In this document: positions 1 through 64,000 of the stretch, in pieces
Layout: each line of letters begins with the position of its first letter
How positions within the stretch are numbered: position 1 is the first letter of the stretch
DNA from: Chloroflexota bacterium
GTDB lineage: Bacteria > Chloroflexota > UBA6077 > JAJPHF01
DNA length: 64,000 bases
Reading direction: 5' to 3'
Assembly (NCBI GenBank): GCA_035294645.1
Contig: DATGKN010000161.1
Location: forward strand, 102,428 to 166,427
The notes under the pieces: model-generated
Told to the model about the DNA's origin: nothing
Databases searched by the model: none
The model's input: the letters and a program-made list of their open reading frames with translations, nothing else
Program-made: the position numbers and the translations under genes

Positions 1-38
1 CGGCCGGGGGCTAGCGCGGCGGTGGCGCGAGGTGCCCC

Positions 39-1406
39 GTGAGCACCGGGAGCCGCGGCACCCCGCGGCCTCGCGACGGGCTATGGGGCGGCCTGGCGCT
101 ACTCACGGCGGCCGTGGTGTACGGCGCCATCGCCCTGCTGAGCCGGCCGGGGCCGCTGGCCGACCTGACCCACTACAAGTACTGGGCGCGGCTGGTGACC
201 GTCGAGGGGCTGCATGCGGCCTACAGCGGCACCTACCCCGAGACGTATGCGATCTACCCGCCCGTCACGCTGCTACCGTACCGGCTGGCTGGCGAGGTCT
301 ACCGCGCGGCGGTGGACCCGACTTTCGAGGAGGAGCGCGCGCTGGGCAGCCACACGCTGACAGTGCTCCTGCGCCTGGCCGCCATCGGCGCGCACCTGCT
401 GGTCGGCGCGCTGGTGTTCGCCGTGGCGCGCCGCGTGGCACCGGGCGGCGCCGCGCTGGGCGCGCTGGTGGCGTACCTCTTCAACCCCGGGGTGGGGTTC
501 GACGTAGCGCAGTGGGGCCAGCCCGACCCGGTGTTCGGGCTGTTCGTAGTAGGCGCGCTGGCGGCGGTGAGCTGGCCGCTGGCGCCCCCCGGCCCTACCC
601 CTTCCCCCACGAGCGGGAGCGTGGCCGTCGCGGTGGCGGGCGCGGCCGTCGTGCTGGCCGCCCTGGCCAAGCCGCAGGCCTGGGTCTACCTGCCGCTGTT
701 GGGGCTGCTGGTGCTGCGACGTAGCGGGCTCGTGGGCGCGCTGGCCGCAGGCACCGCCGGGGCCGCGACCGGGCTGTTGGTGGCGCTGCCCTACCTCCTG
801 CACGGCACCTGGCGCGAGTTGCTGGGCCTGCCGCGGGCGATCGCCAGCGTGATGCCCAACGTCTCGGCCAACGCTCACAACCTCTGGTGGTGCTTCACCC
901 AAGGAGCCGCGCGCTGGTACCTCGACCAAGAGGTGCTGGTCGCGCCGCTCAGCTACCGCCTGGTGGCGCTCGGGCTGGTGGGCGCCTGCGCGGGCCTCGC
1001 CGTGCTGCGCGCCTGGCGCGAGCCGACCCCGGGCGTGGTGTTCGCCACCGCTGCCTACACTGCCCTGGCCTTCTTCATGGGCATGACCCAGGTGCACGAG
1101 AACCACATGTACGTCGTGTTCCCCCTGCTGGCCGTGGCCGCCGCCAGCGATCGCCGGCTCTGGCCGCTGTACGCCGTGCTGACGGTGACCTGGCTGGCGA
1201 ATATGCTGCTGCATGATTTCGATCTCGCCGAGCCCTACCTCGCCCCGCTGCTGCCGTGGCCGCTGGCCAGCGTCCAGTGGGCCAACGCGCTGGTCAACAC
1301 CGTGGTGTTCGGCCTGTGGACCGTATGGCTGCTGGTCGACACCGTCCGGGCCTGGCTCGGACCACGCCCGCAGACCGCCTCCCTGGCGGCGGCGACCGAG
1401 CCCTGA
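39..1406 (+). CDS. Multi-pass membrane protein, GT-C-fold glycosyltransferase-like (DUF2029/PMT-like mannosyltransferase family)
   Basis: 455-aa ORF with more than 10 predicted TM helices. N-terminal YPPVTLLPY-type motif region typical of GT-C/DUF2029 enzymes. The first possible start is GTG at 39, after a stop at 12-14. Confidence 0.5.
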   Translation: MSTGSRGTPRPRDGLWGGLALLTAAVVYGAIALLSRPGPLADLTHYKYWARLVTVEGLHAAYSGTYPETYAIYPPVTLLPYRLAGEVYRAAVDPTFEEERALGSHTLTVLLRLAAIGAHLLVGALVFAVARRVAPGGAALGALVAYLFNPGVGFDVAQWGQPDPVFGLFVVGALAAVSWPLAPPGPTPSPTSGSVAVAVAGAAVVLAALAKPQAWVYLPLLGLLVLRRSGLVGALAAGTAGAATGLLVALPYLLHGTWRELLGLPRAIASVMPNVSANAHNLWWCFTQGAARWYLDQEVLVAPLSYRLVALGLVGACAGLAVLRAWREPTPGVVFATAAYTALAFFMGMTQVHENHMYVVFPLLAVAAASDRRLWPLYAVLTVTWLANMLLHDFDLAEPYLAPLLPWPLASVQWANALVNTVVFGLWTVWLLVDTVRAWLGPRPQTASLAAATEP

Positions 1407-1473
1407 GCCCCCTCGCGAACAGGACCGACCACGCGGCCAGTGGCCTATAGTGGAGAGAGCGCGAGGAGAAGGT

Positions 1474-1983
1474 ATGGAGCGGCCCACCGGCGATGCCCCC
1501 GATCACAACGCCCCGGCGCCAGGCGACGCCGCGGCGCTGGAGCAGCGTTACGCCGAGCGGCTGCTCGACGACGAGGCGCTGCGAGCCGATCTTACCGACG
1601 ACGAGTTCGCCCCCGCGCAGGCATGGGCCCTGGACCGACTGCACGCCCGCGTCGCCGCGCAGCCAGCGGCCGGCGCCGCCGAGCACGAACTGGAGCAGCT
1701 TGTGGCGGCGCAGCGCGCCGTACTGCAAGCGCTGAACGACCTCGTGGGGCGGCGTCTCGACCTCAGCTCCGAACAGTTCGCGGCGGGGGTCGAGGCGCTG
1801 GGCGCCACGCTCACCCCGGCGCTGTATGACAGCGTGGCAGCCATGGCCGCGGCCCGCGAGCGCTTGCGGCAGCAAGCCAGCGCGCTGGCGGCCCAGAAAG
1901 ACACCGACGACGGCGCGGCGCTAGTGGCGGCGCTGCTCGCCGCGCTCGACGCCCCCGTGCCACGGGGGGAGGAGACGGGATGA
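1474..1983 (+). CDS. Hypothetical Ala/Asp-rich protein
   Basis: ATG at 1474 preceded by a [12 protein letters not shown]. The stop overlaps the next gene's start (ATGA at 1980). The upstream extension to 1213 lacks an RBS. Confidence 0.5.
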   Translation: MERPTGDAPDHNAPAPGDAAALEQRYAERLLDDEALRADLTDDEFAPAQAWALDRLHARVAAQPAAGAAEHELEQLVAAQRAVLQALNDLVGRRLDLSSEQFAAGVEALGATLTPALYDSVAAMAAARERLRQQASALAAQKDTDDGAALVAALLAALDAPVPRGEETG

Positions 1984-3116
1984 ACCGGGCGGCACTGGCG
2001 CTGGTGGCCCTGCTAGTACTCGTCGCCCTGGTCGTGGGGGTGGCGCTACTGCGTGGTCGGCCCGAACTGGCCGGCCCCACGCGGCCGGTGCCCACGGGGA
2101 CGGGCGGCTGGTACACGGTGTACTTCACCGAGCCGAAGTACCCTGACCGGCCCGAGAACCGCCACGGCGGCCTCGACGAGAAGCTGGTGGCGTTTCTCGA
2201 CGAGGCCCAGCGCAGCCTCGACATCGCCATCTACGACTTCGACCTGGATAACGTGGCCGAGGCCTTGGCGCGCGCGCGCCAGCGCGGGGTGACCGTGCGC
2301 ATGGTGATCGACAGCGACACGCTCAACAACACGCGCGACGGGCAGGTCCAGGCCGCCCTGGGCAAGGTGCGCGCTGCGGGAATCCCGATCGTGCCCGATG
2401 AGCGCCAGGCGATCATGCACCACAAGTTCGTGGTCAAAGACGGCGCGGAGGTGTGGACCGGCTCCTGGAACTTCACCGTCGGTGACACCTACCGGCTGAA
2501 CAACAATGCCGCGCGGCTGCGCTCGGCGGAGCTGGCGGCCAACTACACGGCGGAGTTCCGCAAGTTGTTCGAGGCGCGCCAGTTCGGGCCCAACAAGCCG
2601 CCCGGGGTGCCGCACCCGGTGGTGACCATCGACGGCGCGCGCGTGGAGACGCTGTTCGCGCCGCAGGACCGGGTTGCCGCTCGCATCGCCGCGCGGCTGC
2701 GCGAGGCCCAGCAGAGCATCCGCTTTCTGGCGTTCTCGTTCACCCACGATGGCATCGCGCAGGCGCTGCTCGACCGCGCGGCCGCGGGCGTGGCTGTGAG
2801 CGGCGTGTTCGAGCGCACCGGCTCGGAGACGCGGTTCAGCGAGTACGGCAAGCTGAAGCAGGCGGGCCTCGACGTGTACCAGGACGGCAACCCCTACGCC
2901 ATGCACCACAAGGTGTTCATCGTCGACGAGCACACGACGCTGTTCGGCTCGTTCAACTTCAGCGACGGGGCGGACAAAGACAACGACGAGAACCTGCTGA
3001 TCGTGGACGACCCGGGCTTCGCCCACCTGTTCCTAGAGGAGTTCGAGCGCATGGTCGCCACCGCCAAAAACCCGCCGGTGCGCCGGGAGCGCGAGTCGCG
3101 CGAGCGCCCGCGGTAG
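1980..3116 (+). CDS. Phospholipase D-like protein with two HKD motifs (N-terminal TM anchor)
   Basis: HHKFVVKDG...GSWNF and HHKVFIVDE...GSFNFSDGADKDNDENL are duplicated HxKx4Dx6GSxN motifs. GGAGGAG SD. ATGA coupling to the upstream ORF. Confidence 0.8.
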   Translation: MNRAALALVALLVLVALVVGVALLRGRPELAGPTRPVPTGTGGWYTVYFTEPKYPDRPENRHGGLDEKLVAFLDEAQRSLDIAIYDFDLDNVAEALARARQRGVTVRMVIDSDTLNNTRDGQVQAALGKVRAAGIPIVPDERQAIMHHKFVVKDGAEVWTGSWNFTVGDTYRLNNNAARLRSAELAANYTAEFRKLFEARQFGPNKPPGVPHPVVTIDGARVETLFAPQDRVAARIAARLREAQQSIRFLAFSFTHDGIAQALLDRAAAGVAVSGVFERTGSETRFSEYGKLKQAGLDVYQDGNPYAMHHKVFIVDEHTTLFGSFNFSDGADKDNDENLLIVDDPGFAHLFLEEFERMVATAKNPPVRRERESRERPR

Positions 3117-3258
3117 CCACACGGCTGCCCATTAGAAGTGTGGGGCTGCCGAGCCAGGCGGCCGCCCACCCCACCGGGCGCCGTGCCATGCGAGCCCGTG
3201 CTATCCTGAAGCCACGCTTCCGGCGGGCGGTGGGCCGTGAGAGTGGGGGGAGGCTAGC

Positions 3259-3921
3259 ATGACTGGGCAATCCGAGCAGGAGATGGCCGCGTTCTTCGCG
3301 CAGCGGGGCTTCGGCCTACGCATCGGATTCGGCGAGCGGCCAGCAGTGGCGGTGATCGACTTCGTGTACGCCTTCACCGACCCGTCCCTGCCCCTCGGCG
3401 CCAATCTGGACCGCGAGATCGAGGCCACTCGCCGCGTGCTCGCCGCCGCGCGCGCAGCGGCGGTGCCGATCTTCTACACGGTGGTGTACTACGAGGAGCA
3501 GGACCTGCGCGACGCGGGGGTATGGGCGCTGAAGCAGAAGGGCGTGGCCACCCTGCGCGCCGGCACCCCGGCGGTCGAGCTAGACGCCCGGCTGGAGCGC
3601 CGCCCCGACGAGGCGATCATCGTCAAGAAGTACGCCAGCGCGTTTTTCGGTACCGACTTCATCTCGCGGCTGACCGCCCGCCGCATCGACACCCTGCTGA
3701 TCACGGGCTGCACGACCAGCGGCTGCGTGCGCGCCACGGCGGTCGACGCGCTGCAGTACGGGCTACGGCCGGTGGTGGTCCGGGAAGCGGTGGGCGACCG
3801 CGCGGAGCCCGCGCACCGCCAGAGTCTGTTCGATCTGGAGCAGAAGTACGCCGACGTGGTGGGCGTCGAGGAGGCAGTCGCCTACCTCGCCAGCCGGCGG
3901 CCTGCCGCCCAGGCAGTCTGA
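3259..3921 (+). CDS. Isochorismatase-family cysteine hydrolase
   Basis: AVAVIDFVYAF...ITGCTTSGCVRATAVDA is the catalytic Cys region of the isochorismatase/N-carbamoylsarcosine amidase family. GGGGGAGG SD. Confidence 0.8.
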   Translation: MTGQSEQEMAAFFAQRGFGLRIGFGERPAVAVIDFVYAFTDPSLPLGANLDREIEATRRVLAAARAAAVPIFYTVVYYEEQDLRDAGVWALKQKGVATLRAGTPAVELDARLERRPDEAIIVKKYASAFFGTDFISRLTARRIDTLLITGCTTSGCVRATAVDALQYGLRPVVVREAVGDRAEPAHRQSLFDLEQKYADVVGVEEAVAYLASRRPAAQAV

Positions 3922-4055
3922 GCGGGCGGCGCGGGAGCAGCCTGCTGCCTCGGCATGGGGCAGGCCCGGACCCGATCCGGCGCACAAAGGCAGGGAGCCG
4001 GCTGCGCGCCGCTTGGCTGGCGCCGACGGCGCGGCGTGGTGCGCGAAAAATCGCT

Positions 4056-4964
4056 CTAGGTGCCCGTGCGTGCCGCGATCGCGGCGACCGCCTGGTCGTA
4101 GTAGTGGGCGAAGTACCAGTCGGCGATCTCGTCGCTGGTGGTCAGCCAGACGCGCTGGTGCCGGACGACGTACTCCAGCGCTCGCGCCAGGTACTTGTGG
4201 CGGAACGGCTGGTTGATCAGGAATGGGTGCAGCGCCACGCAGAGCACCCGCCCGCTGGTGGCGCCCTCGGCGTACAGCTGGTCGAAGGCGTCGACGATCA
4301 TCTGGCCGAACTGCTCCGCGCTGAGCCCTTTGCCCAGAAAGGCCGGGATGTCGTTCAGCTCGATGGAGTACGGCACGGAGATCATGCGGCCGCCGCCACG
4401 CACCTGTAGTGGGTAGGGCTGGTCGTCGTTACACCAATCCAGCAGGTACGTCACGCCCAGCTCGGCCAGCAGGTGCGGGGTGTGGAACGTCTCCGTCAGC
4501 GCCGGGCCGAGCCACCCCTTGGGCTGGCGGCCGGTCCGCTCGCGGATGGTAGTCACCACCCCGGTGAGGTAGCGCCGCTCCTCCTCCTCGGTCATGTTGG
4601 CCTCGAGGATCGAGTTGTTCTTTCCGTGGGCGAGCCACACCCAGCCGCGCTTGTTGCCCTCCTCGATGATCTCCGGGTAGTAGTGGCAGACGTCGGCGTT
4701 GAGCAGGACGCTGGCGCGCAGGCCGAGTTGGTCGAGCAGGTCCATCATGCGCCACACGCCGACCCGCGGGGCGTAGTCGCGCCAGCCGTAGTTGAGTGGA
4801 TCGGGGACCAGCGATGCAGTCCCGGGGTGGATGCTGGTCGATGGCTTGTCGAGCTCGTAGTGCTCGATGTTCAGGCCGATCCAGAACGCCACCCGGGCCC
4901 CGTGGGGCAGCTCCAGGCGCGGGCGGCGGATCAGCGGCCAGTACGCGTATAGCGTGTTCTCCAC
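4056..4964 (-). CDS. Polysaccharide deacetylase family protein (PuuE/NodB-like)
   Basis: ENTLYAYWP...RVAFWIGLNIEHYE...HGKNNS pattern of the PuuE-type deacetylase. GTG start with a GGGAGG SD at 4964. The longer ORF extends to 5042. Confidence 0.7.
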   Translation of the reverse strand: MENTLYAYWPLIRRPRLELPHGARVAFWIGLNIEHYELDKPSTSIHPGTASLVPDPLNYGWRDYAPRVGVWRMMDLLDQLGLRASVLLNADVCHYYPEIIEEGNKRGWVWLAHGKNNSILEANMTEEEERRYLTGVVTTIRERTGRQPKGWLGPALTETFHTPHLLAELGVTYLLDWCNDDQPYPLQVRGGGRMISVPYSIELNDIPAFLGKGLSAEQFGQMIVDAFDQLYAEGATSGRVLCVALHPFLINQPFRHKYLARALEYVVRHQRVWLTTSDEIADWYFAHYYDQAVAAIAARTGT

Positions 4965-5207
4965 GGGCGCACCTCCCGTATGCTGCGGCTCGACCGCGGC
5001 GCCTGGCCGCAGGGTACCGGCGCGCTGGGGGCCTGTCAACACCTCGGCGCGCCGCCCCAGCCCGCCGCTACGCCCACGGGTGCGCCGCCGCTGGTGGTAG
5101 CGAGCGCATCGGGTGCCGGCGCGCGGCCCCTATACAGCTGGGCGAGGGGATAGTACGATGGGTGTGCAGCGAGTGGACAGCCCTCGTGAACGCCCCGAGG
5201 AGGCAGT

Positions 5208-5444
5208 ATGACGACCTTCGCGGACCTGGAAGCGGACAACCCGAACATCCGGCAGCAGTACGACGAGTGGCGCGAGGCGCGCGCGGCCGCGGGCGAGGAT
5301 CCCGTGGACTGGGGCGCCTTCCGCGAGCACCTGATGGCCATCGGCGCGCCGGACCCTGGCGAGCGGCCACCCGACGACTTCGTGGGCGAGGACTTCAAGG
5401 CGGCCAATCCCGAGTGGACCCAGCGCTGGTACGGCAGCGGCTGA
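5208..5444 (+). CDS. Hypothetical small acidic protein (78 aa)
   Basis: ATG with a GAGGAGG SD. No recognisable domain. Confidence 0.4.
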   Translation: MTTFADLEADNPNIRQQYDEWREARAAAGEDPVDWGAFREHLMAIGAPDPGERPPDDFVGEDFKAANPEWTQRWYGSG

Positions 5445-5833
5445 GGCTATCTCGGGCAGGCCGGGTGGGGCCGCTCCTGCAGCCCAGGGGCGGCCTTGCT
5501 ACTGCTCGGCGCCCTACGGTGCCCCCCAAAACATGGGCGCTGAGCGCCCCCGCGCGGGGCCCCACCGCCTGCCGCCGCGCCGGCGAGCACGGGCGCTGTG
5601 GCTTTACCGAAGCTTAACCTCGTCGCCCCCCCCACCACAACGGCCCGTTGCGGATACTGGTCGCAGGCTCGCGGTGGTGCGGGCTGCCACCTGTTCACAC
5701 GGCCCTCCACCGCCGATAGTCCAGTTAGTGGGGAAGTTGCGCTGCCGCGGCGTGCTGGCGTCCCCGTCGCTCAGCCGCTGCTGATGGCCGTGCGCCGGTC
5801 ACGATGCGCGGACAGCCGGGTGTCGAGGAGTTC

Positions 5834-6694
5834 ATGAACAGGAAGCAGGCCGGGTCGCTCCTCATTGGGGTCGGCGTTCTCATCGCGCTGGTCGTGGCGG
5901 GCCTCGTGTACCTGCAGCTCCGGGCGGCCGAGGAGAAGCTGACGCAGGTGCCCACGACGCGCGTGATCGTGGCGCGGCAGGACATCCCCGAACAAGGACA
6001 GGTGACCGCCGCGGCGATCGGCTCGGCGATGATCTCGACCGAGGTGTTGCCGGCGCGGCCGATCACCACCGAGAGCAACGCGGTGGGCAAATACGCCCGC
6101 CAGCGCATCTACCGGGGCGATATCCTGACCGAGGACCGCGTGGTCAGCCTGGATCAGATCCGGCGCGATCTCGCGGTCGGCCGGCCCGCCCCCGCACCAT
6201 CGTTGGTGCTCGATCGCGACCAGGTGATGTTCGTCTTGCCGTCGCGCATGGCGGGCCAGTTCGCCGGCCAGAACGCCAACCTGCTGACCGCTGTCGACGC
6301 CGTGCGCCCCGGCGACTACGTCGACATCCTCGTCACCACCCTGGAGCTGCCCGATACGCTGTCGCCGGAGCAGCGCGAGGAGATCCGCCAGCAGCGCCCC
6401 TGGGACTACCTGCGCACGCGGGTGATGTTCCAGAACCTGCGCGTGTACAACGTCGGCCAGTTCCCCAGCCCCGAGGGCGACAAGGGCCAGCCGCGCAGCG
6501 ACGAGAAGTACCTGACGTTCATCGTGGACCGCGAAACCGCGCTGCAGCTGAAGTGGCTCAAGGACATCGTCGCGCTGGGGCAGGCCAATGTCGATTTCGT
6601 CCTGCGTTCCCCCTCGAACCCCGAGGTGGCGCCGTCGGAGCCGCTGACGGTGCAGGATATCCGCCAGCGCTACGGCCTGTACAGTCGCCAGTAG
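5834..6694 (+). CDS. cpaB: Flp pilus assembly protein CpaB (SAF domain)
   Basis: N-terminal TM anchor, then a RcpC/CpaB-like region (RVIVARQDIPEQGQVTAAAI...). First gene of the cpaE-cpaF-tadB-tadC series. GAGGAG SD before the ATG at 5834. Confidence 0.8.
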   Translation: MNRKQAGSLLIGVGVLIALVVAGLVYLQLRAAEEKLTQVPTTRVIVARQDIPEQGQVTAAAIGSAMISTEVLPARPITTESNAVGKYARQRIYRGDILTEDRVVSLDQIRRDLAVGRPAPAPSLVLDRDQVMFVLPSRMAGQFAGQNANLLTAVDAVRPGDYVDILVTTLELPDTLSPEQREEIRQQRPWDYLRTRVMFQNLRVYNVGQFPSPEGDKGQPRSDEKYLTFIVDRETALQLKWLKDIVALGQANVDFVLRSPSNPEVAPSEPLTVQDIRQRYGLYSRQ

Positions 6695-6710
6695 GGCCGA
6701 GGGGGGCAGC

Positions 6711-8069
6711 ATGCAGTCCGAGGACGAGCGCGGCGCCGGACACGGTGTCGTGAGCGCACCGCGGCCCGGCGAACGCACCGCAGCGAGGACCGAGGTGGCG
6801 GCACAGAAGATCCGGGTGCTGGTGGTCGACGATTTCGCCGAGGCGCGAGCCAGCGTCGCCAAGCTGCTCCAGTTCGAGCCGGACATCGAGGTGGTCGGCG
6901 GCGCCGAGGATGGCCCTACGGCCTTGCGGCTCGCCCGCGAGCAGCGCCCGGATATCATCCTGATGGACATCAATATGCCGGGCATGGACGGCATCCGTAC
7001 CACCGAAGCGGTGGTCGCCGAGGTGCCGCTGGCCCAGGTAATCATGATGTCCGTGCAGGGGGAGACGGACTATCTGCGCCGCGCGATGCTGGCCGGCGCG
7101 CGCGACTTCCTGGTGAAGCCGTTCGGGGCCGACGAACTGGCCAACACCATCCGCCGCGTGTACGAGCTGGACGCCGAGCGCCGCGCCCGCCTCGGCGCCG
7201 TGGCGGCCGCCCCCGCCCAGCCGCCCGCGCCCACCCGCCAGGGCCGCATCGTGGTCATGTTTAGCCCCAAGGGCGGCGTGGGCCGCACGGTCATCGGCGT
7301 CAACCTAGCCATCGCGCTGCGCACCCTCACCGGGGCACGGGTGGCTTTGGCCGACTGCAACCTGCAGTTCGGCGATGTGGGGATCATGCTCAACCTCGCG
7401 GGGCCCAAGACAATCCAGGACTTGCTGCACCGCGAGCCGGACGAGCTGACCCCCGAGGTGCTCGACAGCGTCATGCTGCCGCACGCCTCGGGCGTGCGGG
7501 TGCTGCTGGCGCCCGCGCGGCCGGAGGTCGCCGAGCTCTTCACCGCCGAGCACATGCGCGCCATTCTCACCGCCCTGCGGCGCGATTTCGACTACCTCGT
7601 GATCGACACCTGGACCACGTTCCAGGACCTAATGCTGACGATCTTCGACCACGCGGATCGCATCCTGCTGCTGACCACGCTCGATATCCCCGCGGTCAAG
7701 AATATCCGTATGTTCCTCGACGTCTGCGAGGCACTCGGCTACCCGCCCGAGAAGGTCGTGCTGGCGCTGAATCGCGCCGACAGCACCGGCGGGATCGACA
7801 TCGAGGACATCGAGGAGAGCTTGCGGCACAAGGTGGCGGCGCGATTGGTCAGCGCAGGCCCGCTGGTGACCGCCTCGATCAACAGCGGCGTGCCGTTCGT
7901 GGTCAGCCAGCCAGACGCCCAGATCTCGCGCAACGTGTTCGCGCTCGCCAGACAGTTGTTGACGCCTGAGGACCTGGCGCGCGTGGAGGCCGGGGAGCGT
8001 CCGGCCGTCGCACCGACGCGGGCCGGGTTCGGGCTACGCCGCCTGTTCCGCCACCGAGGAGCTGAATAG
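6711..8069 (+). CDS. cpaE: Flp pilus assembly ATPase CpaE/TadZ with N-terminal response-regulator receiver domain
   Basis: REC-like VLVVDDF...DIILMDINMPGMDG...LVKPF followed by the MinD/ParA-type P-loop MFSPKGGVGRT. Confidence 0.8.
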   Translation: MQSEDERGAGHGVVSAPRPGERTAARTEVAAQKIRVLVVDDFAEARASVAKLLQFEPDIEVVGGAEDGPTALRLAREQRPDIILMDINMPGMDGIRTTEAVVAEVPLAQVIMMSVQGETDYLRRAMLAGARDFLVKPFGADELANTIRRVYELDAERRARLGAVAAAPAQPPAPTRQGRIVVMFSPKGGVGRTVIGVNLAIALRTLTGARVALADCNLQFGDVGIMLNLAGPKTIQDLLHREPDELTPEVLDSVMLPHASGVRVLLAPARPEVAELFTAEHMRAILTALRRDFDYLVIDTWTTFQDLMLTIFDHADRILLLTTLDIPAVKNIRMFLDVCEALGYPPEKVVLALNRADSTGGIDIEDIEESLRHKVAARLVSAGPLVTASINSGVPFVVSQPDAQISRNVFALARQLLTPEDLARVEAGERPAVAPTRAGFGLRRLFRHRGAE

Positions 8070-9530
8070 ATGGGCTTGCTACGACGTATCGAGGGCGCGG
8101 GCGCGCCGCCCCCGGCGGCCCCGGCGCCACCCTACGCGGTGCCCGCCACGCCTGCGCCCTCTCCAACCCCACCCCCCCCAGGCGGCAACGGTGCCCAGGG
8201 CCAGCCGCCCGCCGCGCCCCTGCGCACGGGGCTCACCGTCGCTAACCCCACTGCGCGCACCGTAAGCTTGGGGCGCGACCTGAAGATGCGGGTCAAGAAC
8301 CGGCTCATCGCCGAGCTCGACCCCGAGATGGACCTCTCCAAGACCGCCGAGGTGCGGCAGCGCATCAAGATGCTGTTCGACCTGGTGGTGGAGAGCGAGA
8401 ACATCGTGCTCACCCGGGTGGAGCGCGAGCGGCTGTTCGAGGAGGTGACCGCCGACATCATCGGCTTCGGCCCGATCGAGCCGCTGCTGCAGGACCCGAC
8501 CATCAACGAGGTGATGGTCAACGGTCCCAACCAGGTGTACGTCGAGCAGCGCGGGCGGCTGTATCGCACCGACGTCGTGTTCGACGACGACGAACACGTG
8601 CGGCGGATCATCGACCGCATCGTCTCGCCGCTGGGGCGCCACGTGGACGAGGCGTCGCCGCTGTGCGACGCACGCCTACCCGATGGCTCTCGCGTGAATA
8701 TCGCAATCCCCCCGATCTCGCTCATCGGCCCGACGATCACTATCCGGAAGTTCTCCAAGAACCCCCTCGGCATCGACGACCTGATCCGCTTCGGCACGAT
8801 GACACCCGAGATCGCCGAGTTTCTGCGCGCCTGCGTGGTCGCGCGCCTCAACATCGTGATCTCGGGCGGCACCGGTTCGGGCAAGACGACGCTGCTCAAC
8901 GTGCTGTCGTCGTTCATTCCGAACGACGAGCGGATCATCACGATCGAAGATGCCGCCGAGCTGCAGCTGCGTCAGGAGCACGTGGTGCGCCTCGAGGCGC
9001 GCCCACCGAACATCGAGGGCAAGGGCGCCATCACTATCCGCGACCTGGTGATCAACGCCCTGCGTATGCGCCCCGACCGCATCGTGGTGGGCGAGTGCCG
9101 CGGGCGCGAGGCGCTGGACATGCTCCAGGCGATGAACACCGGCCACGATGGCTCGCTGACCACCGCGCACGCCAACAGCCCGCGCGACGTGCTCTCGCGC
9201 CTGGAGACGATGGTCCTGATGGCCGGCATGGACCTGCCCGTGCGCGCCATTCGCGAGCAGATCTCCTCGGCTGTCGACCTGATCGTGCACCAGGCGCGCC
9301 TGCGCGATGGCTCGCGCAAGATCACGCACATCACCGAGGTTCAGGGCATGGAGGGCGACACGATCACCCTGCAGGACGTCTTCCTGTTCGAGCAGGAGGC
9401 CTACGAGAGCGGCAAGGTGATCGGCCGCATTCGGCCCACGGGCGTGCGCCCGAAGTTCATGCCCAAGCTGGAGGACGCGGGTATCCACCTGCCCGCCACG
9501 GTGTTCGGGTTGCCCGACCGGTTCTTCTAG
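8070..9530 (+). CDS. cpaF: Tad secretion ATPase CpaF/TadA (type II/IV secretion NTPase)
   Basis: Walker [10 protein letters not shown] and the VirB11/CpaF family signature, with a Pro/Ala-rich N-terminus. Confidence 0.85.
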
Positions 9531-9545
9531 CCCGAGGGGAGGACG

Positions 9546-10511
9546 ATGGCCCTGCTGTTCGCGGCGCTGCTCGGTGTGGGGATCGTGCTGGCCTTCATCG
9601 GCCTGGAGCGCCTGCTGCGCAACGACGACCCGGCGTTCGAGAGTCGCCTGCGGCGCTATGCCCTGCGCGAGGGCGCCCTGCTCGACGAGCCGTCAGGAGG
9701 GCGTAGCAGCGGCGTGATCACCCGCCAGGTGGGCAAGGCGATCGCCGGCCGCTCGTTCGCCCAGAACCTTCAGGCCGAGCTGGGCCGCGCCGATGTCAAG
9801 CTCACGGCCGCCGAGTTCCTCATCCTGCAGGCTACCAGCACGCTGCTGCTGATGGCCTTCGGCTACGCGCTGGTCAGCTTGCTGTTCAGCCCCAACATGC
9901 TCGCCTTCCCCATCTTTGGCCTGCTTGGCTTCGCGCTGCCCAAGGTGTGGTTGCAGCGCCGCGAGGCCGCGCGGCTGCGGGCCTTCAACGACCAGCTCGC
10001 CGACACGATCATTCTCATGAGCAACTCGCTGCGCGCCGGCATGAGCCTTCTGCAAGCGATGGACCTGGTAGCGCGTGAGGCGACGTCGCCGATCGCCGAC
10101 GAGTTCCAGCGGGTGGTGCGCGAGGTCGGCTTGGGGCTGTCACCGCAGGACGCCCTGCTGCACCTCGTCAACCGGATCCGCAGCGAGGATCTCGACCTGA
10201 TGGTGACAGCAATGCTGGTGCAGCACGAGGTGGGCGGCAATTTGGCGCGCATTCTGGACACTATCGCCCACACCATCCGCGAGCGCGTGAAGCTGAAGGG
10301 CGAGATCCGCACGCTGACCAGCCAGGGGCGCATGTCGGGCTGGATCCTGGCGGCGTTGCCGGTGGTGGTCGCGTCAGTGCTGCTGCTGGTCAGCCCCCAG
10401 TACATGCGGCCGCTGTTCGATATGCCGTACCTGATCTTGCCGGTGCTCGCGGCCATCAGCGTGGTGATCGGCCACCTGGTGATCCAGCGCATCGTGAATA
10501 TCGAGATCTGA
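9546..10511 (+). CDS. tadB: Flp pilus assembly inner-membrane protein TadB (T2SS F domain)
   Basis: GspF-like TM topology. Position immediately after cpaF. Confidence 0.8.
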   Translation: MALLFAALLGVGIVLAFIGLERLLRNDDPAFESRLRRYALREGALLDEPSGGRSSGVITRQVGKAIAGRSFAQNLQAELGRADVKLTAAEFLILQATSTLLLMAFGYALVSLLFSPNMLAFPIFGLLGFALPKVWLQRREAARLRAFNDQLADTIILMSNSLRAGMSLLQAMDLVAREATSPIADEFQRVVREVGLGLSPQDALLHLVNRIRSEDLDLMVTAMLVQHEVGGNLARILDTIAHTIRERVKLKGEIRTLTSQGRMSGWILAALPVVVASVLLLVSPQYMRPLFDMPYLILPVLAAISVVIGHLVIQRIVNIEI

Positions 10512-10512
10512 G

Positions 10513-11457
10513 ATGTCGGTGTTACTCGCGTTCCTGCTGCTCTGCGCCTTCGGCCTGATCTTGCTCGGCCTGGCGCTACCGCTGACGGCCCGGGACCCGG
10601 TCGCCGCCCGCCTGGCACAGTTCGCCGAGCGGCCCCGCACCCTGGAGGAGTTGGAGCTCGAGCAGCCGTTCAGCGAGCGCGTGATCCAGCCGATCATCCG
10701 CAAGCTGGCGCGCTATGCCGAGCGGTTCACCCGGCGCGACAGCGGCCGTGCCCAGCAGCGCCGCAGCGAGCGGATCGAGCGCACGCGCAAGCGCCTGGTC
10801 CTGGCCGGCAACCCGTATCGCTGGACGGTGTCCGACTGGCTGGGCGTGAAGCTGTTCGTGGCGCTGGTCGGCGCTGGGGTGGGCGCGGTGTTCATGCTCC
10901 TGGTAGCCGACCCAACTTTGCTGCCGCTGGGCGCCCTGGCGGGCGGGGTGATCGGCTTCATCGCCCCGGAGTTTTGGCTCAGCCGTCAGATCGCCGCCCG
11001 CCAGAAAGAGATCGTGCGCGCGCTGCCGGATGTCCTCGACCTGCTGACGATCAGCGTCGAGGCCGGGCTGGGGTTCGACGCGGCGCTGGCGCGGGTGGTC
11101 GCCAAGAGCGACAACGCGCTCACCCAGGAGCTGAACCGCGTGATGGCCGAGATGCGCGTCGGCCGCCCGCGGCGCGAGGCGCTACGCGACATGGTGGCGC
11201 GCACCGAGGTGCCCGACCTGGCCAACTTCGTGTCGGCCCTCATCCAGGGCGAGCAGCTCGGGGTGAGCGTATCGCAGGTACTGCAGGTGCAGGCGGAGCA
11301 CCTGCGCGTGGTCCGCCGCCAGCGCGCGGAGGAGCAGGCGCAGAAGGCCCCGCTGAAGATGCTGTTCCCCATGCTCATCTTCATCTTCCCCGCGCTATGC
11401 ATCATCATCCTCGGCCCGCTGTGGCCGGCGGTGGTCAGCATGCGCTGGGGCGGCTAG
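10513..11457 (+). CDS. tadC: Flp pilus assembly inner-membrane protein TadC (T2SS F domain)
   Basis: Second GspF-like paralogue, overlapping tadB by 1 nt. Confidence 0.75.
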   Translation: MSVLLAFLLLCAFGLILLGLALPLTARDPVAARLAQFAERPRTLEELELEQPFSERVIQPIIRKLARYAERFTRRDSGRAQQRRSERIERTRKRLVLAGNPYRWTVSDWLGVKLFVALVGAGVGAVFMLLVADPTLLPLGALAGGVIGFIAPEFWLSRQIAARQKEIVRALPDVLDLLTISVEAGLGFDAALARVVAKSDNALTQELNRVMAEMRVGRPRREALRDMVARTEVPDLANFVSALIQGEQLGVSVSQVLQVQAEHLRVVRRQRAEEQAQKAPLKMLFPMLIFIFPALCIIILGPLWPAVVSMRWGG

Positions 11458-11479
11458 CACCCCACTGGCGGAGAGGAGC

Positions 11480-11947
11480 GTGGAGCGCGCCGAGCCCGTG
11501 CGAGCCACCGCACAGCAGGGCAGCTGGGGGCCGAGGGCCGCTTCGCCCCGGGGGCGGACCGTGCCGCCGTGGTCGCAGGTCCGCGTGGTCAATCTCGACA
11601 CTGGCCAGGAGCTCGCCGCGCGCGTGGCGGTGGCGCGCGCGTTCTGGCAGCGCGCCCGTGGCCTGCTCGGGCGGCGCGCGCTGCCCGAGGGCGAAGGGCT
11701 GCTCATCGAGCGCTGCCGGCAGATCCACATGCTGGGCATGGCGTTCGCCATCGACGTGCTGCACGTGCAACGGCTGTCCGCTACCGAGGGCCGCGTGGCG
11801 CGCGTGCTGCAGGCGATCCGCCCATTCCGCGTGGGCCCGCTAGTGTGGCGTTCGGACTACGTGATCGAGCTGCCGGCGGGTACCGCCACCCGTACGGGCA
11901 CACGGGCCGGCCACCGCATCGCTCTGGAGCCGGTGGAGGAGGCGTGA
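11480..11947 (+). CDS. DUF192 (COG1430) domain protein
   Basis: VVNLDTG...AVARAFWQRARGLLGR...GLLIERCRQIHMLGMAFAIDVLHV matches the DUF192 pattern. Lies 23 nt after tadC. Confidence 0.6.
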   Translation: MERAEPVRATAQQGSWGPRAASPRGRTVPPWSQVRVVNLDTGQELAARVAVARAFWQRARGLLGRRALPEGEGLLIERCRQIHMLGMAFAIDVLHVQRLSATEGRVARVLQAIRPFRVGPLVWRSDYVIELPAGTATRTGTRAGHRIALEPVEEA

Positions 11948-12093
11948 GAGCGCGGGCGGCACACAGCGCAGATCCCCTCGCCAGCGTCGCTGAGCCCCCC
12001 CGCCCTATTTCCCCGTCCCTCACTGGTGGGAGCGAGGCGGGACGGCAAGCGCACCGATCCCCGCAGGCTCAACCGACCGCGGTATCGGCGGCG

Positions 12094-13695
12094 GTGGGGC
12101 ATATCGCGCCCGCCGAGTGGCGCTGGCTTGCCGCGCTGGGCGCGGGGCTCGGCGCCCTGCTGGCGGTGCCCTACGCCGTGTGGCTGCTGGCGGGGCCTGC
12201 CGCGCTGGTCCATATCGGCAGCTTCTGGTACCCGCGCGACTTCATGGTCTACCTGGCGGCCATGCACCAGGGCGCCGAGAGCCCGAGCTGGCTGATCGTC
12301 GACCGCTTCACGCCCGAGCCGCATGCGCCCGTGTTCATGTTCCCCGTGTATGTGGCGCTGGGCAAGCTGGCTGCGCTGCTCCGCGTGCCACTGCTGGCGG
12401 TGTACTACGCTGCCGAGTGGGGCGGGCGGCTGGCACTCCTCGCGGCGCTCTACGGCTTCGCCGCGGCGTTCCTGCCTACCGTCGGGCAGCGGCGGCTGGC
12501 GCTCGGGCTCATGCTGATGGGCACCAACCTGGGCCTTTGGGCGGCGCTCGCGCTGCTGGCGCTCCAGCCCGCCGCGGCATCGCCCGAGGCACTGGCCCTG
12601 GGCGCCAGCCTGGAGGTGACCACGCTCGGGGTCTTCTTGGCGCCACTCCACTTGATGCTCGGCCTGGCCTGCACACTGTGGGCCGTGGCGGCCTATGCGG
12701 CAGCGACCACCCCGGGCGCCGGCGCGCGGGCCTGGCTCGCGCTCACGGCCGCTATCCTTGGCCTCGGGCTGGTCCACCCCTTCAACTTGGCGGTCGTCGT
12801 CGGGGTGTTGGCCAGCCATGCGGCGCTGGAGGGCGTGTCCACGCGCTGCTGGCCGAGCCGCGCCGCCCTGGCGGTGGCCGTGGCCGGCGCGGTAGCGCTC
12901 CCGTTCGTGGCGTACAACTACGCCACGTTTCGCCTGGATCCGTTCTGGAGCGTGGTGTACAGCGCGCAGAACGAGGTGCCCAGCCCTGCGCCACCACGGC
13001 TGCTGATCGACTACGGGCCGGTGCTGTGGCTAGCGCCGCTGGCGCTGCGCGCCTGGCCGCGGCCGTGGTCGAGCCGGCAGCGCTTGGTGCTGCTGTGGGT
13101 GGCGCTGCTGCTCGTGGCGCTGTACGCACCAGTGCCGTTCCAGCGCCGGCTGGCGTTCGGCCTGCAGCCCGGGCTCGCCGTGCTGGCCGCCGCGGGGCTC
13201 GCCTGGCTGGGCCTGCAGCTAGCGCCCCCGGGGCGGCGCCGGCTGGGGATCGCCCTACTGCTCGCCGGGCTGCCCACGGCCGCCTTCCTGTACGCGGGCA
13301 TGGTGCTGTCGGCCGCCACCAACTACCCGGTCGAGGTGTACGCGGCGCGGCGTGACGAATGGGCCGCTGGTGAGTGGCTCGCCGCGCACATGGCGCCCGA
13401 TGAGGTGGTGCTAGCCACCGAGGAGAGCGGGTTCTGGCTGGCCGCGTTGGTGCCCGGCCGCGTGTTCCTGGGCCACAAGGGGATCACCTACGACGTGGCC
13501 GACAAGCGCGCGGTGGTCGACGCCGTGCTGACCGCCTCGCCCGGGGAGGTCGCCCGGATGCTCGCCGCCCATGGCATCCACTACCTGTACTACGGCCCGC
13601 GCGAGCGTGCCCGCGGGCCGCTGGCGGAGGCACCGGGCCTCGTGCTGGTGTACCAAACGCCCGAGGTGGCGATCTACCGCGTGGCGATACGGTAA
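12094..13695 (+). CDS. Large multi-pass membrane protein, possible GT-C-like glycosyltransferase
   Basis: About 12 TM helices plus a soluble C-terminal domain. The in-frame ORF runs from 11569 but overlaps the DUF192 gene in another frame. The start is placed at GTG 12094, before the first TM helix, and is uncertain. Confidence 0.45.
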   Translation: MGHIAPAEWRWLAALGAGLGALLAVPYAVWLLAGPAALVHIGSFWYPRDFMVYLAAMHQGAESPSWLIVDRFTPEPHAPVFMFPVYVALGKLAALLRVPLLAVYYAAEWGGRLALLAALYGFAAAFLPTVGQRRLALGLMLMGTNLGLWAALALLALQPAAASPEALALGASLEVTTLGVFLAPLHLMLGLACTLWAVAAYAAATTPGAGARAWLALTAAILGLGLVHPFNLAVVVGVLASHAALEGVSTRCWPSRAALAVAVAGAVALPFVAYNYATFRLDPFWSVVYSAQNEVPSPAPPRLLIDYGPVLWLAPLALRAWPRPWSSRQRLVLLWVALLLVALYAPVPFQRRLAFGLQPGLAVLAAAGLAWLGLQLAPPGRRRLGIALLLAGLPTAAFLYAGMVLSAATNYPVEVYAARRDEWAAGEWLAAHMAPDEVVLATEESGFWLAALVPGRVFLGHKGITYDVADKRAVVDAVLTASPGEVARMLAAHGIHYLYYGPRERARGPLAEAPGLVLVYQTPEVAIYRVAIR

Positions 13696-13762
13696 AAAAA
13701 CCCGTTTTCGGCCGCCATGAGCCTATCCCCATGCCACACGGCGAGCCGCCGCACACCGCCGC

Positions 13763-14905
13763 CTAGCGCGGGATGGGGCCCAGCACCTCGCGCGCGTAGC
13801 GCACGAAGCGGTCGTCGACTAGTTGCTCGGGGGGAATCGGCTGGGCAAGCTGGAGGGTGCCGTTGGCTATCAGCACCCGCTGCTCGTCGAGGATGAGGTC
13901 GAGCTGGATCTCCAGGTTGGGGTCCCAGGTGTACGGAACCTGGTCGCGGAGCACCGCTTCCGACGCGCCGGTGTGCTGCTGGAAGGCCGCGAGGTTCTCC
14001 GGCGTGAACAGGCGGTCGGGGTAGCTGACGCCCAGCTCCGGCCCCTGGATGTCGCGCACGCCGCGCAGGGTGGCCACCATCCAGCGGCGCGCGGCCTCCT
14101 CGCGCTCGCGAATGAAGTGGCCGGAGTACATCACCACCGTGGTCATGCGCAGGGGAGCGATCTCGGCCAGCAGTTTGGCCGCCACCCCTTGTTTGAGCGC
14201 GCGGGTCGCGAACGGCTCGGCGGTGATGGCCGCATCGATAGCACCCGTGGCGAACGCCGAGGCGTGGTCGGGGAACGGCAGCGTCACCATCTCCACGTCG
14301 GTTAGCGCCAGGCCATCGCGCTCCAGGGCCCGGGTGAGGAGATACTCGACGATAGCGCCGCGCGTGTTCACCGCCACACGGCGCCCGCGCAGGTCGGCCG
14401 GAGAGTGCACCGCACCGCTCTCGACCAGGTCGCGGCGGGCCAGTAGGGGCAAGGCGCTATCCTGGCGCGGCAGGATGCCCATCGGCGCCACGATCCGGAT
14501 GTCCAGGCCACGCTCGAAGGCGTTGAAGGTCCCGGCGCTGATGGCGCCGAGGTTGACGTCCACGTCGCCGCGCGCCAGGGCGGGCACGACATCGGCACCG
14601 CCCGCGAAGTTCTCGAAGGTGAGCTCTAGGCCCAGCTCGCGGTAGTAGCCGCGCGCCTCGGCCACGTACACCGGCGCGTAGGCGATGGCGGCGGTCTCCG
14701 CCACCCGCACGGTCTCCAGCAAGCGCGGGGCAGGAGACGTGAGGAGCGGTGTGGCGGCCGAGGCCGCGACGTCCCCACGCGCGCCCGTCGCCGCTGCCGG
14801 CGTGACGGGCGCCTGGCCCGCGGGTACGGCGCAGCCGGCCACCAGTAGGCCACCGGCCAAGAGTGCCCCCAGGGCGAATAAGGCGGACACTCGCCAGCCT
14901 GGCAT
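13763..14905 (-). CDS. NMT1/SsuA-like ABC-type solute-binding lipoprotein (nitrate/sulfonate/bicarbonate family)
   Basis: Lipobox LLVAGCA, then the SsuA/NMT1-family fold (YAPVYVAEARGYY...DVNLGAISAGTFNAFERGLDIRIV). ATG at 14905 with a GGAGGAGGAG SD. The longer ORF to 15475 overlaps the MFS gene. Confidence 0.75.
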   Translation of the reverse strand: MPGWRVSALFALGALLAGGLLVAGCAVPAGQAPVTPAAATGARGDVAASAATPLLTSPAPRLLETVRVAETAAIAYAPVYVAEARGYYRELGLELTFENFAGGADVVPALARGDVDVNLGAISAGTFNAFERGLDIRIVAPMGILPRQDSALPLLARRDLVESGAVHSPADLRGRRVAVNTRGAIVEYLLTRALERDGLALTDVEMVTLPFPDHASAFATGAIDAAITAEPFATRALKQGVAAKLLAEIAPLRMTTVVMYSGHFIREREEAARRWMVATLRGVRDIQGPELGVSYPDRLFTPENLAAFQQHTGASEAVLRDQVPYTWDPNLEIQLDLILDEQRVLIANGTLQLAQPIPPEQLVDDRFVRYAREVLGPIPR

Positions 14906-15015
14906 GCTCCTCCTCCCCAGCACCACTCCGCTCGCCGGGAAGCGTACGGCGGCGGGCCACAGCGAGTCTACCGTATCGGCACGCGCCTGCCGGCGGGAAC
15001 GAACCGCACCGCGGC

Positions 15016-16245
15016 CTATGGCGTGGCCGGCTCGCGCACCAGCCGCAGGGCGACCAGCCCCGTGGCTAGTAGCAGCGCGGTGACCGCGGCGAACGGCGCC
15101 CACAGCGCGAAGCGGTCGAGTAGCCAGCCGCCGCCCAACGGGCCCAACGCCGCGCCCGCGTAGCGCACCGCGGCGTAGGTGCCCACGGCGGCGCCCCGTT
15201 GCTGGGGCCACCACTCGACCATCAGCACGAGCTGGGTCGCCGCACTGGCGCCGAGCGACAGGCCGAACAGGCCCTGGGCCAGTACCAGCCACAGTACAGC
15301 GCCCGGCCCCGCGACGAGTAGCAGCACGAGTGTGTAGCTGCCCAGGGCCAGCGCGCTCCCCGCGATGCCCGCTAGTGCTACACGCCGCCGTCCCCAGCGA
15401 TCCGACAGCCGGCCCAGCACCGGCGCCCCGAACGACACGCCGAGCGTCTGGGGGAGCAGCAGCAGGCCGGTCCACTGGGGCTCCAGGTGCGCCGTTGTGC
15501 TCAACACGGCGGGGGCGAACGTCAGGAGGCTGAAGTGGGCACAGTACTGCGCCGCGCCGAGCAGGGCCACGGCCAACGTGGCCGGCTGCGCCAGCACCTG
15601 GGCGATCGAGCGCGCGGTGAACCGCTCGCTGGGCGCGCGCAGGGGCGGCAAGAGCGTCAGTACCCCCCCGGCAGCCAACGTCCCGAGCCCGGCCAGCACC
15701 AGGAAGTCAACCTGCCAGACCAGCCCGAGGGCGATGACGGCCGAGCCCACCAGCGGCCCGGTACTGGCTCCCAGGGCGTTGAACATCTGGAGCGTGCCCA
15801 TGGCCGCGGCGCGGCGAGCGGGCGGAAAGCGATCGCTGACCAGCGCCCCGCCCACCACGAGGCCAGCCGCCACCCCGATGGCCTGGAGGCTCCGTGCTAG
15901 CAGGAACACGCCGATGCTCGGCGCCCAGGCCCCTAGTAGGCTGGCCACAACGTACAGCCCCAAGCCGCCCGCGAGCACGGCCTTGCCCGAGAAGCGATCG
16001 ACCAGGGGGCCGTAGAGCAGCTGGCTAACCGCCAGGACCAACCCAAAGGTGGATACGGTGGCCCCGGCCAGCGCGTTGGTCGTGTCGAACGTGGCCCGCA
16101 GGGCAACCAGCGAGGGCGTGTAGATCGAGACCGAGGCCGGGCCGAGAAAACTGGCGAGCCCGGCCAGGTACAGGAAGCGCCACTCGTGGGCCAGCGCGGC
16201 CTGCCCCGCCGTCCCCTCGGCCCCCGGCGAGCGCCCCGGGCTCAC
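15016..16245 (-). CDS. MFS transporter
   Basis: 12-TM MFS pattern. GTG start with a GGAGGGG SD just downstream of the ppm stop. Confidence 0.75.
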   Translation of the reverse strand: MSPGRSPGAEGTAGQAALAHEWRFLYLAGLASFLGPASVSIYTPSLVALRATFDTTNALAGATVSTFGLVLAVSQLLYGPLVDRFSGKAVLAGGLGLYVVASLLGAWAPSIGVFLLARSLQAIGVAAGLVVGGALVSDRFPPARRAAAMGTLQMFNALGASTGPLVGSAVIALGLVWQVDFLVLAGLGTLAAGGVLTLLPPLRAPSERFTARSIAQVLAQPATLAVALLGAAQYCAHFSLLTFAPAVLSTTAHLEPQWTGLLLLPQTLGVSFGAPVLGRLSDRWGRRRVALAGIAGSALALGSYTLVLLLVAGPGAVLWLVLAQGLFGLSLGASAATQLVLMVEWWPQQRGAAVGTYAAVRYAGAALGPLGGGWLLDRFALWAPFAAVTALLLATGLVALRLVREPATP

Positions 16246-16267
16246 CGTTCCCCTCCAGGCGGCGCGC

Positions 16268-16987
16268 TCAACGGTGGTTGACGCGGTTGCCGAGCCGCTC
16301 GCACAAGCGTTCTCCATACAGGATGGCCAGCTGCTCGAGGTACGCCAGGACCTCGCGGGGCGTGAACTTGCTGAAGCCGTGCTTGCGATCGGTGAACACG
16401 TACGGCACCTCGATGCAGCGACGGTAGCGCGCGCGGGCGATGACCTCCAGGCCGATCTTGAAGCCGATGGGGTTGAGGCATACGCCTTCCAGCGCGCGCC
16501 GGCGGACGACGAAGAAGCCCGAGGTGGCGTCGCGCACAGGGGTGAGCCCGCGCGCCAGCAGGTTAGCAACCAGTGAGACGAGCTGCCGTGTGCGCGGCCA
16601 GTCTTCCATCCCCCCACCGGGAATATAGCGGCTGCCCACGACCAGGTCGACCGTGGGGTCGTTGAGCAGTTGGCCGACCATCGCGATCAGCGCCTCGGGC
16701 GGGTGGCTGAGATCGGCGTCGAGCACGGCGATCAGGTCGCCACAGGCAACAGGCAGCGCGTCGACGACGGCGGAGGCCAGTCCGAGCTTCGCGGACCGGC
16801 GCAGCACACGCACGGGGTAATGGGCCGCCAGCGCCTCGGCCACCGCGGCGGTACCGTCTGGCGAGTTGTCGTCGACCACGAGGATCTCTACTTCCAGCCC
16901 GGCCTGGTCGCACGCGCGCGCCAGGCGCGAGACGAGCGTGGGCAGCGTCTCGCGCTCGTTGTAGGTGGGGACAATCACGGAGAGCAT
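16268..16987 (-). CDS. Polyprenol-phosphate mannosyltransferase (GT2, dolichol-P-mannose synthase-like)
   Basis: LSVIVPTYNERE...ILVVDDNSPDGT...DADLSHPP...VVGSRY are canonical GT2 DPM1-like motifs. GGAGG SD at the ATG at 16987. Confidence 0.8.
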   Translation of the reverse strand: MLSVIVPTYNERETLPTLVSRLARACDQAGLEVEILVVDDNSPDGTAAVAEALAAHYPVRVLRRSAKLGLASAVVDALPVACGDLIAVLDADLSHPPEALIAMVGQLLNDPTVDLVVGSRYIPGGGMEDWPRTRQLVSLVANLLARGLTPVRDATSGFFVVRRRALEGVCLNPIGFKIGLEVIARARYRRCIEVPYVFTDRKHGFSKFTPREVLAYLEQLAILYGERLCERLGNRVNHR

Positions 16988-17183
16988 GCCCGAGCCTCCG
17001 CGGACGTACGTCCTCATTGTACGGCCCCCGCGGGCGGCCTGCCGCCGCAGCGCAGCGCCCGCGAAGCCATCGAGCCGGCATAGCAAGGCCATCACGCTGC
17101 CGCCGCGCGGCCTTCCCAGCGCCCCTGGCTCGATACCATACTGCTACACGGCAGGAGACAGCCGGCACCGCAGGAGGAGAGAA

Positions 17184-17507
17184 ATGTCCAGCGGACAAAC
17201 GGGCCGCGGCGAGGCCAGCGAGCAGTCCGGCGCGGGTGCACCGCCGGCGCCGGAGACCGCCTGCGCCCTGTGCCGCGCACCGCTGCCACCTGGCCACCGC
17301 TACCTCTGCGCCGCGTGCGTCGCGGCCAGCGAGCGGGTCGCGACGGCGATCCTCGCTCGCACTACCGCGCCGACCATCGGCCCGGGCGACGCAGCGGTAC
17401 CCGAGCCCGCGGCGAGCGACGAGGAACCCGATACCTGCCCCACGTGCGGCATGCGGCTGGATCCCAGCGGGCGCTGCGCCGGCTGCGTGACCACGGTGCG
17501 GCGCTAG
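17184..17507 (+). CDS. Small zinc-ribbon protein (CxxC...CxxC...CPTCG...CAGC)
   Basis: ATG with a GGAGGAGAG SD. Four Cys pairs. No other domain. Confidence 0.45.
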   Translation: MSSGQTGRGEASEQSGAGAPPAPETACALCRAPLPPGHRYLCAACVAASERVATAILARTTAPTIGPGDAAVPEPAASDEEPDTCPTCGMRLDPSGRCAGCVTTVRR

Positions 17508-17512
17508 CCGCG

Positions 17513-18382
17513 TCAATCGAGCGGGGCGGGCGCGCCGCGCGGGCCCGCCAGCTGGGCGATGCGCCGCCGGGCACGGCGGAGATCGGCGTACAGCCCGCTG
17601 AGCACGAACAGGCCAGCGGCGACCAGCACAACCGTGGCGCCCGAGGCGACATCGAAGAAGTAGCTCAGGTAGATCCCGGCCGCCCCACATAGCGCGCCGA
17701 TAGCGGTGGACAGCAGCATCATACGGCCGAAGCTATGGGTGAGCTGCCGCGCGATCACCGCAGGGATCACCAGCGCGGCGGCGATAAGGGTCACGCCCAG
17801 CACCTGCATCGAGGCAACGATGGTAGCCGCCAGCACCAGGGCGAGGAGCGTATCCATCCATGCGGTCGGCACCCCATGCACCTCTGCCACCTCGGGGTCG
17901 AACGTAGCGAACAGCAGTGGCTTGTAGGCGCAGAACACCGCCATCCCACAGCCCACGGCCGTGGCGGCCACCACCAGCAAATCCTCGCGGGCGACGCCCA
18001 GCACGTTGCCGAACAGCGCGGCCTCGAAGTTGGTGGTGAACTGGCGAGCGTGACTGATGATCGCCACGCCGAGGGCGAAGCTGGCGGTCGTCACGATGCC
18101 GATGGCGGCATCCGCCCCGATACGGCGCCGGCGCACCGTCTCGTTGATCAGCAGGGCCGAGAGCACCCCCCACACGCTCGCCGCGAGGTAGAAGTTGAGG
18201 TGCAGCACGTAGCCGAGCACGGCCCCGCCGAAGATCGAGTGTGACAAGCCGTGCCCGATGTAGCTCATGTGCCGCAGTACCACGTACACGCCCACCAGGC
18301 CGCACAGCCCGCCCGCCAGCACCGCCGCGAGCAGCCCACGGGTGAAGAACTCGTAGCCGAACGGCTCGACCAGGTTCGGCAT
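17513..18382 (-). CDS. Metal ABC transporter permease (ZnuB/MntB/TroD family)
   Basis: ABC-3 family TM pattern. ATGA overlap with the upstream ATPase gene. Confidence 0.8.
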   Translation of the reverse strand: MPNLVEPFGYEFFTRGLLAAVLAGGLCGLVGVYVVLRHMSYIGHGLSHSIFGGAVLGYVLHLNFYLAASVWGVLSALLINETVRRRRIGADAAIGIVTTASFALGVAIISHARQFTTNFEAALFGNVLGVAREDLLVVAATAVGCGMAVFCAYKPLLFATFDPEVAEVHGVPTAWMDTLLALVLAATIVASMQVLGVTLIAAALVIPAVIARQLTHSFGRMMLLSTAIGALCGAAGIYLSYFFDVASGATVVLVAAGLFVLSGLYADLRRARRRIAQLAGPRGAPAPLD

Positions 18383-19248
18383 CAGGAACTCCGCCGGCTG
18401 GGCGATTCCTGCACGGCCGCGGCAGGCGTCGTGGGCCAGGGGTGGTCGATCACCACCGCCACGTCGCCCTCGCGCACGACGCGCAGCGGGGCGTTGTACA
18501 GCCGCGAGAGCACCTCGTCGCGAAACACGACCGAGGGCGGCCCGTGGGCGATGACCGTGCGATTGAGACACACGAGGTAGGGCAGGTGCGTGGCCACAGC
18601 GTTCAGCTCATGGGTGGACAGCACGATGGTGGTCCCCTGCGCTTGAAGCTCGGCCAGCAGGTGGAGGATCTCGTGCCGCGTGCGGATGTCGACGCCACTA
18701 GTCGGCTCGTCGAGCAGCAGCAGGCGGGGCTGGCGGAACAGGGCGCGCGCCAGGAACACTCGCTGCTGTTGGCCGCCGGAGAGCTCGCGAATGTGGCGCC
18801 GCTCTAGCCCCGCGAGGCCCAACCGCGCCAGCAGCACGCGGGCCTCGGTGCGCGCGCGGCGGCTCGTCCAGGGCCAGGGGCCTAGCGCCATGGCGCGCCC
18901 CATCAGCACCACTTCCTCGACGGTCACCGGGAACGACCAGTCCACCGTTTCCACCTGCGGGACGTAGCCCAGCAGCGCGCGGCAGCGGCCGACCGGCTGG
19001 CCATCGATCAGGACCATGCCCGCCACGGGCTTGACCAAGCCCAGCGCCGCTTTGAGGAACGTGGTTTTGCCGGAGCCGCTGGGCCCGACTAGCCCCACCA
19101 GCTGCCCAGGCGCGATGCGCAGCGTGATGTCCTGCAGGACCGGGGGCCCATCGTAGCTGCAAGTGACCCCGCGGAACTCCAGCTGCACCCCGCGCGGGGC
19201 AACCGCGCCATCGTCGCCCCACGGCAGGGAACAGAGCCGCTCAGCCAT
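18382..19248 (-). CDS. Metal ABC transporter ATP-binding protein (ZnuC/MntA family)
   Basis: Walker A GPSGSGKTT, LSGGQQQR signature and Walker B LLLDEP. Its start overlaps the cbtA stop. Confidence 0.8.
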   Translation of the reverse strand: MAERLCSLPWGDDGAVAPRGVQLEFRGVTCSYDGPPVLQDITLRIAPGQLVGLVGPSGSGKTTFLKAALGLVKPVAGMVLIDGQPVGRCRALLGYVPQVETVDWSFPVTVEEVVLMGRAMALGPWPWTSRRARTEARVLLARLGLAGLERRHIRELSGGQQQRVFLARALFRQPRLLLLDEPTSGVDIRTRHEILHLLAELQAQGTTIVLSTHELNAVATHLPYLVCLNRTVIAHGPPSVVFRDEVLSRLYNAPLRVVREGDVAVVIDHPWPTTPAAAVQESPSRRSS

Positions 19249-20014
19249 ATCGCGATGGCAACGGGGGCGAGGCCAGCGGGCCACCACCAGCCCGCGCGGG
19301 GCCAGCGGCCCGGCTGCCGCGCGCAAGCAGCAGCCCGAACACAACGCCCAGCACCCCCCACAGCACGCCCTGGCCAGCCAGGCTCGCCACGCGGAAGGGC
19401 ACGACGATGTCGGCTGGCAGCGTCACCGGGTCGGGAGGAGGCGGCATGACCAGCAGGAGCACCGCGGCGTAGACCGCATACGCTCCCACGGCGCCGGTCA
19501 GCGCGGCGCGCCCACCGCGTGCCCGCAGGAGCTGATACACGCCGCTAGCCACCACCAGGCCGCCGAAAGACAGAACCCAGAACAACAGGAACAGCGCCTG
19601 GCGGGAGCCGATAGTCTCCGGGTCGCCCACCCCAGGAGGGTTGGCCGGGTATTTCAGCAGGGGCAGCAGGCCGATCAGCCAGCCGACGATCAGCGCGGCC
19701 AGCAGCCCGTTGAGCCCTGGGCCCACGCGCGGCAACTGCGGGCGCACGAGCGCGCATCCTGCGCCCAACAGTAGGCCCAGGAAGGCCCCGTATAGCACCG
19801 AGCCGATCAGCAGCCCCACGCGCTGCATCTCCCGCGTCACTACCTCGGGCTCGGGTGCGAGGCCCTCCGCAGCGTGGTGGGCCGCTTCGAGCGCGATCGC
19901 CCGCTCGATGAGCGGCTCGGAGAGCAAGAAGTGGAACAGGCCGAAGACGAGGCCCGCTACTAGCCCCGCTCCCACAGCGGCGAGCACGATGGTCCGGGTA
20001 CGCAAGCCGGTCAC
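19241..20014 (-). CDS. cbtA: Cobalt transporter subunit CbtA
   Basis: About 250-aa 5-TM protein with an N-terminal His-rich loop (EAAHHAAEG). Lies immediately after cbtB, downstream of a B12 riboswitch. Confidence 0.7.
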   Translation of the reverse strand: MTGLRTRTIVLAAVGAGLVAGLVFGLFHFLLSEPLIERAIALEAAHHAAEGLAPEPEVVTREMQRVGLLIGSVLYGAFLGLLLGAGCALVRPQLPRVGPGLNGLLAALIVGWLIGLLPLLKYPANPPGVGDPETIGSRQALFLLFWVLSFGGLVVASGVYQLLRARGGRAALTGAVGAYAVYAAVLLLVMPPPPDPVTLPADIVVPFRVASLAGQGVLWGVLGVVFGLLLARGSRAAGPARAGGGPLASPPLPSRYG

Positions 20015-20092
20015 GCGGCCCTCCTAACTGCCCCGGCGCGGCGCGAGCACCTGGCCGGGGGCAATCCACAACCCCATCCACCAGCGCCGGCC

Positions 20093-20296
20093 TCAGTGGC
20101 AGGGGAAGCCGGCCGCATGGCGCATGTCGTGGACTAGCTCGTGGATGAGGTTGAGGTCGAAGGCCTGCTGGCCCTGGACCAGCGCGAGGGTCTGCCCCTG
20201 GTCGAAGCCGAGTACGAACAGCCCGAACAGCCCGAGTAGCAGGAGCAGCCAGACACGCGGGGATACCGCAACCGGAGTAACAGCGAGCGGACGCAT
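20093..20296 (-). CDS. cbtB: Cobalt transporter subunit CbtB
   Basis: 67-aa single-TM protein ending in the His/Cys-rich tail HELVHDMRHAAGFPCH. GGAGGAG SD. Confidence 0.7.
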   Translation of the reverse strand: MRPLAVTPVAVSPRVWLLLLLGLFGLFVLGFDQGQTLALVQGQQAFDLNLIHELVHDMRHAAGFPCH

Positions 20297-20399
20297 CACA
20301 CTCCTCCCCGGGGTCCGCAGCGCGGCCCCGTTCAACGTCGCTCGCGCCGCGGCCACAGGAAGGCAACCAAGGCCCTAGCGGGCCGTGCTTGCCGCGCCG

Positions 20400-20580
20400 G
20401 TCCACGAGCGCGCGCGAAGCAAACGGCAGGTGCAGGCGTTCTGGCTCGCTCGCCAGCGGCGAGCATACAGCTGCGGGTCAGCGCCGGCCTCACACCGGAC
20501 TTTCCCTGCACGGCCCTGCTCGGGCCAGACCTGCCGGGCAGCAGCAGACTGCCAGCGCCGTTATACCATCCGCGCCTCTC
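20400..20580 (-). ncRNA. Cobalamin (AdoCbl) riboswitch in the 5' leader of cbtB
   Basis: The minus-strand RNA contains GCAGGGAAAGUCCGGUGUGAGGCCGGCGCUGACCCGCAGCUGUA, which fits the GGGAA..GGUG.GA..CC...CCCGC.ACUGUA core. About 60 nt downstream sits a B12-box-like AGCCAGAACGCCUGCACCUGCC. Confidence 0.6.
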
Positions 20581-20670
20581 GCCAGCAAGCCCTCCCCAGA
20601 GCAACACGCTGCAAGAGCACGCGCAGGCGAGAAGGCTCTCCGCCCGCGCAGCCACGAGCCAAGCGTGGGG

Positions 20671-20919
20671 TCAAGAGGGAAGCGCGGTACCGCAGACCGC
20701 GCAGTAGCGGGCAGGCTCGGCGCTCCACACGCCGCACCGCGGGCAGGGCCGCGCCGGTAGCGCCGGCTCCTCCGCCCGCACGCCCTGCTGCCAGCCGGCA
20801 ACCAGCGCGCGCCAGCTCTGGCCTAGCGCGCGGCCGGTATTTACCAGCCGGCGCGGGCCCAGCAGCAGCAAGACCAGCGCGAGGATCACGAGCAGGTGCA
20901 GCGGCTGGAGCGCCCCCAT
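20671..20919 (-). CDS. TatA/E-family twin-arginine translocase subunit fused to a C-terminal zinc ribbon
   Basis: N-terminal TM helix then the hinge LLLLGPRRLVNTGRALGQSWRAL (compare the FGPKKLPELGRSLG motif). C-terminal CPRCG-x10-YCAVCG. ATGA coupling to the upstream paralogue. Confidence 0.6.
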   Translation of the reverse strand: MGALQPLHLLVILALVLLLLGPRRLVNTGRALGQSWRALVAGWQQGVRAEEPALPARPCPRCGVWSAEPARYCAVCGTALPS

Positions 20920-21266
20920 CAGCCCCCTCCGGCGCTACGCGTGGTGGCGGGCGGCTCCACTAGGCAGTGGCCACAGTTGGAACAATAGCGCGCCCCCGCG
21001 CTGCTACGCGCGCCACACTGCGCGCAGTACGGCCCACTCGCCGCTGCCTGGCTCATGGCGGCGAGCCGCTGCTGCCGACGCTCCTCGGCGGCGAGCTGTA
21101 GGCTCTGCTGGAACTCTTCGCTGAGCTGGTTGGCCTGGCGGCGCAGCTCAGCCAAGGTCCGGCCCAATTGGTTGGCCACCTCGGGCAACCGCTCGGGCCC
21201 GATCACCACCAGGGCGAGCACCAGGATCAGCAACAGCTCGCCGAGGCCGATGCCCATGAACTCCAT
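20919..21266 (-). CDS. TatB/TatA-family translocase subunit fused to a C-terminal zinc ribbon
   Basis: MEFMGIGLGELLLILVLALVVIGPERLPEVANQLGRTLAELRR matches the TatA/B consensus. C-terminal YCAQCG-x9-RYCSNCG. The ORF extends to 21854 through a low-complexity region, so the ATG at 21266 is taken as the start. Confidence 0.6.
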   Translation of the reverse strand: MEFMGIGLGELLLILVLALVVIGPERLPEVANQLGRTLAELRRQANQLSEEFQQSLQLAAEERRQQRLAAMSQAAASGPYCAQCGARSSAGARYCSNCGHCLVEPPATTRSAGGG

Positions 21267-21380
21267 CCGGCCCTCGCCGCCAGCGGCCAGAACCTCGTAC
21301 GGTGCAGCGGGCCGCCGCGCTTCCAGTATGGCATGCGGCGCGCGGCAGCGACCAGGTTGCGGGGGGTGTCTCGAAAACCC

Positions 21381-21409
21381 GCCCGCGCTTGACAAGCGCG
21401 CGAACGGCG
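21381..21409 (+). promoter_or_regulatory. Sigma-70-like promoter TTGACA-N19-TATACT
   Basis: Near-consensus hexamers about 65 nt upstream of the lytic transglycosylase start. Confidence 0.35.
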
Positions 21410-21474
21410 TTCGTATACTCGCCGTAGCAGCCGAGCCGCCACAGCAGTCGAGAGGGAGGGAGGCACCGGCGCGC

Positions 21475-22578
21475 GTGAGGGAGGCGGGGCTAGCTGGTGT
21501 GATCGTGCTGGCAGCGATCCTGACCAGCACATCCCTCGGCTGCCACCGCGCGGAGCCGCCCCCCCCCACCGCCTCACCCGCCGAGGTCGTGCTCGCGCTC
21601 GACTTGCCTACCCCGCCCGCCGCCCCCGCCGTACCCCCCGCCTCCTCGCCGCTGTTGCAGGACCTGCTCGGGCCGCCCCCGACCGCAGTCGCCGAGCAAG
21701 CGCCGCCGGGCGTGCTCGACGAGCAGCGCCTGCTCGGCGCCGTCCGCGCCGCGTTGCCCGCGCTGGGGGGCAGGGCCACCGCCGCCTGGGCTAAGCCCAC
21801 CGCCGTCGGCGGTGTGCTCCAGGTACGCTGGGCCCCCGGCGAGCCACTGCCCACCCCCGAGGCGGTGCAAGAGGCGGTGGTCGCTGCGGTCGGGACCGTC
21901 GTCGATGTGCTCGATCGCGAGTTCCCACGCGGGTTTCGCGGCAGCGACGGCCTCCCCTTGGCCGCCGTCGCCGTGGATCTGCCCGATCAAGACACCGTGG
22001 TGGTGGCAGTGCGCACCTACCGCGCCCTGGTGGCCGGTGAGCTGGCGCTGGCCGACCTGCCGGGCCAGTGGCGCTTGCTGCGGCGGGCGCTCCCGACCGA
22101 GGCCGCGCGGGCGAGCGGGCCCCGCCTGGTCCCCGACCACCCGTCGGAGGGGGCACCCGAGCGCTGGCCGCCACGAATCGCCCGCTGGTACCCTGAGATC
22201 CTGGCCGCGGCCCGCCGCTATCAACTCGATCCCGATCTCTTGGCCGCTATCATGCAGCAGGAGAGCGGGGGCGAACCGCTGGCGGTGGGCGCCTGGGTGT
22301 GGATCCCCCATATGGGCCGCTACGAGCGCGCGATCGGTATGATGCAGGTGATGCCCAACGAGGCCGAGCGCCGCGGATGGACCATCGAGCAAGCCTGGGA
22401 GCCCGAGCAGAACATCCTACTGGGCGCTCGCGTGCTGCGCGACAAACTAGATTCCGTGCCGGGCGACTTCTGGACCCGTGTGCAGGGCTACTACGGGTTC
22501 GGTGATCCCCTGAGCGACTACTGGCTCGACCGCGTGTACACGTACTGGCTCGCGTTCCGGGACCCGGCACCGCAGTAG
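21475..22578 (+). CDS. Lytic transglycosylase (SLT domain) lipoprotein
   Basis: GTG with an AGAGGGAGGGAGG SD. Lipobox SLGC. C-terminal LAAIMQQESGG...IGMMQVMP SLT motifs. Confidence 0.7.
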   Translation: MREAGLAGVIVLAAILTSTSLGCHRAEPPPPTASPAEVVLALDLPTPPAAPAVPPASSPLLQDLLGPPPTAVAEQAPPGVLDEQRLLGAVRAALPALGGRATAAWAKPTAVGGVLQVRWAPGEPLPTPEAVQEAVVAAVGTVVDVLDREFPRGFRGSDGLPLAAVAVDLPDQDTVVVAVRTYRALVAGELALADLPGQWRLLRRALPTEAARASGPRLVPDHPSEGAPERWPPRIARWYPEILAAARRYQLDPDLLAAIMQQESGGEPLAVGAWVWIPHMGRYERAIGMMQVMPNEAERRGWTIEQAWEPEQNILLGARVLRDKLDSVPGDFWTRVQGYYGFGDPLSDYWLDRVYTYWLAFRDPAPQ

Positions 22579-22593
22579 CCGGCCTTGTCAAGG

Positions 22594-24318
22594 ATGAACG
22601 TGCGGCAACGCTGGCAGGTCTGGCGAGCAAGCGTCAGCGGGCCCACCTCCCGGGGTGTGCGGTGCCTATTGCTCGCCGCAGCCCTGCTCCTCGGCCTGCC
22701 CGCCGCCGGGCCGCGCTCTCCTGGGGCGGACCCGCCACCGCCCGCCCAGGTGCTGCTGGTGCGCTGGCGAGAGGCCCCGCCGGCGGCGCTGCCCGAGGGG
22801 CTACGCCCGCTGCCGCCCCTCGACGGCCTGGGCCTCGCGCGCTACGCGGTCGCTCCCGACCAGGCCGAGGCCCTGCTGGCGGCGCTGGCGGCCGACCCCC
22901 GGGTCGAGTTCGCCGAGCGCGACCGCGCCTACTCGCTGCTGAGTCTGCCCGACGACCCGCTGGTGGGCCAGCAGTGGAACCTGCAGCAGGTGCATGCCCC
23001 CGAGGCCTGGGACACCGCCACCGGCGGCGGGGACGTGGTCGTCGCCGTGCTCGATAGCGGCATCGACGCCGCGCACCCGGACCTCGCCGGGCGGGTGGTG
23101 CCCGGCCGCAACGTGCGCGAGCGCAACAGCGACACCCGCGACGACATTGGCCATGGTACCCACGTGGCCGGGGTGATCGGCGCCCTGGGCGACAACGGCA
23201 TCGGCGTGGCCGGGCTGTCGTGGGGGGTACGGTTGATGCCCATCAAGATCACCAACCGCCAGGGCGACGCCTCGATCGCCGCCGCGGCCGAGGGGATCCG
23301 CTGGGCAGTCGACCACGGGGCGCGGATCATCAACCTGAGCTTCGGCGGGCTGGAGGACTCGCGCGCCGTGCGGCTGGCCGTGGAGGACGCCTACCAGCGC
23401 GGCGCGCTGCTCGTGGCCGCGGCGGGCAACTGCGGTGAGCTGGCCACGTTCCGCGACGAGGGCTGCGACGTGGCGAACCCGCCCATCTATCCCGCGGCGC
23501 TGAGCCAGGTGATCGCGGTAGGGGCGCTGGGCGCCACCGGCGAGCTGGCACCATACTCCGAGACGGGCAGCTACATCCGCCTGACCGCCCCGGGCGGGGT
23601 GGGCGGCAGCCGTCGCAGCAACCCGCTCGACTACATCTTGAGCACTTGGCCGCCTGCGCTCCCCTCGCCGATCGACCTGCCCGGCTACAGCTACGAGGTG
23701 GGAACCTCCATGGCCGCACCGCACGTGGCGGGCGCCGCCGCCCTGGTCTGGTCGACCAACCCGACGCTCAGTCGCGACGAGGTGGAGCAGCTCCTGTTTG
23801 AGACGGCCGACCCGCTCGGCCCCCCCGGCCGCAACGATCGCTATGGCTACGGCCGTGTGAACGTCCAGCGCGCGGTCGAGCGCGCCGTGCAACTACCCGG
23901 CAACCGCGCCGCGGATATCCGCCTGCTGCTCGAATCGCCGCAGCCCGACGCGGTGGTCAACGGGCCGCTGGAGGTCCGCGGCTGGGCGGTGGACACGCTG
24001 GCGGAGAGCGGCACGGGCATCGACCGCGTCGAGGCCTGGCTCGACGGGCCGCCCGACCAGGGCACGCTGCTCGGCCGGCCGCCGTATGGGGCCGCCCGGC
24101 CCGACGTGGCGCGCCTGCTCGACCGGGGAAGTTTCACCAACGCGGGGTTCAGCGTCTTGCTGCCGGTGACGCGGGGAGTCCACACGCTCTGGCTGCGGGT
24201 CCACAGCGCGCTCTCCGGCGTCTGGCGTACCCAACAGGTGCGGTTCATCGCTACCGGCAACCCGCCGCGGGTGAGCGTGCCCACGCCGGCTCTGCCGCCC
24301 ACCCTCACGCCTTCCTGA
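22594..24318 (+). CDS. Secreted subtilisin-like serine protease (peptidase S8) with C-terminal extra domain
   Basis: Catalytic triad motifs VAVLDSGID, HGTHVAGVIG and GTSMAAPHVAGAAAL. Signal peptide. Start uncertain: TTG 22585, ATG 22594 or GTG about 22648. Confidence 0.8.
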   Translation: MNVRQRWQVWRASVSGPTSRGVRCLLLAAALLLGLPAAGPRSPGADPPPPAQVLLVRWREAPPAALPEGLRPLPPLDGLGLARYAVAPDQAEALLAALAADPRVEFAERDRAYSLLSLPDDPLVGQQWNLQQVHAPEAWDTATGGGDVVVAVLDSGIDAAHPDLAGRVVPGRNVRERNSDTRDDIGHGTHVAGVIGALGDNGIGVAGLSWGVRLMPIKITNRQGDASIAAAAEGIRWAVDHGARIINLSFGGLEDSRAVRLAVEDAYQRGALLVAAAGNCGELATFRDEGCDVANPPIYPAALSQVIAVGALGATGELAPYSETGSYIRLTAPGGVGGSRRSNPLDYILSTWPPALPSPIDLPGYSYEVGTSMAAPHVAGAAALVWSTNPTLSRDEVEQLLFETADPLGPPGRNDRYGYGRVNVQRAVERAVQLPGNRAADIRLLLESPQPDAVVNGPLEVRGWAVDTLAESGTGIDRVEAWLDGPPDQGTLLGRPPYGAARPDVARLLDRGSFTNAGFSVLLPVTRGVHTLWLRVHSALSGVWRTQQVRFIATGNPPRVSVPTPALPPTLTPS

Positions 24319-24432
24319 GGAGCGGGACGACCCGCTTGCCCCGCCGGAGCAAACCGGCTACCCTCGCCAGTGCCGCGCGGCGTCGCGGCCCCGGCGCGGC
24401 GTGGTCCACTTGCCTGTGAGGAGGTGCCACCC

Positions 24433-25395
24433 ATGGAGCCCCTACCGCGCGGCGCCCAGTTCATCCGCGCGAAGATGCTCTGGGAGATCGCCCTGCACAT
24501 CGCCGGCGACCCGAACGAGCCGTACTACGGCAACCGCGACATCTGCATCACGGTCGGCAGCGGCTCGGGCGAGCGCTATAAGCCGTGGCTGCGCCTGTCG
24601 GTCGGCTCGCCCATCCTCGCCCACGCCGTGGTCCGCGGCGAGCTCGACTTGGCGTTCGTGAACCCTTCCGGCTGTCTTACCCAGATGTATCGCGGTACGG
24701 GCCTGTTCACCGCCCCACTGCCCGTACGCCTGGTGGCTTGCTACCCCTCGTGGGACCGCTACGTCCACTGTATCCACCCGCGCACGGGGCTGACCTCGCT
24801 GGCGCAGATCAAGGAGCGCCAGTACCCGCTGCGCCTGTCGATCCGCGAGGACCCGACCCACTCCACGCGCGTGCTACTCGACCAGACGCTGGCCTGCTAT
24901 GGCTTCACGCTCGACGACATCGTGCGCTGGGGCGGCTCGCTGCAGCTCAACGGCGGCCCGGGTGACCCGCGCCGGATGCGCGCGCTGCATGCCGGCGAGA
25001 TCGACGCCATCTTCGACGAGGGGCTCGTGCTCTGGTTCGACGAGGCGCTGGCGGCCGGCATGCGGCCCATCCCGCTGGAGGATGAGGTGTTCGCCCGGCT
25101 TCAGGCGCTCGGCTGGCGCCGCGTTACCATCCCCGCTGGCCGCTTCCCGCACCTGACCGAGGACCACGACTGCCTCGACTATAGCGGCTGGCCGCTGTAC
25201 ACCCGGGCCGACCTGCCCGACGAGGTGGCCTACCGCGTCTGCGATGCCATCGCGGCGCGCGCCGACGAGATCCCCTGGGAGCAGGGCGCTTTTACCGGGC
25301 TCGACCAGCTCGGCCGCGATACCGAGGCCACCCCGATCGACGTGCCGCTGCACCCCGGCGCCGAGCGCTGGTACCGCGAGCGGGGCTACCTCTAG
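24433..25395 (+). CDS. TAXI-family TRAP solute-binding-protein-like protein lacking a signal peptide
   Basis: FVNPSGCLTQMYRGTGLF...LRLSIRED...LLDQTLACYGFTLDDI resembles the TAXI SBP core. GAGGAGG SD. Confidence 0.45.
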   Translation: MEPLPRGAQFIRAKMLWEIALHIAGDPNEPYYGNRDICITVGSGSGERYKPWLRLSVGSPILAHAVVRGELDLAFVNPSGCLTQMYRGTGLFTAPLPVRLVACYPSWDRYVHCIHPRTGLTSLAQIKERQYPLRLSIREDPTHSTRVLLDQTLACYGFTLDDIVRWGGSLQLNGGPGDPRRMRALHAGEIDAIFDEGLVLWFDEALAAGMRPIPLEDEVFARLQALGWRRVTIPAGRFPHLTEDHDCLDYSGWPLYTRADLPDEVAYRVCDAIAARADEIPWEQGAFTGLDQLGRDTEATPIDVPLHPGAERWYRERGYL

Positions 25396-25458
25396 CGCCC
25401 CGAGCGCCCCACGCGGCGTGGCACCCCCGCGGAGCGGGCGGGACCTTCCCACCCGCTC

Positions 25459-25716
25459 CTACGCTCGGTCCGGCACGCGGATGTAGAAGCGCAAGGTCGG
25501 GCCGTCCTGGTGCTGCGCCAGCAGCTCGTAGCCATGGCGCGGCGCTTCCAGCGGAATGCTGTTCACCGACTGGGGGCAGTCGGTGATGACCTCCAAGACC
25601 GCTCCCGGCGGGAGTTCAGCCAGCGCTTCCAGCGCGGCCACAGCGGGGTACGGTCAAGGCTCGCCCTGCACGTCGAGGCGATGCGTCGGCACAATCCGCT
25701 CGGGCTCAGCGGCCAT
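25459..25716 (-). CDS. TusA/YedF-like sulfur(selenium)-carrier protein with in-frame TGA at the CPxP active-site Cys position (candidate selenoprotein)
   Basis: The ATG at 25716 overlaps the yedE 3' end. Translation gives MAAEPERIVPTHRLDVQGEP-[TGA at 25654-25656]-PYPAVAALEALAELPPGAVLEVITDCPQSVNSIPLEAPRHGYELL...FYIRV, which aligns residue-for-residue with E. coli TusA (HTLDALGLRCPEPV...PGETLLIIADDP...). Confidence 0.5.
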
Positions 25717-26953
25717 GCACCACACCCTCGCGCAGCTGCGGCGCCGGCACGGCCACCGCCTGGAGACCATGATAGGTGGTGCGCGCCTCCCACCAGGCCA
25801 GGAACAGGTAGGCGGCCAGCAGCAGGCCGTAGGTGATCAGCAGGCCCCCCAGCCAACCGAACTGCTCGACCAGGTACACTTTCGGCCAGGGCGCGACCAG
25901 CGCGGCGTACAGCCCCAGGGCATCCCAAGCCCAGGCAAGCAGCGTGGCGCCGAGGATGTTGCCCACGCCCACGACCCAGAAGTGCACCTGCCCCTCCATC
26001 GAGCGGTACATCCAGCCGGTCTCGCAGCCGCCCGCGATGACGATGCCCAGCCCGAACAGCAGGCCGCCGATGGCCGCCCCAGGGCTTAGCCAGAATACCT
26101 TCGGCGCGACCCCGAGCTGCATGAACGCCGCGGTGCCGATCGCACTGGCCGCCATGCCCAGTACCAGCGCCTTCGCCATCGTGGCGCGCCCAGTGACCCA
26201 CAGATCGCGAAACGCCGAGGTGAAGCAGATCTGGCCACGCTCGATCAGCACGCCGAACGCCAGCCCGAATAGGCCCGCGATGCCGAGCTTCGGCTGGCCA
26301 GTGGCTACCACTAGGGCGACCAGCGCGAAGCCCGCGCCGACGAGTACCCCGAGCCCCGGCTGCCATCGCCGTGCCCGCGACGGCGCCGGCTCCTCCCCAA
26401 CCACCGCAGTCGCTCGCACCCGCTCGGCCCGTGCATCACCGCGCAGCCACGGCTGGAGCACCAGCTTCACCCCCAGGTAGGTGCCGAGCGCGGTCCCGAT
26501 GGTGAATACCCAGGCGTGCAGCGAGAACTGCGGGATGCCCGTGAAGAACGCGGCGAGGTTGCACCCCATGGCCAGGCGCGCGCCGAAACCGGCCAGCATG
26601 CCGCCGACGAGGGCTTGCACCAGTCGCCGGCCGTGGCGCACGCGGCGCAGCTTCACGTTCTCCGCTAGCAGCGCCGCCGCCAGCGCCCCTGCGAACATGC
26701 CGAAAACTACCCAGCCGTCCACGCGGTCCCACGGCAGCCCCTGCAGGCCGATCACCTGGAAATAGCCCCAGGTCTCGGGATGCAGGCCTGCCAGCTGCAG
26801 CAGGTGGCCGCCCCAGCGCGTGAACTCACCCGTTACTGCCCAGAAGGTGCCCGTCAGCCCAAAGTAGTAGGCACTCAGCACCCCCGCGGCCACTACGGCC
26901 GGGGTCGGCGCCCAGAAGCGGACCAGGACCCGTTGCCGCCACTGCTCCCACAT
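25706..26953 (-). CDS. yedE: YedE/YeeE-family membrane transporter (putative selenium/thiosulfate uptake)
   Basis: Two internal repeats carrying GARLAMGCN and IAGGCETGW motifs. ATG with a GGAGGAGGGG SD. Confidence 0.8.
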   Translation of the reverse strand: MWEQWRQRVLVRFWAPTPAVVAAGVLSAYYFGLTGTFWAVTGEFTRWGGHLLQLAGLHPETWGYFQVIGLQGLPWDRVDGWVVFGMFAGALAAALLAENVKLRRVRHGRRLVQALVGGMLAGFGARLAMGCNLAAFFTGIPQFSLHAWVFTIGTALGTYLGVKLVLQPWLRGDARAERVRATAVVGEEPAPSRARRWQPGLGVLVGAGFALVALVVATGQPKLGIAGLFGLAFGVLIERGQICFTSAFRDLWVTGRATMAKALVLGMAASAIGTAAFMQLGVAPKVFWLSPGAAIGGLLFGLGIVIAGGCETGWMYRSMEGQVHFWVVGVGNILGATLLAWAWDALGLYAALVAPWPKVYLVEQFGWLGGLLITYGLLLAAYLFLAWWEARTTYHGLQAVAVPAPQLREGVVHGR

Positions 26954-27033
26954 CGCCGCGTCCCCTCCTCCGGATAGATGCTCATAGCTGGTATAGCACA
27001 AGATAATGCCAGGAGGGGCCGGGCAGCGGGCGC

Positions 27034-27618
27034 TCACTGCACGGTGAGATACTCGCGCACCCGCTCGTAGGTCGCGCGGGGCAGCAGGCGCGCGTCGCGC
27101 AGCTGCTCCACGGCGGTGAAGGGGCCGTGCTGCGCGCGGTACTCCAGGATGCGCCGCGCCAGCGCCGGCCCGATGCCGGGTAGCGCATCGAGCTCGGCGG
27201 CCGTGGCGGTGTTGAGGTTGACGCGCGCGGGGGGGGCGGCCGGGGCGCGGGCCCGCTCGGTGGCCGCGGTCGGTGTGGCGACGGCCTCGCCGAGCTGGGG
27301 CACGCGTAGCCGCTGGCCATCGGTCAGGCGAGCCGCGAGGTTCAGCGCCGTGAGGTCGGCGTCGTCCGCCGCGCCCGCGGCCTCGACGGCATCGGCCACG
27401 CGGCTGCCCGCCGGCAGGGCGTACACGCCGGGCTGGCGAACGGCCCCCACCACGTGGACTTGTACGGTGGGAGGCGCGGCGCTGCTGGCCACCAGCTGCA
27501 CCGGCGGGGCGGCCGGGCGCTGGAGCAGTGGCACGGCGAGCGCCACGGCGGCACCGAGAGCGGCCACGAGCAGCACGCCCGCTAGCCAGTTGCGGCCGCG
27601 CTCGACCAGCTCCTCCAC
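27034..27618 (-). CDS. comEA: ComEA-like helix-hairpin-helix DNA-binding protein
   Basis: N-terminal TM helix and C-terminal VNLNTATAAELDALPGIGPALARRILEYR HhH motif. Confidence 0.75.
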   Translation of the reverse strand: MEELVERGRNWLAGVLLVAALGAAVALAVPLLQRPAAPPVQLVASSAAPPTVQVHVVGAVRQPGVYALPAGSRVADAVEAAGAADDADLTALNLAARLTDGQRLRVPQLGEAVATPTAATERARAPAAPPARVNLNTATAAELDALPGIGPALARRILEYRAQHGPFTAVEQLRDARLLPRATYERVREYLTVQ

Positions 27619-27637
27619 GACGCGCTGCTCCGCAGGG

Positions 27638-28729
27638 CTACTGGTACGGCCCGAGCTGCGCCGCCGCGTACTCGGCGAAGCTGGAGTCGACCACGCTGTC
27701 CACTGTCTGGGCGCCGGTGTAGTAGCCGCGCTGCCGGTAGTAGTCCAGCTCGATCTGCATGCTGGCCCGCTGCAAGCGACCGTCGGGGTCTAGGCCGGCC
27801 ATGTTCATGCGGTCGTACACGGCGGGATCCTTGAGCGGGGTCTCGCGGGCCAGCACGCGGATCACGTCGGCGCGCCGGACGCCCTTGCCGAAGGCGTCGT
27901 TGTATACGCGCACGCCTTGGAGATAGGCGATCATGAACCGTCGGGCCAGCTCTGCCTGGGCGATGAAGCGGTCGGAGAAGTACAGCACCCCGGCCTGGTA
28001 GGGGCCGTTGAACGCCACGCTGGTGTAGCCAGGCTCCCAGGGCGCGACGAGGTGGCGGTCGACCGCCGCACTGAGGGTCGGCTCGATGAGCACGCCCCCG
28101 TCGATCGCGCCGTTGGCCAGTGCCGTCAGCATGTCGGGGTAGCTCAGCACCGTCAGGTCCACGTCGTCGACGGTCAGGCCGCCCTGGAGCAGCACGCGGG
28201 CGGCGATCGCCTCGGCCCCCGAGCGCAACGAGGCTACACCGAGCCGGCGGCCGCGCAGGTCAGCCGGGGTGCGCACCGCGCCGCTCTCGATCAGGTCGCG
28301 GCGCACCGGCAGCTGCGAGAATTCGAACCCCGGTCGCGACTGCCCCTTGTCGGCGACGATCTTGATGCCCACGCCGCGGTCCACCGCGTTGAGCACCGCC
28401 AGGTTGAAATTCCCGCCGCCCACCTCCAGTTCGCCGCTGCCCAGCGGCGCGATCACGTTCGGGCCACTGTCGAAGGGCAGCGTCTCCACCTCGATGCCCT
28501 GGGCCTGGAAGAACCCCCACTCCCGCCCGAGGAACACGCCGGCGTCGGAGACGGCCTGGGGGGAACCGAAGCGCACCCGGCTCAGTTGTGGCGCGGGCCC
28601 CTCGGCGGCAGCCGCCCGTGGCGGCGGGCCGTCCCAGGGCCAGGAGGCCGCCAGCAGCCCCCCAAGAAGGGCGGCGAGCACGACGGCGCACGACCGCCAG
28701 CGCCGTAGGCCGCTAGGTAGTAGCGTCAT
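27638..28729 (-). CDS. NMT1/SsuA-like ABC-type solute-binding protein
   Basis: Paralogue of the 13763 SBP (GIEVETLPFDSGPNVIAPLGSGELEV...DLRGRRLGVAS). Signal peptide. Confidence 0.75.
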   Translation of the reverse strand: MTLLPSGLRRWRSCAVVLAALLGGLLAASWPWDGPPPRAAAAEGPAPQLSRVRFGSPQAVSDAGVFLGREWGFFQAQGIEVETLPFDSGPNVIAPLGSGELEVGGGNFNLAVLNAVDRGVGIKIVADKGQSRPGFEFSQLPVRRDLIESGAVRTPADLRGRRLGVASLRSGAEAIAARVLLQGGLTVDDVDLTVLSYPDMLTALANGAIDGGVLIEPTLSAAVDRHLVAPWEPGYTSVAFNGPYQAGVLYFSDRFIAQAELARRFMIAYLQGVRVYNDAFGKGVRRADVIRVLARETPLKDPAVYDRMNMAGLDPDGRLQRASMQIELDYYRQRGYYTGAQTVDSVVDSSFAEYAAAQLGPYQ

Positions 28730-28893
28730 CCAGCCCTCCCCACATGGCCAGAATGGACCCGCTCGGGCCGCGAACGCCGCCGGAACAGAGGTTCGGTGTG
28801 CCGCGATTGTAACACGGCGGCCGGCTGCCGGCGGCCCGCGCTATGATGATGCCCGTGAGGCCACTGCGCTACCGCGCACCGGGGGAGGCTGTC

Positions 28894-29142
28894 ATGATGG
28901 ACGAGCGCGAGGCGAACCGTTGCTCCGCGAAGGTCGAGGAGGCCCCGCTGACCGCCGAGCTGCGGGCGCTGTACGAGCGCTGGCAGGCGGCCGCGACGCT
29001 GGAGGAGCGCCAGGTGGCCTGGGATCGGATCGTGGCCTACCTGCGCGCGCGCGAGGTCCGCGTGGGCAGCGCGGCAGAGGCGCGCCGCCAGCAGGCGCTC
29101 CAGGAACACGCACGGCGCGAGCGGCGCTGGTGGTTCCTCTAG
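28894..29142 (+). CDS. Hypothetical small protein
   Basis: ATG-ATG with a GGGGGAGG SD. Arg-rich C-terminus. Confidence 0.3.
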   Translation: MMDEREANRCSAKVEEAPLTAELRALYERWQAAATLEERQVAWDRIVAYLRAREVRVGSAAEARRQQALQEHARRERRWWFL

Positions 29143-29395
29143 CCACACTGTGAACGCCCGCCCTTGACCGCTCGTCCGTCCGCCTGGTACAAGGGAGCCA
29201 TGATGATGTGTCGTCCAACCGGCCTATGGCGCTGGTGGTGGCCGCCCACGGAGGCGGCTCGGGACGGCACGCCCTAGCGCGGAACGCCATCCTCCCACGG
29301 AGCCGCCTCTCACCGAGGCGGCTTCTCGTGTGTACACACCCCGCCGCCTCGGTCGATGCGACGCCTCTGGGGGGCCAAGACCAGAGGAGCGTGCT

Positions 29396-31564
29396 ATGCT
29401 CGGCCACGTGGACCAGTACACGACCGCCGGCGGGGTGGTCGTGCGGCGCACCGTCGAGGAGTTGCCGGTAGCGGGCGCTATCGACCCGCTCATCGCCGCG
29501 CTCGACAGCCAGCGCGGCGTGCTGCTCGCTTCCAGCTACGAGTACCCGGGCCGCTATACCCGCTGGGACCTGGGCTTCGTCAACCCACCGCTGTGCCTGA
29601 CCGCCCGCGATCGCCAGTTCACGCTGGCGGCGCTCAACGCGCGCGGCGCCGCGCTGCTGCCGGCGCTGGCCGCACACCTGGAGCGCGCGCCGGCCGTGAC
29701 CACGCTGGCCCTCGAGGCGAGCGCGCTTCGGGGCACCGTGGCCGCGCCCGAGCGCCCGTTCACCGAGGAGGAGCGCAGCCAGCAGCCGTCGATCTTCTCC
29801 GTGCTGCGCGCCCTGGTGGCCCTATTCCACAGCCCCGCAGACCCGCACCTAGGCCTCTACGGGGCGTTCGGTTACGATCTGGCGTTCCAGTTCGAGCCCA
29901 TCCGCCGGCGGCTGCCGCGGCCGGCCGACCAGCGCGACCTGGTGCTATACCTGCCGGATGAGCTGATCGTGGTCGACCACCGGCGCGAGCGGGCGATGCG
30001 CTGCCGCTACGAGTTCGCGCTGGCTGGCCGCAGCACCGAGGGCCTGTCCCGCACCGGCGCCAGCGAGCCGTTCGTGCCAGCCCCCACGGCCGCCGCGGGA
30101 GGCGACCATGCCCCGGGCGAGTACGCGGCGACAGTGCGCCGGGCGCGCGAGGCGTTCGCCCGTGGCGACCTGTTCGAGGTGGTGCCCAGCCAGACGTTCT
30201 TCGAGCCGTGCCCCGCGCCGCCCTCCGAGCTGTTCCGCCGCCTGCGGGAGCGCAACCCGGCGCCGTATGGGTTCCTGATCAACCTCGGCCAGCAGGAGTA
30301 CCTCATCGGCGCCTCGCCCGAGATGTACGTGCGCGTCGAAGGGACGCGGGTGGAGACGTGCCCCATCAGCGGCACCATCGCGCGCGGGCGCGATCCCATC
30401 GCCGACGCGGCCCAGATCCTCGCGCTGCTCAACTCCGAGAAAGATGCGGCCGAGCTGACCATGTGCACCGATGTGGACCGCAACGACAAGTCGCGCGTCT
30501 GTCGGCCCGGCAGCGTGCGGGTGATCGGCCGCCGCCAGATCGAGCTGTACTCGCGCCTCATCCACACGGTGGACCACGTGGAGGGGCACCTACGCGAGGG
30601 GTTCGACGCGCTCGACGCGTTTCTGGCCCACACCTGGGCGGTGACGGTGACAGGCGCGCCGAAAGCCTGGGCTATGCAGTTCATCGAGGACCACGAGCGC
30701 AGCCCGCGCGCCTGGTACGGCGGCGCCGTGGGGCTGGTGGGCTTCAACGGCAACCTGAACACCGGGCTCACGCTGCGCACCATCCGCGTGCGCGACGGCC
30801 GCGCCGAGGTGCGAGTAGGGGCAACCCTGCTGTACGACTCGGACCCCGACGCGGAGGACCGCGAGACGCGGCTGAAGGCGTCGGCGTTCCTCGACGTGCT
30901 GCGGCGCCCCAGCGCGGCGCCGGCCACCACCGCGCCCGTCGCGCAGCCCGGCGCCGGCCGGCGCATCCTGCTCGTCGACCACCAGGATTCGTTCGTGCAC
31001 ACCCTGGCCAACTACTTCCGCCAGACCGGGGCCGAGGTGGTCACCTTGCGCGCGGGCTTCGCTCCCACGGCATTCGACGCCCTGCGGCCGGACCTGGTGG
31101 TGCTGTCGCCCGGGCCCGGGACGCCCGCCGACTTCCGCATCGCCGACACGCTCGCCGCGGCTATAGCGCGCGGGCTGCCGGTGTTCGGCGTCTGCCTGGG
31201 GCTTCAAGGGCTGGTGGAGTACTGCGGCGGCAAGCTGGCCACGCTGCCGTACCCGATGCACGGCAAGGCGTCGCGTATCCGCGTATTGGGCGGACGGCTG
31301 TTCGTGGGACTGCCGCACGAGTTCCGCGCCGGGCGCTACCACTCGCTGTACGCGGTGCGCGAGACGCTGCCGCCGGAGCTGGCGGTGACCGCGGAGAGCG
31401 ACGACGGCGTGGTGATGGCGGTCGAGCACCGCACGCTGCCGCTGGCCGCGGTGCAGTTCCACCCCGAGTCGATCCTCACGCTGGAGGACGACTGCGGCCT
31501 GCGGCTGATCCACAACGTAGTGGCGCTGCTGGCCCGCCAGCCCGCGGCGGCGCCCGCCCGGTAG
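29396..31564 (+). CDS. trpE: Anthranilate synthase, fused component I/II (TrpE-TrpG fusion); ADIC/ADC synthase not excluded
   Basis: N-terminal chorismate-binding TrpE-like domain. C-terminal class-I glutamine amidotransferase with GVCLGLQ and HPES motifs. GAGGAG SD. Confidence 0.8.
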
Positions 31565-31573
31565 CCCTGGCGC

Positions 31574-32923
31574 TCAGCGCCCCACCGCGCCGGCGTAGAA
31601 GCGGTTGGCTACCTTGCCGGGGTTCAGGATGCCGTAAGGATCTGTCTGGGCCTTGAAGGCCAGCAGCTTCGGGAGGTCGCGTAGGTGGCCGCCCTCTTCG
31701 ACCACGTAGGTGTGCGGGTTCATCACGGTCACGCCGATCTGCTCGCAGTAGGCCATCACCGCGTCGACGAAGGCGGGCTCGGAGCGGGTCAGGAGCGGGA
31801 TGCCCATGGGACGCAGCGCTGGCCCCGAGCGATGGAACTCGACGTGGTGCAGAAAGCCGTCGCCAAACCGCTCTTTGATCTGCTGCAGCTGCGCGAAGAA
31901 CCGGGGCGCCGGGGCAAACTCGCACTGCAGCCATGTGTAGCTTGGGTCGTGGTGCTTGCCCCAGAGGATGGTGTGGCTGAAGGGAAACTGGGTGATGTCG
32001 GGCCGCTCGGGCCAGGACAGGTAGCGGCCGCCCGCGGCGGCCACCAGGGCCTGCGTTGCCCCCACCTGGCGCTCGTCGACCATCAGCAGCACAGCCGACT
32101 CGTGCGGCTGGAACAGGTGGTCCACCGCCTCGAAGAAGGTGGGGATCGGCGCCTCCTGCAGCGACACCAGCCGCTTGGCGATGGTGTCATCCAGCCCGAT
32201 GGTCCAGCCGAAGCGAGCCGCGGCCTCGAACTGGGGGAAAATGGCGACGCCCTGGGCCCAGGGGCGCGCGGGCACCAGGGGGAAGGTCACGGTGGCGATC
32301 ACGCCCGCCACGCCGTAGGTGTGCAGCAGGTTCTCCAGCTCGGGGTCGCGGACCGTCAGGGTGCGGGGCGGGTCCTCGGCGGTGTACAGCTCGCAGGCCA
32401 GCACGTTGCCGTCCCACAGCGAGCCGTAGGCGACCGAGCCGATGCCGCCCGAGCCGCCCGCCACGAAGCCGGCCGCGGTGGCGCGCCGGTAGGTGCTGGG
32501 CAGCACGCGGAACTCGCGCCCGTACTGGCGCGCCGCCTCTTCGGCCGCGCCCAGGATGATCCCCCCCTCGACGGTGATGCGGGTGGGTTCTAGGGCGACA
32601 ATGCGATTCAGCCGCCGGATATCCACCAGGATCCCGCCATGTAGCGGCAGCGACTGGCCGTAGTTGCCCGTTCCAGCTCCACGCAGCGTTAGGGGCACGC
32701 GCGCCCGCACCGCCAGAGCCACGATCTCGCGCAGCTCCGCCAGCGTGCCGGGCTGCACGATGGCGTCGCACGGCACATCGCTGAAGGCGTGGGTCAGCAG
32801 CGGGGAGTACCAGGAGAAGTCGCGCAGGAACTTCACCTGCGCCGCCGGGTCGAGAATCACGTGCTCGGCGCCCACCAGCGCGAGCAGCTCGCGGACGGGA
32901 ACCCGTTGGGTGCGCTCGGTCAT
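31574..32923 (-). CDS. FAD-linked oxidase (FAD_binding_4, GlcD-like)
   Basis: LTLRGAGTGNYGQS FAD-binding motif. Confidence 0.75.
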   Translation of the reverse strand: MTERTQRVPVRELLALVGAEHVILDPAAQVKFLRDFSWYSPLLTHAFSDVPCDAIVQPGTLAELREIVALAVRARVPLTLRGAGTGNYGQSLPLHGGILVDIRRLNRIVALEPTRITVEGGIILGAAEEAARQYGREFRVLPSTYRRATAAGFVAGGSGGIGSVAYGSLWDGNVLACELYTAEDPPRTLTVRDPELENLLHTYGVAGVIATVTFPLVPARPWAQGVAIFPQFEAAARFGWTIGLDDTIAKRLVSLQEAPIPTFFEAVDHLFQPHESAVLLMVDERQVGATQALVAAAGGRYLSWPERPDITQFPFSHTILWGKHHDPSYTWLQCEFAPAPRFFAQLQQIKERFGDGFLHHVEFHRSGPALRPMGIPLLTRSEPAFVDAVMAYCEQIGVTVMNPHTYVVEEGGHLRDLPKLLAFKAQTDPYGILNPGKVANRFYAGAVGR

Positions 32924-32956
32924 GAGCCAGTACCTCCGCTCGGGGCTGGGCGCGGC

Positions 32957-33907
32957 TCAGTACGCCGCGCGGTGAGTGGCTTTCAGGCGCGCCAGAAGAT
33001 GGTCACCCGCGCGCACCGGTGGATACCGTGGCGGGCGCGTCGCGCTCTGGCAAGTCGGTAGGGGCGCCACCACGGTGTCGGCGCTGGGGGAGTGGAACAG
33101 CACCACCGAGTAGCGCGCCCGCGCGGCGGCCGGCCCGGAGGGCACGGCCACGCGGTGGGGGGACGAGCGAAACCGCCCGTTGGTCCAGCGCTCCAGGAGG
33201 TCCCCAGTGTTCACGATCGCCGCCTCGGGCCGCGGCGGCACCGGCAGCCACGTCCCGTCCGCCAACTGGATCTCCAGGCCGCCCGCGGCGTCGTTGAACA
33301 GCAGGGTCAGCGCGCCGAAGTCGGTGTGGGCCCCCGCGCGCAACTGGCCCGGTGGGGGCGCTCCTGCTAACGGGGGGTAGTGCAGCAAGCGCACGGTGCT
33401 CAGCGGCCGGGCGAAATGGGGCGCGAAATAGGCGGCTGGCAGGCCCAGCGCGCGGGCCATGGCGGCCAGTAGCCGATCACCGGCGGCCCGCGCTGCATCG
33501 TAGAAGGCCAGCACCGCCGCGCGCAGCGCCGGTAGCTCGGGCGGCCAGCGATTGGGCGGCGCATCAGGATGCTCGGGGCCGGCCTGGAAGATCTCCTTGA
33601 GGTCCCATAGGCGCGTCGTGTCGAGCGCCTGGGAGGTCAAGCCGCCGTAACCGCGATTGGTGGCCGCGCTCTGCCAGCGCACGGCTTCCTTGGCCGCCGG
33701 CGGCAGCGCGAAGAAGGTGCGGGCCGCGGCGAACACGCCCTGCAGCACCTCGACCGGAACACCGTGGTGCCGCAGGTAGAAGAACCCGTGCTGTTCCAGC
33801 GCCTCGCCCAGCGCGGTGCACGCTGGCGTCTCCCCCCGCGCGCAGGCGCCTAGATCGATGACCGGAATGGGCGGCTGACGCGTCGCTACCCGCTCGTCCG
33901 TTGGCAT
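32957..33907 (-). CDS. 2-oxoglutarate/Fe(II)-dependent oxygenase (IPNS-like)
   Basis: DIOX_N-like N-terminus (IPVIDLG). HxD...H triad region GAHTDFGALTLL...SSPHRV. GAGGAGGG SD. Confidence 0.75.
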   Translation of the reverse strand: MPTDERVATRQPPIPVIDLGACARGETPACTALGEALEQHGFFYLRHHGVPVEVLQGVFAAARTFFALPPAAKEAVRWQSAATNRGYGGLTSQALDTTRLWDLKEIFQAGPEHPDAPPNRWPPELPALRAAVLAFYDAARAAGDRLLAAMARALGLPAAYFAPHFARPLSTVRLLHYPPLAGAPPPGQLRAGAHTDFGALTLLFNDAAGGLEIQLADGTWLPVPPRPEAAIVNTGDLLERWTNGRFRSSPHRVAVPSGPAAARARYSVVLFHSPSADTVVAPLPTCQSATRPPRYPPVRAGDHLLARLKATHRAAY

Positions 33908-34192
33908 CGGGCCCTCCTCGCCGCGCGACCCACGCGGCACATTGGCGTCAGCTCACGGCCGTCGCCAAGCCGACATAGCCAGTATGGCGCCTGGGAGCCG
34001 CCCCGTCGCTGGGCGTGGCGCCCAGAGCCCACCCGCAGCGAATCGTGCGCGCGGTACATGGTCCAGCGCGGGCACGGTCCCTACGCTGGACAGCGAGACG
34101 CGGGGGTACGGGCGCCGGTTGCGCGCCCGCGACGGCCCGCGCCTGTCGCGACGCACGCTGCGCCCCAGCGTGCCACAAAGGGGGATGATACG

Positions 34193-35287
34193 GTGAACGC
34201 CCGTCTAGCTCGTGTCGCGTGCGCGCTGCTGAGCGTCCTGCTCGCGGGCTGCACGGCCCGCGCCGCCCCGGCGAGCGACCGGCCGGCCGCGGTCGCCCCG
34301 CTGTCGCCGAGCACCCCACCGGCGAGCCCGGCGGCCGGCGGGCTGGCGCTGACCAAGCTCAGCTACGGCCACGACTGGTTGATCCAGGGCCACGCCGCGC
34401 CCGTGTTCGTGGCGCAAGACAAGGGCTACTTCGCCGAGGCGGGCCTAGAGGTGACGATCGGCCGCGGCTACGGCTCGGCCGACGCGGCCAAGCGCGCGGC
34501 AAGCGGGCAGACCGACATCGTGCTCGGCGATACCGCGACCGCGATGCTGCTGCGCGCCAACGAGGGAGCGTCGATTAAAGCGATCGCGCCCCACTACGAC
34601 GTCGCCCCGCTGGCGATCGTGGCCGGCGAGGAGGCCCATGTGCGGAGCCCCAAGGACTTGGAGGGCAAGACGATCGCGGATGTGGCGGGCTCCTCGCCAC
34701 GCCTGCTGTTCCCGGCTTTCGCCGCGCTGGCTGGCTTCGACGCCAGCAAGGTCGCCTGGCAGACCGTCGACCCGGCCGTGCGCGATACCCACCTAGCGGC
34801 GGGCCAGGTGTCGCTCGTGGGCGGGTTCTTGTCCAACGTGCCGCTGATCGAGGCCATGGCCCGCCAACAGGGCAGCGATCGCCCCTTCACGGTGCTGCGC
34901 TATGCCGACTATGGCTTCGAGATGTACGGCAACAGCTACCTCGCGGCCGACCGGCTGATCGCCGAACGCCCCCAGGTGCTGAGCGCGTTCGTGGCGGCGC
35001 TCGCCAAGGGCATCCGCGATACCTATCGCGACCCCGCCGGGGCGGTGGAGATCCTCCGCAAGAGCCATCCCGAACTGGATCCCGAGACGAGCATCCGTCA
35101 GATCGAGATCGCCCGCGATACCATCATCACCGACCACACCCGCAGCCAGGGCCTGGCCGTATTCGACGAAGCGCGGATGCAGAAGACCAAAGAGCTCGCG
35201 CAGCAGTACCTAGGCCTGCAGCGCGACCTGCCGCTCGCCGAGTTCTACACCGCCCAGTTCCAGCCGGCGCCGCCCGTATTGCCGTAG
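34193..35287 (+). CDS. NMT1/SsuA-like ABC-type solute-binding lipoprotein
   Basis: GTG start with an AGGGGGA SD. Lipobox LLAGCT. SsuA-family body. Confidence 0.75.
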   Translation: MNARLARVACALLSVLLAGCTARAAPASDRPAAVAPLSPSTPPASPAAGGLALTKLSYGHDWLIQGHAAPVFVAQDKGYFAEAGLEVTIGRGYGSADAAKRAASGQTDIVLGDTATAMLLRANEGASIKAIAPHYDVAPLAIVAGEEAHVRSPKDLEGKTIADVAGSSPRLLFPAFAALAGFDASKVAWQTVDPAVRDTHLAAGQVSLVGGFLSNVPLIEAMARQQGSDRPFTVLRYADYGFEMYGNSYLAADRLIAERPQVLSAFVAALAKGIRDTYRDPAGAVEILRKSHPELDPETSIRQIEIARDTIITDHTRSQGLAVFDEARMQKTKELAQQYLGLQRDLPLAEFYTAQFQPAPPVLP

Positions 35288-35290
35288 CTG

Positions 35291-35893
35291 TCAGGTGGCA
35301 GCGGGCACGAGCCAGCGCGTTCGTGGCGGCGGCTCCCAGGCGCGCAGGCGCACCAGCAGCCGGTCGAGGTCGGCGTCGACCAGTAGCAGGGCGCGGTCGG
35401 CAGGGGTGAGGAATCCCCGTTGTTGGAGGTGCTCCACGAGGGCGAGCAGTGGCTGCCAGTAGCCCGCCACATCGAGCACACCGCACGGCTTGCGATGGAC
35501 GCCGAGCTGGGCCCAGCTCCAGACCTCGAACAGCTCTTCTAGTGTGCCGAGTCCGCCTGGGAGCACGAGGAAAGCGTCGGCGAGCTCGCTCATCCGCGCC
35601 TTGCGCTCGTGCATGGTGGCCACCACGTGCAGCGCGGTGAGGCCCTGGTGCGCCAGCTCGCGGGCGGCGAGCGCGTGGGGGATGACACCGATCACCTCGC
35701 CGCCCGCAGCCAGGGCCGCGTCAGCCAGGGCGCCCATCAGCCCCACGCGCCCACCGCCGTATACGATGCCGAGCCCGGCGCGGGCCAGCCGCTCGCCCAC
35801 TGCCCGCGCCGTGGCCAGATAGCGCGGGTCGTGCCCGGGACTCGACCCACAGAACACGCAGAGGCGTCGGATCACCGTGGTGTTGTCGCGCAT
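35291..35893 (-). CDS. LOG-family protein (cytokinin riboside 5'-monophosphate phosphoribohydrolase / TIGR00730)
   Basis: GGGxGLMG and PGGxGTxEE signature motifs (VYGGGRVGLMGA, LPGGLGTLEELFE). Confidence 0.75.
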   Translation of the reverse strand: MRDNTTVIRRLCVFCGSSPGHDPRYLATARAVGERLARAGLGIVYGGGRVGLMGALADAALAAGGEVIGVIPHALAARELAHQGLTALHVVATMHERKARMSELADAFLVLPGGLGTLEELFEVWSWAQLGVHRKPCGVLDVAGYWQPLLALVEHLQQRGFLTPADRALLLVDADLDRLLVRLRAWEPPPRTRWLVPAAT

Positions 35894-36160
35894 CATCGAA
35901 GAAGTCGGCGCAGACTCGCAGCCCGCGCTTCCGTGCCAGGCGCCAAGGGGCCCCACGCGGTCGCGAAGCGCGCCAGCAGCGGGGACAACGTGCGAGTATA
36001 CCGCACCCATGGTCCAGAGGCACCCGACGCAACCGCGAGCCATCGTCCACGCTGCCCGGACGGCAGAGTACAAGGCTGCCCACGCGGCGGCCGGTGGGGA
36101 GCCGAGGCAGGGGCCCAGCCGCGCGCGCCCGGGCCCGACGCGGACCGGAGCAGCCGCGGG

Positions 36161-37312
36161 CTAGCGCGGTTGGGGCGTCAGGGCGGGCACCTCGATGGGC
36201 AGGCCGTAGAACCGCGCCGGGTTGTAGGTCAAGATCTTCTCTTTCTGCGCCGGGGTGAGGTCGGCACGCTCCTGGATCTCCTCCAGGTGGTTGTCGCGCG
36301 CCTCGGCGTGCGGCATGTCGGCCGAGGCCATCACCCGGTCTTCGCCCAGCACTTCCAGGGTGCGCGGGACTCCTGGCTCGTCCCCCTCGACACTGAGGTA
36401 GATCTGGGCGTCGCGCAGGTACTCGCTGGGGGGCCGCTTCGACACGGGCCGGCCGAACTTGTGGTAGACCACCCAGTGGTAGCGATCCAGCCGGTCGAGC
36501 ATATACGGCAGCCAATCGCCGCCCGCCTCGAGGAAGGCCACCTTTAGGCCGGGATGGCGGTCGAGCACGCCGCCGCCGGTGATAGCGAAGAACCCCATGA
36601 ACACGGGCAGCGTGAAGCTGAGCCCGAACGCCGCGTACGAGTCGTGGCAGCTACTGGTCAGCCCCGGGTGGCTCCAGCCGACGTGGACGCATAGCGGCAA
36701 GTCCTGCCGCTCCAGCTCCTCCCACACGGGGTCGAACGCCTCGTGGTCGAGCAGCCGGTCGCCGGCCGTGCCCATCGAGTAGACGCCCACGGCGCCCAGC
36801 TTCTTGGCCCGTCGTGCCTCGGCCACCGCGTCCTCCGGGCTCCGCAGCGGCAGCAGCGCGGCCCACTTCAGCCGGGTGGGGGCGTGGCTGCACCGCTCCG
36901 CTAGCCAGGTGTTGTAGCTGCGCATCAGCGCCGCCTCGTAGCGCGGATCGTCGGTGACGTGCGTCAGGAACAGGGTAGGGAACAGGACCGACACGTCGAT
37001 CCCGACGCGATCCATATCGGCGAGGCGGGTCTCGACACGCTCCAACGTCTGGGAGGGGATGCTGAACGGCTTCTCGCGCGCCAGGGTCGAGCTCGTGGGG
37101 GTGCCGAAGAACATGGCGCCGCCATAGCTCGCCGGGCGGGGGAAGTAGCGCCCATCGATCAGCCAGTAGGAGTCCTGCGGCGAGTTCTTCGGGATACCGT
37201 GGAGGTCGGCGTGGAGCGGCCGCCGGTCGAAGTAGCGCGGGTCGAGATGCGCGAAGGTCGCCTCGCACTCCTCGACGTGCGAGTCGCAGTCGATGATCGG
37301 TAGCTTCGCCAT
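36161..37312 (-). CDS. Amidohydrolase-2 family metal-dependent hydrolase/decarboxylase (ACMSD-like)
   Basis: N-terminal IIDCDSHV metal-binding motif and TIM-barrel amidohydrolase pattern. Confidence 0.7.
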   Translation of the reverse strand: MAKLPIIDCDSHVEECEATFAHLDPRYFDRRPLHADLHGIPKNSPQDSYWLIDGRYFPRPASYGGAMFFGTPTSSTLAREKPFSIPSQTLERVETRLADMDRVGIDVSVLFPTLFLTHVTDDPRYEAALMRSYNTWLAERCSHAPTRLKWAALLPLRSPEDAVAEARRAKKLGAVGVYSMGTAGDRLLDHEAFDPVWEELERQDLPLCVHVGWSHPGLTSSCHDSYAAFGLSFTLPVFMGFFAITGGGVLDRHPGLKVAFLEAGGDWLPYMLDRLDRYHWVVYHKFGRPVSKRPPSEYLRDAQIYLSVEGDEPGVPRTLEVLGEDRVMASADMPHAEARDNHLEEIQERADLTPAQKEKILTYNPARFYGLPIEVPALTPQPR

Positions 37313-37572
37313 CGGAACCTCCTTGGGCGCGCGCCACATCGCACGTTGTGCTTCGGTATCGCGGGGCTGGCAGCTGTCACCCCCTCTCTCCGCACAGCAG
37401 GCTCGGAGCCGAAGCGCGAGCTGTAGGCGCTAGTGTACCAGGCCGGCGCCCGCGGATAACAAGCATGTTGTCGGCCCCCCCGTCTGCCGACCGCTTGAAG
37501 CCCCCTAGCGGCGCGAGTACATTAAAGGACTGCCTGCTCTTGGGGGCGCGCCAACGGAGGGAGGGGACGATC

Positions 37573-38904
37573 ATGGCCGAAACGCACGCACAGCCCGTAG
37601 TGGGAATGCCACCGATGACAGTGGGGCGCCGGCAAGCGCTGCTCGCGGGCCTCGCCTCGCTGCTGGGCTGGTCGTTCGATCTATTCGATCTGTTCTTGAT
37701 CCTGTATGTCGCGCCGACGATCGGCCCCCTGTTTTTCCCCTCGGATATCCCTACGCTCCAGCTCGCGGCCGTATACGCGTCGTTCGCGGTGACGCTGGTC
37801 ATGCGCCCGGTCGGTTCGGCGCTGTTCGGGCCGTATGCGGACCGACACGGACGCAAACAGGCCATGGTCATCGCGGTGTTCGGGGTCGGAGTGGCGACCG
37901 CGCTGCTGGGCGTACTGCCCACGATTGCCCAAGCGGGGCTGGTGGCCCCGATCCTGTTCTTGGCCCTGCGACTCATTCAGGGCGTGTTCGTGGGCGGTGT
38001 GGTCGCCTCCACCCACACGCTGAGCACCGAGACGGTGCCACCGCACTGGCGCGGCCTGATGTCGGGCCTGATCGGCGGCGGGGGCGCCGGCATCGGCGCC
38101 CTACTCGCCTCGCTGGTCTTCTATGTCGTCTCGACTATCTTCCCAGGGCCCGCTTTCGCCGTCTGGGGCTGGCGCATCGTCTTCCTCACCGGTATCCTCG
38201 GCTCGCTGCTGAGCTTCTTCGTCTTCCGCAGCGTGGAGGAGTCGCCGTTCTGGGTCGAGCTGGAGCGTAAGCGCCAGCGGGGCGCCCGGCCGCCGCTCAA
38301 GGAGGTCTTCTCACCCACGTACCGGTCCGTGCTGCTGCTGAACCTGCTGATCGTGGCCGGGGCGGGGACGCAGTACTACCTGACCTCCGGCTACCTCCCC
38401 ACTTTCCTGAATGTCGTCAACAAGCTCCCGGGCACCGAGTCCGGCCCCATCTTGATCGCGGGCAGCCTGGTGGTGATCCTCTCGACGGCGCTGTTCGGCG
38501 CCATCAGCGAGTGGGTCGGCCGCAAGCGCACGATGCTCGCTACGGGGCTCGTCAACCTGTTCGTCATTCCCTGGGCGTACCTCCAGCTGCGCGACCTCCA
38601 CGAGGATGCGCTCGGGGCGATCGTCTTCTACGCGCTCGTGTTATCGTTCTTCGGCAACGCGGCGTACGCCCCGGTACTGATTTTCTTGAACGAGCGCTTC
38701 CCAACAGCGATCCGAGCGAGCGGCACGGCGCTGTCCTGGAATATCGGCTTCGCGATCGGGGGGATCATGCCGACGTTCGCTACCGGGTTGGCCGGCCAGG
38801 TGGCGGCGCTCCCCGTCAGTCTCGTGCTGTTCCTGATCGCGGCGATCCTGGTCTATCTCGTCGGCAATGCGATCTCGCCCGAGACACGTGGCCGCTTCGT
38901 GTAG
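37573..38904 (+). CDS. MFS transporter (metabolite:H+ symporter-like)
   Basis: 12-TM MFS. ATG with a GGGAGGGGA SD at 37573. Confidence 0.75.
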   Translation: MAETHAQPVVGMPPMTVGRRQALLAGLASLLGWSFDLFDLFLILYVAPTIGPLFFPSDIPTLQLAAVYASFAVTLVMRPVGSALFGPYADRHGRKQAMVIAVFGVGVATALLGVLPTIAQAGLVAPILFLALRLIQGVFVGGVVASTHTLSTETVPPHWRGLMSGLIGGGGAGIGALLASLVFYVVSTIFPGPAFAVWGWRIVFLTGILGSLLSFFVFRSVEESPFWVELERKRQRGARPPLKEVFSPTYRSVLLLNLLIVAGAGTQYYLTSGYLPTFLNVVNKLPGTESGPILIAGSLVVILSTALFGAISEWVGRKRTMLATGLVNLFVIPWAYLQLRDLHEDALGAIVFYALVLSFFGNAAYAPVLIFLNERFPTAIRASGTALSWNIGFAIGGIMPTFATGLAGQVAALPVSLVLFLIAAILVYLVGNAISPETRGRFV

Positions 38905-38922
38905 CCAGCCAGGAGGTGCAGG

Positions 38923-39681
38923 ATGACTCTCGCGGGCCGAACGGCCATCATCACTGGCGGGGCGCGGGGCATCGGCGCGAGCTACGCGCGGGCATTCGCC
39001 GCAGAGGGCGCCAACGTGGTCATCGCGGATCTGCTCGACGAGCCGGGCGCCGCGCTGGCACACGCCCTCCAGACGGCCGGCGCCTCGGCCCTGTTCGTGC
39101 ACACCGACGTGACCAGCGACGCGAGTACCGAACAGCTCGCCGCCCGCACGGCGGAAGCGTTCGGCGGCATCGATATCCTGGTGAACAACGCGGCGCTGTA
39201 TATGGCCCTGGGGCAGAAGAAGCCGTTCGAGACACTGACCGTCGAGGACTGGGACCGCGTGCTGGCGGTCAATGTGCGCGGCGTCTGGCACTGCGTCAAG
39301 GCCGTGGTGCCTTATATGAAACAGCGCGGCGGCGGCAAGATCATCAATATCGCCTCGGTCGTCGCCCTTAGCGGCACGCCCGGCTTCGCCCACTACGTGG
39401 CCTCGAAAGCGGCGGTGATCGGCCTGACTCGCGCCTTGGCCCGCGAGCTGGGCGACTATCGCATCACGGTCAACGCCGTCGCGCCGGGGCTGGTCGCCAA
39501 CGAGGCGTCGCGGCAGCTCAACGCCGAGCCGTACTTGGCGCAGGCGGCCAGCGTCCGAGCCCTCCGGCGGCCGATGGAGCCGGACGATCTCCTCGGCACG
39601 GTCCTGTACCTCGCCTCGCCAGCCAGCGACTTCGTGACAGGCCAGACCATCGTCGTCGACGGCGGCGCGATCCTGCACTAA
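38923..39681 (+). CDS. SDR-family oxidoreductase
   Basis: TGGARGIG Rossmann motif and YxxxK catalytic pair. Confidence 0.85.
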   Translation: MTLAGRTAIITGGARGIGASYARAFAAEGANVVIADLLDEPGAALAHALQTAGASALFVHTDVTSDASTEQLAARTAEAFGGIDILVNNAALYMALGQKKPFETLTVEDWDRVLAVNVRGVWHCVKAVVPYMKQRGGGKIINIASVVALSGTPGFAHYVASKAAVIGLTRALARELGDYRITVNAVAPGLVANEASRQLNAEPYLAQAASVRALRRPMEPDDLLGTVLYLASPASDFVTGQTIVVDGGAILH

Positions 39682-39774
39682 CCGCCTGGCCGGGCGAGAC
39701 GCGCGGCGAGAAGATGAGGGCGACTGGGCCGTGCGTTGCCCAGCCGCCCGCTGTAGGGGAGGCAGGAGGGGCTG

Positions 39775-41094
39775 CTAGCTCGCGCCGGCGCCCAGCGGCG
39801 CGGTCGGGTGGAACTGGGCCGCCTCGGTCGAGCCCGCCAGCGCCGTGGTCGAGGCCGCGCCGCCCGTCGCGGCCAGCAGCACCTCGTCGAAGTAGCTGGC
39901 ACCCGCCTCGCGCTGGTGGCGCACGGCGGTGTAGCCCGCGAGCTCCAGCGCGAACTCGCGCTCCTGCACGCGCACGTAGGCGGCCATGCCCTCCGCCGCG
40001 TACTCGCGCGCCAGCTCGAAGGTGGTGAGATTGACCAGGTGCCAGCCGGCCAGCGTGATGAACTGGAACTTATAGCCCATCGCCGCCAGCTCGCGCTGGA
40101 AAGCGGCGATCTGCTCGGGCGAGAGGTGGCGCCGCCAGTTGAACGACGGCGAGCAGTTGTACGCCAGCAGCTTGCCCGGGTAGCGGGCGTGGATCGCCTC
40201 CGCGAACTGGCGCGCCTCGGCGAGGTCCGGGGTGGCCGTCTCGCACCACAGCCCGTCGGCATACGGCGCGTAGGCCAGCCCACGGGCGATCGCCGCCTCC
40301 ATGCCCGGGCGCACCACGTGGTAGCCCTCGGGTGTGCGCTCACCGGTGAGGAACTCGCGGTCGCGGGGGTCGATATCGCTGGTGAGGTAGGTGGCGGCGT
40401 GGGCATCGGTGCGGGCGAACAGCACCAGCGGCACATCGAGCACGTCGGCCGCCAACCGCGCAGCGTTGAGCACCCGGATGAACTGGCTAGTAGGCACCAG
40501 CACCTTGCCACCCAGATGGCCGCACTTCTTCTCGGCGGCCAGCTGGTCCTCGAAGTGCACGCCCGCGGCGCCCGCCTCGATGAACGCGCGGGTTAGCTCG
40601 TAGGCGTGGATCGGCCCGCCGAAGCCGGCCTCGCCGTCGGCAACGATCGGCACCAGCCAGTCGCGGCTCGGGCGGCCCTGCTCGGCCCACTCGATCTGGT
40701 CGGCGCGCAGCAGCGCGTTGTTCAGGCGGCGCACCAGCGCCGGCCCGCTGTTGACGGGGTAGAGGCTCTGGTCGGGGTAGGTATGGCCGGCGAGGTTGGC
40801 ATCGGCTGCGACCTGCCAGCCGGAGAGATAGATGGCGTCGAGGCCGGCGCGCACCATCTGCACGGCCTGCGCGCCCGTGTAGGCGCCGAAGGTGCGCACG
40901 GCGCCGTCGCTCTGGAGCTGCCGCCACAGCCGCTCGGCGCCACGCCGCGCCAGCGTGTACTCGATGCGGACCGAGCCGCGCAGGCGCACCACATCGGCGG
41001 CGGAGTAGTCACGCCGAATGCCCCGCCAGCGGGGCGCGGTGCGCCACCGCTCCTCGAGCGCCTGCTCCTTAGCTGCGTGGTCGACGGTCGTCAT
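39775..41094 (-). CDS. aceA: Isocitrate lyase
   Basis: KKCGH active-site motif and full-length ICL similarity. Confidence 0.9.
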
Positions 41095-41346
41095 CCCTTC
41101 CGCCTCCTTCCCCTGGTACTGGGCGCCGCGCGGGCCATCCCGCAGGCCAGCACGGACGCGAGACAAACTCTCCCCTGTCCCCACGGCGAGGGCTCTCGCT
41201 GTTGGCGCATTCGCCCCGGCGGGCGCCGTCCGCCCCGCCGCCCGAGCTAGGGGGGGACCGCTGTATGGCTCACGCGCGGCCGCCGTGAACGGCCGGCCCA
41301 GCGTTCAGGCTGCCGGTGGCCCGCCGGGTTCCCACGGTGCAGCGTT

Positions 41347-42939
<1,593 letters not shown>

Positions 42940-43210
42940 GGCATCCTCCTCGCTTGGCAGCGTACGCTTCCCGCGCGAGCGGCTCCCCGCGCCGTGTCGG
43001 CGGCTACTCGTGCTCGTGGTCGAGCCGGCACCACTCCGGGCAGCCACACTCGGTGGCCTCGCTGCGAGGCCCCGGTCGGTGCCACGGCGGGGCCGCCGGC
43101 TGGCCCGTGTCACGCTCGACGGTCAGCAGCTCGCGTTCCCGTTGTCGCCCATCGTACATCGGTCGCCTCCCGCGTACACTAGCTTGTCCACAGTGTAGTG
43201 CCGTACCATT

Positions 43211-43241
43211 GGCCTGACCAATCGGATCTGATGGTCAGGCC
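43211..43241. promoter_or_regulatory. LysR-type T-N11-A dyad (GGCCTGACCA-N11-TGGTCAGGCC)
   Basis: Perfect 10-bp inverted repeat with an 11-bp spacer in the aceB-lysR divergent intergenic region. Confidence 0.4.
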
Positions 43242-43384
43242 ATAGACGGCGCCTATCATGGCGGCCGCGGAGCGGCTGATATAGGGCGCGGCTATCGCCA
43301 ACGCGCGAAATTTCTCTGTTGACGGGCCGGTGGGGGGCCGGGTAGCATCGGGCCATCCCCGGCGCGCCACCGGCCGGTCACGAG

Positions 43385-44341
43385 GTGGGTGGGGCGGTGC
43401 AGATCGAGTTCCTGGAGACGTTCGTCGAGGTCGCTCGCTATGGCAGCATCACGCGGGCGGCGGGCGAGCTGTACGTCTCCCAACCGTCGGTCTCGGCGCG
43501 GCTGCAGGCGCTGGAGGCCGAACTCGGCGAGCAGCTGCTGGAGCGCACCCGCCGCGGCGTGCGCCTGACCGACGCCGGCCGCGAGTTCCTGCCATATGCG
43601 GAGCGGGCGGTGCGCGCGTTCCGCGAGGGGCAGACGAAGCTCGAAGAGGTGCGCGAGGCGCGCTCGGGCCACCTGGCGCTGGGGGCGGCGCCCGCGGTGA
43701 GCACCTACTACCTGCCCGGGGTGCTCAAGCGGTTCGCCCTCGAGCATCCGAACGTGAAGCTGAGCGTGCGGACGGGGCACAGCGAGGACGTACTGAAGAT
43801 GGTGCTCGATGACGAGGTGCAGATCGGACTGGTGCGCAGCATGCAGCATCCGGAGATCGAGGTCGAGCCCTGCTACGAGGACGAGCTGATCCTGCTGGTG
43901 CACCCGGCGCACCCGTTCCGCGCCCGCGAGGCGGTGACGCTCGAAGAGGTGGCGCGCGAGGGCCTGGTGATGTTCGACCGCACGTCGAGCTACTTCGAGC
44001 TGACGCGCGTGCTGTTCCTCGATCGCGGCCTGGTCCCCGTGACGGCCATGGAGCTGGACAACATCGAGGCGGCGAAGAAGATGGTCGAGCTGGGCATGGG
44101 CGTGGCGCTGCTACCCCGCGTGGCGGTCAGCCGCGAGGTGGCGATGGGCACGCTAGTGCCGGTGGCCATTCGCGACGCGGCGAGCCTGCACCGGCCGGTG
44201 CTGGCGATCTACCGGCGCGGCGTGGGGCTGAGCGGGCCGGGGCAGGCTTTCCTCGCGCTGGTGCGCGAGCTGCGCGCGACCAACGGCGCCGTGGCAGTGC
44301 CCCCGCCGGAGGGCGCCGCGGGTTCCCGGACCGCGGGCTAG
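43385..44341 (+). CDS. LysR-family transcriptional regulator
   Basis: N-terminal HTH (ITRAAGELYVSQPSVSARLQALE) and LysR substrate-binding domain. A TTGACG-N18-TAGCAT promoter lies about 40 nt upstream. Confidence 0.8.
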   Translation: MGGAVQIEFLETFVEVARYGSITRAAGELYVSQPSVSARLQALEAELGEQLLERTRRGVRLTDAGREFLPYAERAVRAFREGQTKLEEVREARSGHLALGAAPAVSTYYLPGVLKRFALEHPNVKLSVRTGHSEDVLKMVLDDEVQIGLVRSMQHPEIEVEPCYEDELILLVHPAHPFRAREAVTLEEVAREGLVMFDRTSSYFELTRVLFLDRGLVPVTAMELDNIEAAKKMVELGMGVALLPRVAVSREVAMGTLVPVAIRDAASLHRPVLAIYRRGVGLSGPGQAFLALVRELRATNGAVAVPPPEGAAGSRTAG

Positions 44342-45510
44342 GCGCGGGCGGGGCGTGGCTCGCGCGGCAGCCCCAGGCCCTGCAGGGCGATCGCGTTGAG
44401 CTGGATCTCCATCGTGCCGCCGCCGATGTGGTGGAACAGGCACGAGCGGTACAGCTGCTCCCCCAGCCCGTCCAGGGGCGCCGCCTCGCCACACACCACG
44501 CCGTCGAGGCCCAACGCGTCGACCACCAGATTGGCCACCCGCACCTGGAGCTCGGCGGTGAGCACCTTGGCCAGTGACGACTCCGCGAAGTCGGGCAGGC
44601 CGTGGTCCTGCGCCCAGGCCACACGGTAGGCGAGCCAGCGGGCGGCGTGGACCTGCGTGAGCAGCTCGGCGAAGCGGTCCCAGTGCTCGCGCGGCACGGG
44701 GCGCCCGGCCGCTTCCTGCTGGCGCAGGTATGCCGCCAGGTCGTCCAGGGTGCGCAGCAGCAACCCCACGGGCGCCAGCCCCGCGCGCTCCAGGCCCAGC
44801 GTGGTCAGCACATGCTTCCAGCCCTCGTTCTCTTGGCCCATCAGGCGGTCCTTGGGCACGCGCACGTGGTCGAGGATCGTCACGTTCACGCGCCAGCCAC
44901 CCAGGGTGATCAATGGCTGCAAGGTGATCCCGGGGCTGTGCATGTCGATCAACAAGAGGCTGATCCCGTGGTACTTGGGGCGAGTGGGGTCGGTGCGCAC
45001 GGCGAACAGGCCCACGTCGGCCAGGTGGGCGCCGCTGGTGAAGATCTTCTGGCCGGTGACCTCGTAGTAGTCGCCCTGGTCCACCGCGCGGGTACGCAGG
45101 GCCGCGGCGTCGGAGCCCGCGTCGGGCTCGGTCAGCCCCCAGCAGCAAGTGATCTCGCCGCGGGCGATGCGCGGCAGGAAGTACGCCTTCTGCTCGGGCG
45201 TGCCGTAGGCCACGATCGAGTTGCCGACGAACACCACCGAGCCCGTGTAGCGGCCGGTGGGCGCGCGGGCGTAGCCCATCTCCTCGTAGAAGATGGCCAT
45301 GTCCACATGGCTGCGGCCCTGCCCGCCGTACTCGGGCGGCCACTGCATCCCGATCCAGCCCCGCTCGGCGATCTTGCGGTACAGCGTGGGGTCGTGCTCC
45401 TCGTGGCGCGCCTCCAGATGCTGGCGAATATCCGGGGCGACGTGCTCGCGACAGAACTGGCGCACCTCCTCGCGGAAGCGCTCCTGCTCGGGGGTGAAGC
45501 GAAACTCCAT
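44338..45510 (-). CDS. Acyl-CoA dehydrogenase family protein
   Basis: ACAD N, M and C domains. C-terminal GGGTMEIQ. Confidence 0.8.
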   Translation of the reverse strand: MEFRFTPEQERFREEVRQFCREHVAPDIRQHLEARHEEHDPTLYRKIAERGWIGMQWPPEYGGQGRSHVDMAIFYEEMGYARAPTGRYTGSVVFVGNSIVAYGTPEQKAYFLPRIARGEITCCWGLTEPDAGSDAAALRTRAVDQGDYYEVTGQKIFTSGAHLADVGLFAVRTDPTRPKYHGISLLLIDMHSPGITLQPLITLGGWRVNVTILDHVRVPKDRLMGQENEGWKHVLTTLGLERAGLAPVGLLLRTLDDLAAYLRQQEAAGRPVPREHWDRFAELLTQVHAARWLAYRVAWAQDHGLPDFAESSLAKVLTAELQVRVANLVVDALGLDGVVCGEAAPLDGLGEQLYRSCLFHHIGGGTMEIQLNAIALQGLGLPREPRPARA

Positions 45511-45521
45511 GGGCCCTCCGC

Positions 45522-46649
45522 TCAGGCAGGGATGAACGGCGTGTGGGCCGCCGCGATCAGCGCGCGCTGCGCCTCGGGGGGCCCGAGCACGAACTCCAGC
45601 GGCTTGCCGTGGCGGTAGTACAGCGGCGGGTCGGACTCCACGATGAAGCCCACGCCCCCGTGGACCAGGATGCAGTCCTTGCCGGCATCGCGCGCCACCG
45701 CGCCGGCGCGCAGCTTGGCCATTGCCGCCGCGCGGTGGGCGTCCTCGCCCTGGTCGAGGGCCCAGGCGGCCGTGTAGGTGAGCCAGCGGACCTCGGCCAC
45801 CTGGATGGCGAGGTGGGCCAGGCGGTGCTGGATGGCCTGGAAGCTGCCGATGGGACGGCCGAACTGCTCGCGCTGCTTGGCGTAGGCCACCGCGCGGTCG
45901 AGGCACGCGGTGGCGATCCCCAGCGCGCGGGCGGCCACGGCCACCTTGGCACCGTCGAGCGTCGGCTGGAGCAGTTCGGGCGAGGGGCGCGGCTCGCCCA
46001 CAGCCGCCTCGGCGGGCAACGGCAGGGCGTCGCAGCGGAGGGCGACCAGCGGCTCGCCGCCGAGCAGCGGCTGCGGGGTCACCCTGAAACCGGCGTCGGG
46101 CGGGGCCAGCAGCAGTACCTGACGGCCGGCGGCGCCGGCCAGGTCGGCGACGAGCAGCACGCCCGCCGCGCCGGGCCAGCCCGCGACGTGGGGCACGGTG
46201 CCTTGCACGCGGTAGCCGTCGGCGGTCCGCTCGGCCACCAGCGGCGCCGGGCCGGCCTCGCCGCGGTCGAGCGGCCAGCCGAAGGCGAGCGTGTGGGTGC
46301 CCTGGGCGAGGCCGGGCAGCCAGGCCTGCTGCTGCGCCGCGCTGCCCCAGCGGGCGAGCAGCCGGCCGGCCAGCACCACGCTAGGCAAGTGGGGGCTAGT
46401 GAACAGGGCGCGGCCGGCCTCCTCGTACAGCACGCAGGTCTCCAGCCACCCGCCGCCCGCGCCGCCCAGGGCGGGTGACAGGCCGACGCCGAGCACGCCG
46501 AGCCGGCCGAGCTGTTGGTACACTGTAGGGAGGTACCCGAGCTCGGTGGCCTCGGCCTGACGGACGGCCGCGCTGGGATACTCGCGCTGGAAGAAGTCGC
46601 GCAGCGTGCGCTGCAACAGCTGCTGGGGCCGACTGAGATCGAAATCCAT
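45522..46649 (-). CDS. Acyl-CoA dehydrogenase family protein (second subunit-like paralogue)
   Basis: ACAD fold. Lies 12 nt upstream of the other ACAD gene. Confidence 0.7.
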   Translation of the reverse strand: MDFDLSRPQQLLQRTLRDFFQREYPSAAVRQAEATELGYLPTVYQQLGRLGVLGVGLSPALGGAGGGWLETCVLYEEAGRALFTSPHLPSVVLAGRLLARWGSAAQQQAWLPGLAQGTHTLAFGWPLDRGEAGPAPLVAERTADGYRVQGTVPHVAGWPGAAGVLLVADLAGAAGRQVLLLAPPDAGFRVTPQPLLGGEPLVALRCDALPLPAEAAVGEPRPSPELLQPTLDGAKVAVAARALGIATACLDRAVAYAKQREQFGRPIGSFQAIQHRLAHLAIQVAEVRWLTYTAAWALDQGEDAHRAAAMAKLRAGAVARDAGKDCILVHGGVGFIVESDPPLYYRHGKPLEFVLGPPEAQRALIAAAHTPFIPA

Positions 46650-46880
46650 CGTCGCGTTCCCTTCCCTGGCATGGGCCGGGCGCGGTGGCGCCCCGCGGCC
46701 AGGCTCCGCGGGCCTCAGGATACCGGCAGGGCGCTGGTCGGCTCAAGCACCGCCGCGCTTGTGACGGGGCACCGCCAGCGGTACAATTCCCAAGCTTGCA
46801 CATACCGACTGCCTACTGACCCGCCGAGCCGTCGCCGGGCGCCCGGCGAGGGACTGTACGCACACGCGAGGAATCACCCG

Positions 46881-47705
46881 ATGGCCATCTTTTCCTCGGA
46901 GGAGCGGCAGCGCGTCAAGCGGCAAAAGATCGAAAAGGCGATCCATCTGGCCATGCTGAGCCGCTGGAGCGAGGCCGCCGAGCTGAACCGCGAGCTGATC
47001 AATGAGTACCCCAACGAGCCCGAGGCCTACAATCGGCTGGGCAAGGCGCTGATGGAGCTGGGGCGCTACCGCGAGGCGCGCGATGCCTACGCCGAGGCGC
47101 TGCGCGTGGACCCCATGAACACCATCGCCCAGAAGAACCTGGCCAAGCTGAACAAGCTGGTCGAGGACGAAGAGGCGGGTACGGCGGTCACCCTCACCAC
47201 CGGGCCGGTCGACCCGAGCCTGTTCATCGAGGAGACCGGCAAGACCGTGCAGACCGCGCTGGTCGATCTGGCGCCCGCGGACGTGCGGGCCCCGCTGAAC
47301 CCGGGCGACACGGTGACGCTCGAGGTGCAGGGGACGGGCGTCCGCGTGCTGGGCCCTACGGGCGAGTACCTTGGCCGGCTGGAGCCGAAGCTCGGCCAGC
47401 GCCTCGTCCGCCTGCTGGAGATGGGCAACCAGTACACCGCCACCGTGACCGCCGCCGACGACGAGACGCTGCGCATCATCATCCGCGAGACGTACCGCTC
47501 GCCGGCCATGGGCGACCGGCCTTCGTTCCCGACGGCGGCGGAGGCTTTCCGCGCTTACACGCGCGACACGGTGGTGCGCTACGATACCGAGGAGGAGGAA
47601 GAGGAGCCCTACGAGGAGGCCGAGGTCGAGCCCGACCTGGCAACAGAGGCGGAGCTGGACCTCGAGCCGCCGCTGGAAGAGCCGGACTTCCCCGAGGAGC
47701 CGTAG
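46881..47705 (+). CDS. TPR-repeat protein with acidic C-terminus
   Basis: EAYNRLGKALMELGRYREARDAYAEALRVDP TPR motifs. C-terminal Glu/Asp run. Confidence 0.6.
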   Translation: MAIFSSEERQRVKRQKIEKAIHLAMLSRWSEAAELNRELINEYPNEPEAYNRLGKALMELGRYREARDAYAEALRVDPMNTIAQKNLAKLNKLVEDEEAGTAVTLTTGPVDPSLFIEETGKTVQTALVDLAPADVRAPLNPGDTVTLEVQGTGVRVLGPTGEYLGRLEPKLGQRLVRLLEMGNQYTATVTAADDETLRIIIRETYRSPAMGDRPSFPTAAEAFRAYTRDTVVRYDTEEEEEEPYEEAEVEPDLATEAELDLEPPLEEPDFPEEP

Positions 47706-47714
47706 CGCGGCGCC

Positions 47715-48134
47715 CTACTGCGGGGGCAGCGCCGGCGGGCTGGCCGCCCACTGCTGGAGCGTGCGCACTACCGCGCCCATCACGGCGGGTAGCTCTTCGG
47801 CGTTGGCGTAGTGCCAGGCGGCGTGCCGCGCTGCCTCGTCGCTGACGGCCTGGCGGTGCACCAGGTAGTCGTCGGCGAGGAATTGCTGCGTCTCCTGATC
47901 GTGGGCCACCAGGAACACCTGCGTGTACGGCCCGGTGGGCTCGTCGCGGAGCAGGCGACGGAAGCGGACCCAGGTCAGCCCGAGAGAGCTCCCGTAGCGC
48001 TCCAGCCAGAAGCCGTGGGCGGCCAGGGCGCCCTGGCAGCTCTGCGCCAAGGCGACTAGCGGCGGCTCGCGACCCGCCTCCTGGGATGGAGGCGCCTCGC
48101 GGCGGGCGGCGGCCCGCTTCTGGGCGTCCAACAT
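47715..48134 (-). CDS. Hypothetical protein
   Basis: ATG at 48134. No domain recognised. Confidence 0.35.
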   Translation of the reverse strand: MLDAQKRAAARREAPPSQEAGREPPLVALAQSCQGALAAHGFWLERYGSSLGLTWVRFRRLLRDEPTGPYTQVFLVAHDQETQQFLADDYLVHRQAVSDEAARHAAWHYANAEELPAVMGAVVRTLQQWAASPPALPPQ

Positions 48135-48287
48135 GATTGCAGCCCCCCTCTGCACGCGCGCCCTCCGGCGCGGTACCCGCCCGGCCCCCGGCGGTGTACC
48201 AGAACCATACCGCACCAGGCCGTCCCCGCGAAGGGAAAAACGCCGGCGCGTGGCCGGGCCATCGTCGCACAGGTGCGCGCCCGGGGG

Positions 48288-48746
48288 CTAGGGGAGCCGC
48301 GCCCAGGTGCGTACCGCGTGCAGCACCGTGTCGGGCCGGGGCGGCCGGTATAGCACGCCGACAGCCCCCAGCGCCTGCACCTCGGCGGCCAGCTCGGGCT
48401 CGGCGTGCGTGCGGTCCAGAAGCACCGCGACCCGGGGAGGCGGGACGAGCGCGCGCAGACGCTCCAGCCAGGCGAGGGTCAGGGCCGCATCGGGCTCGTC
48501 GCCCCACAGCACGAGGGTCGGGCGCAGCCGCTCGATGAGCAGGTCGGCCGCGGCACGCTGGGGAGCCACCAGCAGGCGGCAGTTGAGCCGCGCGAGCTGG
48601 TCGGCCAGCGGGCCCAGCCAGGCCGGATCGCGGTCGACGACCAGCAGCAGCGGCGCCTGCCGCTCGCGGGCCCGGCGCAAGAAGTGCTCGACCGCCCCGA
48701 GCAACGCCTCGTCGTCGGAACCAGCGCTCAGGCCGCTCTCGGGCAT
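48288..48746 (-). CDS. Degenerate receiver (REC)-like domain protein
   Basis: LLLVVDRDP...LVLWGDEPD...VLLDRT resembles a CheY-like fold. Start uncertain. Confidence 0.35.
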   Translation of the reverse strand: MPESGLSAGSDDEALLGAVEHFLRRARERQAPLLLVVDRDPAWLGPLADQLARLNCRLLVAPQRAAADLLIERLRPTLVLWGDEPDAALTLAWLERLRALVPPPRVAVLLDRTHAEPELAAEVQALGAVGVLYRPPRPDTVLHAVRTWARLP

Positions 48747-48917
48747 CGGTAGCTCCCGTGGCGGTGCGCCGCCCCCGGTCGTTGCCCCCTGCACAGTCAC
48801 GGCCGGCGCCGGGCGACGGCATCCGGCTACAGTGTACCGCCGCCGTGGGGCAGTGCCCGGGCCGGTCGGTTTGCGGTACAGTCGGGGAGGCGAGCGGGGC
48901 GGGGAGGAGAGAAGAGC

Positions 48918-49841
48918 ATGGCTGGCGAGGCCGATCACGCCGCCAGGGTGGCCGAGCTGACCACGCGGCTACGGCGCGCCGAGGCACAGCTGGCGCAGCA
49001 GGAGCAGGAGCTGAGCCTGCTGCGCCAGCGCCTCGCCGACGCTACCTTCGCAGACGAGCTGCGCCAGACGCTGGTCCGGCTGGGCGCCGCGGCCCAGCTC
49101 GCCGCGCCCGTGCAGTACAGCGAGCTGCTGGATATGATCGTCGCCACGGCTGCCCAGGTGCTCCAGGCGCGCGCCGCGTCGCTGTTCTTGATCGATCAGG
49201 AGACGCAGGAGTTGGTGTTCGAGGTGGCGCTGGGCGAGTCGGCGGCCGTGGCGCGCCGCTACCGCGTGCCGCTCGGGCAGGGCATCGCCGGCTGGGTGGC
49301 GGCGACCGGCCAGCCGCTGGCGATCGCCGACGCCACCCAGGACCCCCGCTTCGCCCGCTCGCTGGCCCAGAATATCGGCTACATTCCCAAGTCGGTCCTG
49401 TGTATCCCGCTACGCCAGGGCGAGCTCGTGATGGGCGTGGTGGAGTTATTCGACAAGCGCGACGGGCAGCCGTTCACCCCAGCCGACATGGAGCTGCTCG
49501 CGCAGTTCGCCTCGGAGGCGGCGGTCGCGATCGAGCAGTCGCGGGTGGTGCGCGACCTCACGCTGCTGTTCCGAGTGATGCTCCAGGGGCTGCTGCCAGG
49601 CGGTAGCGACGAGGAGGCGGCGCTGCGGCGCACGCTGGAAGCGCACGCCGCCGAGTTCACCGAGCGCGTGGCCCAGAGCGAGCAGTACCGCGACGCCCTG
49701 AAGATCACCCAGCTAGTGGGGGCGATCAGCCGCCACGGCCCGGCCGCGCGTCACCTGGCCGAGCAAGTACTGGCCAGCGTCGCCGACTACCTCCAGAGCC
49801 AGGCCGCGCTACAGACGAGTGGAGGCTGGCTGGCACGATGA
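48918..49841 (+). CDS. GAF-domain protein with N-terminal coiled coil
   Basis: GAF pattern ASLFLIDQETQELVFEVALGE...GIAGWVAATGQPLAIADA. GGAGGAG SD. Confidence 0.7.
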   Translation: MAGEADHAARVAELTTRLRRAEAQLAQQEQELSLLRQRLADATFADELRQTLVRLGAAAQLAAPVQYSELLDMIVATAAQVLQARAASLFLIDQETQELVFEVALGESAAVARRYRVPLGQGIAGWVAATGQPLAIADATQDPRFARSLAQNIGYIPKSVLCIPLRQGELVMGVVELFDKRDGQPFTPADMELLAQFASEAAVAIEQSRVVRDLTLLFRVMLQGLLPGGSDEEAALRRTLEAHAAEFTERVAQSEQYRDALKITQLVGAISRHGPAARHLAEQVLASVADYLQSQAALQTSGGWLAR

Positions 49842-50683
49842 TGCGGCCGGCATGGAGCCAGGAGTTCGTTCCCGAGGCGCTGCAGTACCCCGCGCCGATC
49901 CCCGTGCTGGACCAGCTCACCCCGGAGTGGGCCTGGGGCGGCAGCACCGGCCGCGGCGTGCGCGTGGGCATCGTGGACAGCGGCATCGACGCCGGCCATC
50001 CCGCCCTAGGCGGAATGGTACGCGGCGGCGTGGCGGTGGTCGAGCAGGACGGACAAGTTCGCCTGGACGCGAGTCCACATGGCGACAGCTTTGGCCACGG
50101 CACCGCCTGCGCTGGGATCATCCACCAGCTGGCCCCAGAGGCCGAGCTGTACAGTATCAAGGTGCTCGGCGCGAGCTTGAGCGGCACCGGCAACGTCTTC
50201 GTGGCCGGGCTGCGCTGGGCGATCGAGCAGCAGCTCGACGTGATCAACTTGAGCTTGGGCACCACCAAGCGCGAGTTCTTCGCCGTGCTGCATGAATTAG
50301 CCGACCTCGCGTACTTCCGCAACCTCGTGCTGGTGACGGCCGCCAACAACTTTCCCCAGCCGAGCTTCCCATCGATGTACGCCTCGGTGATCTCGGTAGC
50401 CTGCCACGACGTGCAAGACCCGTTCCGCTTCTACTACAACCCCGCGCCGCCGGTCGACTTTGGTGCCTACGGCATCGACGTGCAGGTGCCGTGGCTCGGC
50501 GGCGGGACGATCCGCACCACGGGCAACAGCTTCGCCGCCCCGCACATCACGGGCATCGTAGCGCTGATCCGCGCCAAGCACCCGGGACTCACGCCGTTCC
50601 AGGTCAAGACGATTCTGCGCGCCACCGCCTGGAACATGCGCCACCGGCCCGAGGCGACACCCGCCATGGAGCGCGAGGGCTGA
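49838..50683 (+). CDS. Intracellular subtilisin-like serine protease (peptidase S8), no signal peptide
   Basis: VGIVDSGID, HGTACAG and GNSFAAPHITG triad motifs. ATGA overlap with the GAF gene. Confidence 0.75.
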   Translation: MMRPAWSQEFVPEALQYPAPIPVLDQLTPEWAWGGSTGRGVRVGIVDSGIDAGHPALGGMVRGGVAVVEQDGQVRLDASPHGDSFGHGTACAGIIHQLAPEAELYSIKVLGASLSGTGNVFVAGLRWAIEQQLDVINLSLGTTKREFFAVLHELADLAYFRNLVLVTAANNFPQPSFPSMYASVISVACHDVQDPFRFYYNPAPPVDFGAYGIDVQVPWLGGGTIRTTGNSFAAPHITGIVALIRAKHPGLTPFQVKTILRATAWNMRHRPEATPAMEREG

Positions 50684-50776
50684 GACAGCCGCATCCCCCG
50701 AGTTGTGCCAACGGCGCTCGGGGCCAAAGCCCGGAGCCACTGGGCGGCGGCCGGCCCGGCCCCTCCGCCAGCCGCG

Positions 50777-51061
50777 CTAGCCGGACCGCACCGCGCGGTA
50801 GACGTTGCCCCACGGGGTGGCCTGCCACTGCCAGCTCCAGCCCGACTGGTAAAACAGCGGCGCGCGACGCGCGGCCTCCTGCGGGCCGGGAAACCTGCCA
50901 AACCCTTGGACGTCGTCCGGCGGCTCGGGGGTGCTGAACGCCGCGATGGCCATAGCGTCGAGCATGCGCTGCTCATGCGGCGCCAGCGTGCTCCGGAACC
51001 GTGCCAGCTTCTCCACGAACGCCTGCCGCTCCGCCTCGCTCGGCAGCTGTTCCTCGGCCAT
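50777..51061 (-). CDS. Small protein paralogue A: conserved Nif11-like N-terminus plus aromatic-rich variable C-terminus
   Basis: MAEEQLPSEAERQAFVEKLARFRSTLAPHEQRMLDAMAIAAF...VQGFG, then the W/Y/P/G-rich tail SGWSWQWQATPWG. AAGGAGG SD. Confidence 0.5.
   Translation of the reverse strand: MAEEQLPSEAERQAFVEKLARFRSTLAPHEQRMLDAMAIAAFSTPEPPDDVQGFGRFPGPQEAARRAPLFYQSGWSWQWQATPWGNVYRAVRSG
50906..51061. repeat. Direct repeat copy 1 (about 155 bp, about 97% identical to 51262-51417)
   Basis: Near-identical DNA encoding the conserved N-termini of paralogues A and B. Offset 356 bp. Confidence 0.7.
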
Positions 51062-51114
51062 ATGTCCTCCTTGGGGTCCCTGCCGCACTGGCCCCGCGCC
51101 TGCCCCCACGCGGG

Positions 51115-51417
51115 CTACGTCGCGGGCGGGTGCTCGGCAGTAGCACGCAGCAGGGCTCGGTATGCGCGGCCCCAGCGCGTGTCCTCCCAGCTGGGGGCAT
51201 AACCATAGCCGTAGAACAGCGGCGCGCCTGCCGGCTCGCCGTCGAAGTACCAGCCGTACCCTTGGACATCGTCCGACGGCTCGGGGGTGCTGAACGCCGC
51301 GATGGCCATAGCGTCGAGCATGCGCTGCTCATGCGGCGCCAGCGTGCTCCGGAACCGCGCCAGCTTCTCCACGAACGCCTGCCGCTCCGCCTCGCTCGGC
51401 AGCTGTTCCTCGGCCAT
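51115..51417 (-). CDS. Small protein paralogue B
   Basis: N-terminal 47 aa identical to paralogue A. C-terminus diverged (WYFDGEPAGAPLFYGYGYAPSWEDTRWG). Confidence 0.5.
   Translation of the reverse strand: MAEEQLPSEAERQAFVEKLARFRSTLAPHEQRMLDAMAIAAFSTPEPSDDVQGYGWYFDGEPAGAPLFYGYGYAPSWEDTRWGRAYRALLRATAEHPPAT
51262..51417. repeat. Direct repeat copy 2
   Basis: See copy 1. Confidence 0.7.
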
Positions 51418-51513
51418 CGCTTCCCCGGGGCCGTGACGCGCGTACTGCGCCGCGGCGCTGGCAGCGCGGGGGCCGGGCCAGGGTGCCACTGCCCCCGGCC
51501 GAGCCGCCGCGCG

Positions 51514-51828
51514 TCAGGGCATGTAGTAGGTTACCGGGAGGGCCGAGTAGTAACCGGTCCAGGGAGAGGTGGGGATCCACCGCGGCACGTACGTCGTCAC
51601 GGGCACGGGCGCTCCCACCCCTGGCGGGGCGAGCTGCGGGCCCCAGGGGGTAGCCACCAGGCCGTACCCTTGCACCTCGGCCTCGGCCGGCTTGCAGGCG
51701 GCGATGTACATCGCGTCGAGGATGCGCTGCTGGGTCGGCGGCAACGTGCTACGGAACTGCGACAGCCGCTCGCCGAACTCCTTCAGGTCCTGCTCGGTGG
51801 GCAACTGCGCCTCGGACATCGCATGCAC
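51514..51828 (-). CDS. Small protein paralogue C
   Basis: MSEAQLPTEQDLKEFGERLSQFRSTLPPTQQRILDAMYIAA...VQGYG followed by a Pro/Trp/Tyr-rich tail. GAGGAGG SD. Confidence 0.5.
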   Translation of the reverse strand: MHAMSEAQLPTEQDLKEFGERLSQFRSTLPPTQQRILDAMYIAACKPAEAEVQGYGLVATPWGPQLAPPGVGAPVPVTTYVPRWIPTSPWTGYYSALPVTYYMP

Positions 51829-51946
51829 CTCCTCATCGGCCGTCGGGCCGGTACTGCGCGCTAGCAGCTGCTAGGCCACGGCCATGGTAGATCGGGCTGG
51901 GCAGCGCCGTCTGTCACCCGCGTGACAGAACGCCCTGGCGCGGCGG

Positions 51947-52888
51947 CTATGGGCCGGCCCGCAGCGCGGCCAAGGTCTTTTCTAGCGATGCGGGGTCTTC
52001 CACGTTGAGGAGCCGTACTCGGGCATCGCGCGGTAGACAGCGGCGGATCAGCCCCAGCAGGGTGCGGCCCGGGCCCACCTCGACGAATGCCTCCACGCCC
52101 AGGCCGAGCATGGCCTGCACCGACTGCTGCCAGCGCACGCTGCCGGTCATCTGGGAGCGTAGGGCGCCGCGCAGCGCCTCGGCAGCGGTCGTGGGCTGGG
52201 CGGTCGTGTTGCAGATCACCGGCACCCGCGCGTCGCGGAACGGCGCCGCGGCCAGCGCTGGCCAGAACTCGGGCTCGCCGGGCGCCATGAGGGGCGAGTG
52301 GAACGCGCCCCCCACGACCAGCTCGGTGACCCGCGCGCCCGCCTGCTCGAACGCGGGGGCGATTGCCCGTAGCGCCGCCCGGTCGCCTGAGATAACCGTT
52401 TGGCCCGGCGCGTTGTAGTTGGCCACGGCGATCACCCCGTCGCCGTCCCAGGCCGCGACGACGGCTTCGACCTGCTCGGCGGTGAGCCCGGTGATAGCGA
52501 GCATGGTGCCAGGGCGTGCGCAGGCTCGCTGCATGGCCGCGGCGCGCGCGCGCACCAGCGCTAGCCCCTCCTCGACCTCCAGAGCACCCGCCGCGACCAG
52601 CGCGGCGTACTCCCCCAAGCTGTGTCCGGCCACGGCATCTGGCGCGACGCCCGCCGCAGTGAGCGCCGCCAGGCAGGCGCAGTCGACCCCGAACAGGGCC
52701 GGTTGGGCGTAGCCGGTTTCGACCAGCCGCTCCAGCGGGCCCTCGCGGCACAGGGTGTCTAGCTCGGGCATGACGGCGACGACGGCCTGCCAGACGGCAG
52801 CCGCGGCCGGGTGGCTGGCGATCAGCGCCTGCCCCATGCCGACAGCTGCGGCGCCCTGGCCCGGGAACACGAACGCGATCTTGCCCAT
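51947..52888 (-). CDS. fabD: Malonyl-CoA:ACP transacylase
   Basis: GQGAQ...GHSLGEYAAL active-site motifs. Confidence 0.85.
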   Translation of the reverse strand: MGKIAFVFPGQGAAAVGMGQALIASHPAAAAVWQAVVAVMPELDTLCREGPLERLVETGYAQPALFGVDCACLAALTAAGVAPDAVAGHSLGEYAALVAAGALEVEEGLALVRARAAAMQRACARPGTMLAITGLTAEQVEAVVAAWDGDGVIAVANYNAPGQTVISGDRAALRAIAPAFEQAGARVTELVVGGAFHSPLMAPGEPEFWPALAAAPFRDARVPVICNTTAQPTTAAEALRGALRSQMTGSVRWQQSVQAMLGLGVEAFVEVGPGRTLLGLIRRCLPRDARVRLLNVEDPASLEKTLAALRAGP

Positions 52889-52937
52889 GCAGCCCTCCCA
52901 GCGCTGGGGGCGGGGCGCCCCGTTGGATGTGGCGCGG

Positions 52938-53315
52938 TCAGTCGCGGTACAGCAAGCGGTACACGCGCTCCTGCCAGCTCGCCGGCGGCAGGTCGACGGG
53001 CCGGCCGCGCCAGTAGTGGCGGCTGCGGCCCTGCGGTCGGAGCAGCAGGCTCAGCAGGGCCACCCCGATGCCGAGCAGACCCAGGTAGAGAAGCTCGCGG
53101 CTGAACGGAAAAACAACGACCCAGCCGGCCAGGGCTACCAGGGCACTAACCAGCAGGAGCTGCTGCGGGGAGCGCGGGCGGGGGTCGGGGAGAGCCACCC
53201 GCGGCCGGCGCGGCGGCGCGGCTCGCGGCGGTGGCAGGCGGTCGGCCTGGCCCGCCCGTAGCGCCTCCTCGATCTGCTTGCGCAGGTCCTCGGGAAGATC
53301 CGCTCTGCCCGCCAC
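52938..53315 (-). CDS. Hypothetical 2-TM membrane protein
   Basis: Hydrophobic core flanked by Arg/Pro-rich segments. Confidence 0.4.
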   Translation of the reverse strand: MAGRADLPEDLRKQIEEALRAGQADRLPPPRAAPPRRPRVALPDPRPRSPQQLLLVSALVALAGWVVVFPFSRELLYLGLLGIGVALLSLLLRPQGRSRHYWRGRPVDLPPASWQERVYRLLYRD

Positions 53316-53416
53316 TGCTGCCTCGCGGAAAGTCGCGCCTCCGGGGCATTATACCGGGGCGCGCCAGTCGCCCGCGGGGCCGGGCGAGGGCCGCGCAAAT
53401 CTGGCAAAATGGGTAT

Positions 53417-53445
53417 TGCGCTCGGCGCGCGGCTGGGCTACAATA
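53417..53445 (+). promoter_or_regulatory. Sigma-70-like promoter TTGCGC-N17-TACAAT
   Basis: Good -10 element in an AT-poor genome, about 135 nt upstream of the zinc-ribbon gene. A GCGTCGACGC palindrome sits in the leader. Confidence 0.35.
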
Positions 53446-53582
53446 GAGGCAGTGGAAAGGTCAAGCCTCGCGCTGCGTCGACGCGGTCGCACCCCAAGCG
53501 CCCACGCTGAGGTCGCCCCGCTCTCCAGCTCACGATGCCTCTGCCTTTACCCACGCAAGCCGTCTCACAAAAGGAGACATTC

Positions 53583-53921
53583 GTGAGTTTCGTTGACCGA
53601 ACCCTGGTGTGCCGCGAGTGTGGTCGGGAGTTCACCTTCTCGGCCGGTGAGCAGGAGTTCTTCGCCCAGAAGGGCTTCACCAACGAGCCGGGGCGCTGCC
53701 CCGAGTGTCGGGCGGCCCGCAAGCAGCGCCTGGGGGCGGGCTCGGGCACGTCGTACGACACCGGTAGCTACGGCGGTGGTGGCTATGGCGGCGGGCGCCG
53801 CGAGATGTTCACCGCCATCTGTTCGGAGTGCGGTCAGACCGCCTACGTGCCGTTCCAGCCGCGCACCGACAAGCCGGTGTATTGCTCGAGCTGCTTCGAG
53901 CGCGTGCGCAGCTACCGCTAG
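53583..53921 (+). CDS. Tandem CxxC-x17-CxxC zinc-ribbon protein with Gly/Arg/Tyr-rich linker (RGG-like)
   Basis: GTG with an AAGGAG SD. Two repeats of C-x2-C-x17-19-C-x2-C separated by GGGGYGGGRR. Confidence 0.5.
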   Translation: MSFVDRTLVCRECGREFTFSAGEQEFFAQKGFTNEPGRCPECRAARKQRLGAGSGTSYDTGSYGGGGYGGGRREMFTAICSECGQTAYVPFQPRTDKPVYCSSCFERVRSYR

Positions 53922-54005
53922 CATCCCTTCGTAGCAGACGGGCGCACCACGGCGAGCTACCGCCCCTCGTGGTGCGCCCTCGGCGGGGTGCCCGCCTTGT
54001 CTGTC

Positions 54006-54671
54006 TCAGGGCGCGAGGTCCAGGCGGCGACGCGCCTCTTCCCAGTACCTCCGTGCCTCTAGCAGCGCGCTCGTCGCCCGCTGGAGGCGGTCCGCGAGCG
54101 CGCTGGGGTGGGCACACTGGTCGAGTGCTTCCAACTGCAGGTCGTGGGCGGCGCGTTGGGCGTGCAGCGCGTGCCCCAGGTCGCTGTGCGCGCGCTGCAC
54201 ACTGGCAGGGTAGGCCAGCGCGTTCAGCTCCCGCTCGATGTCGTCGAGCTCGGCGCGCAGCCCCACCAGCCGGCGGCGCGGCTCGCTCACCTCGCGGCAG
54301 CTAGCGATCGGCGGCAGGCCCACGCTGTCGAGGCCGTTTTGGCGCAGGCGGCGGAATAGCGGTAGGACAGCCGCTTTATACTGCGCCTCCGAGAGCGTCT
54401 CCGGTTCGGCGGCGGTCTCCGCCGCGGGAGCCGGCGGCGCGGGCGCGGCAGGGGGCAGGGTGGGGTCCTCGGCCGGCGGCACCGCCGGCGCGCTGGAGGT
54501 ATCCGCCGCGGGGGGCGCGGCTGGCGGCTGGCCAGGGCCGAGTAGAGCCGGGGGCGGCGCCTCCCGTGGTGCACCGCCAGGCCGGGGCTGCCATGGCGCT
54601 AGGCTGCACGCGGTGCCCACCACGATGATAGCCGTACTACATCCCAGTGCACCCAACAGATAGCGACGCAT
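54006..54671 (-). CDS. Hypothetical lipoprotein with Pro-rich linker
   Basis: Signal peptide with Cys (LGALGCS). PAPA-rich spacer. Helical C-terminus. Confidence 0.4.
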   Translation of the reverse strand: MRRYLLGALGCSTAIIVVGTACSLAPWQPRPGGAPREAPPPALLGPGQPPAAPPAADTSSAPAVPPAEDPTLPPAAPAPPAPAAETAAEPETLSEAQYKAAVLPLFRRLRQNGLDSVGLPPIASCREVSEPRRRLVGLRAELDDIERELNALAYPASVQRAHSDLGHALHAQRAAHDLQLEALDQCAHPSALADRLQRATSALLEARRYWEEARRRLDLAP

Positions 54672-54801
54672 CGTTCGTCCTCGCTCTCCCGTGTGCTGTC
54701 GTGGGGCTACTGCCGCACGGTAGCAGGGGCCCGCGCCGGCGCGCAGTGAAAGAGCGCACGGCGCGCGAGCGGGACGGTTCACACTGCGGTAGCCGCGCTG
54801 C

Positions 54802-55812
54802 CTATCGCCAGTAGGCGAAGCCCATCGCGGCGCCGGTGCCAGCCTCCGAGCGGTAGCACGGCACGTAGTCGACCAGGGTCATGCGCAGTGGAGTTTCGGC
54901 GAGCACGCCCGCCAGCGCGATCCAGTTCTTGCTCTCCGAGGTGCCCGACTGGAAGTAGCGGTCGGGCAGGGCTGTGAGGGCGGCAGCGTCCTTGCGCGCC
55001 AGCGCCTCCAGCAGCGCGCGGTCGAACTCCTCTTCGATCACGAAGTGCGTGAGGCCCCCCGAGGCGATAACCGCCACGCGCTGGCGCGCCGGCCAGCGGG
55101 CGATGGCGCGGCCCAGCGCCTCGCCGAAAGCGTAGCAGCGCGCCACGCTCGGCTGGTTGGGCGGGTAGTAGGTGTTGATGAACACCGGCACGCTGGGCAC
55201 TGGCGCATCGTGGAACAGGCGCCGGTAGACGAAGCCGTGGGCGTGCGAGATGCTGCCGGGGCCGTGCGGGCCGTCGGGAAGGCGGCGCGAGTGCGCCACG
55301 TCGAAGCCCTCGGCGATCAGCGCCTCGATGAGGTAGCGGCCGAGAGCTGGCGCGCCGGGATAGTAGCACGGCTCGGGCGGGACGTGGCCCCAGGCCGCGA
55401 TGGCCACTCCCGGCGGCATCGCGGCCAGCCGCCCGGCCGGAATGGGCAGGTTCGGGATCGTCTCGCCCCAATAGAGGGCGAGGGCTGGCAAGTTGTCCTC
55501 GTGGAACACCTCGTCCTGGTCATCGCCGATGATCACGGCCACGTCGGGCGCCACGTCGCGCAGCACCCGGCCGAGGGTAGCCAGGTGCTGCTGGCAGGCA
55601 GCGTGCCGCGCCTGGCGCCGCTCCAGTGCGCACTCGTCCGCGAACCGCCCGCCGCCGCGCAGCTCGAGGAGCTGGGAGAACGTGTACGTCTCGCCGCGGT
55701 AGCACAGGGCGGGGTTGCGGCGATCAGCCTCAGCGCGCTGGTGCCACTCTTCCGGCGGGGTGCTCAGCAACGGCCCATGCGAGGTGGCCACGCCCAGCAC
55801 GATCTCGGCCAT
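54802..55812 (-). CDS. Class III extradiol ring-cleavage dioxygenase (LigB family)
   Basis: LigB-type pattern VAVIIGDDQDE...ASGGLTHF. Confidence 0.65.
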   Translation of the reverse strand: MAEIVLGVATSHGPLLSTPPEEWHQRAEADRRNPALCYRGETYTFSQLLELRGGGRFADECALERRQARHAACQQHLATLGRVLRDVAPDVAVIIGDDQDEVFHEDNLPALALYWGETIPNLPIPAGRLAAMPPGVAIAAWGHVPPEPCYYPGAPALGRYLIEALIAEGFDVAHSRRLPDGPHGPGSISHAHGFVYRRLFHDAPVPSVPVFINTYYPPNQPSVARCYAFGEALGRAIARWPARQRVAVIASGGLTHFVIEEEFDRALLEALARKDAAALTALPDRYFQSGTSESKNWIALAGVLAETPLRMTLVDYVPCYRSEAGTGAAMGFAYWR

Positions 55813-55927
55813 CGTCTGCCTCCTTCACGGTTCCGGCCCGCGGGTAGGGCCATTATACGCGCCGGGCACCGCCCCAAGCATACCGCCCAGGGGGCGAAAG
55901 CGCGGCTGCCCGCGGGCGTGGGGGGCC

Positions 55928-57022
55928 TCAGCGACCGGCCGGCCAGCGGCCCAGCTGCGCCACCGCGTAGTCGGCCAGTCGCGTGTCGATCAACCGCTCG
56001 GCGGGCAGCGGATCGGTATAGGTCGTGGCCCGCGAGGCGATATGCACGCGCTGTTGATCGAGCAGGCTATCGGTGTCGATGACAAAGTTCGGCTCGAAGC
56101 GCGGCAGGTACTGCAGCTGGCGCACCAGCTCGGGCTGGTTCCCTGTCCAGCGCGCGAACACGGCCGTGGCGGCGTCGCTCTTGAGCTGCTCGTCCGTCTG
56201 GAGCTCGCGCACGGCGCGCAGGTAGGCGAGCAAGAAGCGCCGGCCCAGCTCGGGCTCCGCCTCCCGCAGGCGGCTGCCCGCCATCAGTACGATCGACAAG
56301 CGCTCGGGCAGCGGGCCGGGATCGAGCGCCACAGCGCTGCCTTCCAACAACATGCGCGTGGCCCACGGATCGGAGAACACGCCACCGTCGATCTGGCGGT
56401 TGGCCATGGCGAGGGGCGCGTCCTGCAGGGGCATGGTGATCGCCTCGACATCCTCGGGGCGCAGGCCGGCATTCTCTAGCACCTGCGTGCGGATGTAGAC
56501 GGCGCCGGAGCCAGGCGCCACGCTGTAGACGCGCCGACCGCGGAAGTCGGCGACCGACCGCACGACGCCGCTATCCCACAGGTCCTTGCGCACGAGGACC
56601 GCGTTGCGGGCTACATACGCCACGGGCGCGATAATGCGCACATCGAGGCCCTGGTAGACGGCGTTGAACAGCGGGACCGCGATGGCTCCCATCGCCACAT
56701 CGAGCTGCCCATTGGCCAGGAAAGCAATGGCATCGGCGGCCGACTGGACCGGCTCCGTCTGGAGCTCGATGCCTTGAGCCTCGAAGTAGCCACGATCGAT
56801 GGCCCAGAACAGCGGCGCCTGGTCGAGCGCGTTGACGTAGCTCAGCTTCACGGGCCGTAGCGACATGGGCGGCGAGGGGGTCGCGCTGGCCTGCGCGGGC
56901 CGCTCGGCCGCCGCGGGCTGGGGCGAGCTGCCGCGGCCGGCACTGCCCGCCCCGGTGCAACCCATCAGCCCGCTCAGCGCCGCGAGCACTAGGACCACGG
57001 GCGCTACCGCTCGGAGGTGCAT
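55928..57022 (-). CDS. NMT1/SsuA-like ABC-type solute-binding lipoprotein
   Basis: Lipobox LMGCTGA. SsuA-family body. Last gene of the gntR-ubiD-aldolase series. Confidence 0.75.
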   Translation of the reverse strand: MHLRAVAPVVLVLAALSGLMGCTGAGSAGRGSSPQPAAAERPAQASATPSPPMSLRPVKLSYVNALDQAPLFWAIDRGYFEAQGIELQTEPVQSAADAIAFLANGQLDVAMGAIAVPLFNAVYQGLDVRIIAPVAYVARNAVLVRKDLWDSGVVRSVADFRGRRVYSVAPGSGAVYIRTQVLENAGLRPEDVEAITMPLQDAPLAMANRQIDGGVFSDPWATRMLLEGSAVALDPGPLPERLSIVLMAGSRLREAEPELGRRFLLAYLRAVRELQTDEQLKSDAATAVFARWTGNQPELVRQLQYLPRFEPNFVIDTDSLLDQQRVHIASRATTYTDPLPAERLIDTRLADYAVAQLGRWPAGR

Positions 57023-57256
57023 CGCTATCCTCCCTGGCTTCCGCCGGGGTGAGCGGCCGCCAGCACCGCGGTTGGCGCCGGCCACGCGGCCCACCCGTGT
57101 CGAGCAAGTTCCGATGCTCGGCGCCGGCCCCAACAGGAACCGCCACGAGCCCGCCTCGCGCGGCCTCACGCAACGCCCGCCGCGCTGTTCCTGCAGCCGT
57201 GCCGCACCGGGCTTCCCTGGGCTGCCAACCGCCTGGCGGGCAGCGGCCCAAGCGCT

Positions 57257-57976
57257 TCAGCGCCCGGGCGCCAGGCGGCTGAGATAATACTGCCAGCCGC
57301 GGGTCCAGTCGCGCCCACCCGCGTTGAAGGCGGCCAAGTCCTCGGCCGAGAGGTAGCGCGGCTCGCCGTGCAGCAGGGCGAGGTGCAGCAGGTGCGCGGT
57401 GTGGGCCAGGCGGAGCGTGCGCTGCACGCACGCCTCGATGCTGTCGCCGACGACCACATCGCCATGGCTGCGCAGCAGCACCGCCGGCGCGTCGCCCAGC
57501 GTGGCGGCCAGGGCGTCGCCCTGCTCGATGGTGCGCACCAGCCCCGCCGGCTCGTACACGCGCAGCCCCTCGGCCGGCAGCCAGCTGCCGTAGTGGTTCA
57601 CGGGCCGCAGCGGCAGCGGCAGCACACTGAACAGCTGGCTCCACACCGAGTGCGTGTGCGCCACGCTGGTCACGTCCGGCCGCGCCCGCAGCGTGCGCGC
57701 ATGGATGGGCCACTCGAACGGCGGGGTCGGGTTGCCGCCCAGGTAGTTGCCGTCGAAGTCGAGCAGGATCAAGTGGTCGGCGTCCACCAGGCGAGGGCTC
57801 ACGCGCGCCAGGGTGAGGAACGCGTCGGCGCCCGGCACCCGCACGCTGAGGTGCCCGTAGCCGTCGGTGATCCCCTCGCGATCGAGGATGTGGTGCCCGG
57901 TGATCAGCAGCTCCTTGAGGGGGTGCAGCTCGGGGGCATCGAACGCCGGGGTATTCGCTGGCCGCGTCGGGCTCAT
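57257..57976 (-). CDS. Class II aldolase/adducin-family protein
   Basis: Metal-binding His pattern (HTHS...H...SHG) of the fuculose-phosphate aldolase/MTRu-1-P dehydratase family. Confidence 0.8.
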   Translation of the reverse strand: MSPTRPANTPAFDAPELHPLKELLITGHHILDREGITDGYGHLSVRVPGADAFLTLARVSPRLVDADHLILLDFDGNYLGGNPTPPFEWPIHARTLRARPDVTSVAHTHSVWSQLFSVLPLPLRPVNHYGSWLPAEGLRVYEPAGLVRTIEQGDALAATLGDAPAVLLRSHGDVVVGDSIEACVQRTLRLAHTAHLLHLALLHGEPRYLSAEDLAAFNAGGRDWTRGWQYYLSRLAPGR

Positions 57977-58040
57977 GATCGTTCCCCCAGGGTGAGAATC
58001 GGGGTGGGGCGCGCCCCACCCCGGCCGCGGCGGCGCGCCG

Positions 58041-59684
58041 CTACATCATGAAAGCGTTGCCGTTGCTCTCGTCCTCGCGCTGGAGGCCTGGGATGTTCGG
58101 CGCGCTGGCCGGCCCGGCCTCCGCCTGGGGGGCACCGGGCTCGAAGGCGCCGGTCTCGTGGTACACTACCTGCTCGTCGCGCTCGAAGGCGCGTACGGGC
58201 GGCACCTCGCCGGGCAGGCCGAGCTGGTGCCACCGCGCGGCGATGCTGCGATACACGTCCTCGCGCAGCGTGGTGCGCTTGGCGAACACCGGCAGGTAGC
58301 GGTGCTCTTTACAGGCGTTGATCAGCGCCTTGGAGCCATAGGGCCGCTTCTCGGGCGGGTTCTGGCTGGGGTCGAGCCAGGTCGACCAGGTGTTGCGCAG
58401 GATGTCGATGTCGTCGATCGGGTTGCAGCGGCTGCTCATCGCCCAGATCACCTGGTCGATGTCGGTGGGGTCCACATCCTCGTCGACGGCGATGATCCAC
58501 TTGGTGTAGTAGGCGCCGCCGGGCACCTGGGCCACTAGCGCCAGCACCTGGGCGGCATGGCCCGCGTAGCGCTGCTCCAGGCTGACGATGGTCATGCCGA
58601 AGCCGCCCGCGCCGGCCGGCACAGCGTACACCCCGTGGATGCCCGGCACGCCCAGCCGGTCGAGGTCGCTCCAGATGCGCGCCGAGCGCGCCACGCCGAA
58701 AAACGCGCTCTGCTCGCAGGAGGGGTAGTCGGCCATCAGCGCGTTGGTGAGGATCGGGCGGGTGCGGAAGTGGACCGCCGTGATGTCCACCAGCGGGCAG
58801 CCGGCCTCCGGGCGCCCGTAGTAGCCGGGAAACTCGCCGAACGGCCCCTCCTTCTGGATCGAGTTGGGGCGGATCTCCCCCTCCACCACTAGCTCGGCGT
58901 GGGCGGGGATCAGCAGGTCGGAGGTCTTCGCCCGCACCACCGCGATCGGCTCGCCCTTGATACCGCCCGCGAACTCGTACTCGCTGACGTTCTTGGGGAA
59001 CGTCTGCGAGCCGACGACCATGAACAGCGGGTCGATGCCCCAGGCCGCGGCGATCTTGAGCGTCTCACCGCGCTGCCAGGCGCGCGTGATGTGCAGGCGC
59101 GCGTCCTTGCCCGGCGACAGGTACAGGCCGGTCTGGCGCGGCCCCTGGAGCATCATGCGGTAGGTGCCGAGGTTGAGGTAGCCAGTGTCGGGATCGCGGG
59201 TCACCACCACGTCGGCGGTGCCGGCGTAGCGGCCGCCGTCGAGCGGCCAGTGCTTGGGGATCGGCAGCTGGTAGAGATCGATGTCGTCGCCGTACAGCGA
59301 GTTCTCGTAGACCGGCGCCTCGGAGGGCAACACCTCGCGCGGGGGAATGCGCCGGTTCATCTTCTCCTTGACCCGCCGGATCAGCTCCAGCTTCGGCAGA
59401 TCCACCGGCTCCTCATGGGTCAGCGCGATCCGCTTGAAGCTGGGCCCGAGCAGGTTCCAGAGCGAGCGGGCGCCGATCGGGCTGTCCTCGTAGCCCTTGA
59501 TGCGTTCGAACAGCACGGCCGGCGACGGGGTCTGCTTGGCCACGAGGTAGGTGATGCTGCTCATCTCCAGGATCGGGTCGACGGGCTCCCGCACGCGCAC
59601 CAGCTCGCCGATGGCCTCGACACGCTGGAGCCAGTCGCGCAGGTCCTGGATCGCCGTGCCCGGCGTGGTGGCGGGGGTGGTCAT
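58041..59684 (-). CDS. UbiD-family (prFMN-dependent) reversible decarboxylase
   Basis: Full-length UbiD pattern (LYLSPGKDARLH...GPFGEFPGYY). The ATG at 59684 overlaps the gntR stop. Confidence 0.85.
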   Translation of the reverse strand: MTTPATTPGTAIQDLRDWLQRVEAIGELVRVREPVDPILEMSSITYLVAKQTPSPAVLFERIKGYEDSPIGARSLWNLLGPSFKRIALTHEEPVDLPKLELIRRVKEKMNRRIPPREVLPSEAPVYENSLYGDDIDLYQLPIPKHWPLDGGRYAGTADVVVTRDPDTGYLNLGTYRMMLQGPRQTGLYLSPGKDARLHITRAWQRGETLKIAAAWGIDPLFMVVGSQTFPKNVSEYEFAGGIKGEPIAVVRAKTSDLLIPAHAELVVEGEIRPNSIQKEGPFGEFPGYYGRPEAGCPLVDITAVHFRTRPILTNALMADYPSCEQSAFFGVARSARIWSDLDRLGVPGIHGVYAVPAGAGGFGMTIVSLEQRYAGHAAQVLALVAQVPGGAYYTKWIIAVDEDVDPTDIDQVIWAMSSRCNPIDDIDILRNTWSTWLDPSQNPPEKRPYGSKALINACKEHRYLPVFAKRTTLREDVYRSIAARWHQLGLPGEVPPVRAFERDEQVVYHETGAFEPGAPQAEAGPASAPNIPGLQREDESNGNAFMM

Positions 59685-60469
59685 GGCGTCCTGCTCTCCT
59701 CTCTGTGCCCTGCGGCAGAATGAGCGCCGGAAGTCGTTGCGGCCGCGCGCCCCGCCGGGGCGCGGAGGCGGAGCGGCGCGGGCGGGCGCAGGCGGCCGGC
59801 GAGCCGCGCCAGGTGCTCGCGCATCAGCTGCTCGGCCCGCGGCGCGTCGGCGGCTCGCACGGCGGCCAGCAGGCGGCGGTGGTCGGCCAGCGCGCAGCGC
59901 GACAGCGCCCGCGCCGGGGGCTGCCGCTGATCGTGCTGTTCCAGCAGCTCCTGGAGCACCTGCATCACCAGCGCGAGCACCCGGTTGCCCGCCTGCTCGG
60001 CCACGAGGCGGTGGAACTCGCGGTTCACCGCCGACAGCGACTGCCCGGCGGCCCAGGCGGCGGCCGCACGGGCCACGTTGTCGGCCAGCGCCGCGGCGAG
60101 CGCGGCGGCGTCGCGCTCGACCGCCAGGCGCACCATGGCCGGCTCGACCGCCTGCCGCGCCTGGTACAGCTCGCGGGCGTCCAGGTAGCGGCGGCGCAGC
60201 AGGTCCTCGAGCGCGCCGACCGCCGGCGCGCAGCTGGGCTCGGCCACGAACACCCCACCCGCGTGGCCGTGCCGCACCTGCACCAGCCCCTGGAGCTCGA
60301 GCACCCGCAGCGCCTCGCGCACCCCGGCGCGACTGACGCCGAACTGGGCAGCCAGGGCGGGCTCGGGCGGCAGCCGGTCGCCGGGCCGGCGCCGGCCGGC
60401 GAAGATCTCGCCGCGGATCTGCGCTACGATGCGATGGTAGGCGCGCGCCGGAGTGGGGCGGGCCGGCAT
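59681..60469 (-). CDS. GntR-family (FadR/FCD subfamily) transcriptional regulator
   Basis: N-terminal wHTH (LPPEPALAAQFGVSRAGVREAL) and C-terminal FCD domain. Confidence 0.75.
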   Translation of the reverse strand: MPARPTPARAYHRIVAQIRGEIFAGRRRPGDRLPPEPALAAQFGVSRAGVREALRVLELQGLVQVRHGHAGGVFVAEPSCAPAVGALEDLLRRRYLDARELYQARQAVEPAMVRLAVERDAAALAAALADNVARAAAAWAAGQSLSAVNREFHRLVAEQAGNRVLALVMQVLQELLEQHDQRQPPARALSRCALADHRRLLAAVRAADAPRAEQLMREHLARLAGRLRPPAPLRLRAPAGRAAATTSGAHSAAGHREESRTP

Positions 60470-60570
60470 CCACTTCCTCGTCAGGGCGCCTTCGGTTAGC
60501 GCGAGCGTGATGTCTGACGTCAGGTGTTAGCTGAGGGTAACACGGGCCCGCCTGCCGCGCAAGCGTTGGG

Positions 60571-61676
60571 TCAGCGGGCGGAGCCCAGCTGCCGCACCGC
60601 TTGCTGGATCAGCGACAGGTCGAGCACCGCGTCCAGATCGACGCGTTGGGAGATCAGGCCCTGTTCCAGGTACCACTCCTGGTCGTCGCGGATCGACTGG
60701 ACGTTGGGGATCGGATCGGCCTTCAGCCCCGACGGGATCGCTCGCTCGAACAGCGACCGCTCTTTCACCGTGGTGCGCTCGATGAGGATCGGCACCACCG
60801 CGTCGAATAGCGCCGGGTCGCGCTCCATGATGCCCTTCACGTAGTCGCGCACGCCGCGCGTGTAGGCGCGCAGGTAGCGCAGGGCCAGGTCGCGGTCGCC
60901 GGTCAGCCGCTCGCCGAACAGCACCACCCCGATCTGCTGGTCCGGGTAGACATCGTAGCCGATCGGCCCGCGCACCGCGATGCCGCGCTCCACCGCGATG
61001 GTGGTGAACGGCTCCTGGTAGTACGCTGCCTCGAGCGCGCGGTTGGCCAGCGCCGGAAGCTGGTCGGGAAACGGCATTACCACCAGCTCGATGTCCTTGA
61101 GCGTCAGCCCCCCCTGGCGCAGGAAGCGGTCGAGCGCGATGTCCGCCGCGCTGCCCGGGGTTCCCGAGGCCACCCGCCAGCCCCGCAAGTCGGCCGGCCC
61201 CCGGTACGCCCCGCTATCGACCAGGTCCTTGCGGATGGCGATGCCGCCGGCCGAGGCGTTGGGGAGGTTCGCGCCGTGGTCGGCGACGATCCTCACGGGT
61301 ACCCCGCGGGCGAGCGCGTTGAACAGGAAGGCGTTGATCGCCGCGCCCGCGACATCCGCCGTGCCCGAGACGACCGCTGGCACCTGGTCGGCACCGGCCA
61401 TGGGGAGGAACTCCGCCTGGATTCCCTCCTGCGCGAAGTAGCCCCGCGCGTCGGCGATGTAGCTGCCGGCGGCCGACGTGATCTGGATGTCGGTGATGCG
61501 CACAGGGGTCGGGGGCGGGGGCTGGGCGCGACCGGGACGGTGGGCGCGGCTCCGCTGGCTGGCGCGGGCACGGCGCGCTCGGGAGCGGCCCCGGGCGCAC
61601 CGGCCGCGCAGGCACTCAAGATCCAGGTCACCACGCAGACGGTGATCGCGGGGACAACGCGCCGCAGGCGATTCAT
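60571..61676 (-). pseudogene. NMT1/SsuA-like solute-binding lipoprotein interrupted by a frameshift in a poly-C/Pro-rich linker
   Basis: Signal peptide plus lipobox (MNRLRRVVPAITVCVVTWILSACAAG, ATG 61676, GGAGGA SD) in one frame. The mature SBP domain (VRITDIQ... from about 61503) is in another frame. The junction lies in cccccgcccccgacccc. Confidence 0.5.
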
Positions 61677-61714
61677 CGTGTCCTCCAGCGAGGCCTCGGC
61701 GAGCTCTCGTGGCG

Positions 61715-63061
61715 TCAGCCGTAGGAGCGCGCCGTCTCGGCGGCCGTGGTGCCGGCCGCGCGCCCGAGCGTGAGCGCCATGGCGAGCCCGCCGCCGTAGC
61801 GCTCGTAAAACGTCCCACCAGCGTCGGCGCCGGCCGCGTACAACCCGGCGATCGGCTGGCCGCCGCGATCCAGCACCCGGCAGCGAGCGTCGATGCGCAG
61901 CCCGCCGTGGGTGAAGGTGATGGCCGGCGCGAGGGCCACGGCGAAGAACTCCGGGGTGGCCAGCGGCGCCCGGTGCGCGGCACGCGGCACGGGCAGCGCG
62001 GCGTCGCTGTCGGCGGCCATGGCGTGGTTGTAGTCGGCGAGCGTGCGCGCCAGGCTGCGGGTGCGCACGCCCCAGGCGCCCAGGTGCTCGACGAGCGCCT
62101 CGAGGGTAGGGGCGGTGGTCACGCGGCCGCCCAGCGCGCGCGTGATGGCCACGCGGTCGAGGCCAGGCGGCTGCCCCAGGATGCGCCGCTCGTACACCGC
62201 GCGGTCGAACAGGGCGAACACGGTAGCCTGCTCCTGGCGGGCGGCGGCCTGCGCGTTCATCTCGTCGCCTTGCGACTCGTCGGTGAACCGCTCGCCCCCC
62301 AGGTTGACCAGCACCGCGTAGCGGCTGTAGTACGCCGTGGCAGGCAGGAAATCGCGGGGCGTGAGCACGGCCGGCGGCGCGGGCAGCAGGTGGCCATAGA
62401 AGGCGTGCAGGCCCCGGCTGGTCGCCGCGCCGACCGCGAGCCCCATCAGCAGGCCGTCGCCCACGCTGTGGGGGTTGGAGCGCACGAGCATGCGGTCGGC
62501 CCAGCGCCCGATATAGCGGGTGGTCAGCTCGGGGTTGCCCTGGAAGCCGCCGCTGGCCAGCACGACCGCGCCGCTGGCGAACGCCACGAGGCCGGCGGGC
62601 TGGCGAGCCACCACGCCGGTCACGCGCCCCGTCTCGTCGGTAGTGAGGCGCACGGCGCGGGTGCGCGTGTGCAGCTGGCCGCCACGGGCCTGGAACACGG
62701 TGGCCAGGTGGCGCAGCGCGGCCGGCGGCTCCAGGTGGTGGGTGCGGCCGAAGCGAAACTCGTTGCTCTCGGCGGGAACGACCGCCACACCGAGGGCCCG
62801 CAGCCATTGGATAGCGGCCTCGTAGCCGTCCACGAGCACGCGGCCCTGGTCGGGATCGCCGAGGGGGATAGCCGCACGCAGCGCGTCGTACGTTGGGTAG
62901 GTGGCGACGAAGCCGGCCGAGAGCGCGGCCGAGCCGCCGGGCTCGGGACCGGCCTCCAGCAGGGCCACGCGCGCCCCGTGCTCCTGAGCCGCGAGGGCGG
63001 CGGCGAGCCCGGCCATGCCGGCCCCGACCACCGTGACATCGGGGTGCAGGACGTCACGCAT
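61715..63061 (-). CDS. FAD-dependent oxidoreductase (FAD_binding_2; fumarate reductase/KstD-like flavoprotein)
   Basis: VTVVGAGMAGLAAAL dinucleotide-binding motif and C-terminal GLYAAGADAGG motif. ATGA overlap with the upstream SBP gene. Confidence 0.7.
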   Translation of the reverse strand: MRDVLHPDVTVVGAGMAGLAAALAAQEHGARVALLEAGPEPGGSAALSAGFVATYPTYDALRAAIPLGDPDQGRVLVDGYEAAIQWLRALGVAVVPAESNEFRFGRTHHLEPPAALRHLATVFQARGGQLHTRTRAVRLTTDETGRVTGVVARQPAGLVAFASGAVVLASGGFQGNPELTTRYIGRWADRMLVRSNPHSVGDGLLMGLAVGAATSRGLHAFYGHLLPAPPAVLTPRDFLPATAYYSRYAVLVNLGGERFTDESQGDEMNAQAAARQEQATVFALFDRAVYERRILGQPPGLDRVAITRALGGRVTTAPTLEALVEHLGAWGVRTRSLARTLADYNHAMAADSDAALPVPRAAHRAPLATPEFFAVALAPAITFTHGGLRIDARCRVLDRGGQPIAGLYAAGADAGGTFYERYGGGLAMALTLGRAAGTTAAETARSYG

Positions 63062-64000
63062 CAGCAGCTGGGCCTCCGCGGGTGCTCCACCGGCTGATAG
63101 GGGCCGAGCACGGCGTTGGCGTAGTCCAGGAAGCTCTGGTCTAGCACCTGGCTGATGTCCGCGCGGCGGGTGACCAGCCCGCGCTCGACGAACCAGTCCT
63201 GGTAGGCGGCCAGTCGCGCGGGGTCGAGGTAGCCGGCGGGGTTCTGGCCGGTGGGCGGGATCTTGCAGATCAGCGCCGCGTCCTTCAGCGGGGTGTACTT
63301 CTGCAGCACGTCGATCACGCGCTGGAAGTCGAGCCGGCCATCGTAGGCGTCCCAGTAGTCGCGGATGCCGCGCAGGTAGGCGACCATCCAGTTCCGCGCG
63401 GCCGGGGTGTTGCGGGCGAACGTCTCGCTGTATAGGATCCCCGCCACGTGGCCGCCGGGATCGACGTCGTCGGTGTACACGATCTTGCGCAGCACCCCGG
63501 CCTGTTCGAGCTGGGTCGCCCACGGCTCGTTGTTGATCGCCGCATCGAGCGCCTTGTTGGCCAGCGCCAAGTTCATGTCGGGGAACGGCAGCGCCACGAT
63601 CTCCACGTCGTCGCGCGTCAGCCCGCCGCGCTGGAGCATCAGCTCCAGATAGTACTCGGTCAGGGTGCCGAGCTGCTGCACGGCGACCTTCAGGCCGCGC
63701 AGGTCGCTATAGCCGGTCCATGGGTGCTGCGCCAGCAGGTCACTGCGGATCGTCAGGCTGGGGGTGGAGCGCCCGGGCAGGTTGCTGCCGTGGTCGGCCA
63801 CCAGGCGGATGCCCACGCCGCGCGCCACGGCGTTGAACAACTGGGGCGCGATGGCCCCGAAGCCCACGTCGAGCTGGTCGCTGCTGAGCAGGGCCACGAT
63901 CTCGGCGGTCGAGTTCAGGTTCACGATCTCGATCTCGATGCCCAGCTCGCGGAAGTAGCCCTGCTCCAGCGCGAGGAAGGTCGGGGCCTGGGCGGCTAGC
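63061..64000 (-). CDS. NMT1/SsuA-like solute-binding protein (5' end beyond window edge)
   Basis: The SBP body continues in frame to the window boundary (LAAQAPTFLALEQGYFRELGIEIEIVNLNST...). Confidence 0.7.
   Translation of the reverse strand, partial: LAAQAPTFLALEQGYFRELGIEIEIVNLNSTAEIVALLSSDQLDVGFGAIAPQLFNAVARGVGIRLVADHGSNLPGRSTPSLTIRSDLLAQHPWTGYSDLRGLKVAVQQLGTLTEYYLELMLQRGGLTRDDVEIVALPFPDMNLALANKALDAAINNEPWATQLEQAGVLRKIVYTDDVDPGGHVAGILYSETFARNTPAARNWMVAYLRGIRDYWDAYDGRLDFQRVIDVLQKYTPLKDAALICKIPPTGQNPAGYLDPARLAAYQDWFVERGLVTRRADISQVLDQSFLDYANAVLGPYQPVEHPRRPSC

Follow-up and report, generated by a model that had tools for sequence, protein, structure and literature searches.

In a high-GC bacterium of the Chloroflexota, we identified two adjacent genes that encode a TatB-type protein (ORF1) and a TatA-type protein (ORF2), each of which ends in a putative zinc ribbon. 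Both genes are on the minus strand of the 64,000-nucleotide stretch of DNA that we analysed (the window). Judged from sequence, ORF1 and ORF2 are genuine TatB-type and TatA-type subunits, and we consider both this identity and the conservation of the module to be established. The ribbon-tailed architecture is also widespread and under selection. We think it likely that these are Tat subunits whose cytoplasmic tail would fold into a metal-binding module that serves in structure or docking. The features of the pair are:

20919..21266, minus strand: ORF1, a tatB-type gene with a zinc-ribbon tail (115 amino acids plus stop; start MEFMGIGLGE)
21201..21245, minus strand: short transmembrane helix of ORF1, residues 8-22 (AF2 helix; E10, 12 hydrophobic residues, G23-P24)
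21042..21200, minus strand: hinge and amphipathic/extended helix of ORF1, residues 23-75 (AF2 helix 24-75; aligns with 9e03_B 1-67)
20970..21026, minus strand: putative zinc ribbon of ORF1, C81-x2-C84-G...C95-x2-C98-G (cysteines invariant, n=28; PF13240 E = 7.8e-5)
20917..20930, minus strand: junction that would couple ORF1 to ORF2, a GGAGGGGG Shine-Dalgarno sequence and then TGATG (read from sequence)
20671..20919, minus strand: ORF2, a tatA-type gene with a zinc-ribbon tail (82 amino acids plus stop; start MGALQPLH)
20860..20910, minus strand: short transmembrane helix of ORF2, residues 4-20 (AF2 helix; H8, 12 hydrophobic residues, G21-P22)
20773..20856, minus strand: amphipathic helix of ORF2, residues 22-49 (AF2 helix; conserved G29, L32, G33, S35, W36, R37)
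20689..20745, minus strand: putative zinc ribbon of ORF2, C59-P-R-C62-G...C73-x2-C76-G (cysteines invariant, n=12; DZR E = 0.0065)

The G+C content of the window is 71.5%, and the variation of GC across codon positions in ORF1 and ORF2 is like that of real genes. The stop codon of ORF1 (TGA, 20921-20919) and the start codon of ORF2 (ATG, 20919-20917) have an A in common, which gives a 1-nt overlap. The Shine-Dalgarno sequence for ORF2, GGAGGGGG, is at 20930-20923, within the 3' end of ORF1, and GAGGG is found at 21275-21271, 5 nt ahead of the ATG of ORF1. As the initial annotation had proposed, the best explanation is that the two genes are expressed as a translationally coupled bicistron. The 1-nt overlap is found in the window's lineage only: in relatives, the genes are always adjacent, with gaps of 5 to ~107 nt.

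ORF1 is an exact match to a protein that NCBI names TatB (P0001), and ORF2 is an exact match to a TatA/TatE family protein (P0061); both are from a Chloroflexota metagenome-assembled genome (MAG). Identical copies of both proteins are encoded on 5 contigs from independent public assemblies, so their C-termini are not assembly artefacts. Together with the retention of the motif in relatives, this eliminates truncation or sequencing error as the origin of the C-termini, which the initial annotation had named as a way in which it could be wrong.

Both proteins match the Pfam family TatA_B_E (PF02416) above its cut-off of 21 bits (44.8 bits for ORF1 and 27.6 bits for ORF2), as do all 28 TatB-type and all 12 TatA-type relatives. 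ORF1 also passes the NCBIfam equivalog model for TatB (TIGR01410; 59.9 bits vs. a cut-off of 56.5). ORF2 scores just 15.0 bits against this model, which is below the cut-off, so it is not a TatB. Its best NCBIfam matches are to TatA models, all of them below the cut-offs (TIGR01411, 28.3 bits vs. 53.9; NF001854, 33.4 bits vs. 72). These scores make ORF2 a TatA-like protein that belongs to PF02416 but is divergent. Using a profile of the ORF1 family to search the sequences in the PDB, we found TatB (9e03_B, E = 3.3e-13), TatAd (2l16, E = 2.6e-11), and chloroplast TatA (7b7o, E = 5e-11). These solved chains match the profile over the first 50-70 residues. The N-terminal halves had been placed in the TatA/B family from the letters of the DNA, and these searches agree.

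The details of the sequences are also as expected for Tat subunits. ORF1 has E10, 12 hydrophobic residues, and then G23-P24-x-R-L-P; ORF2 has H8, 12 hydrophobic residues, and then G21-P22-R-R-L. In the alignment of the ORF1 family, E10 and G23 are invariant, and P24, L27, and P28 are conserved as well. In the alignment of the ORF2 family, H8 is invariant, G21 is nearly invariant, and G29 and G33 are conserved. The spacing from E10 to G23-P24 in ORF1 is the same as from E8 to G21-P22 in E. coli TatB. Similarly, H8...G21 of ORF2 corresponds to Q8...G21 of E. coli TatA in an ungapped alignment of positions 1-41. In the AF2 models of both proteins (mean pLDDT of 76 for ORF1 and 78 for ORF2), a hinge separates the transmembrane helix from the amphipathic helix, and a small ribbon of beta knuckles follows. 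Helix 24-75 of ORF1 has a pLDDT of ~73-84 per 10-residue block. The canonical Tat helices and hinge in the initial annotation are thus borne out by the conserved positions and by the predicted helices.

ORF1 resembles TatB (from E. coli, in 9e03_B, and as described by TIGR01410) in having an N-terminal Glu in a short transmembrane helix, a Gly-Pro hinge, RLP, and an amphipathic helix with a longer helix behind it. Unlike in TatB, the tail of ORF1 is a putative C4 zinc ribbon instead of being unstructured, the gene is away from tatC, and it is paired with a ribbon-bearing TatA-type gene. ORF2 resembles TatA/TatE and TatAd in its polar position 8 (His for Gln), its 12 hydrophobic residues, Gly21, and the G29/L32/G33/S35 pattern. 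Where E. coli TatA has Phe-Gly-Thr, ORF2 has Leu20-Gly-Pro. ORF2 also lacks the acidic, densely charged tail of TatA, and has instead a C4 ribbon with an invariant Trp behind the first knuckle.

In both proteins, the motif of the tail is C-x2-C-x10-C-x2-C, with a Gly behind each pair of cysteines. The four cysteines are invariant in the 28 TatB-type and 12 TatA-type relatives, and the linker ahead of the ribbon varies. R61 and W65 are also invariant in the ORF2 family (n=12). The initial annotation described each tail as a double YC..CG knuckle: the four-cysteine module is present in both proteins, but the first knuckle of ORF2 is PCPRCG. The proteins in the window score below the Pfam gathering scores for zinc ribbons, both for PF13240 (22.8 bits for ORF1 and 15.4 bits for ORF2; gathering score 25) and for DZR (PF12773; 18.4 and 17.0 bits; gathering score 27.3). 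At the level of the families, PF13240 matches 28/28 of the TatB-type proteins (E <= 1e-3) and 9/12 of the TatA-type proteins (E <= 0.01), which supports the earlier description of the C-termini as four-cysteine modules of the zinc-ribbon type. A six-frame search of the 64-kb window with a regular expression found only 8 such motifs, of which two are the tails of ORF1 and ORF2. Given this low number and the conservation of the motif in independent assemblies, the cysteine motif is not due to chance.

AF2 predicts beta bridges or strands at the knuckles of both proteins, and residues 81-100 of ORF1 have a pLDDT of 82-85. A Foldseek comparison of the whole model to the PDB gave no significant match, and the fragments that did align were ribbon-sized. 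The nearest solved fragment to the ribbon of ORF1 is the zinc ribbon of RadD (rmsd of 0.8 Å over 29 columns; not statistically significant), and further fragment matches, to eL40 and to RanBP2-type fingers, were not statistically significant either. As in ribbons of PF13240 and PF12773 (such as eL40, bL32, and RadD), the tails have C-x2-C-G...[FY]-C-x2-C-G, two beta knuckles, and a similar predicted geometry. Unlike generic ribbons, each tail is a single ribbon that is tethered to a Tat membrane subunit.

The topology of TatA and TatB is accepted to be N-out/C-in. This would put the ribbon in the cytoplasm, a location that suits thiolates that are reduced and bind metal. We infer that the ribbon binds metal via its four cysteines.

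Profile-profile alignment with hhalign places the ORF1 and ORF2 families in register from the transmembrane helix through the ribbon (probability 99.1%, E = 1.9e-18). By this alignment, the two families are paralogs with one common architecture. The pairing of the two genes is also conserved. All nine distinct lineages of the TatB-ribbon protein with enough flanking sequence (56-100% identity) have a second ribbon-bearing Tat gene next to it. In 8/9 lineages, the partner is of the ORF2 type and is directly downstream. The exception is the lineage of L099/L100, where a TatA that looks more canonical, and also has a ribbon, is directly upstream. Both partners carry the ribbon in every case, and the flanking genes otherwise differ.

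The upstream gene of that exceptional lineage is at 773-1039 of L099 and at 9541-9807 of L100, and it encodes the more canonical TatA (FGPGKLPELGSALGNGIREFKR) with its ribbon. The type and the order of the partners are swapped there, and both ribbons are kept.

Both proteins retain the canonical working part of a Tat subunit: the polar residue, the 12-residue hydrophobic helix, the Gly-Pro hinge, and the amphipathic helix, which lies along the cytoplasmic side. Where other Tat subunits have a disordered acidic tail, each has a short linker and a single C4 zinc-ribbon knuckle, which would thus be in the cytoplasm. The four cysteines of the ribbon would hold one metal ion (Zn, or possibly Fe), and the ribbon, small and folded, would serve in structure or in protein interactions. 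The partner TatC would be encoded elsewhere in the genome. The ribbons could gather the tails of TatA and TatB at the cytoplasmic face during assembly. Alternatively, the ribbon could dock a partner, such as a substrate or a cofactor chaperone, much like the metal-binding domain at the C-terminus of SecA, which is a docking site for SecB and for ribosomes and can bind either Zn or Fe (10.1101/613315, PMC6620043).

SecA is a functional analogy only. It is also a translocase component with a flexible linker and a tiny Cys-rich domain at its extreme C-terminus. But there is no sequence homology, its motif is CxCx8C[H/C], it acts in the Sec pathway with unfolded substrates, and it is a soluble ATPase instead of a membrane subunit. 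As for Tat itself, TatB is reported to contact folded substrates and to act in quality control (PMC2993744, PMC9436932). The C-terminal regions of TatA are close together during transport, and the tails are described as highly charged and probably unstructured in a 2026 review of the Tat mechanism (PMC13186574), which does not mention zinc. Our literature search found no paper that combines TatA or TatB with a zinc ribbon. This is in line with the initial annotation, which considered a metal-binding tail to be outside of the textbook Tat system. Ribbon-tailed TatA/B proteins are already in the databases as plain TatA or TatB, with the tail unnamed and unstudied. These annotations conceal that the architecture is a distinct one and that many uncultured Chloroflexota have it.

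There is still debate on the assembly of TatA and TatB and on how they let folded proteins pass, and the models treat the C-terminal tails as disordered and largely dispensable. A natural, strongly conserved four-cysteine site on both subunits gives a handle on whether contacts between tails, or between a tail and a partner, matter. For spectroscopy or cross-linking, the ribbon is also a probe that is already in place on the cytoplasmic side, and it is a possible tie between Tat export and the metal or redox state.

The ribbon could instead be a lineage-typical decoration with no role specific to Tat: a folded cap, added at low cost, would only stabilise or shield the tail, and the proteins would work just as ordinary TatA and TatB do. 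The Zn_Ribbon_1 and DZR domains are promiscuous in these bacteria, and poly-ribbon proteins, some with as many as 19 repeats, match the ribbon profile in very large numbers. The number of ribbons in TatA varies from 1 to 4, and the length and sequence of the linker are free. Also, Lee et al. in 2002 reportedly found in a truncation study that E. coli TatA and TatB can largely do without their tails; the contribution of the ribbon to transport as such may therefore be small. Nevertheless, we think that a decoration is unlikely. The four cysteines are invariant across lineages (at 56-100% identity) and in both paralogs, both partners of the paired module always keep the ribbon, and the invariance of R61 and W65 around the ribbon of ORF2 suggests a specific surface and not a neutral cap.

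The initial annotation had raised the question of whether such fusions are restricted to this lineage. They are not: ribbon-tailed TatA/B proteins are a common design in the Chloroflexota and are widespread in metagenome-derived genomes from this phylum. This wide spread lowers the rarity of the fusion. In a scan with one genome per species, 14 of the best 80 loci were ribbon-tailed TatA/B genes, and all were from MAGs labelled as Chloroflexota, Chloroflexia, or Dehalococcoidia, except for a 2.2-kb contig binned as Nevskia. From an exhaustive profile search, we used only full-length single-stretch hits; the totals (59,304 / 4,971 / 22) are not a count of fusions because poly-zinc-ribbon proteins flood the list. 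In this search, TatA/B proteins that end in 1-4 ribbons form at least 20 clusters at 50% identity. A profile built from 20 diverse fused proteins had 3,720 hits at E <= 1e-5. Among the best 120 of these hits, nearly all match both PF02416 and zinc-ribbon Pfams, and their names in the source are merely "TatA" or "TatB". Wherever the source names the organism, it is a Chloroflexota MAG (the organism is recorded for almost none of the distant fused clusters). In other Chloroflexota, the ribbon-TatA gene is monocistronic and has a stable synteny (aldo-keto reductase, tatA-Zn, Lipoprotein_15, HtrA-like protease). A single chromosome of 2.31 Mb contains at least two ribbon-TatA genes.

The contig with the Nevskia label (L011, DASRFD010000127.1, 2,198 bp) carries a Chloroflexota-type TatB-Zn/TatA-Zn pair, and it was probably binned in error into a MAG labelled as Nevskia sp. 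(Gammaproteobacteria). Separately, the ribbon profile also pulls in many proteins that consist almost wholly of tandem ribbons (P0073-P0112), with up to 19 ribbons in 1,317 amino acids and without any other Pfam domain. These poly-ribbon proteins are a large unexplored class.

A stronger claim is that, in much of the Chloroflexota, the pore and receptor subunits of the Tat system have a cytoplasmic metal-thiolate module that takes an active part in the mechanism, as a docking site or as a Zn/Fe redox switch. We consider this claim unlikely. If true, there would be a coupling between the metal or redox status and the export of metalloproteins in folded form: with docking, cofactor-loaded substrates or their chaperones would be handed to the translocase, and with a switch, the assembly of TatA and TatB would be gated.

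The switch in particular seems to us very unlikely. In it, the tail would change conformation when the thiolates are oxidised or when the metal (Zn or Fe) is lost or exchanged, which would gate the oligomerisation of TatA/B and couple the export of cofactor proteins to the metal or redox state. CxxCG...CxxCG does resemble the sites of rubredoxins, and a miniaturised rubredoxin is among the weak matches in the PDB (E = 0.076). SecA-like metal-binding domains bind iron in vivo (10.1101/613315). The pair also adjoins a cluster for cobalt or metal transport, directly downstream of ORF2:

20414-20547, minus strand: cobalamin riboswitch RF00174 (43.3 bits vs. a gathering score of 31.5), directly downstream of ORF2
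20093-20296, minus strand: cbtB, behind the riboswitch
19241-20014, minus strand: cbtA
~17513-19248, minus strand: ABC ATPase and ABC-3 permease

The riboswitch with the cbtB, cbtA, and ABC genes looks like a B12-controlled operon for uptake of cobalt or other metals. We rejected a tie between the Tat pair and this cluster, as the cluster is controlled separately by the cobalamin riboswitch and is not kept next to the pair in relatives. Both points also weigh against the switch. Furthermore, no sequence feature tells a sensor site apart from a structural site. A structural or docking role for a metal-binding tail still seems to us to be the likely one.

Convergent with the ABC-3 permease gene, at 17184-17507 on the plus strand, is a gene for a 107-amino-acid protein that has no Pfam hit. 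CxxC...CxxC is present twice in this protein, as CALC...CAAC and as CPTC...CAGC, and it may be a further small protein that binds metal. On the other side of the pair, upstream of ORF1 and divergent from it, are genes for a lytic transglycosylase (SLT) and an S8 peptidase. The divergent intergenic region runs for 208 nt from the start of tatB-Zn at 21266 to the start of the SLT gene at ~21475. Within it, at 21383-21399, is a perfect 17-nt palindrome, CGCGCTTGTCAAGCGCG, and then GGGCGGGTTTTCG on the minus strand. The palindrome could be an operator or a hairpin. A scan of the region between ORF1 and the SLT gene for consensus promoters and terminators found nothing.

The initial annotation also stated that there is no tatC in the window, and our searches agree. 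With tblastn, the best match in the window to E. coli TatC was just 21 bits. (We validated this query by its matches to 56 other loci, with E down to 1e-96.) With five TatC proteins from Chloroflexota as queries, the best match had E = 0.24. Nor is tatC found in ~8 kb and 6.5 kb of sequence past the two ends of the window (~14 kb, for ~78 kb in all). Similarly, none of the 24 ribbon-bearing loci with at least 1.5 kb of downstream sequence have tatC within 10 kb, vs. 80/91 plain TatB-like loci with tatC downstream (at a median of 18 nt), but the comparison is confounded by phylogeny. We read it as evidence that the ribbon genes are unlinked from tatC, and not as evidence of a lack of tatC. The plain loci are mostly from Desulfobacterota or Proteobacteria, and among the plain loci from Chloroflexota, ~5 have an adjacent tatC vs. 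7 that do not. Because tatC is linked to the ribbon genes nowhere, it is homology alone that assigns the pair to the Tat translocase.

The 0/24 vs. 80/91 and the lack of tatC from ~78 kb would also fit a TatC-independent membrane module on the TatA fold, such as a ribbon-recruited device for membrane weakening or stress, but this is exceedingly improbable: tatA is apart from tatC in many bacteria, plain TatA/B genes of other Chloroflexota often have no adjacent tatC, the residues that are needed for TatC-dependent function (polar position 8 and the Gly hinge) are invariant, and ORF1 passes the equivalog model for TatB.

We also looked for potential substrates. When the window was scanned for the motif of twin-arginine signal peptides, the two matches were weak and unconvincing, and we found no gene for a Tat substrate that neighbours the pair. 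In relatives, genes for NMT1-type substrate-binding proteins are found beside the pair (behind it in L005 and L008), and these proteins have Sec-type lipoprotein signals.

Genes of the NMT1/NMT1_2 type (SsuA/THI5-like) are unusually numerous in the window and its flanks. Those that we examined have Sec-type lipoprotein signals and not twin-arginine signals. Examples are:

13763-14905, minus strand: NMT1-type gene
24433-25395, plus strand: NMT1-type gene
27638-28729, minus strand: NMT1-type gene
55928-57022, minus strand: NMT1-type gene
60571-61503, minus strand: NMT1-type gene
63061-63924, minus strand: NMT1-type gene

Upstream of the gene at 60571-61503, at ~61500-61620 on the minus strand, another frame encodes MNRLRRVVPAITVCVVTWILSAC. 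This signal peptide is of the lipoprotein type and contains an RR pair. That this signal is out of frame may reflect a frameshift or a mis-called start of the NMT1 gene.

Follow-up and report, generated by a model that had tools for sequence, protein, structure and literature searches.

Does the TGA that interrupts a small gene behind yedE in a soil Chloroflexota bacterium end that gene, or does it encode selenocysteine (Sec)? Bacterial selenium uptake and its delivery to selenophosphate synthetase are unsettled, with no transporter established as specific for a selenium species, and YedE/YedF is the leading selenium-transporter candidate, from comparative grounds only. We analyzed a stretch of 64,000 nucleotides (64 kb), here called the window, that carries such a pair (Table 1). 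From sequence comparisons, it is likely that YedF of this bacterium carries Sec, encoded by UGA, in place of its catalytic Cys, in a two-gene yedE-yedF (fdhT-fdhU) operon.

Table 1. Features of the yedE-yedF locus, in window coordinates
Feature	Position	Strand	Remarks
yedE Shine-Dalgarno GGAGGAGGGG	26962-26971	(-)	8 nt 5' of yedE ATG
yedE/fdhT	25706..26953	(-)	membrane protein of the YedE family, 415 aa; putative channel for a selenium compound
Shine-Dalgarno-like GAGGGTG	25723..25729	(-)	6 nt 5' of yedF ATG, within yedE 3' end
yedE stop / yedF start overlap, 11 nt (ATGGCCGCTGA)	25706..25716	(-)	read directly; putative translational coupling
yedF/fdhU full frame	25459..25716	(-)	TusA-fold carrier; 85 codons including one in-frame UGA
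Proposed selenocysteine codon UGA	25654..25656	(-)	residue 21, U of GEP-U-PYP
Bacterial-SECIS-like hairpin	25619..25638	(-)	7-bp stem and bulged U; apical loop UGGAA 25627-25631; begins 15 nt 3' of UGA
13-bp stem-loop	25431..25459	(-)	starts at last base of yedF stop codon

The yedE frame runs on the minus strand from an ATG at 26953 to a TGA at 25706-25708. Its product scored 552.5 bits against the NCBIfam model NF033796 (selen_YedE_FdhT; cutoff 350) and 160 bits against Pfam Sulf_transp, and it can be aligned with the YeeE structure 6LEO, with all three relay-cysteine motifs (GQICF, AGGCETG and AMGCN) retained. The yedF frame on the same strand starts with an ATG at 25716-25714, ends with a TAG at 25459-25461 and reads MAAEPERIVPTHRLDVQGEP, the TGA, and then PYPAVAALEAL through to RVPDRA. 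With Cys substituted for the in-frame stop at codon 21, the protein scored 116.6 bits against the NCBIfam YedF model NF008242, above its cutoff of 79, Pfam TusA gave 73 bits, and 75 residues were aligned with the Escherichia coli YedF structure (PDB 1JE3; 102 bits), the stop falling on the Cys of GEPCPYP. The second YedF motif, DCPQS, is kept in the window (TDCPQSVNSIP) and reads DCLQA in two related lineages (L033 and L035). An earlier note on this DNA had called the frame TusA/YedF-like; the TusA fold stood, while the generic TusA identity gave way to the specific one of YedF/FdhU. TusA proper, which acts in the tRNA 2-thiouridine sulfur relay (NF001423), reached 28 bits against a cutoff of 78, the match being only at the fold level of the Pfam TusA domain. 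Two-domain YedF (TIGR03527, TusA-like plus DsrE-like with CGxC) was rejected with 21 bits against 110, the 85 codons (84 residues) of the window gene covering a TusA-like domain only. YeeE/YeeD (TsuA/TsuB; NF041048/NF041049) was rejected as well, with 32.3 bits for TsuB (cutoff 147.5) and 61.9 for TsuA (cutoff 645). By the NCBIfam cutoffs, the gene pair is assigned to YedE/FdhT-YedF/FdhU, and neither to generic TusA nor to the thiosulfate pair YeeE/YeeD. The overlap of the yedE 3' end with the ATG-started frame, as the earlier note had described it, was read directly from the DNA; in other lineages it is 8 nt (GTGTCTGA). yedF also lies directly downstream of yedE in L001, L002, L014, L033 and L038.

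All of the approximately 150 full-length homologues that we retrieved have Cys (GEP-C-PYP) at the column of the window UGA. Alignment with them and with 1JE3 places the TGA at the catalytic CPxP Cys, just where the earlier note had put it. TGA at this same codon is found in six distinct lineages: the window, L014/L034, L001, L002-4, L033 and L035. For the window species itself, four independent assemblies all show the identical TGA. Over yedEF, L014/L034 share 87% of their nucleotides with the window, L001, L002 and L033 share 70-73%, and L035 shares 78% in a match over 216 nt only. The 13-30% DNA divergence among the six sequences excludes one recent clone. None of the six TGA-bearing yedF lineages has another stop or a frameshift, and the scattered lesions in orthologues that the earlier note had named as a sign of decay are absent from them. 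TGA is not reassigned, as it terminates 17 of the 38 Pfam-supported window genes, yedE included. A DNA pattern scan of genome contigs returned 27 matches, 26 of which were due to chance, and a scan of the window for other TGA-interrupted genes, using a filter that missed yedF too, gave a single match at 44575 that looks antisense. Since codon 21 of yedF is TGA and not the CPxP Cys, the locus is classed as a Sec variant rather than as a standard YedF member.

The sequence upstream of the UGA bears the marks of a coding region. Among the six lineages, the eight codons 5' of the UGA show a pS of 0.57 and a pN of 0.04 (ratio 0.07), and the 58 codons 3' of it show a pN/pS ratio of 0.27. These substitution patterns indicate purifying selection on the codons on both sides of the UGA, strong in the eight upstream. 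All six Sec forms, as well as the Cys forms, have a GGAGG-like site 6-9 nt 5' of a start codon that overlaps the yedE stop, and in all six Sec forms this conserved start lies 18-20 codons 5' of the UGA. No Shine-Dalgarno-like site precedes the GTG chosen by gene callers, and the truncated calls begin at differing, unconserved codons (V26 in P0002 and P0035, M35 in P0059). The pattern argues firmly that the region 5' of the UGA is translated.

A bacterial SECIS (bSECIS) element, according to published consensus values, has a loop of 3-9 nt with a G within the first two positions, an upper stem of 4-16 bp, a UGA-to-loop distance of 16-37 nt and a minimum free energy of -7.5 kcal/mol or lower (PMC13188914). 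The earlier note had suggested running a SECIS predictor on the 60 nt after 25654. The hairpin at 25619-25638 (GCCGCGC-UGGAA-GCGC(U)GGC) lies within all four published limits, with its UGGAA loop, 7 bp plus bulge, 22-nt spacing and single-sequence folding energy of -13.1 kcal/mol. All six Sec forms retain the hairpin (-10.6 to -14.3 kcal/mol; loops UGGAA, UGGAU or UGGAG), L002 by way of a register shift, and three Cys-type genes lack it. In the alignment of the Sec forms, 95% of the cells in the stem are paired, versus 21-52% in slid controls. One compensatory change from C-G to U-A was found, a covariation that represents one evolutionary event among six sequences and whose score was reached by 34 of 500 shuffles. 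The stem-forming synonymous sites are invariant: the stem Leu codons at +8 and +11 are CTG in all six Sec forms, whereas the remaining Leu codons vary freely. At residue +7, each of the six Sec forms carries Ala or Val, as against Thr or Ser in 139 of the 143 Cys forms found by motif search, and a Thr codon at this position would disrupt the stem. Compared with shuffled GC-rich sequence, the stability of the hairpin is not significant (z -0.2 to -1.1, in a sequence of 71.5% GC), so the case for it is made by conservation and not by energy. The hairpin is composed in part of the commonest Ala-Leu codons (GCG CTG), an observation that we counted against the Sec reading. A permissive Rfam search of 25440-25760 gave chance-level matches only, and the search of the whole window at gathering thresholds returned only a cobalamin riboswitch. 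The earlier note had pointed to another hairpin, CUCCCGCCGGGAG, about 40 nt after the UGA. It is present at 25602-25614, 39 nt 3' of the UGA; as a SECIS it was rejected, its sequence not being shared by L001, L002, L033 and L035 and its loop, approximately 44 nt from the UGA, lying beyond the 16-37 nt range. The conserved UGA, the purifying selection upstream of it, the conserved ribosome-binding site and start, and the conserved bSECIS-fitting hairpin together support the earlier proposal of a Sec codon.

Sec decoding is known in Chloroflexota. No tRNA gene, tRNA-Sec included, was found in the 64-kb window, and a six-frame search of the window for SelD, SelB and SelA motifs found none. Pfam annotation of 40 window ORFs gave no selenium-related genes, and neither a formate dehydrogenase gene nor another selenoprotein gene was found near the locus. 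The gene content of the window resembles that of an aerobic heterotroph, which we counted against the Sec reading. Selenoproteins are less common in aerobic heterotrophs.

A nonsense mutation or a miscall might instead have changed TGC into TGA, which takes one base, leaving yedF inactive and its upstream frame a relic. This would agree with every public gene call, all of which read the yedF TGA as a stop, and the failure to find Sec machinery within the window would suit it, as it would also suit decoding of the UGA by other means. Such an error or relic would, however, have to be shared by four independent assemblies and to strike one and the same codon in six lineages whose nucleotide identity falls to approximately 70%, with the frames otherwise intact, pN/pS at 0.07 upstream and 0.27 downstream of the UGA, and the ribosome-binding site and start codon conserved. 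We consider this barely conceivable, and the fallback offered in the earlier note, a pseudogenized tusA partner of yedE, is rejected. Gene callers in effect split the locus into a 20-residue leader that stops at the UGA and an independent C-terminal protein of 52-67 aa without the CPxP motif, and an in-frame GTG or ATG that they use does follow the UGA in several lineages. These downstream starts lie at differing positions without a Shine-Dalgarno site; the C-terminal fragment would be missing two parts of the TusA fold that are aligned in 1JE3, strand 1 and the active-site cap; and the supposed leader is a conserved strand of YedF, RLDVQGEP, under strong purifying selection. Two separate products are thus very improbable.

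Somewhat less improbable, though still not what we expect, is passage through the UGA without Sec machinery, in which a leaky stop, or a near-cognate tRNA for Trp, Cys or Arg, would yield a little full-length YedF carrying one of the standard amino acids at position 21. Read-through of this kind might serve to keep YedF scarce, it would also explain the conserved frame on both flanks of the UGA, and a hairpin that is not thermodynamically exceptional is compatible with it. On the other hand, Trp or Arg in place of a catalytic Cys that is invariant in approximately 150 homologues would abolish the function under selection. Nor does read-through account for a hairpin whose distance from the UGA fits the SECIS consensus, with its G-containing loop, compensatory change and frozen synonymous sites, or for the change from Thr to Ala or Val that is confined to the UGA forms.

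Under the Sec reading, which we prefer, ribosomes ending yedE would reinitiate at the overlapping yedF start and reach the UGA twenty codons on. There the hairpin (loop UGGAA, from 15 nt 3' of the UGA) would recruit SelB with Sec-tRNA(Sec), Sec would be inserted, and the full 84-residue YedF would be made; we infer this SelB dependence, and likewise the selenium substrate and the relay chemistry that follow. If YedE works as in the solved thiosulfate system YeeE-YeeD, it would relay a compound, putatively of selenium, along its three conserved cysteines. The Sec at the CPxP position of YedF would be the 'fourth' relay residue, capturing the selenium compound at the cytoplasmic exit, and YedF would then deliver selenium toward selenophosphate synthesis. 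In the accessible part of the literature, the link between YedF and selenium consists of the fdhTU work in Campylobacter jejuni and of co-occurrence with SelD.

The closest relatives place this proposal among characterized proteins. E. coli YedF (PDB 1JE3; NF008242, 'sulfurtransferase-like selenium metabolism protein YedF') is approximately 60% identical to the window protein over 75 residues, and the two share a single TusA-fold domain, the GEPxPYP and DCPQS motifs and a gene position right after yedE. E. coli YedF has the CPxP Cys, whereas the window gene has the UGA, the downstream hairpin and the stem-building change from Thr to Ala or Val. FdhT/FdhU of C. jejuni belong to the same two families as the window pair (the name of NF033796 is YedE/FdhT), and Campylobacter YedF homologues (P0040 and others) were among those retrieved. 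The accessible text on these two proteins describes them as accessory proteins that control the activity of a Sec-containing formate dehydrogenase. C. jejuni FdhU has Cys (GEACPYP) where the window YedF has UGA, and no formate dehydrogenase gene was seen beside the window pair. The FdhT/FdhU dependence in C. jejuni is reportedly on selenium, in the wording of a 2012 title (Shaw et al.). To our knowledge, there is experimental evidence for direct selenium handling by YedF in no organism.

The best mechanistic model is YeeE/YeeD (TsuA/TsuB; PDB 6LEO, 8K1R and 8J4C), in which the CPxP Cys of YeeD docks at the cytoplasmic exit of YeeE as a 'fourth cysteine' (PMC11073785). Both systems combine a homologous membrane protein having three relay cysteines with a TusA-fold partner, but the substrate of YeeE/YeeD is thiosulfate, while the window pair would have a selenium compound as its presumed substrate and Sec as the acceptor. 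A Sec-containing YeeE/YedE-family transporter with the motif GUxSG is listed in the 2026 selenoprotein catalogue. In that transporter, Sec replaces a relay Cys of the membrane protein; in the window, YedE keeps all of its cysteines and the Sec would be in the soluble partner. The reported transporter form and Sec-YedF would together mean that Sec can sit at different points of one relay. Sec-containing SelD and rhodanese-like selenoproteins, also catalogue entries, are selenoproteins of selenium and sulfur trafficking in which Sec stands for a nucleophilic Cys. They set a precedent for supplying selenium by means of a protein whose own synthesis requires it, and differ from the window YedF in having unrelated folds and other reactions.

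A bolder extension, which we regard as more doubtful than probable, is that Sec makes YedE-YedF a selenium-selective group-translocation system, the selenolate of YedF trapping selenium as an Se-Se (or Se-S) adduct. Such an adduct would be ill-suited to a thiol acceptor, and selenium would thereby be told apart from the far commoner sulfur. As the Sec carrier itself requires selenium, the operon would on this extension be a positive-feedback switch, raising uptake only once some selenium is present, and its YedF would be the first TusA-fold selenoprotein.

The public gene call for the window yedF covers 25459-25641 and gives 60 aa from the GTG after the TGA (P0002; HLI29062.1, 'sulfurtransferase TusA family protein'), the very product that the earlier note had expected of gene callers. 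Every public gene call that we found for this clade (NCBI, JGI, ENA and Logan) is shortened, to 52-67 aa, and the Sec-YedF family has therefore been overlooked by current annotation. A TusA/YedF-type protein is absent from the selenoprotein catalogues of 2022 (87 families) and 2026 (119 families), and the window yedF probably represents a new selenoprotein variant of YedF. A natural swap of Sec for Cys in the CPxP motif of YedF would single out this position as chemically active and give an experimental handle on YedF. A scan of 25300-27700 for consensus promoters and terminators detected none; the stem-loop that begins at the yedF stop codon has no U tail and was missed by the terminator scan for that reason. 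The fold of 25396-25465 on the minus strand has an energy of -46.9 kcal/mol (z = -2.8), equalled by 2 of 200 shuffles, and the stem-loop is probably a transcript end or a stabilizer between convergent genes.

We found that the yedE/fdhT and yedF/fdhU genes overlap by 11 nt (ATGGCCGCTGA); reading both frames confirmed this point of the earlier note. A GGAGGAGGGG site lies upstream of the yedE ATG. The yedE product matches NCBIfam NF033796 ('selenium metabolism membrane protein YedE/FdhT') with 552.5 bits, where the cutoff is 350, and a thiosulfate transporter was rejected, the scores being far under the cutoffs of those models. The yedF frame translates as MAAEPERIVPTHRLDVQGEP, the in-frame TGA (codon 21) and PYPAVAALEALAELPPGAVLEVITDCPQSVNSIPLEAPRHGYELLAQHQDGPTLRFYIRVPDRA. 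With Cys substituted for the stop, YedF reaches 116.6 bits with the NF008242 YedF model, whose cutoff is 79, and 73 bits with Pfam TusA; as TusA proper, YeeD/TsuB or the two-domain TIGR03527 YedF it is under the cutoff for each. The E. coli YedF structure 1JE3 aligns over 75 residues with 102 bits and places the stop on the Cys of GEPCPYP, bearing out the claim of a TGA at the catalytic CPxP cysteine. Gene callers do shorten yedF to 60 aa, as had also been noted: the public gene call (P0002, HLI29062.1, from a Chloroflexota MAG) is a 'sulfurtransferase TusA family protein' of that length. What the earlier note observed in the sequence thus holds in all its details.

Features of the window and contigs with a TGA-bearing yedEF
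Feature	Position or source	Strand	Detail
yedE/fdhT	ATG at 26953, TGA stop 25706-25708	minus	415-codon ORF
yedF/fdhU	ATG at 25716, TAG stop 25459-25461	minus	85-codon frame
In-frame TGA in yedF	25654-25656	minus	translation of yedF frame
SECIS-like hairpin	25619-25638	minus	GCCGCGC-UGGAA-GCGC(U)GGC, begins 15 nt after UGA
Stem-loop	25431-25459	minus	13 bp, perfect or G-U, from last base of yedF stop
NMT1/THI5-like gene	24370-25395	plus	
NMT1/THI5-like gene	27638-28729	minus	
NMT1/THI5-like gene	33854-35287	plus	
NMT1/THI5-like gene	55928-57256	minus	
Tad/Flp-type pilus cluster	5729-11457	plus	
Cobalamin riboswitch	20414-20547	minus	Rfam RF00174, 43 bits
Isocitrate lyase	39775-41304	minus	
Malate synthase	41347-43122	minus	
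LysR regulator	43346-44341	plus	
Window-species copy	L005, Logan assembly of SRR24677604		99.7% identical
Window-species copy	L036/L041, JGI 3300005524		100% identical
Window-species copy	L040, JGI 3300062133		99.9% identical
TGA lineage	L014/L034, Chloroflexota MAG HOG27		87% nucleotide identity over yedEF
TGA lineage	L001		73% nucleotide identity
TGA lineage	L002-L004		72% nucleotide identity
TGA lineage	L033		70% nucleotide identity
TGA lineage	L035		78%, matched over 216 nt only

The same TGA-bearing yedEF occurs in three further independent assemblies of the window species, and five lineages beyond it carry TGA at exactly the same yedF codon. These lineages were located via truncated protein matches and two DNA-pattern scans for GE[PA]-TGA-PYPA; one of 27 matches in the genome scan was a real yedF, the remainder being chance, and all four matches to the longer metagenome pattern were real. 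Among 5.8 billion proteins, ~150 full-length homologues were retrieved; each has Cys at the UGA column, and none carries a U annotation. A neighbour-joining YedF protein tree, weak at ~75 residues, groups the six Sec forms in a single clade, and the Cys-type P0007 (contig L037) is either inside this clade or its sister; the neighbours of P0007 are Cys forms from Anaeromyxobacter and MAGs. This tree fits a single Cys-to-Sec change that may have occurred in a Chloroflexota lineage. On L037 (333-1615), from this closest Cys-type relative of the Sec clade, two more genes come after yedF, another of the TusA family and one of the DsrE family, suggesting that the sulfur/selenium relay is longer in this lineage.

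We then considered other explanations of the stop. TGA terminates 17 of the 38 Pfam-supported window genes, yedE included; it serves as a normal stop codon in the genome, which excludes general reassignment. Among the six Sec-type sequences, changes in the eight codons directly 5' of the UGA (RLDVQGEP) are almost all synonymous (pS 0.57, pN 0.04, ratio 0.07), and the pN/pS ratio over the 58 codons 3' of it is 0.27. Every Sec lineage has a GGAGG-like site 6-9 nt ahead of the start codon, which lies 18-20 codons 5' of the UGA and shares bases with the end of yedE; the overlap reads ATGGCCGCTGA in two lineages and GTGTCTGA in four. This layout is also seen in L037 and L039, which are Cys-type relatives. 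Selection on both flanks, the kept ribosome-binding site and start, and the ordinary use of TGA therefore reject both a pseudogenised yedF, the fallback of the earlier note, and a sequencing error. Two separate peptides are rejected as well, since the codons 5' of the UGA are under selection and the gene-caller starts 3' of it are scattered (V26 in the gene calls P0002 and P0035, M35 in P0059), with no ribosome-binding site ahead of them.

A SECIS-like hairpin follows the UGA. The hairpin named in the earlier note (25602-25614) is neither conserved nor close enough to the UGA to be a SECIS. Bacterial SECIS elements have an apical loop of 3-9 nt with G in its first two positions (pattern N1-G-[G/U]-N-N2), an upper stem of 4-16 bp, a UGA-to-loop distance of 16-37 nt and an MFE <= -7.5 kcal/mol (PMC13188914, a 2026 review). 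The window hairpin agrees on all four counts (U-G-G-A-A, 7 bp, 22 nt, -13.1 kcal/mol), with a stability not higher than that of shuffled GC-rich sequence. In the alignment of the six Sec forms, 95% of the cells of its seven pairs can pair; sliding the 3' strand by 1-3 columns gives 21-52%. In L033 and L035 one C-G pair has become U-A by compensatory change: one strand carries an Ala-to-Val replacement, the other a synonymous GCG-to-GCA. This covariation represents one evolutionary event. L002 shows a register shift, yet retains a continuous 7-8-bp helix, and the loop is UGGAN throughout. Synonymous sites in the stem are frozen, with CTG encoding both Leu +8 and Leu +11 in 6/6 Sec forms; at other Leu codons 9-11 of 10-15 pairs differ. 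The hairpin is composed with the commonest Ala and Leu codons. All Sec forms have Ala or Val at residue +7, where the Cys-type homologues mostly have Thr (Thr 135, Ser 4, Ala 3, Met 1; n=143, motif search); a Thr codon there would disrupt the stem. The same hairpin does not form in the DNA of the Cys-type genes L037, L038 and L039, and it matches no Rfam family.

The conserved UGA, the flank selection and the corrected SECIS-like element support the proposal that this YedE-coupled YedF is a selenoprotein, and we consider it likely that the UGA is read as selenocysteine. We hold our confidence at this level because Sec decoding in Chloroflexota is known from other lineages (Dehalococcoidia MAGs with 46-49 selenoproteins, and Sec-type hydrogenases) and Sec genes are absent from the window: it has no tRNA gene and no SelD, SelB or SelA signature, and none of its 40 annotated ORFs is selenium-related.

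YedE and YedF have been linked to selenium by co-occurrence with SelD (PMC5322559). The link also rests on C. jejuni, where fdhTU are reported to control formate dehydrogenase activity. The nearest mechanistic model is YeeE-YeeD, in which thiosulfate is relayed along three membrane-protein cysteines and captured by the CPxP 'fourth cysteine' of a TusA-fold partner that docks at the exit on the cytoplasmic side (PMC11073785). The window YedE retains all three relay-cysteine motifs; the fourth position is the UGA. Sec21 of YedF would take a selenium species from YedE and hand it on toward selenophosphate synthesis, and the conserved Cys47 (DCPQS) may be the resolving residue. Sec-type SelD offers a catalogued precedent for a selenoprotein that works in selenium supply, and a Sec form of the partner transporter family (motif GUxSG) has been reported (PMC13188914).

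TusA, SirA, YedF and PF01206 have no entry in the catalogues of 87 prokaryotic selenoprotein families (2022, PMC9312934) and 119 families (2026, PMC13188914) or in the text of the BSepDB paper, and an earlier record may exist elsewhere; Lin et al. (2015) treated the YedF CPxP solely as a cysteine motif. We class the locus as a YedE/YedF pair whose active site is probably recoded; it can equally be described as a probable new selenoprotein family of the common kind that has Sec in place of Cys. The mechanism as such is not categorically new.

Neighbouring genes in the window encode a ComEA-like protein, NMT1-type binding proteins, a PabB-like enzyme, the Tad pilus, and cobalt transport and glyoxylate shunt proteins. 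Two of the four NMT1/THI5-like periplasmic binding-protein genes in the 64-kb window flank yedEF, a synteny preserved in L040 and L041. The stem-loop at the yedF stop lies between convergent genes, folds with z -2.8, has no U tail and may be a high-GC-type factor-independent terminator or an mRNA stabiliser.

Elsewhere, several long high-GC3 ORFs (745, 463, 190 and 226 aa; 11458-13695 (+), 15-1406 (+), 47715-48968 (-)) match nothing in Pfam at E <= 1e-4 to 1e-5, and the GC3-based gene filter left no ORF in 44342-45521 and about 13.7-16.2 kb. A TGA at 44575 (+) divides two long open frames (254 and 346 codons); the peptide around it looks like an antisense artefact. The Tad/Flp cluster encodes an RcpC/CpaB-like protein, a response-regulator-ParA fusion, a T2SSE ATPase and two T2SSF membrane proteins. 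The riboswitch lies upstream of cbtB/cbtA cobalt transporter and ABC-3/ABC_tran genes (17513-20023, minus), and together they look like a B12-controlled cobalt uptake operon. The glyoxylate shunt pair of isocitrate lyase and malate synthase is divergent from a LysR regulator, all three genes lying in 39775-44341.
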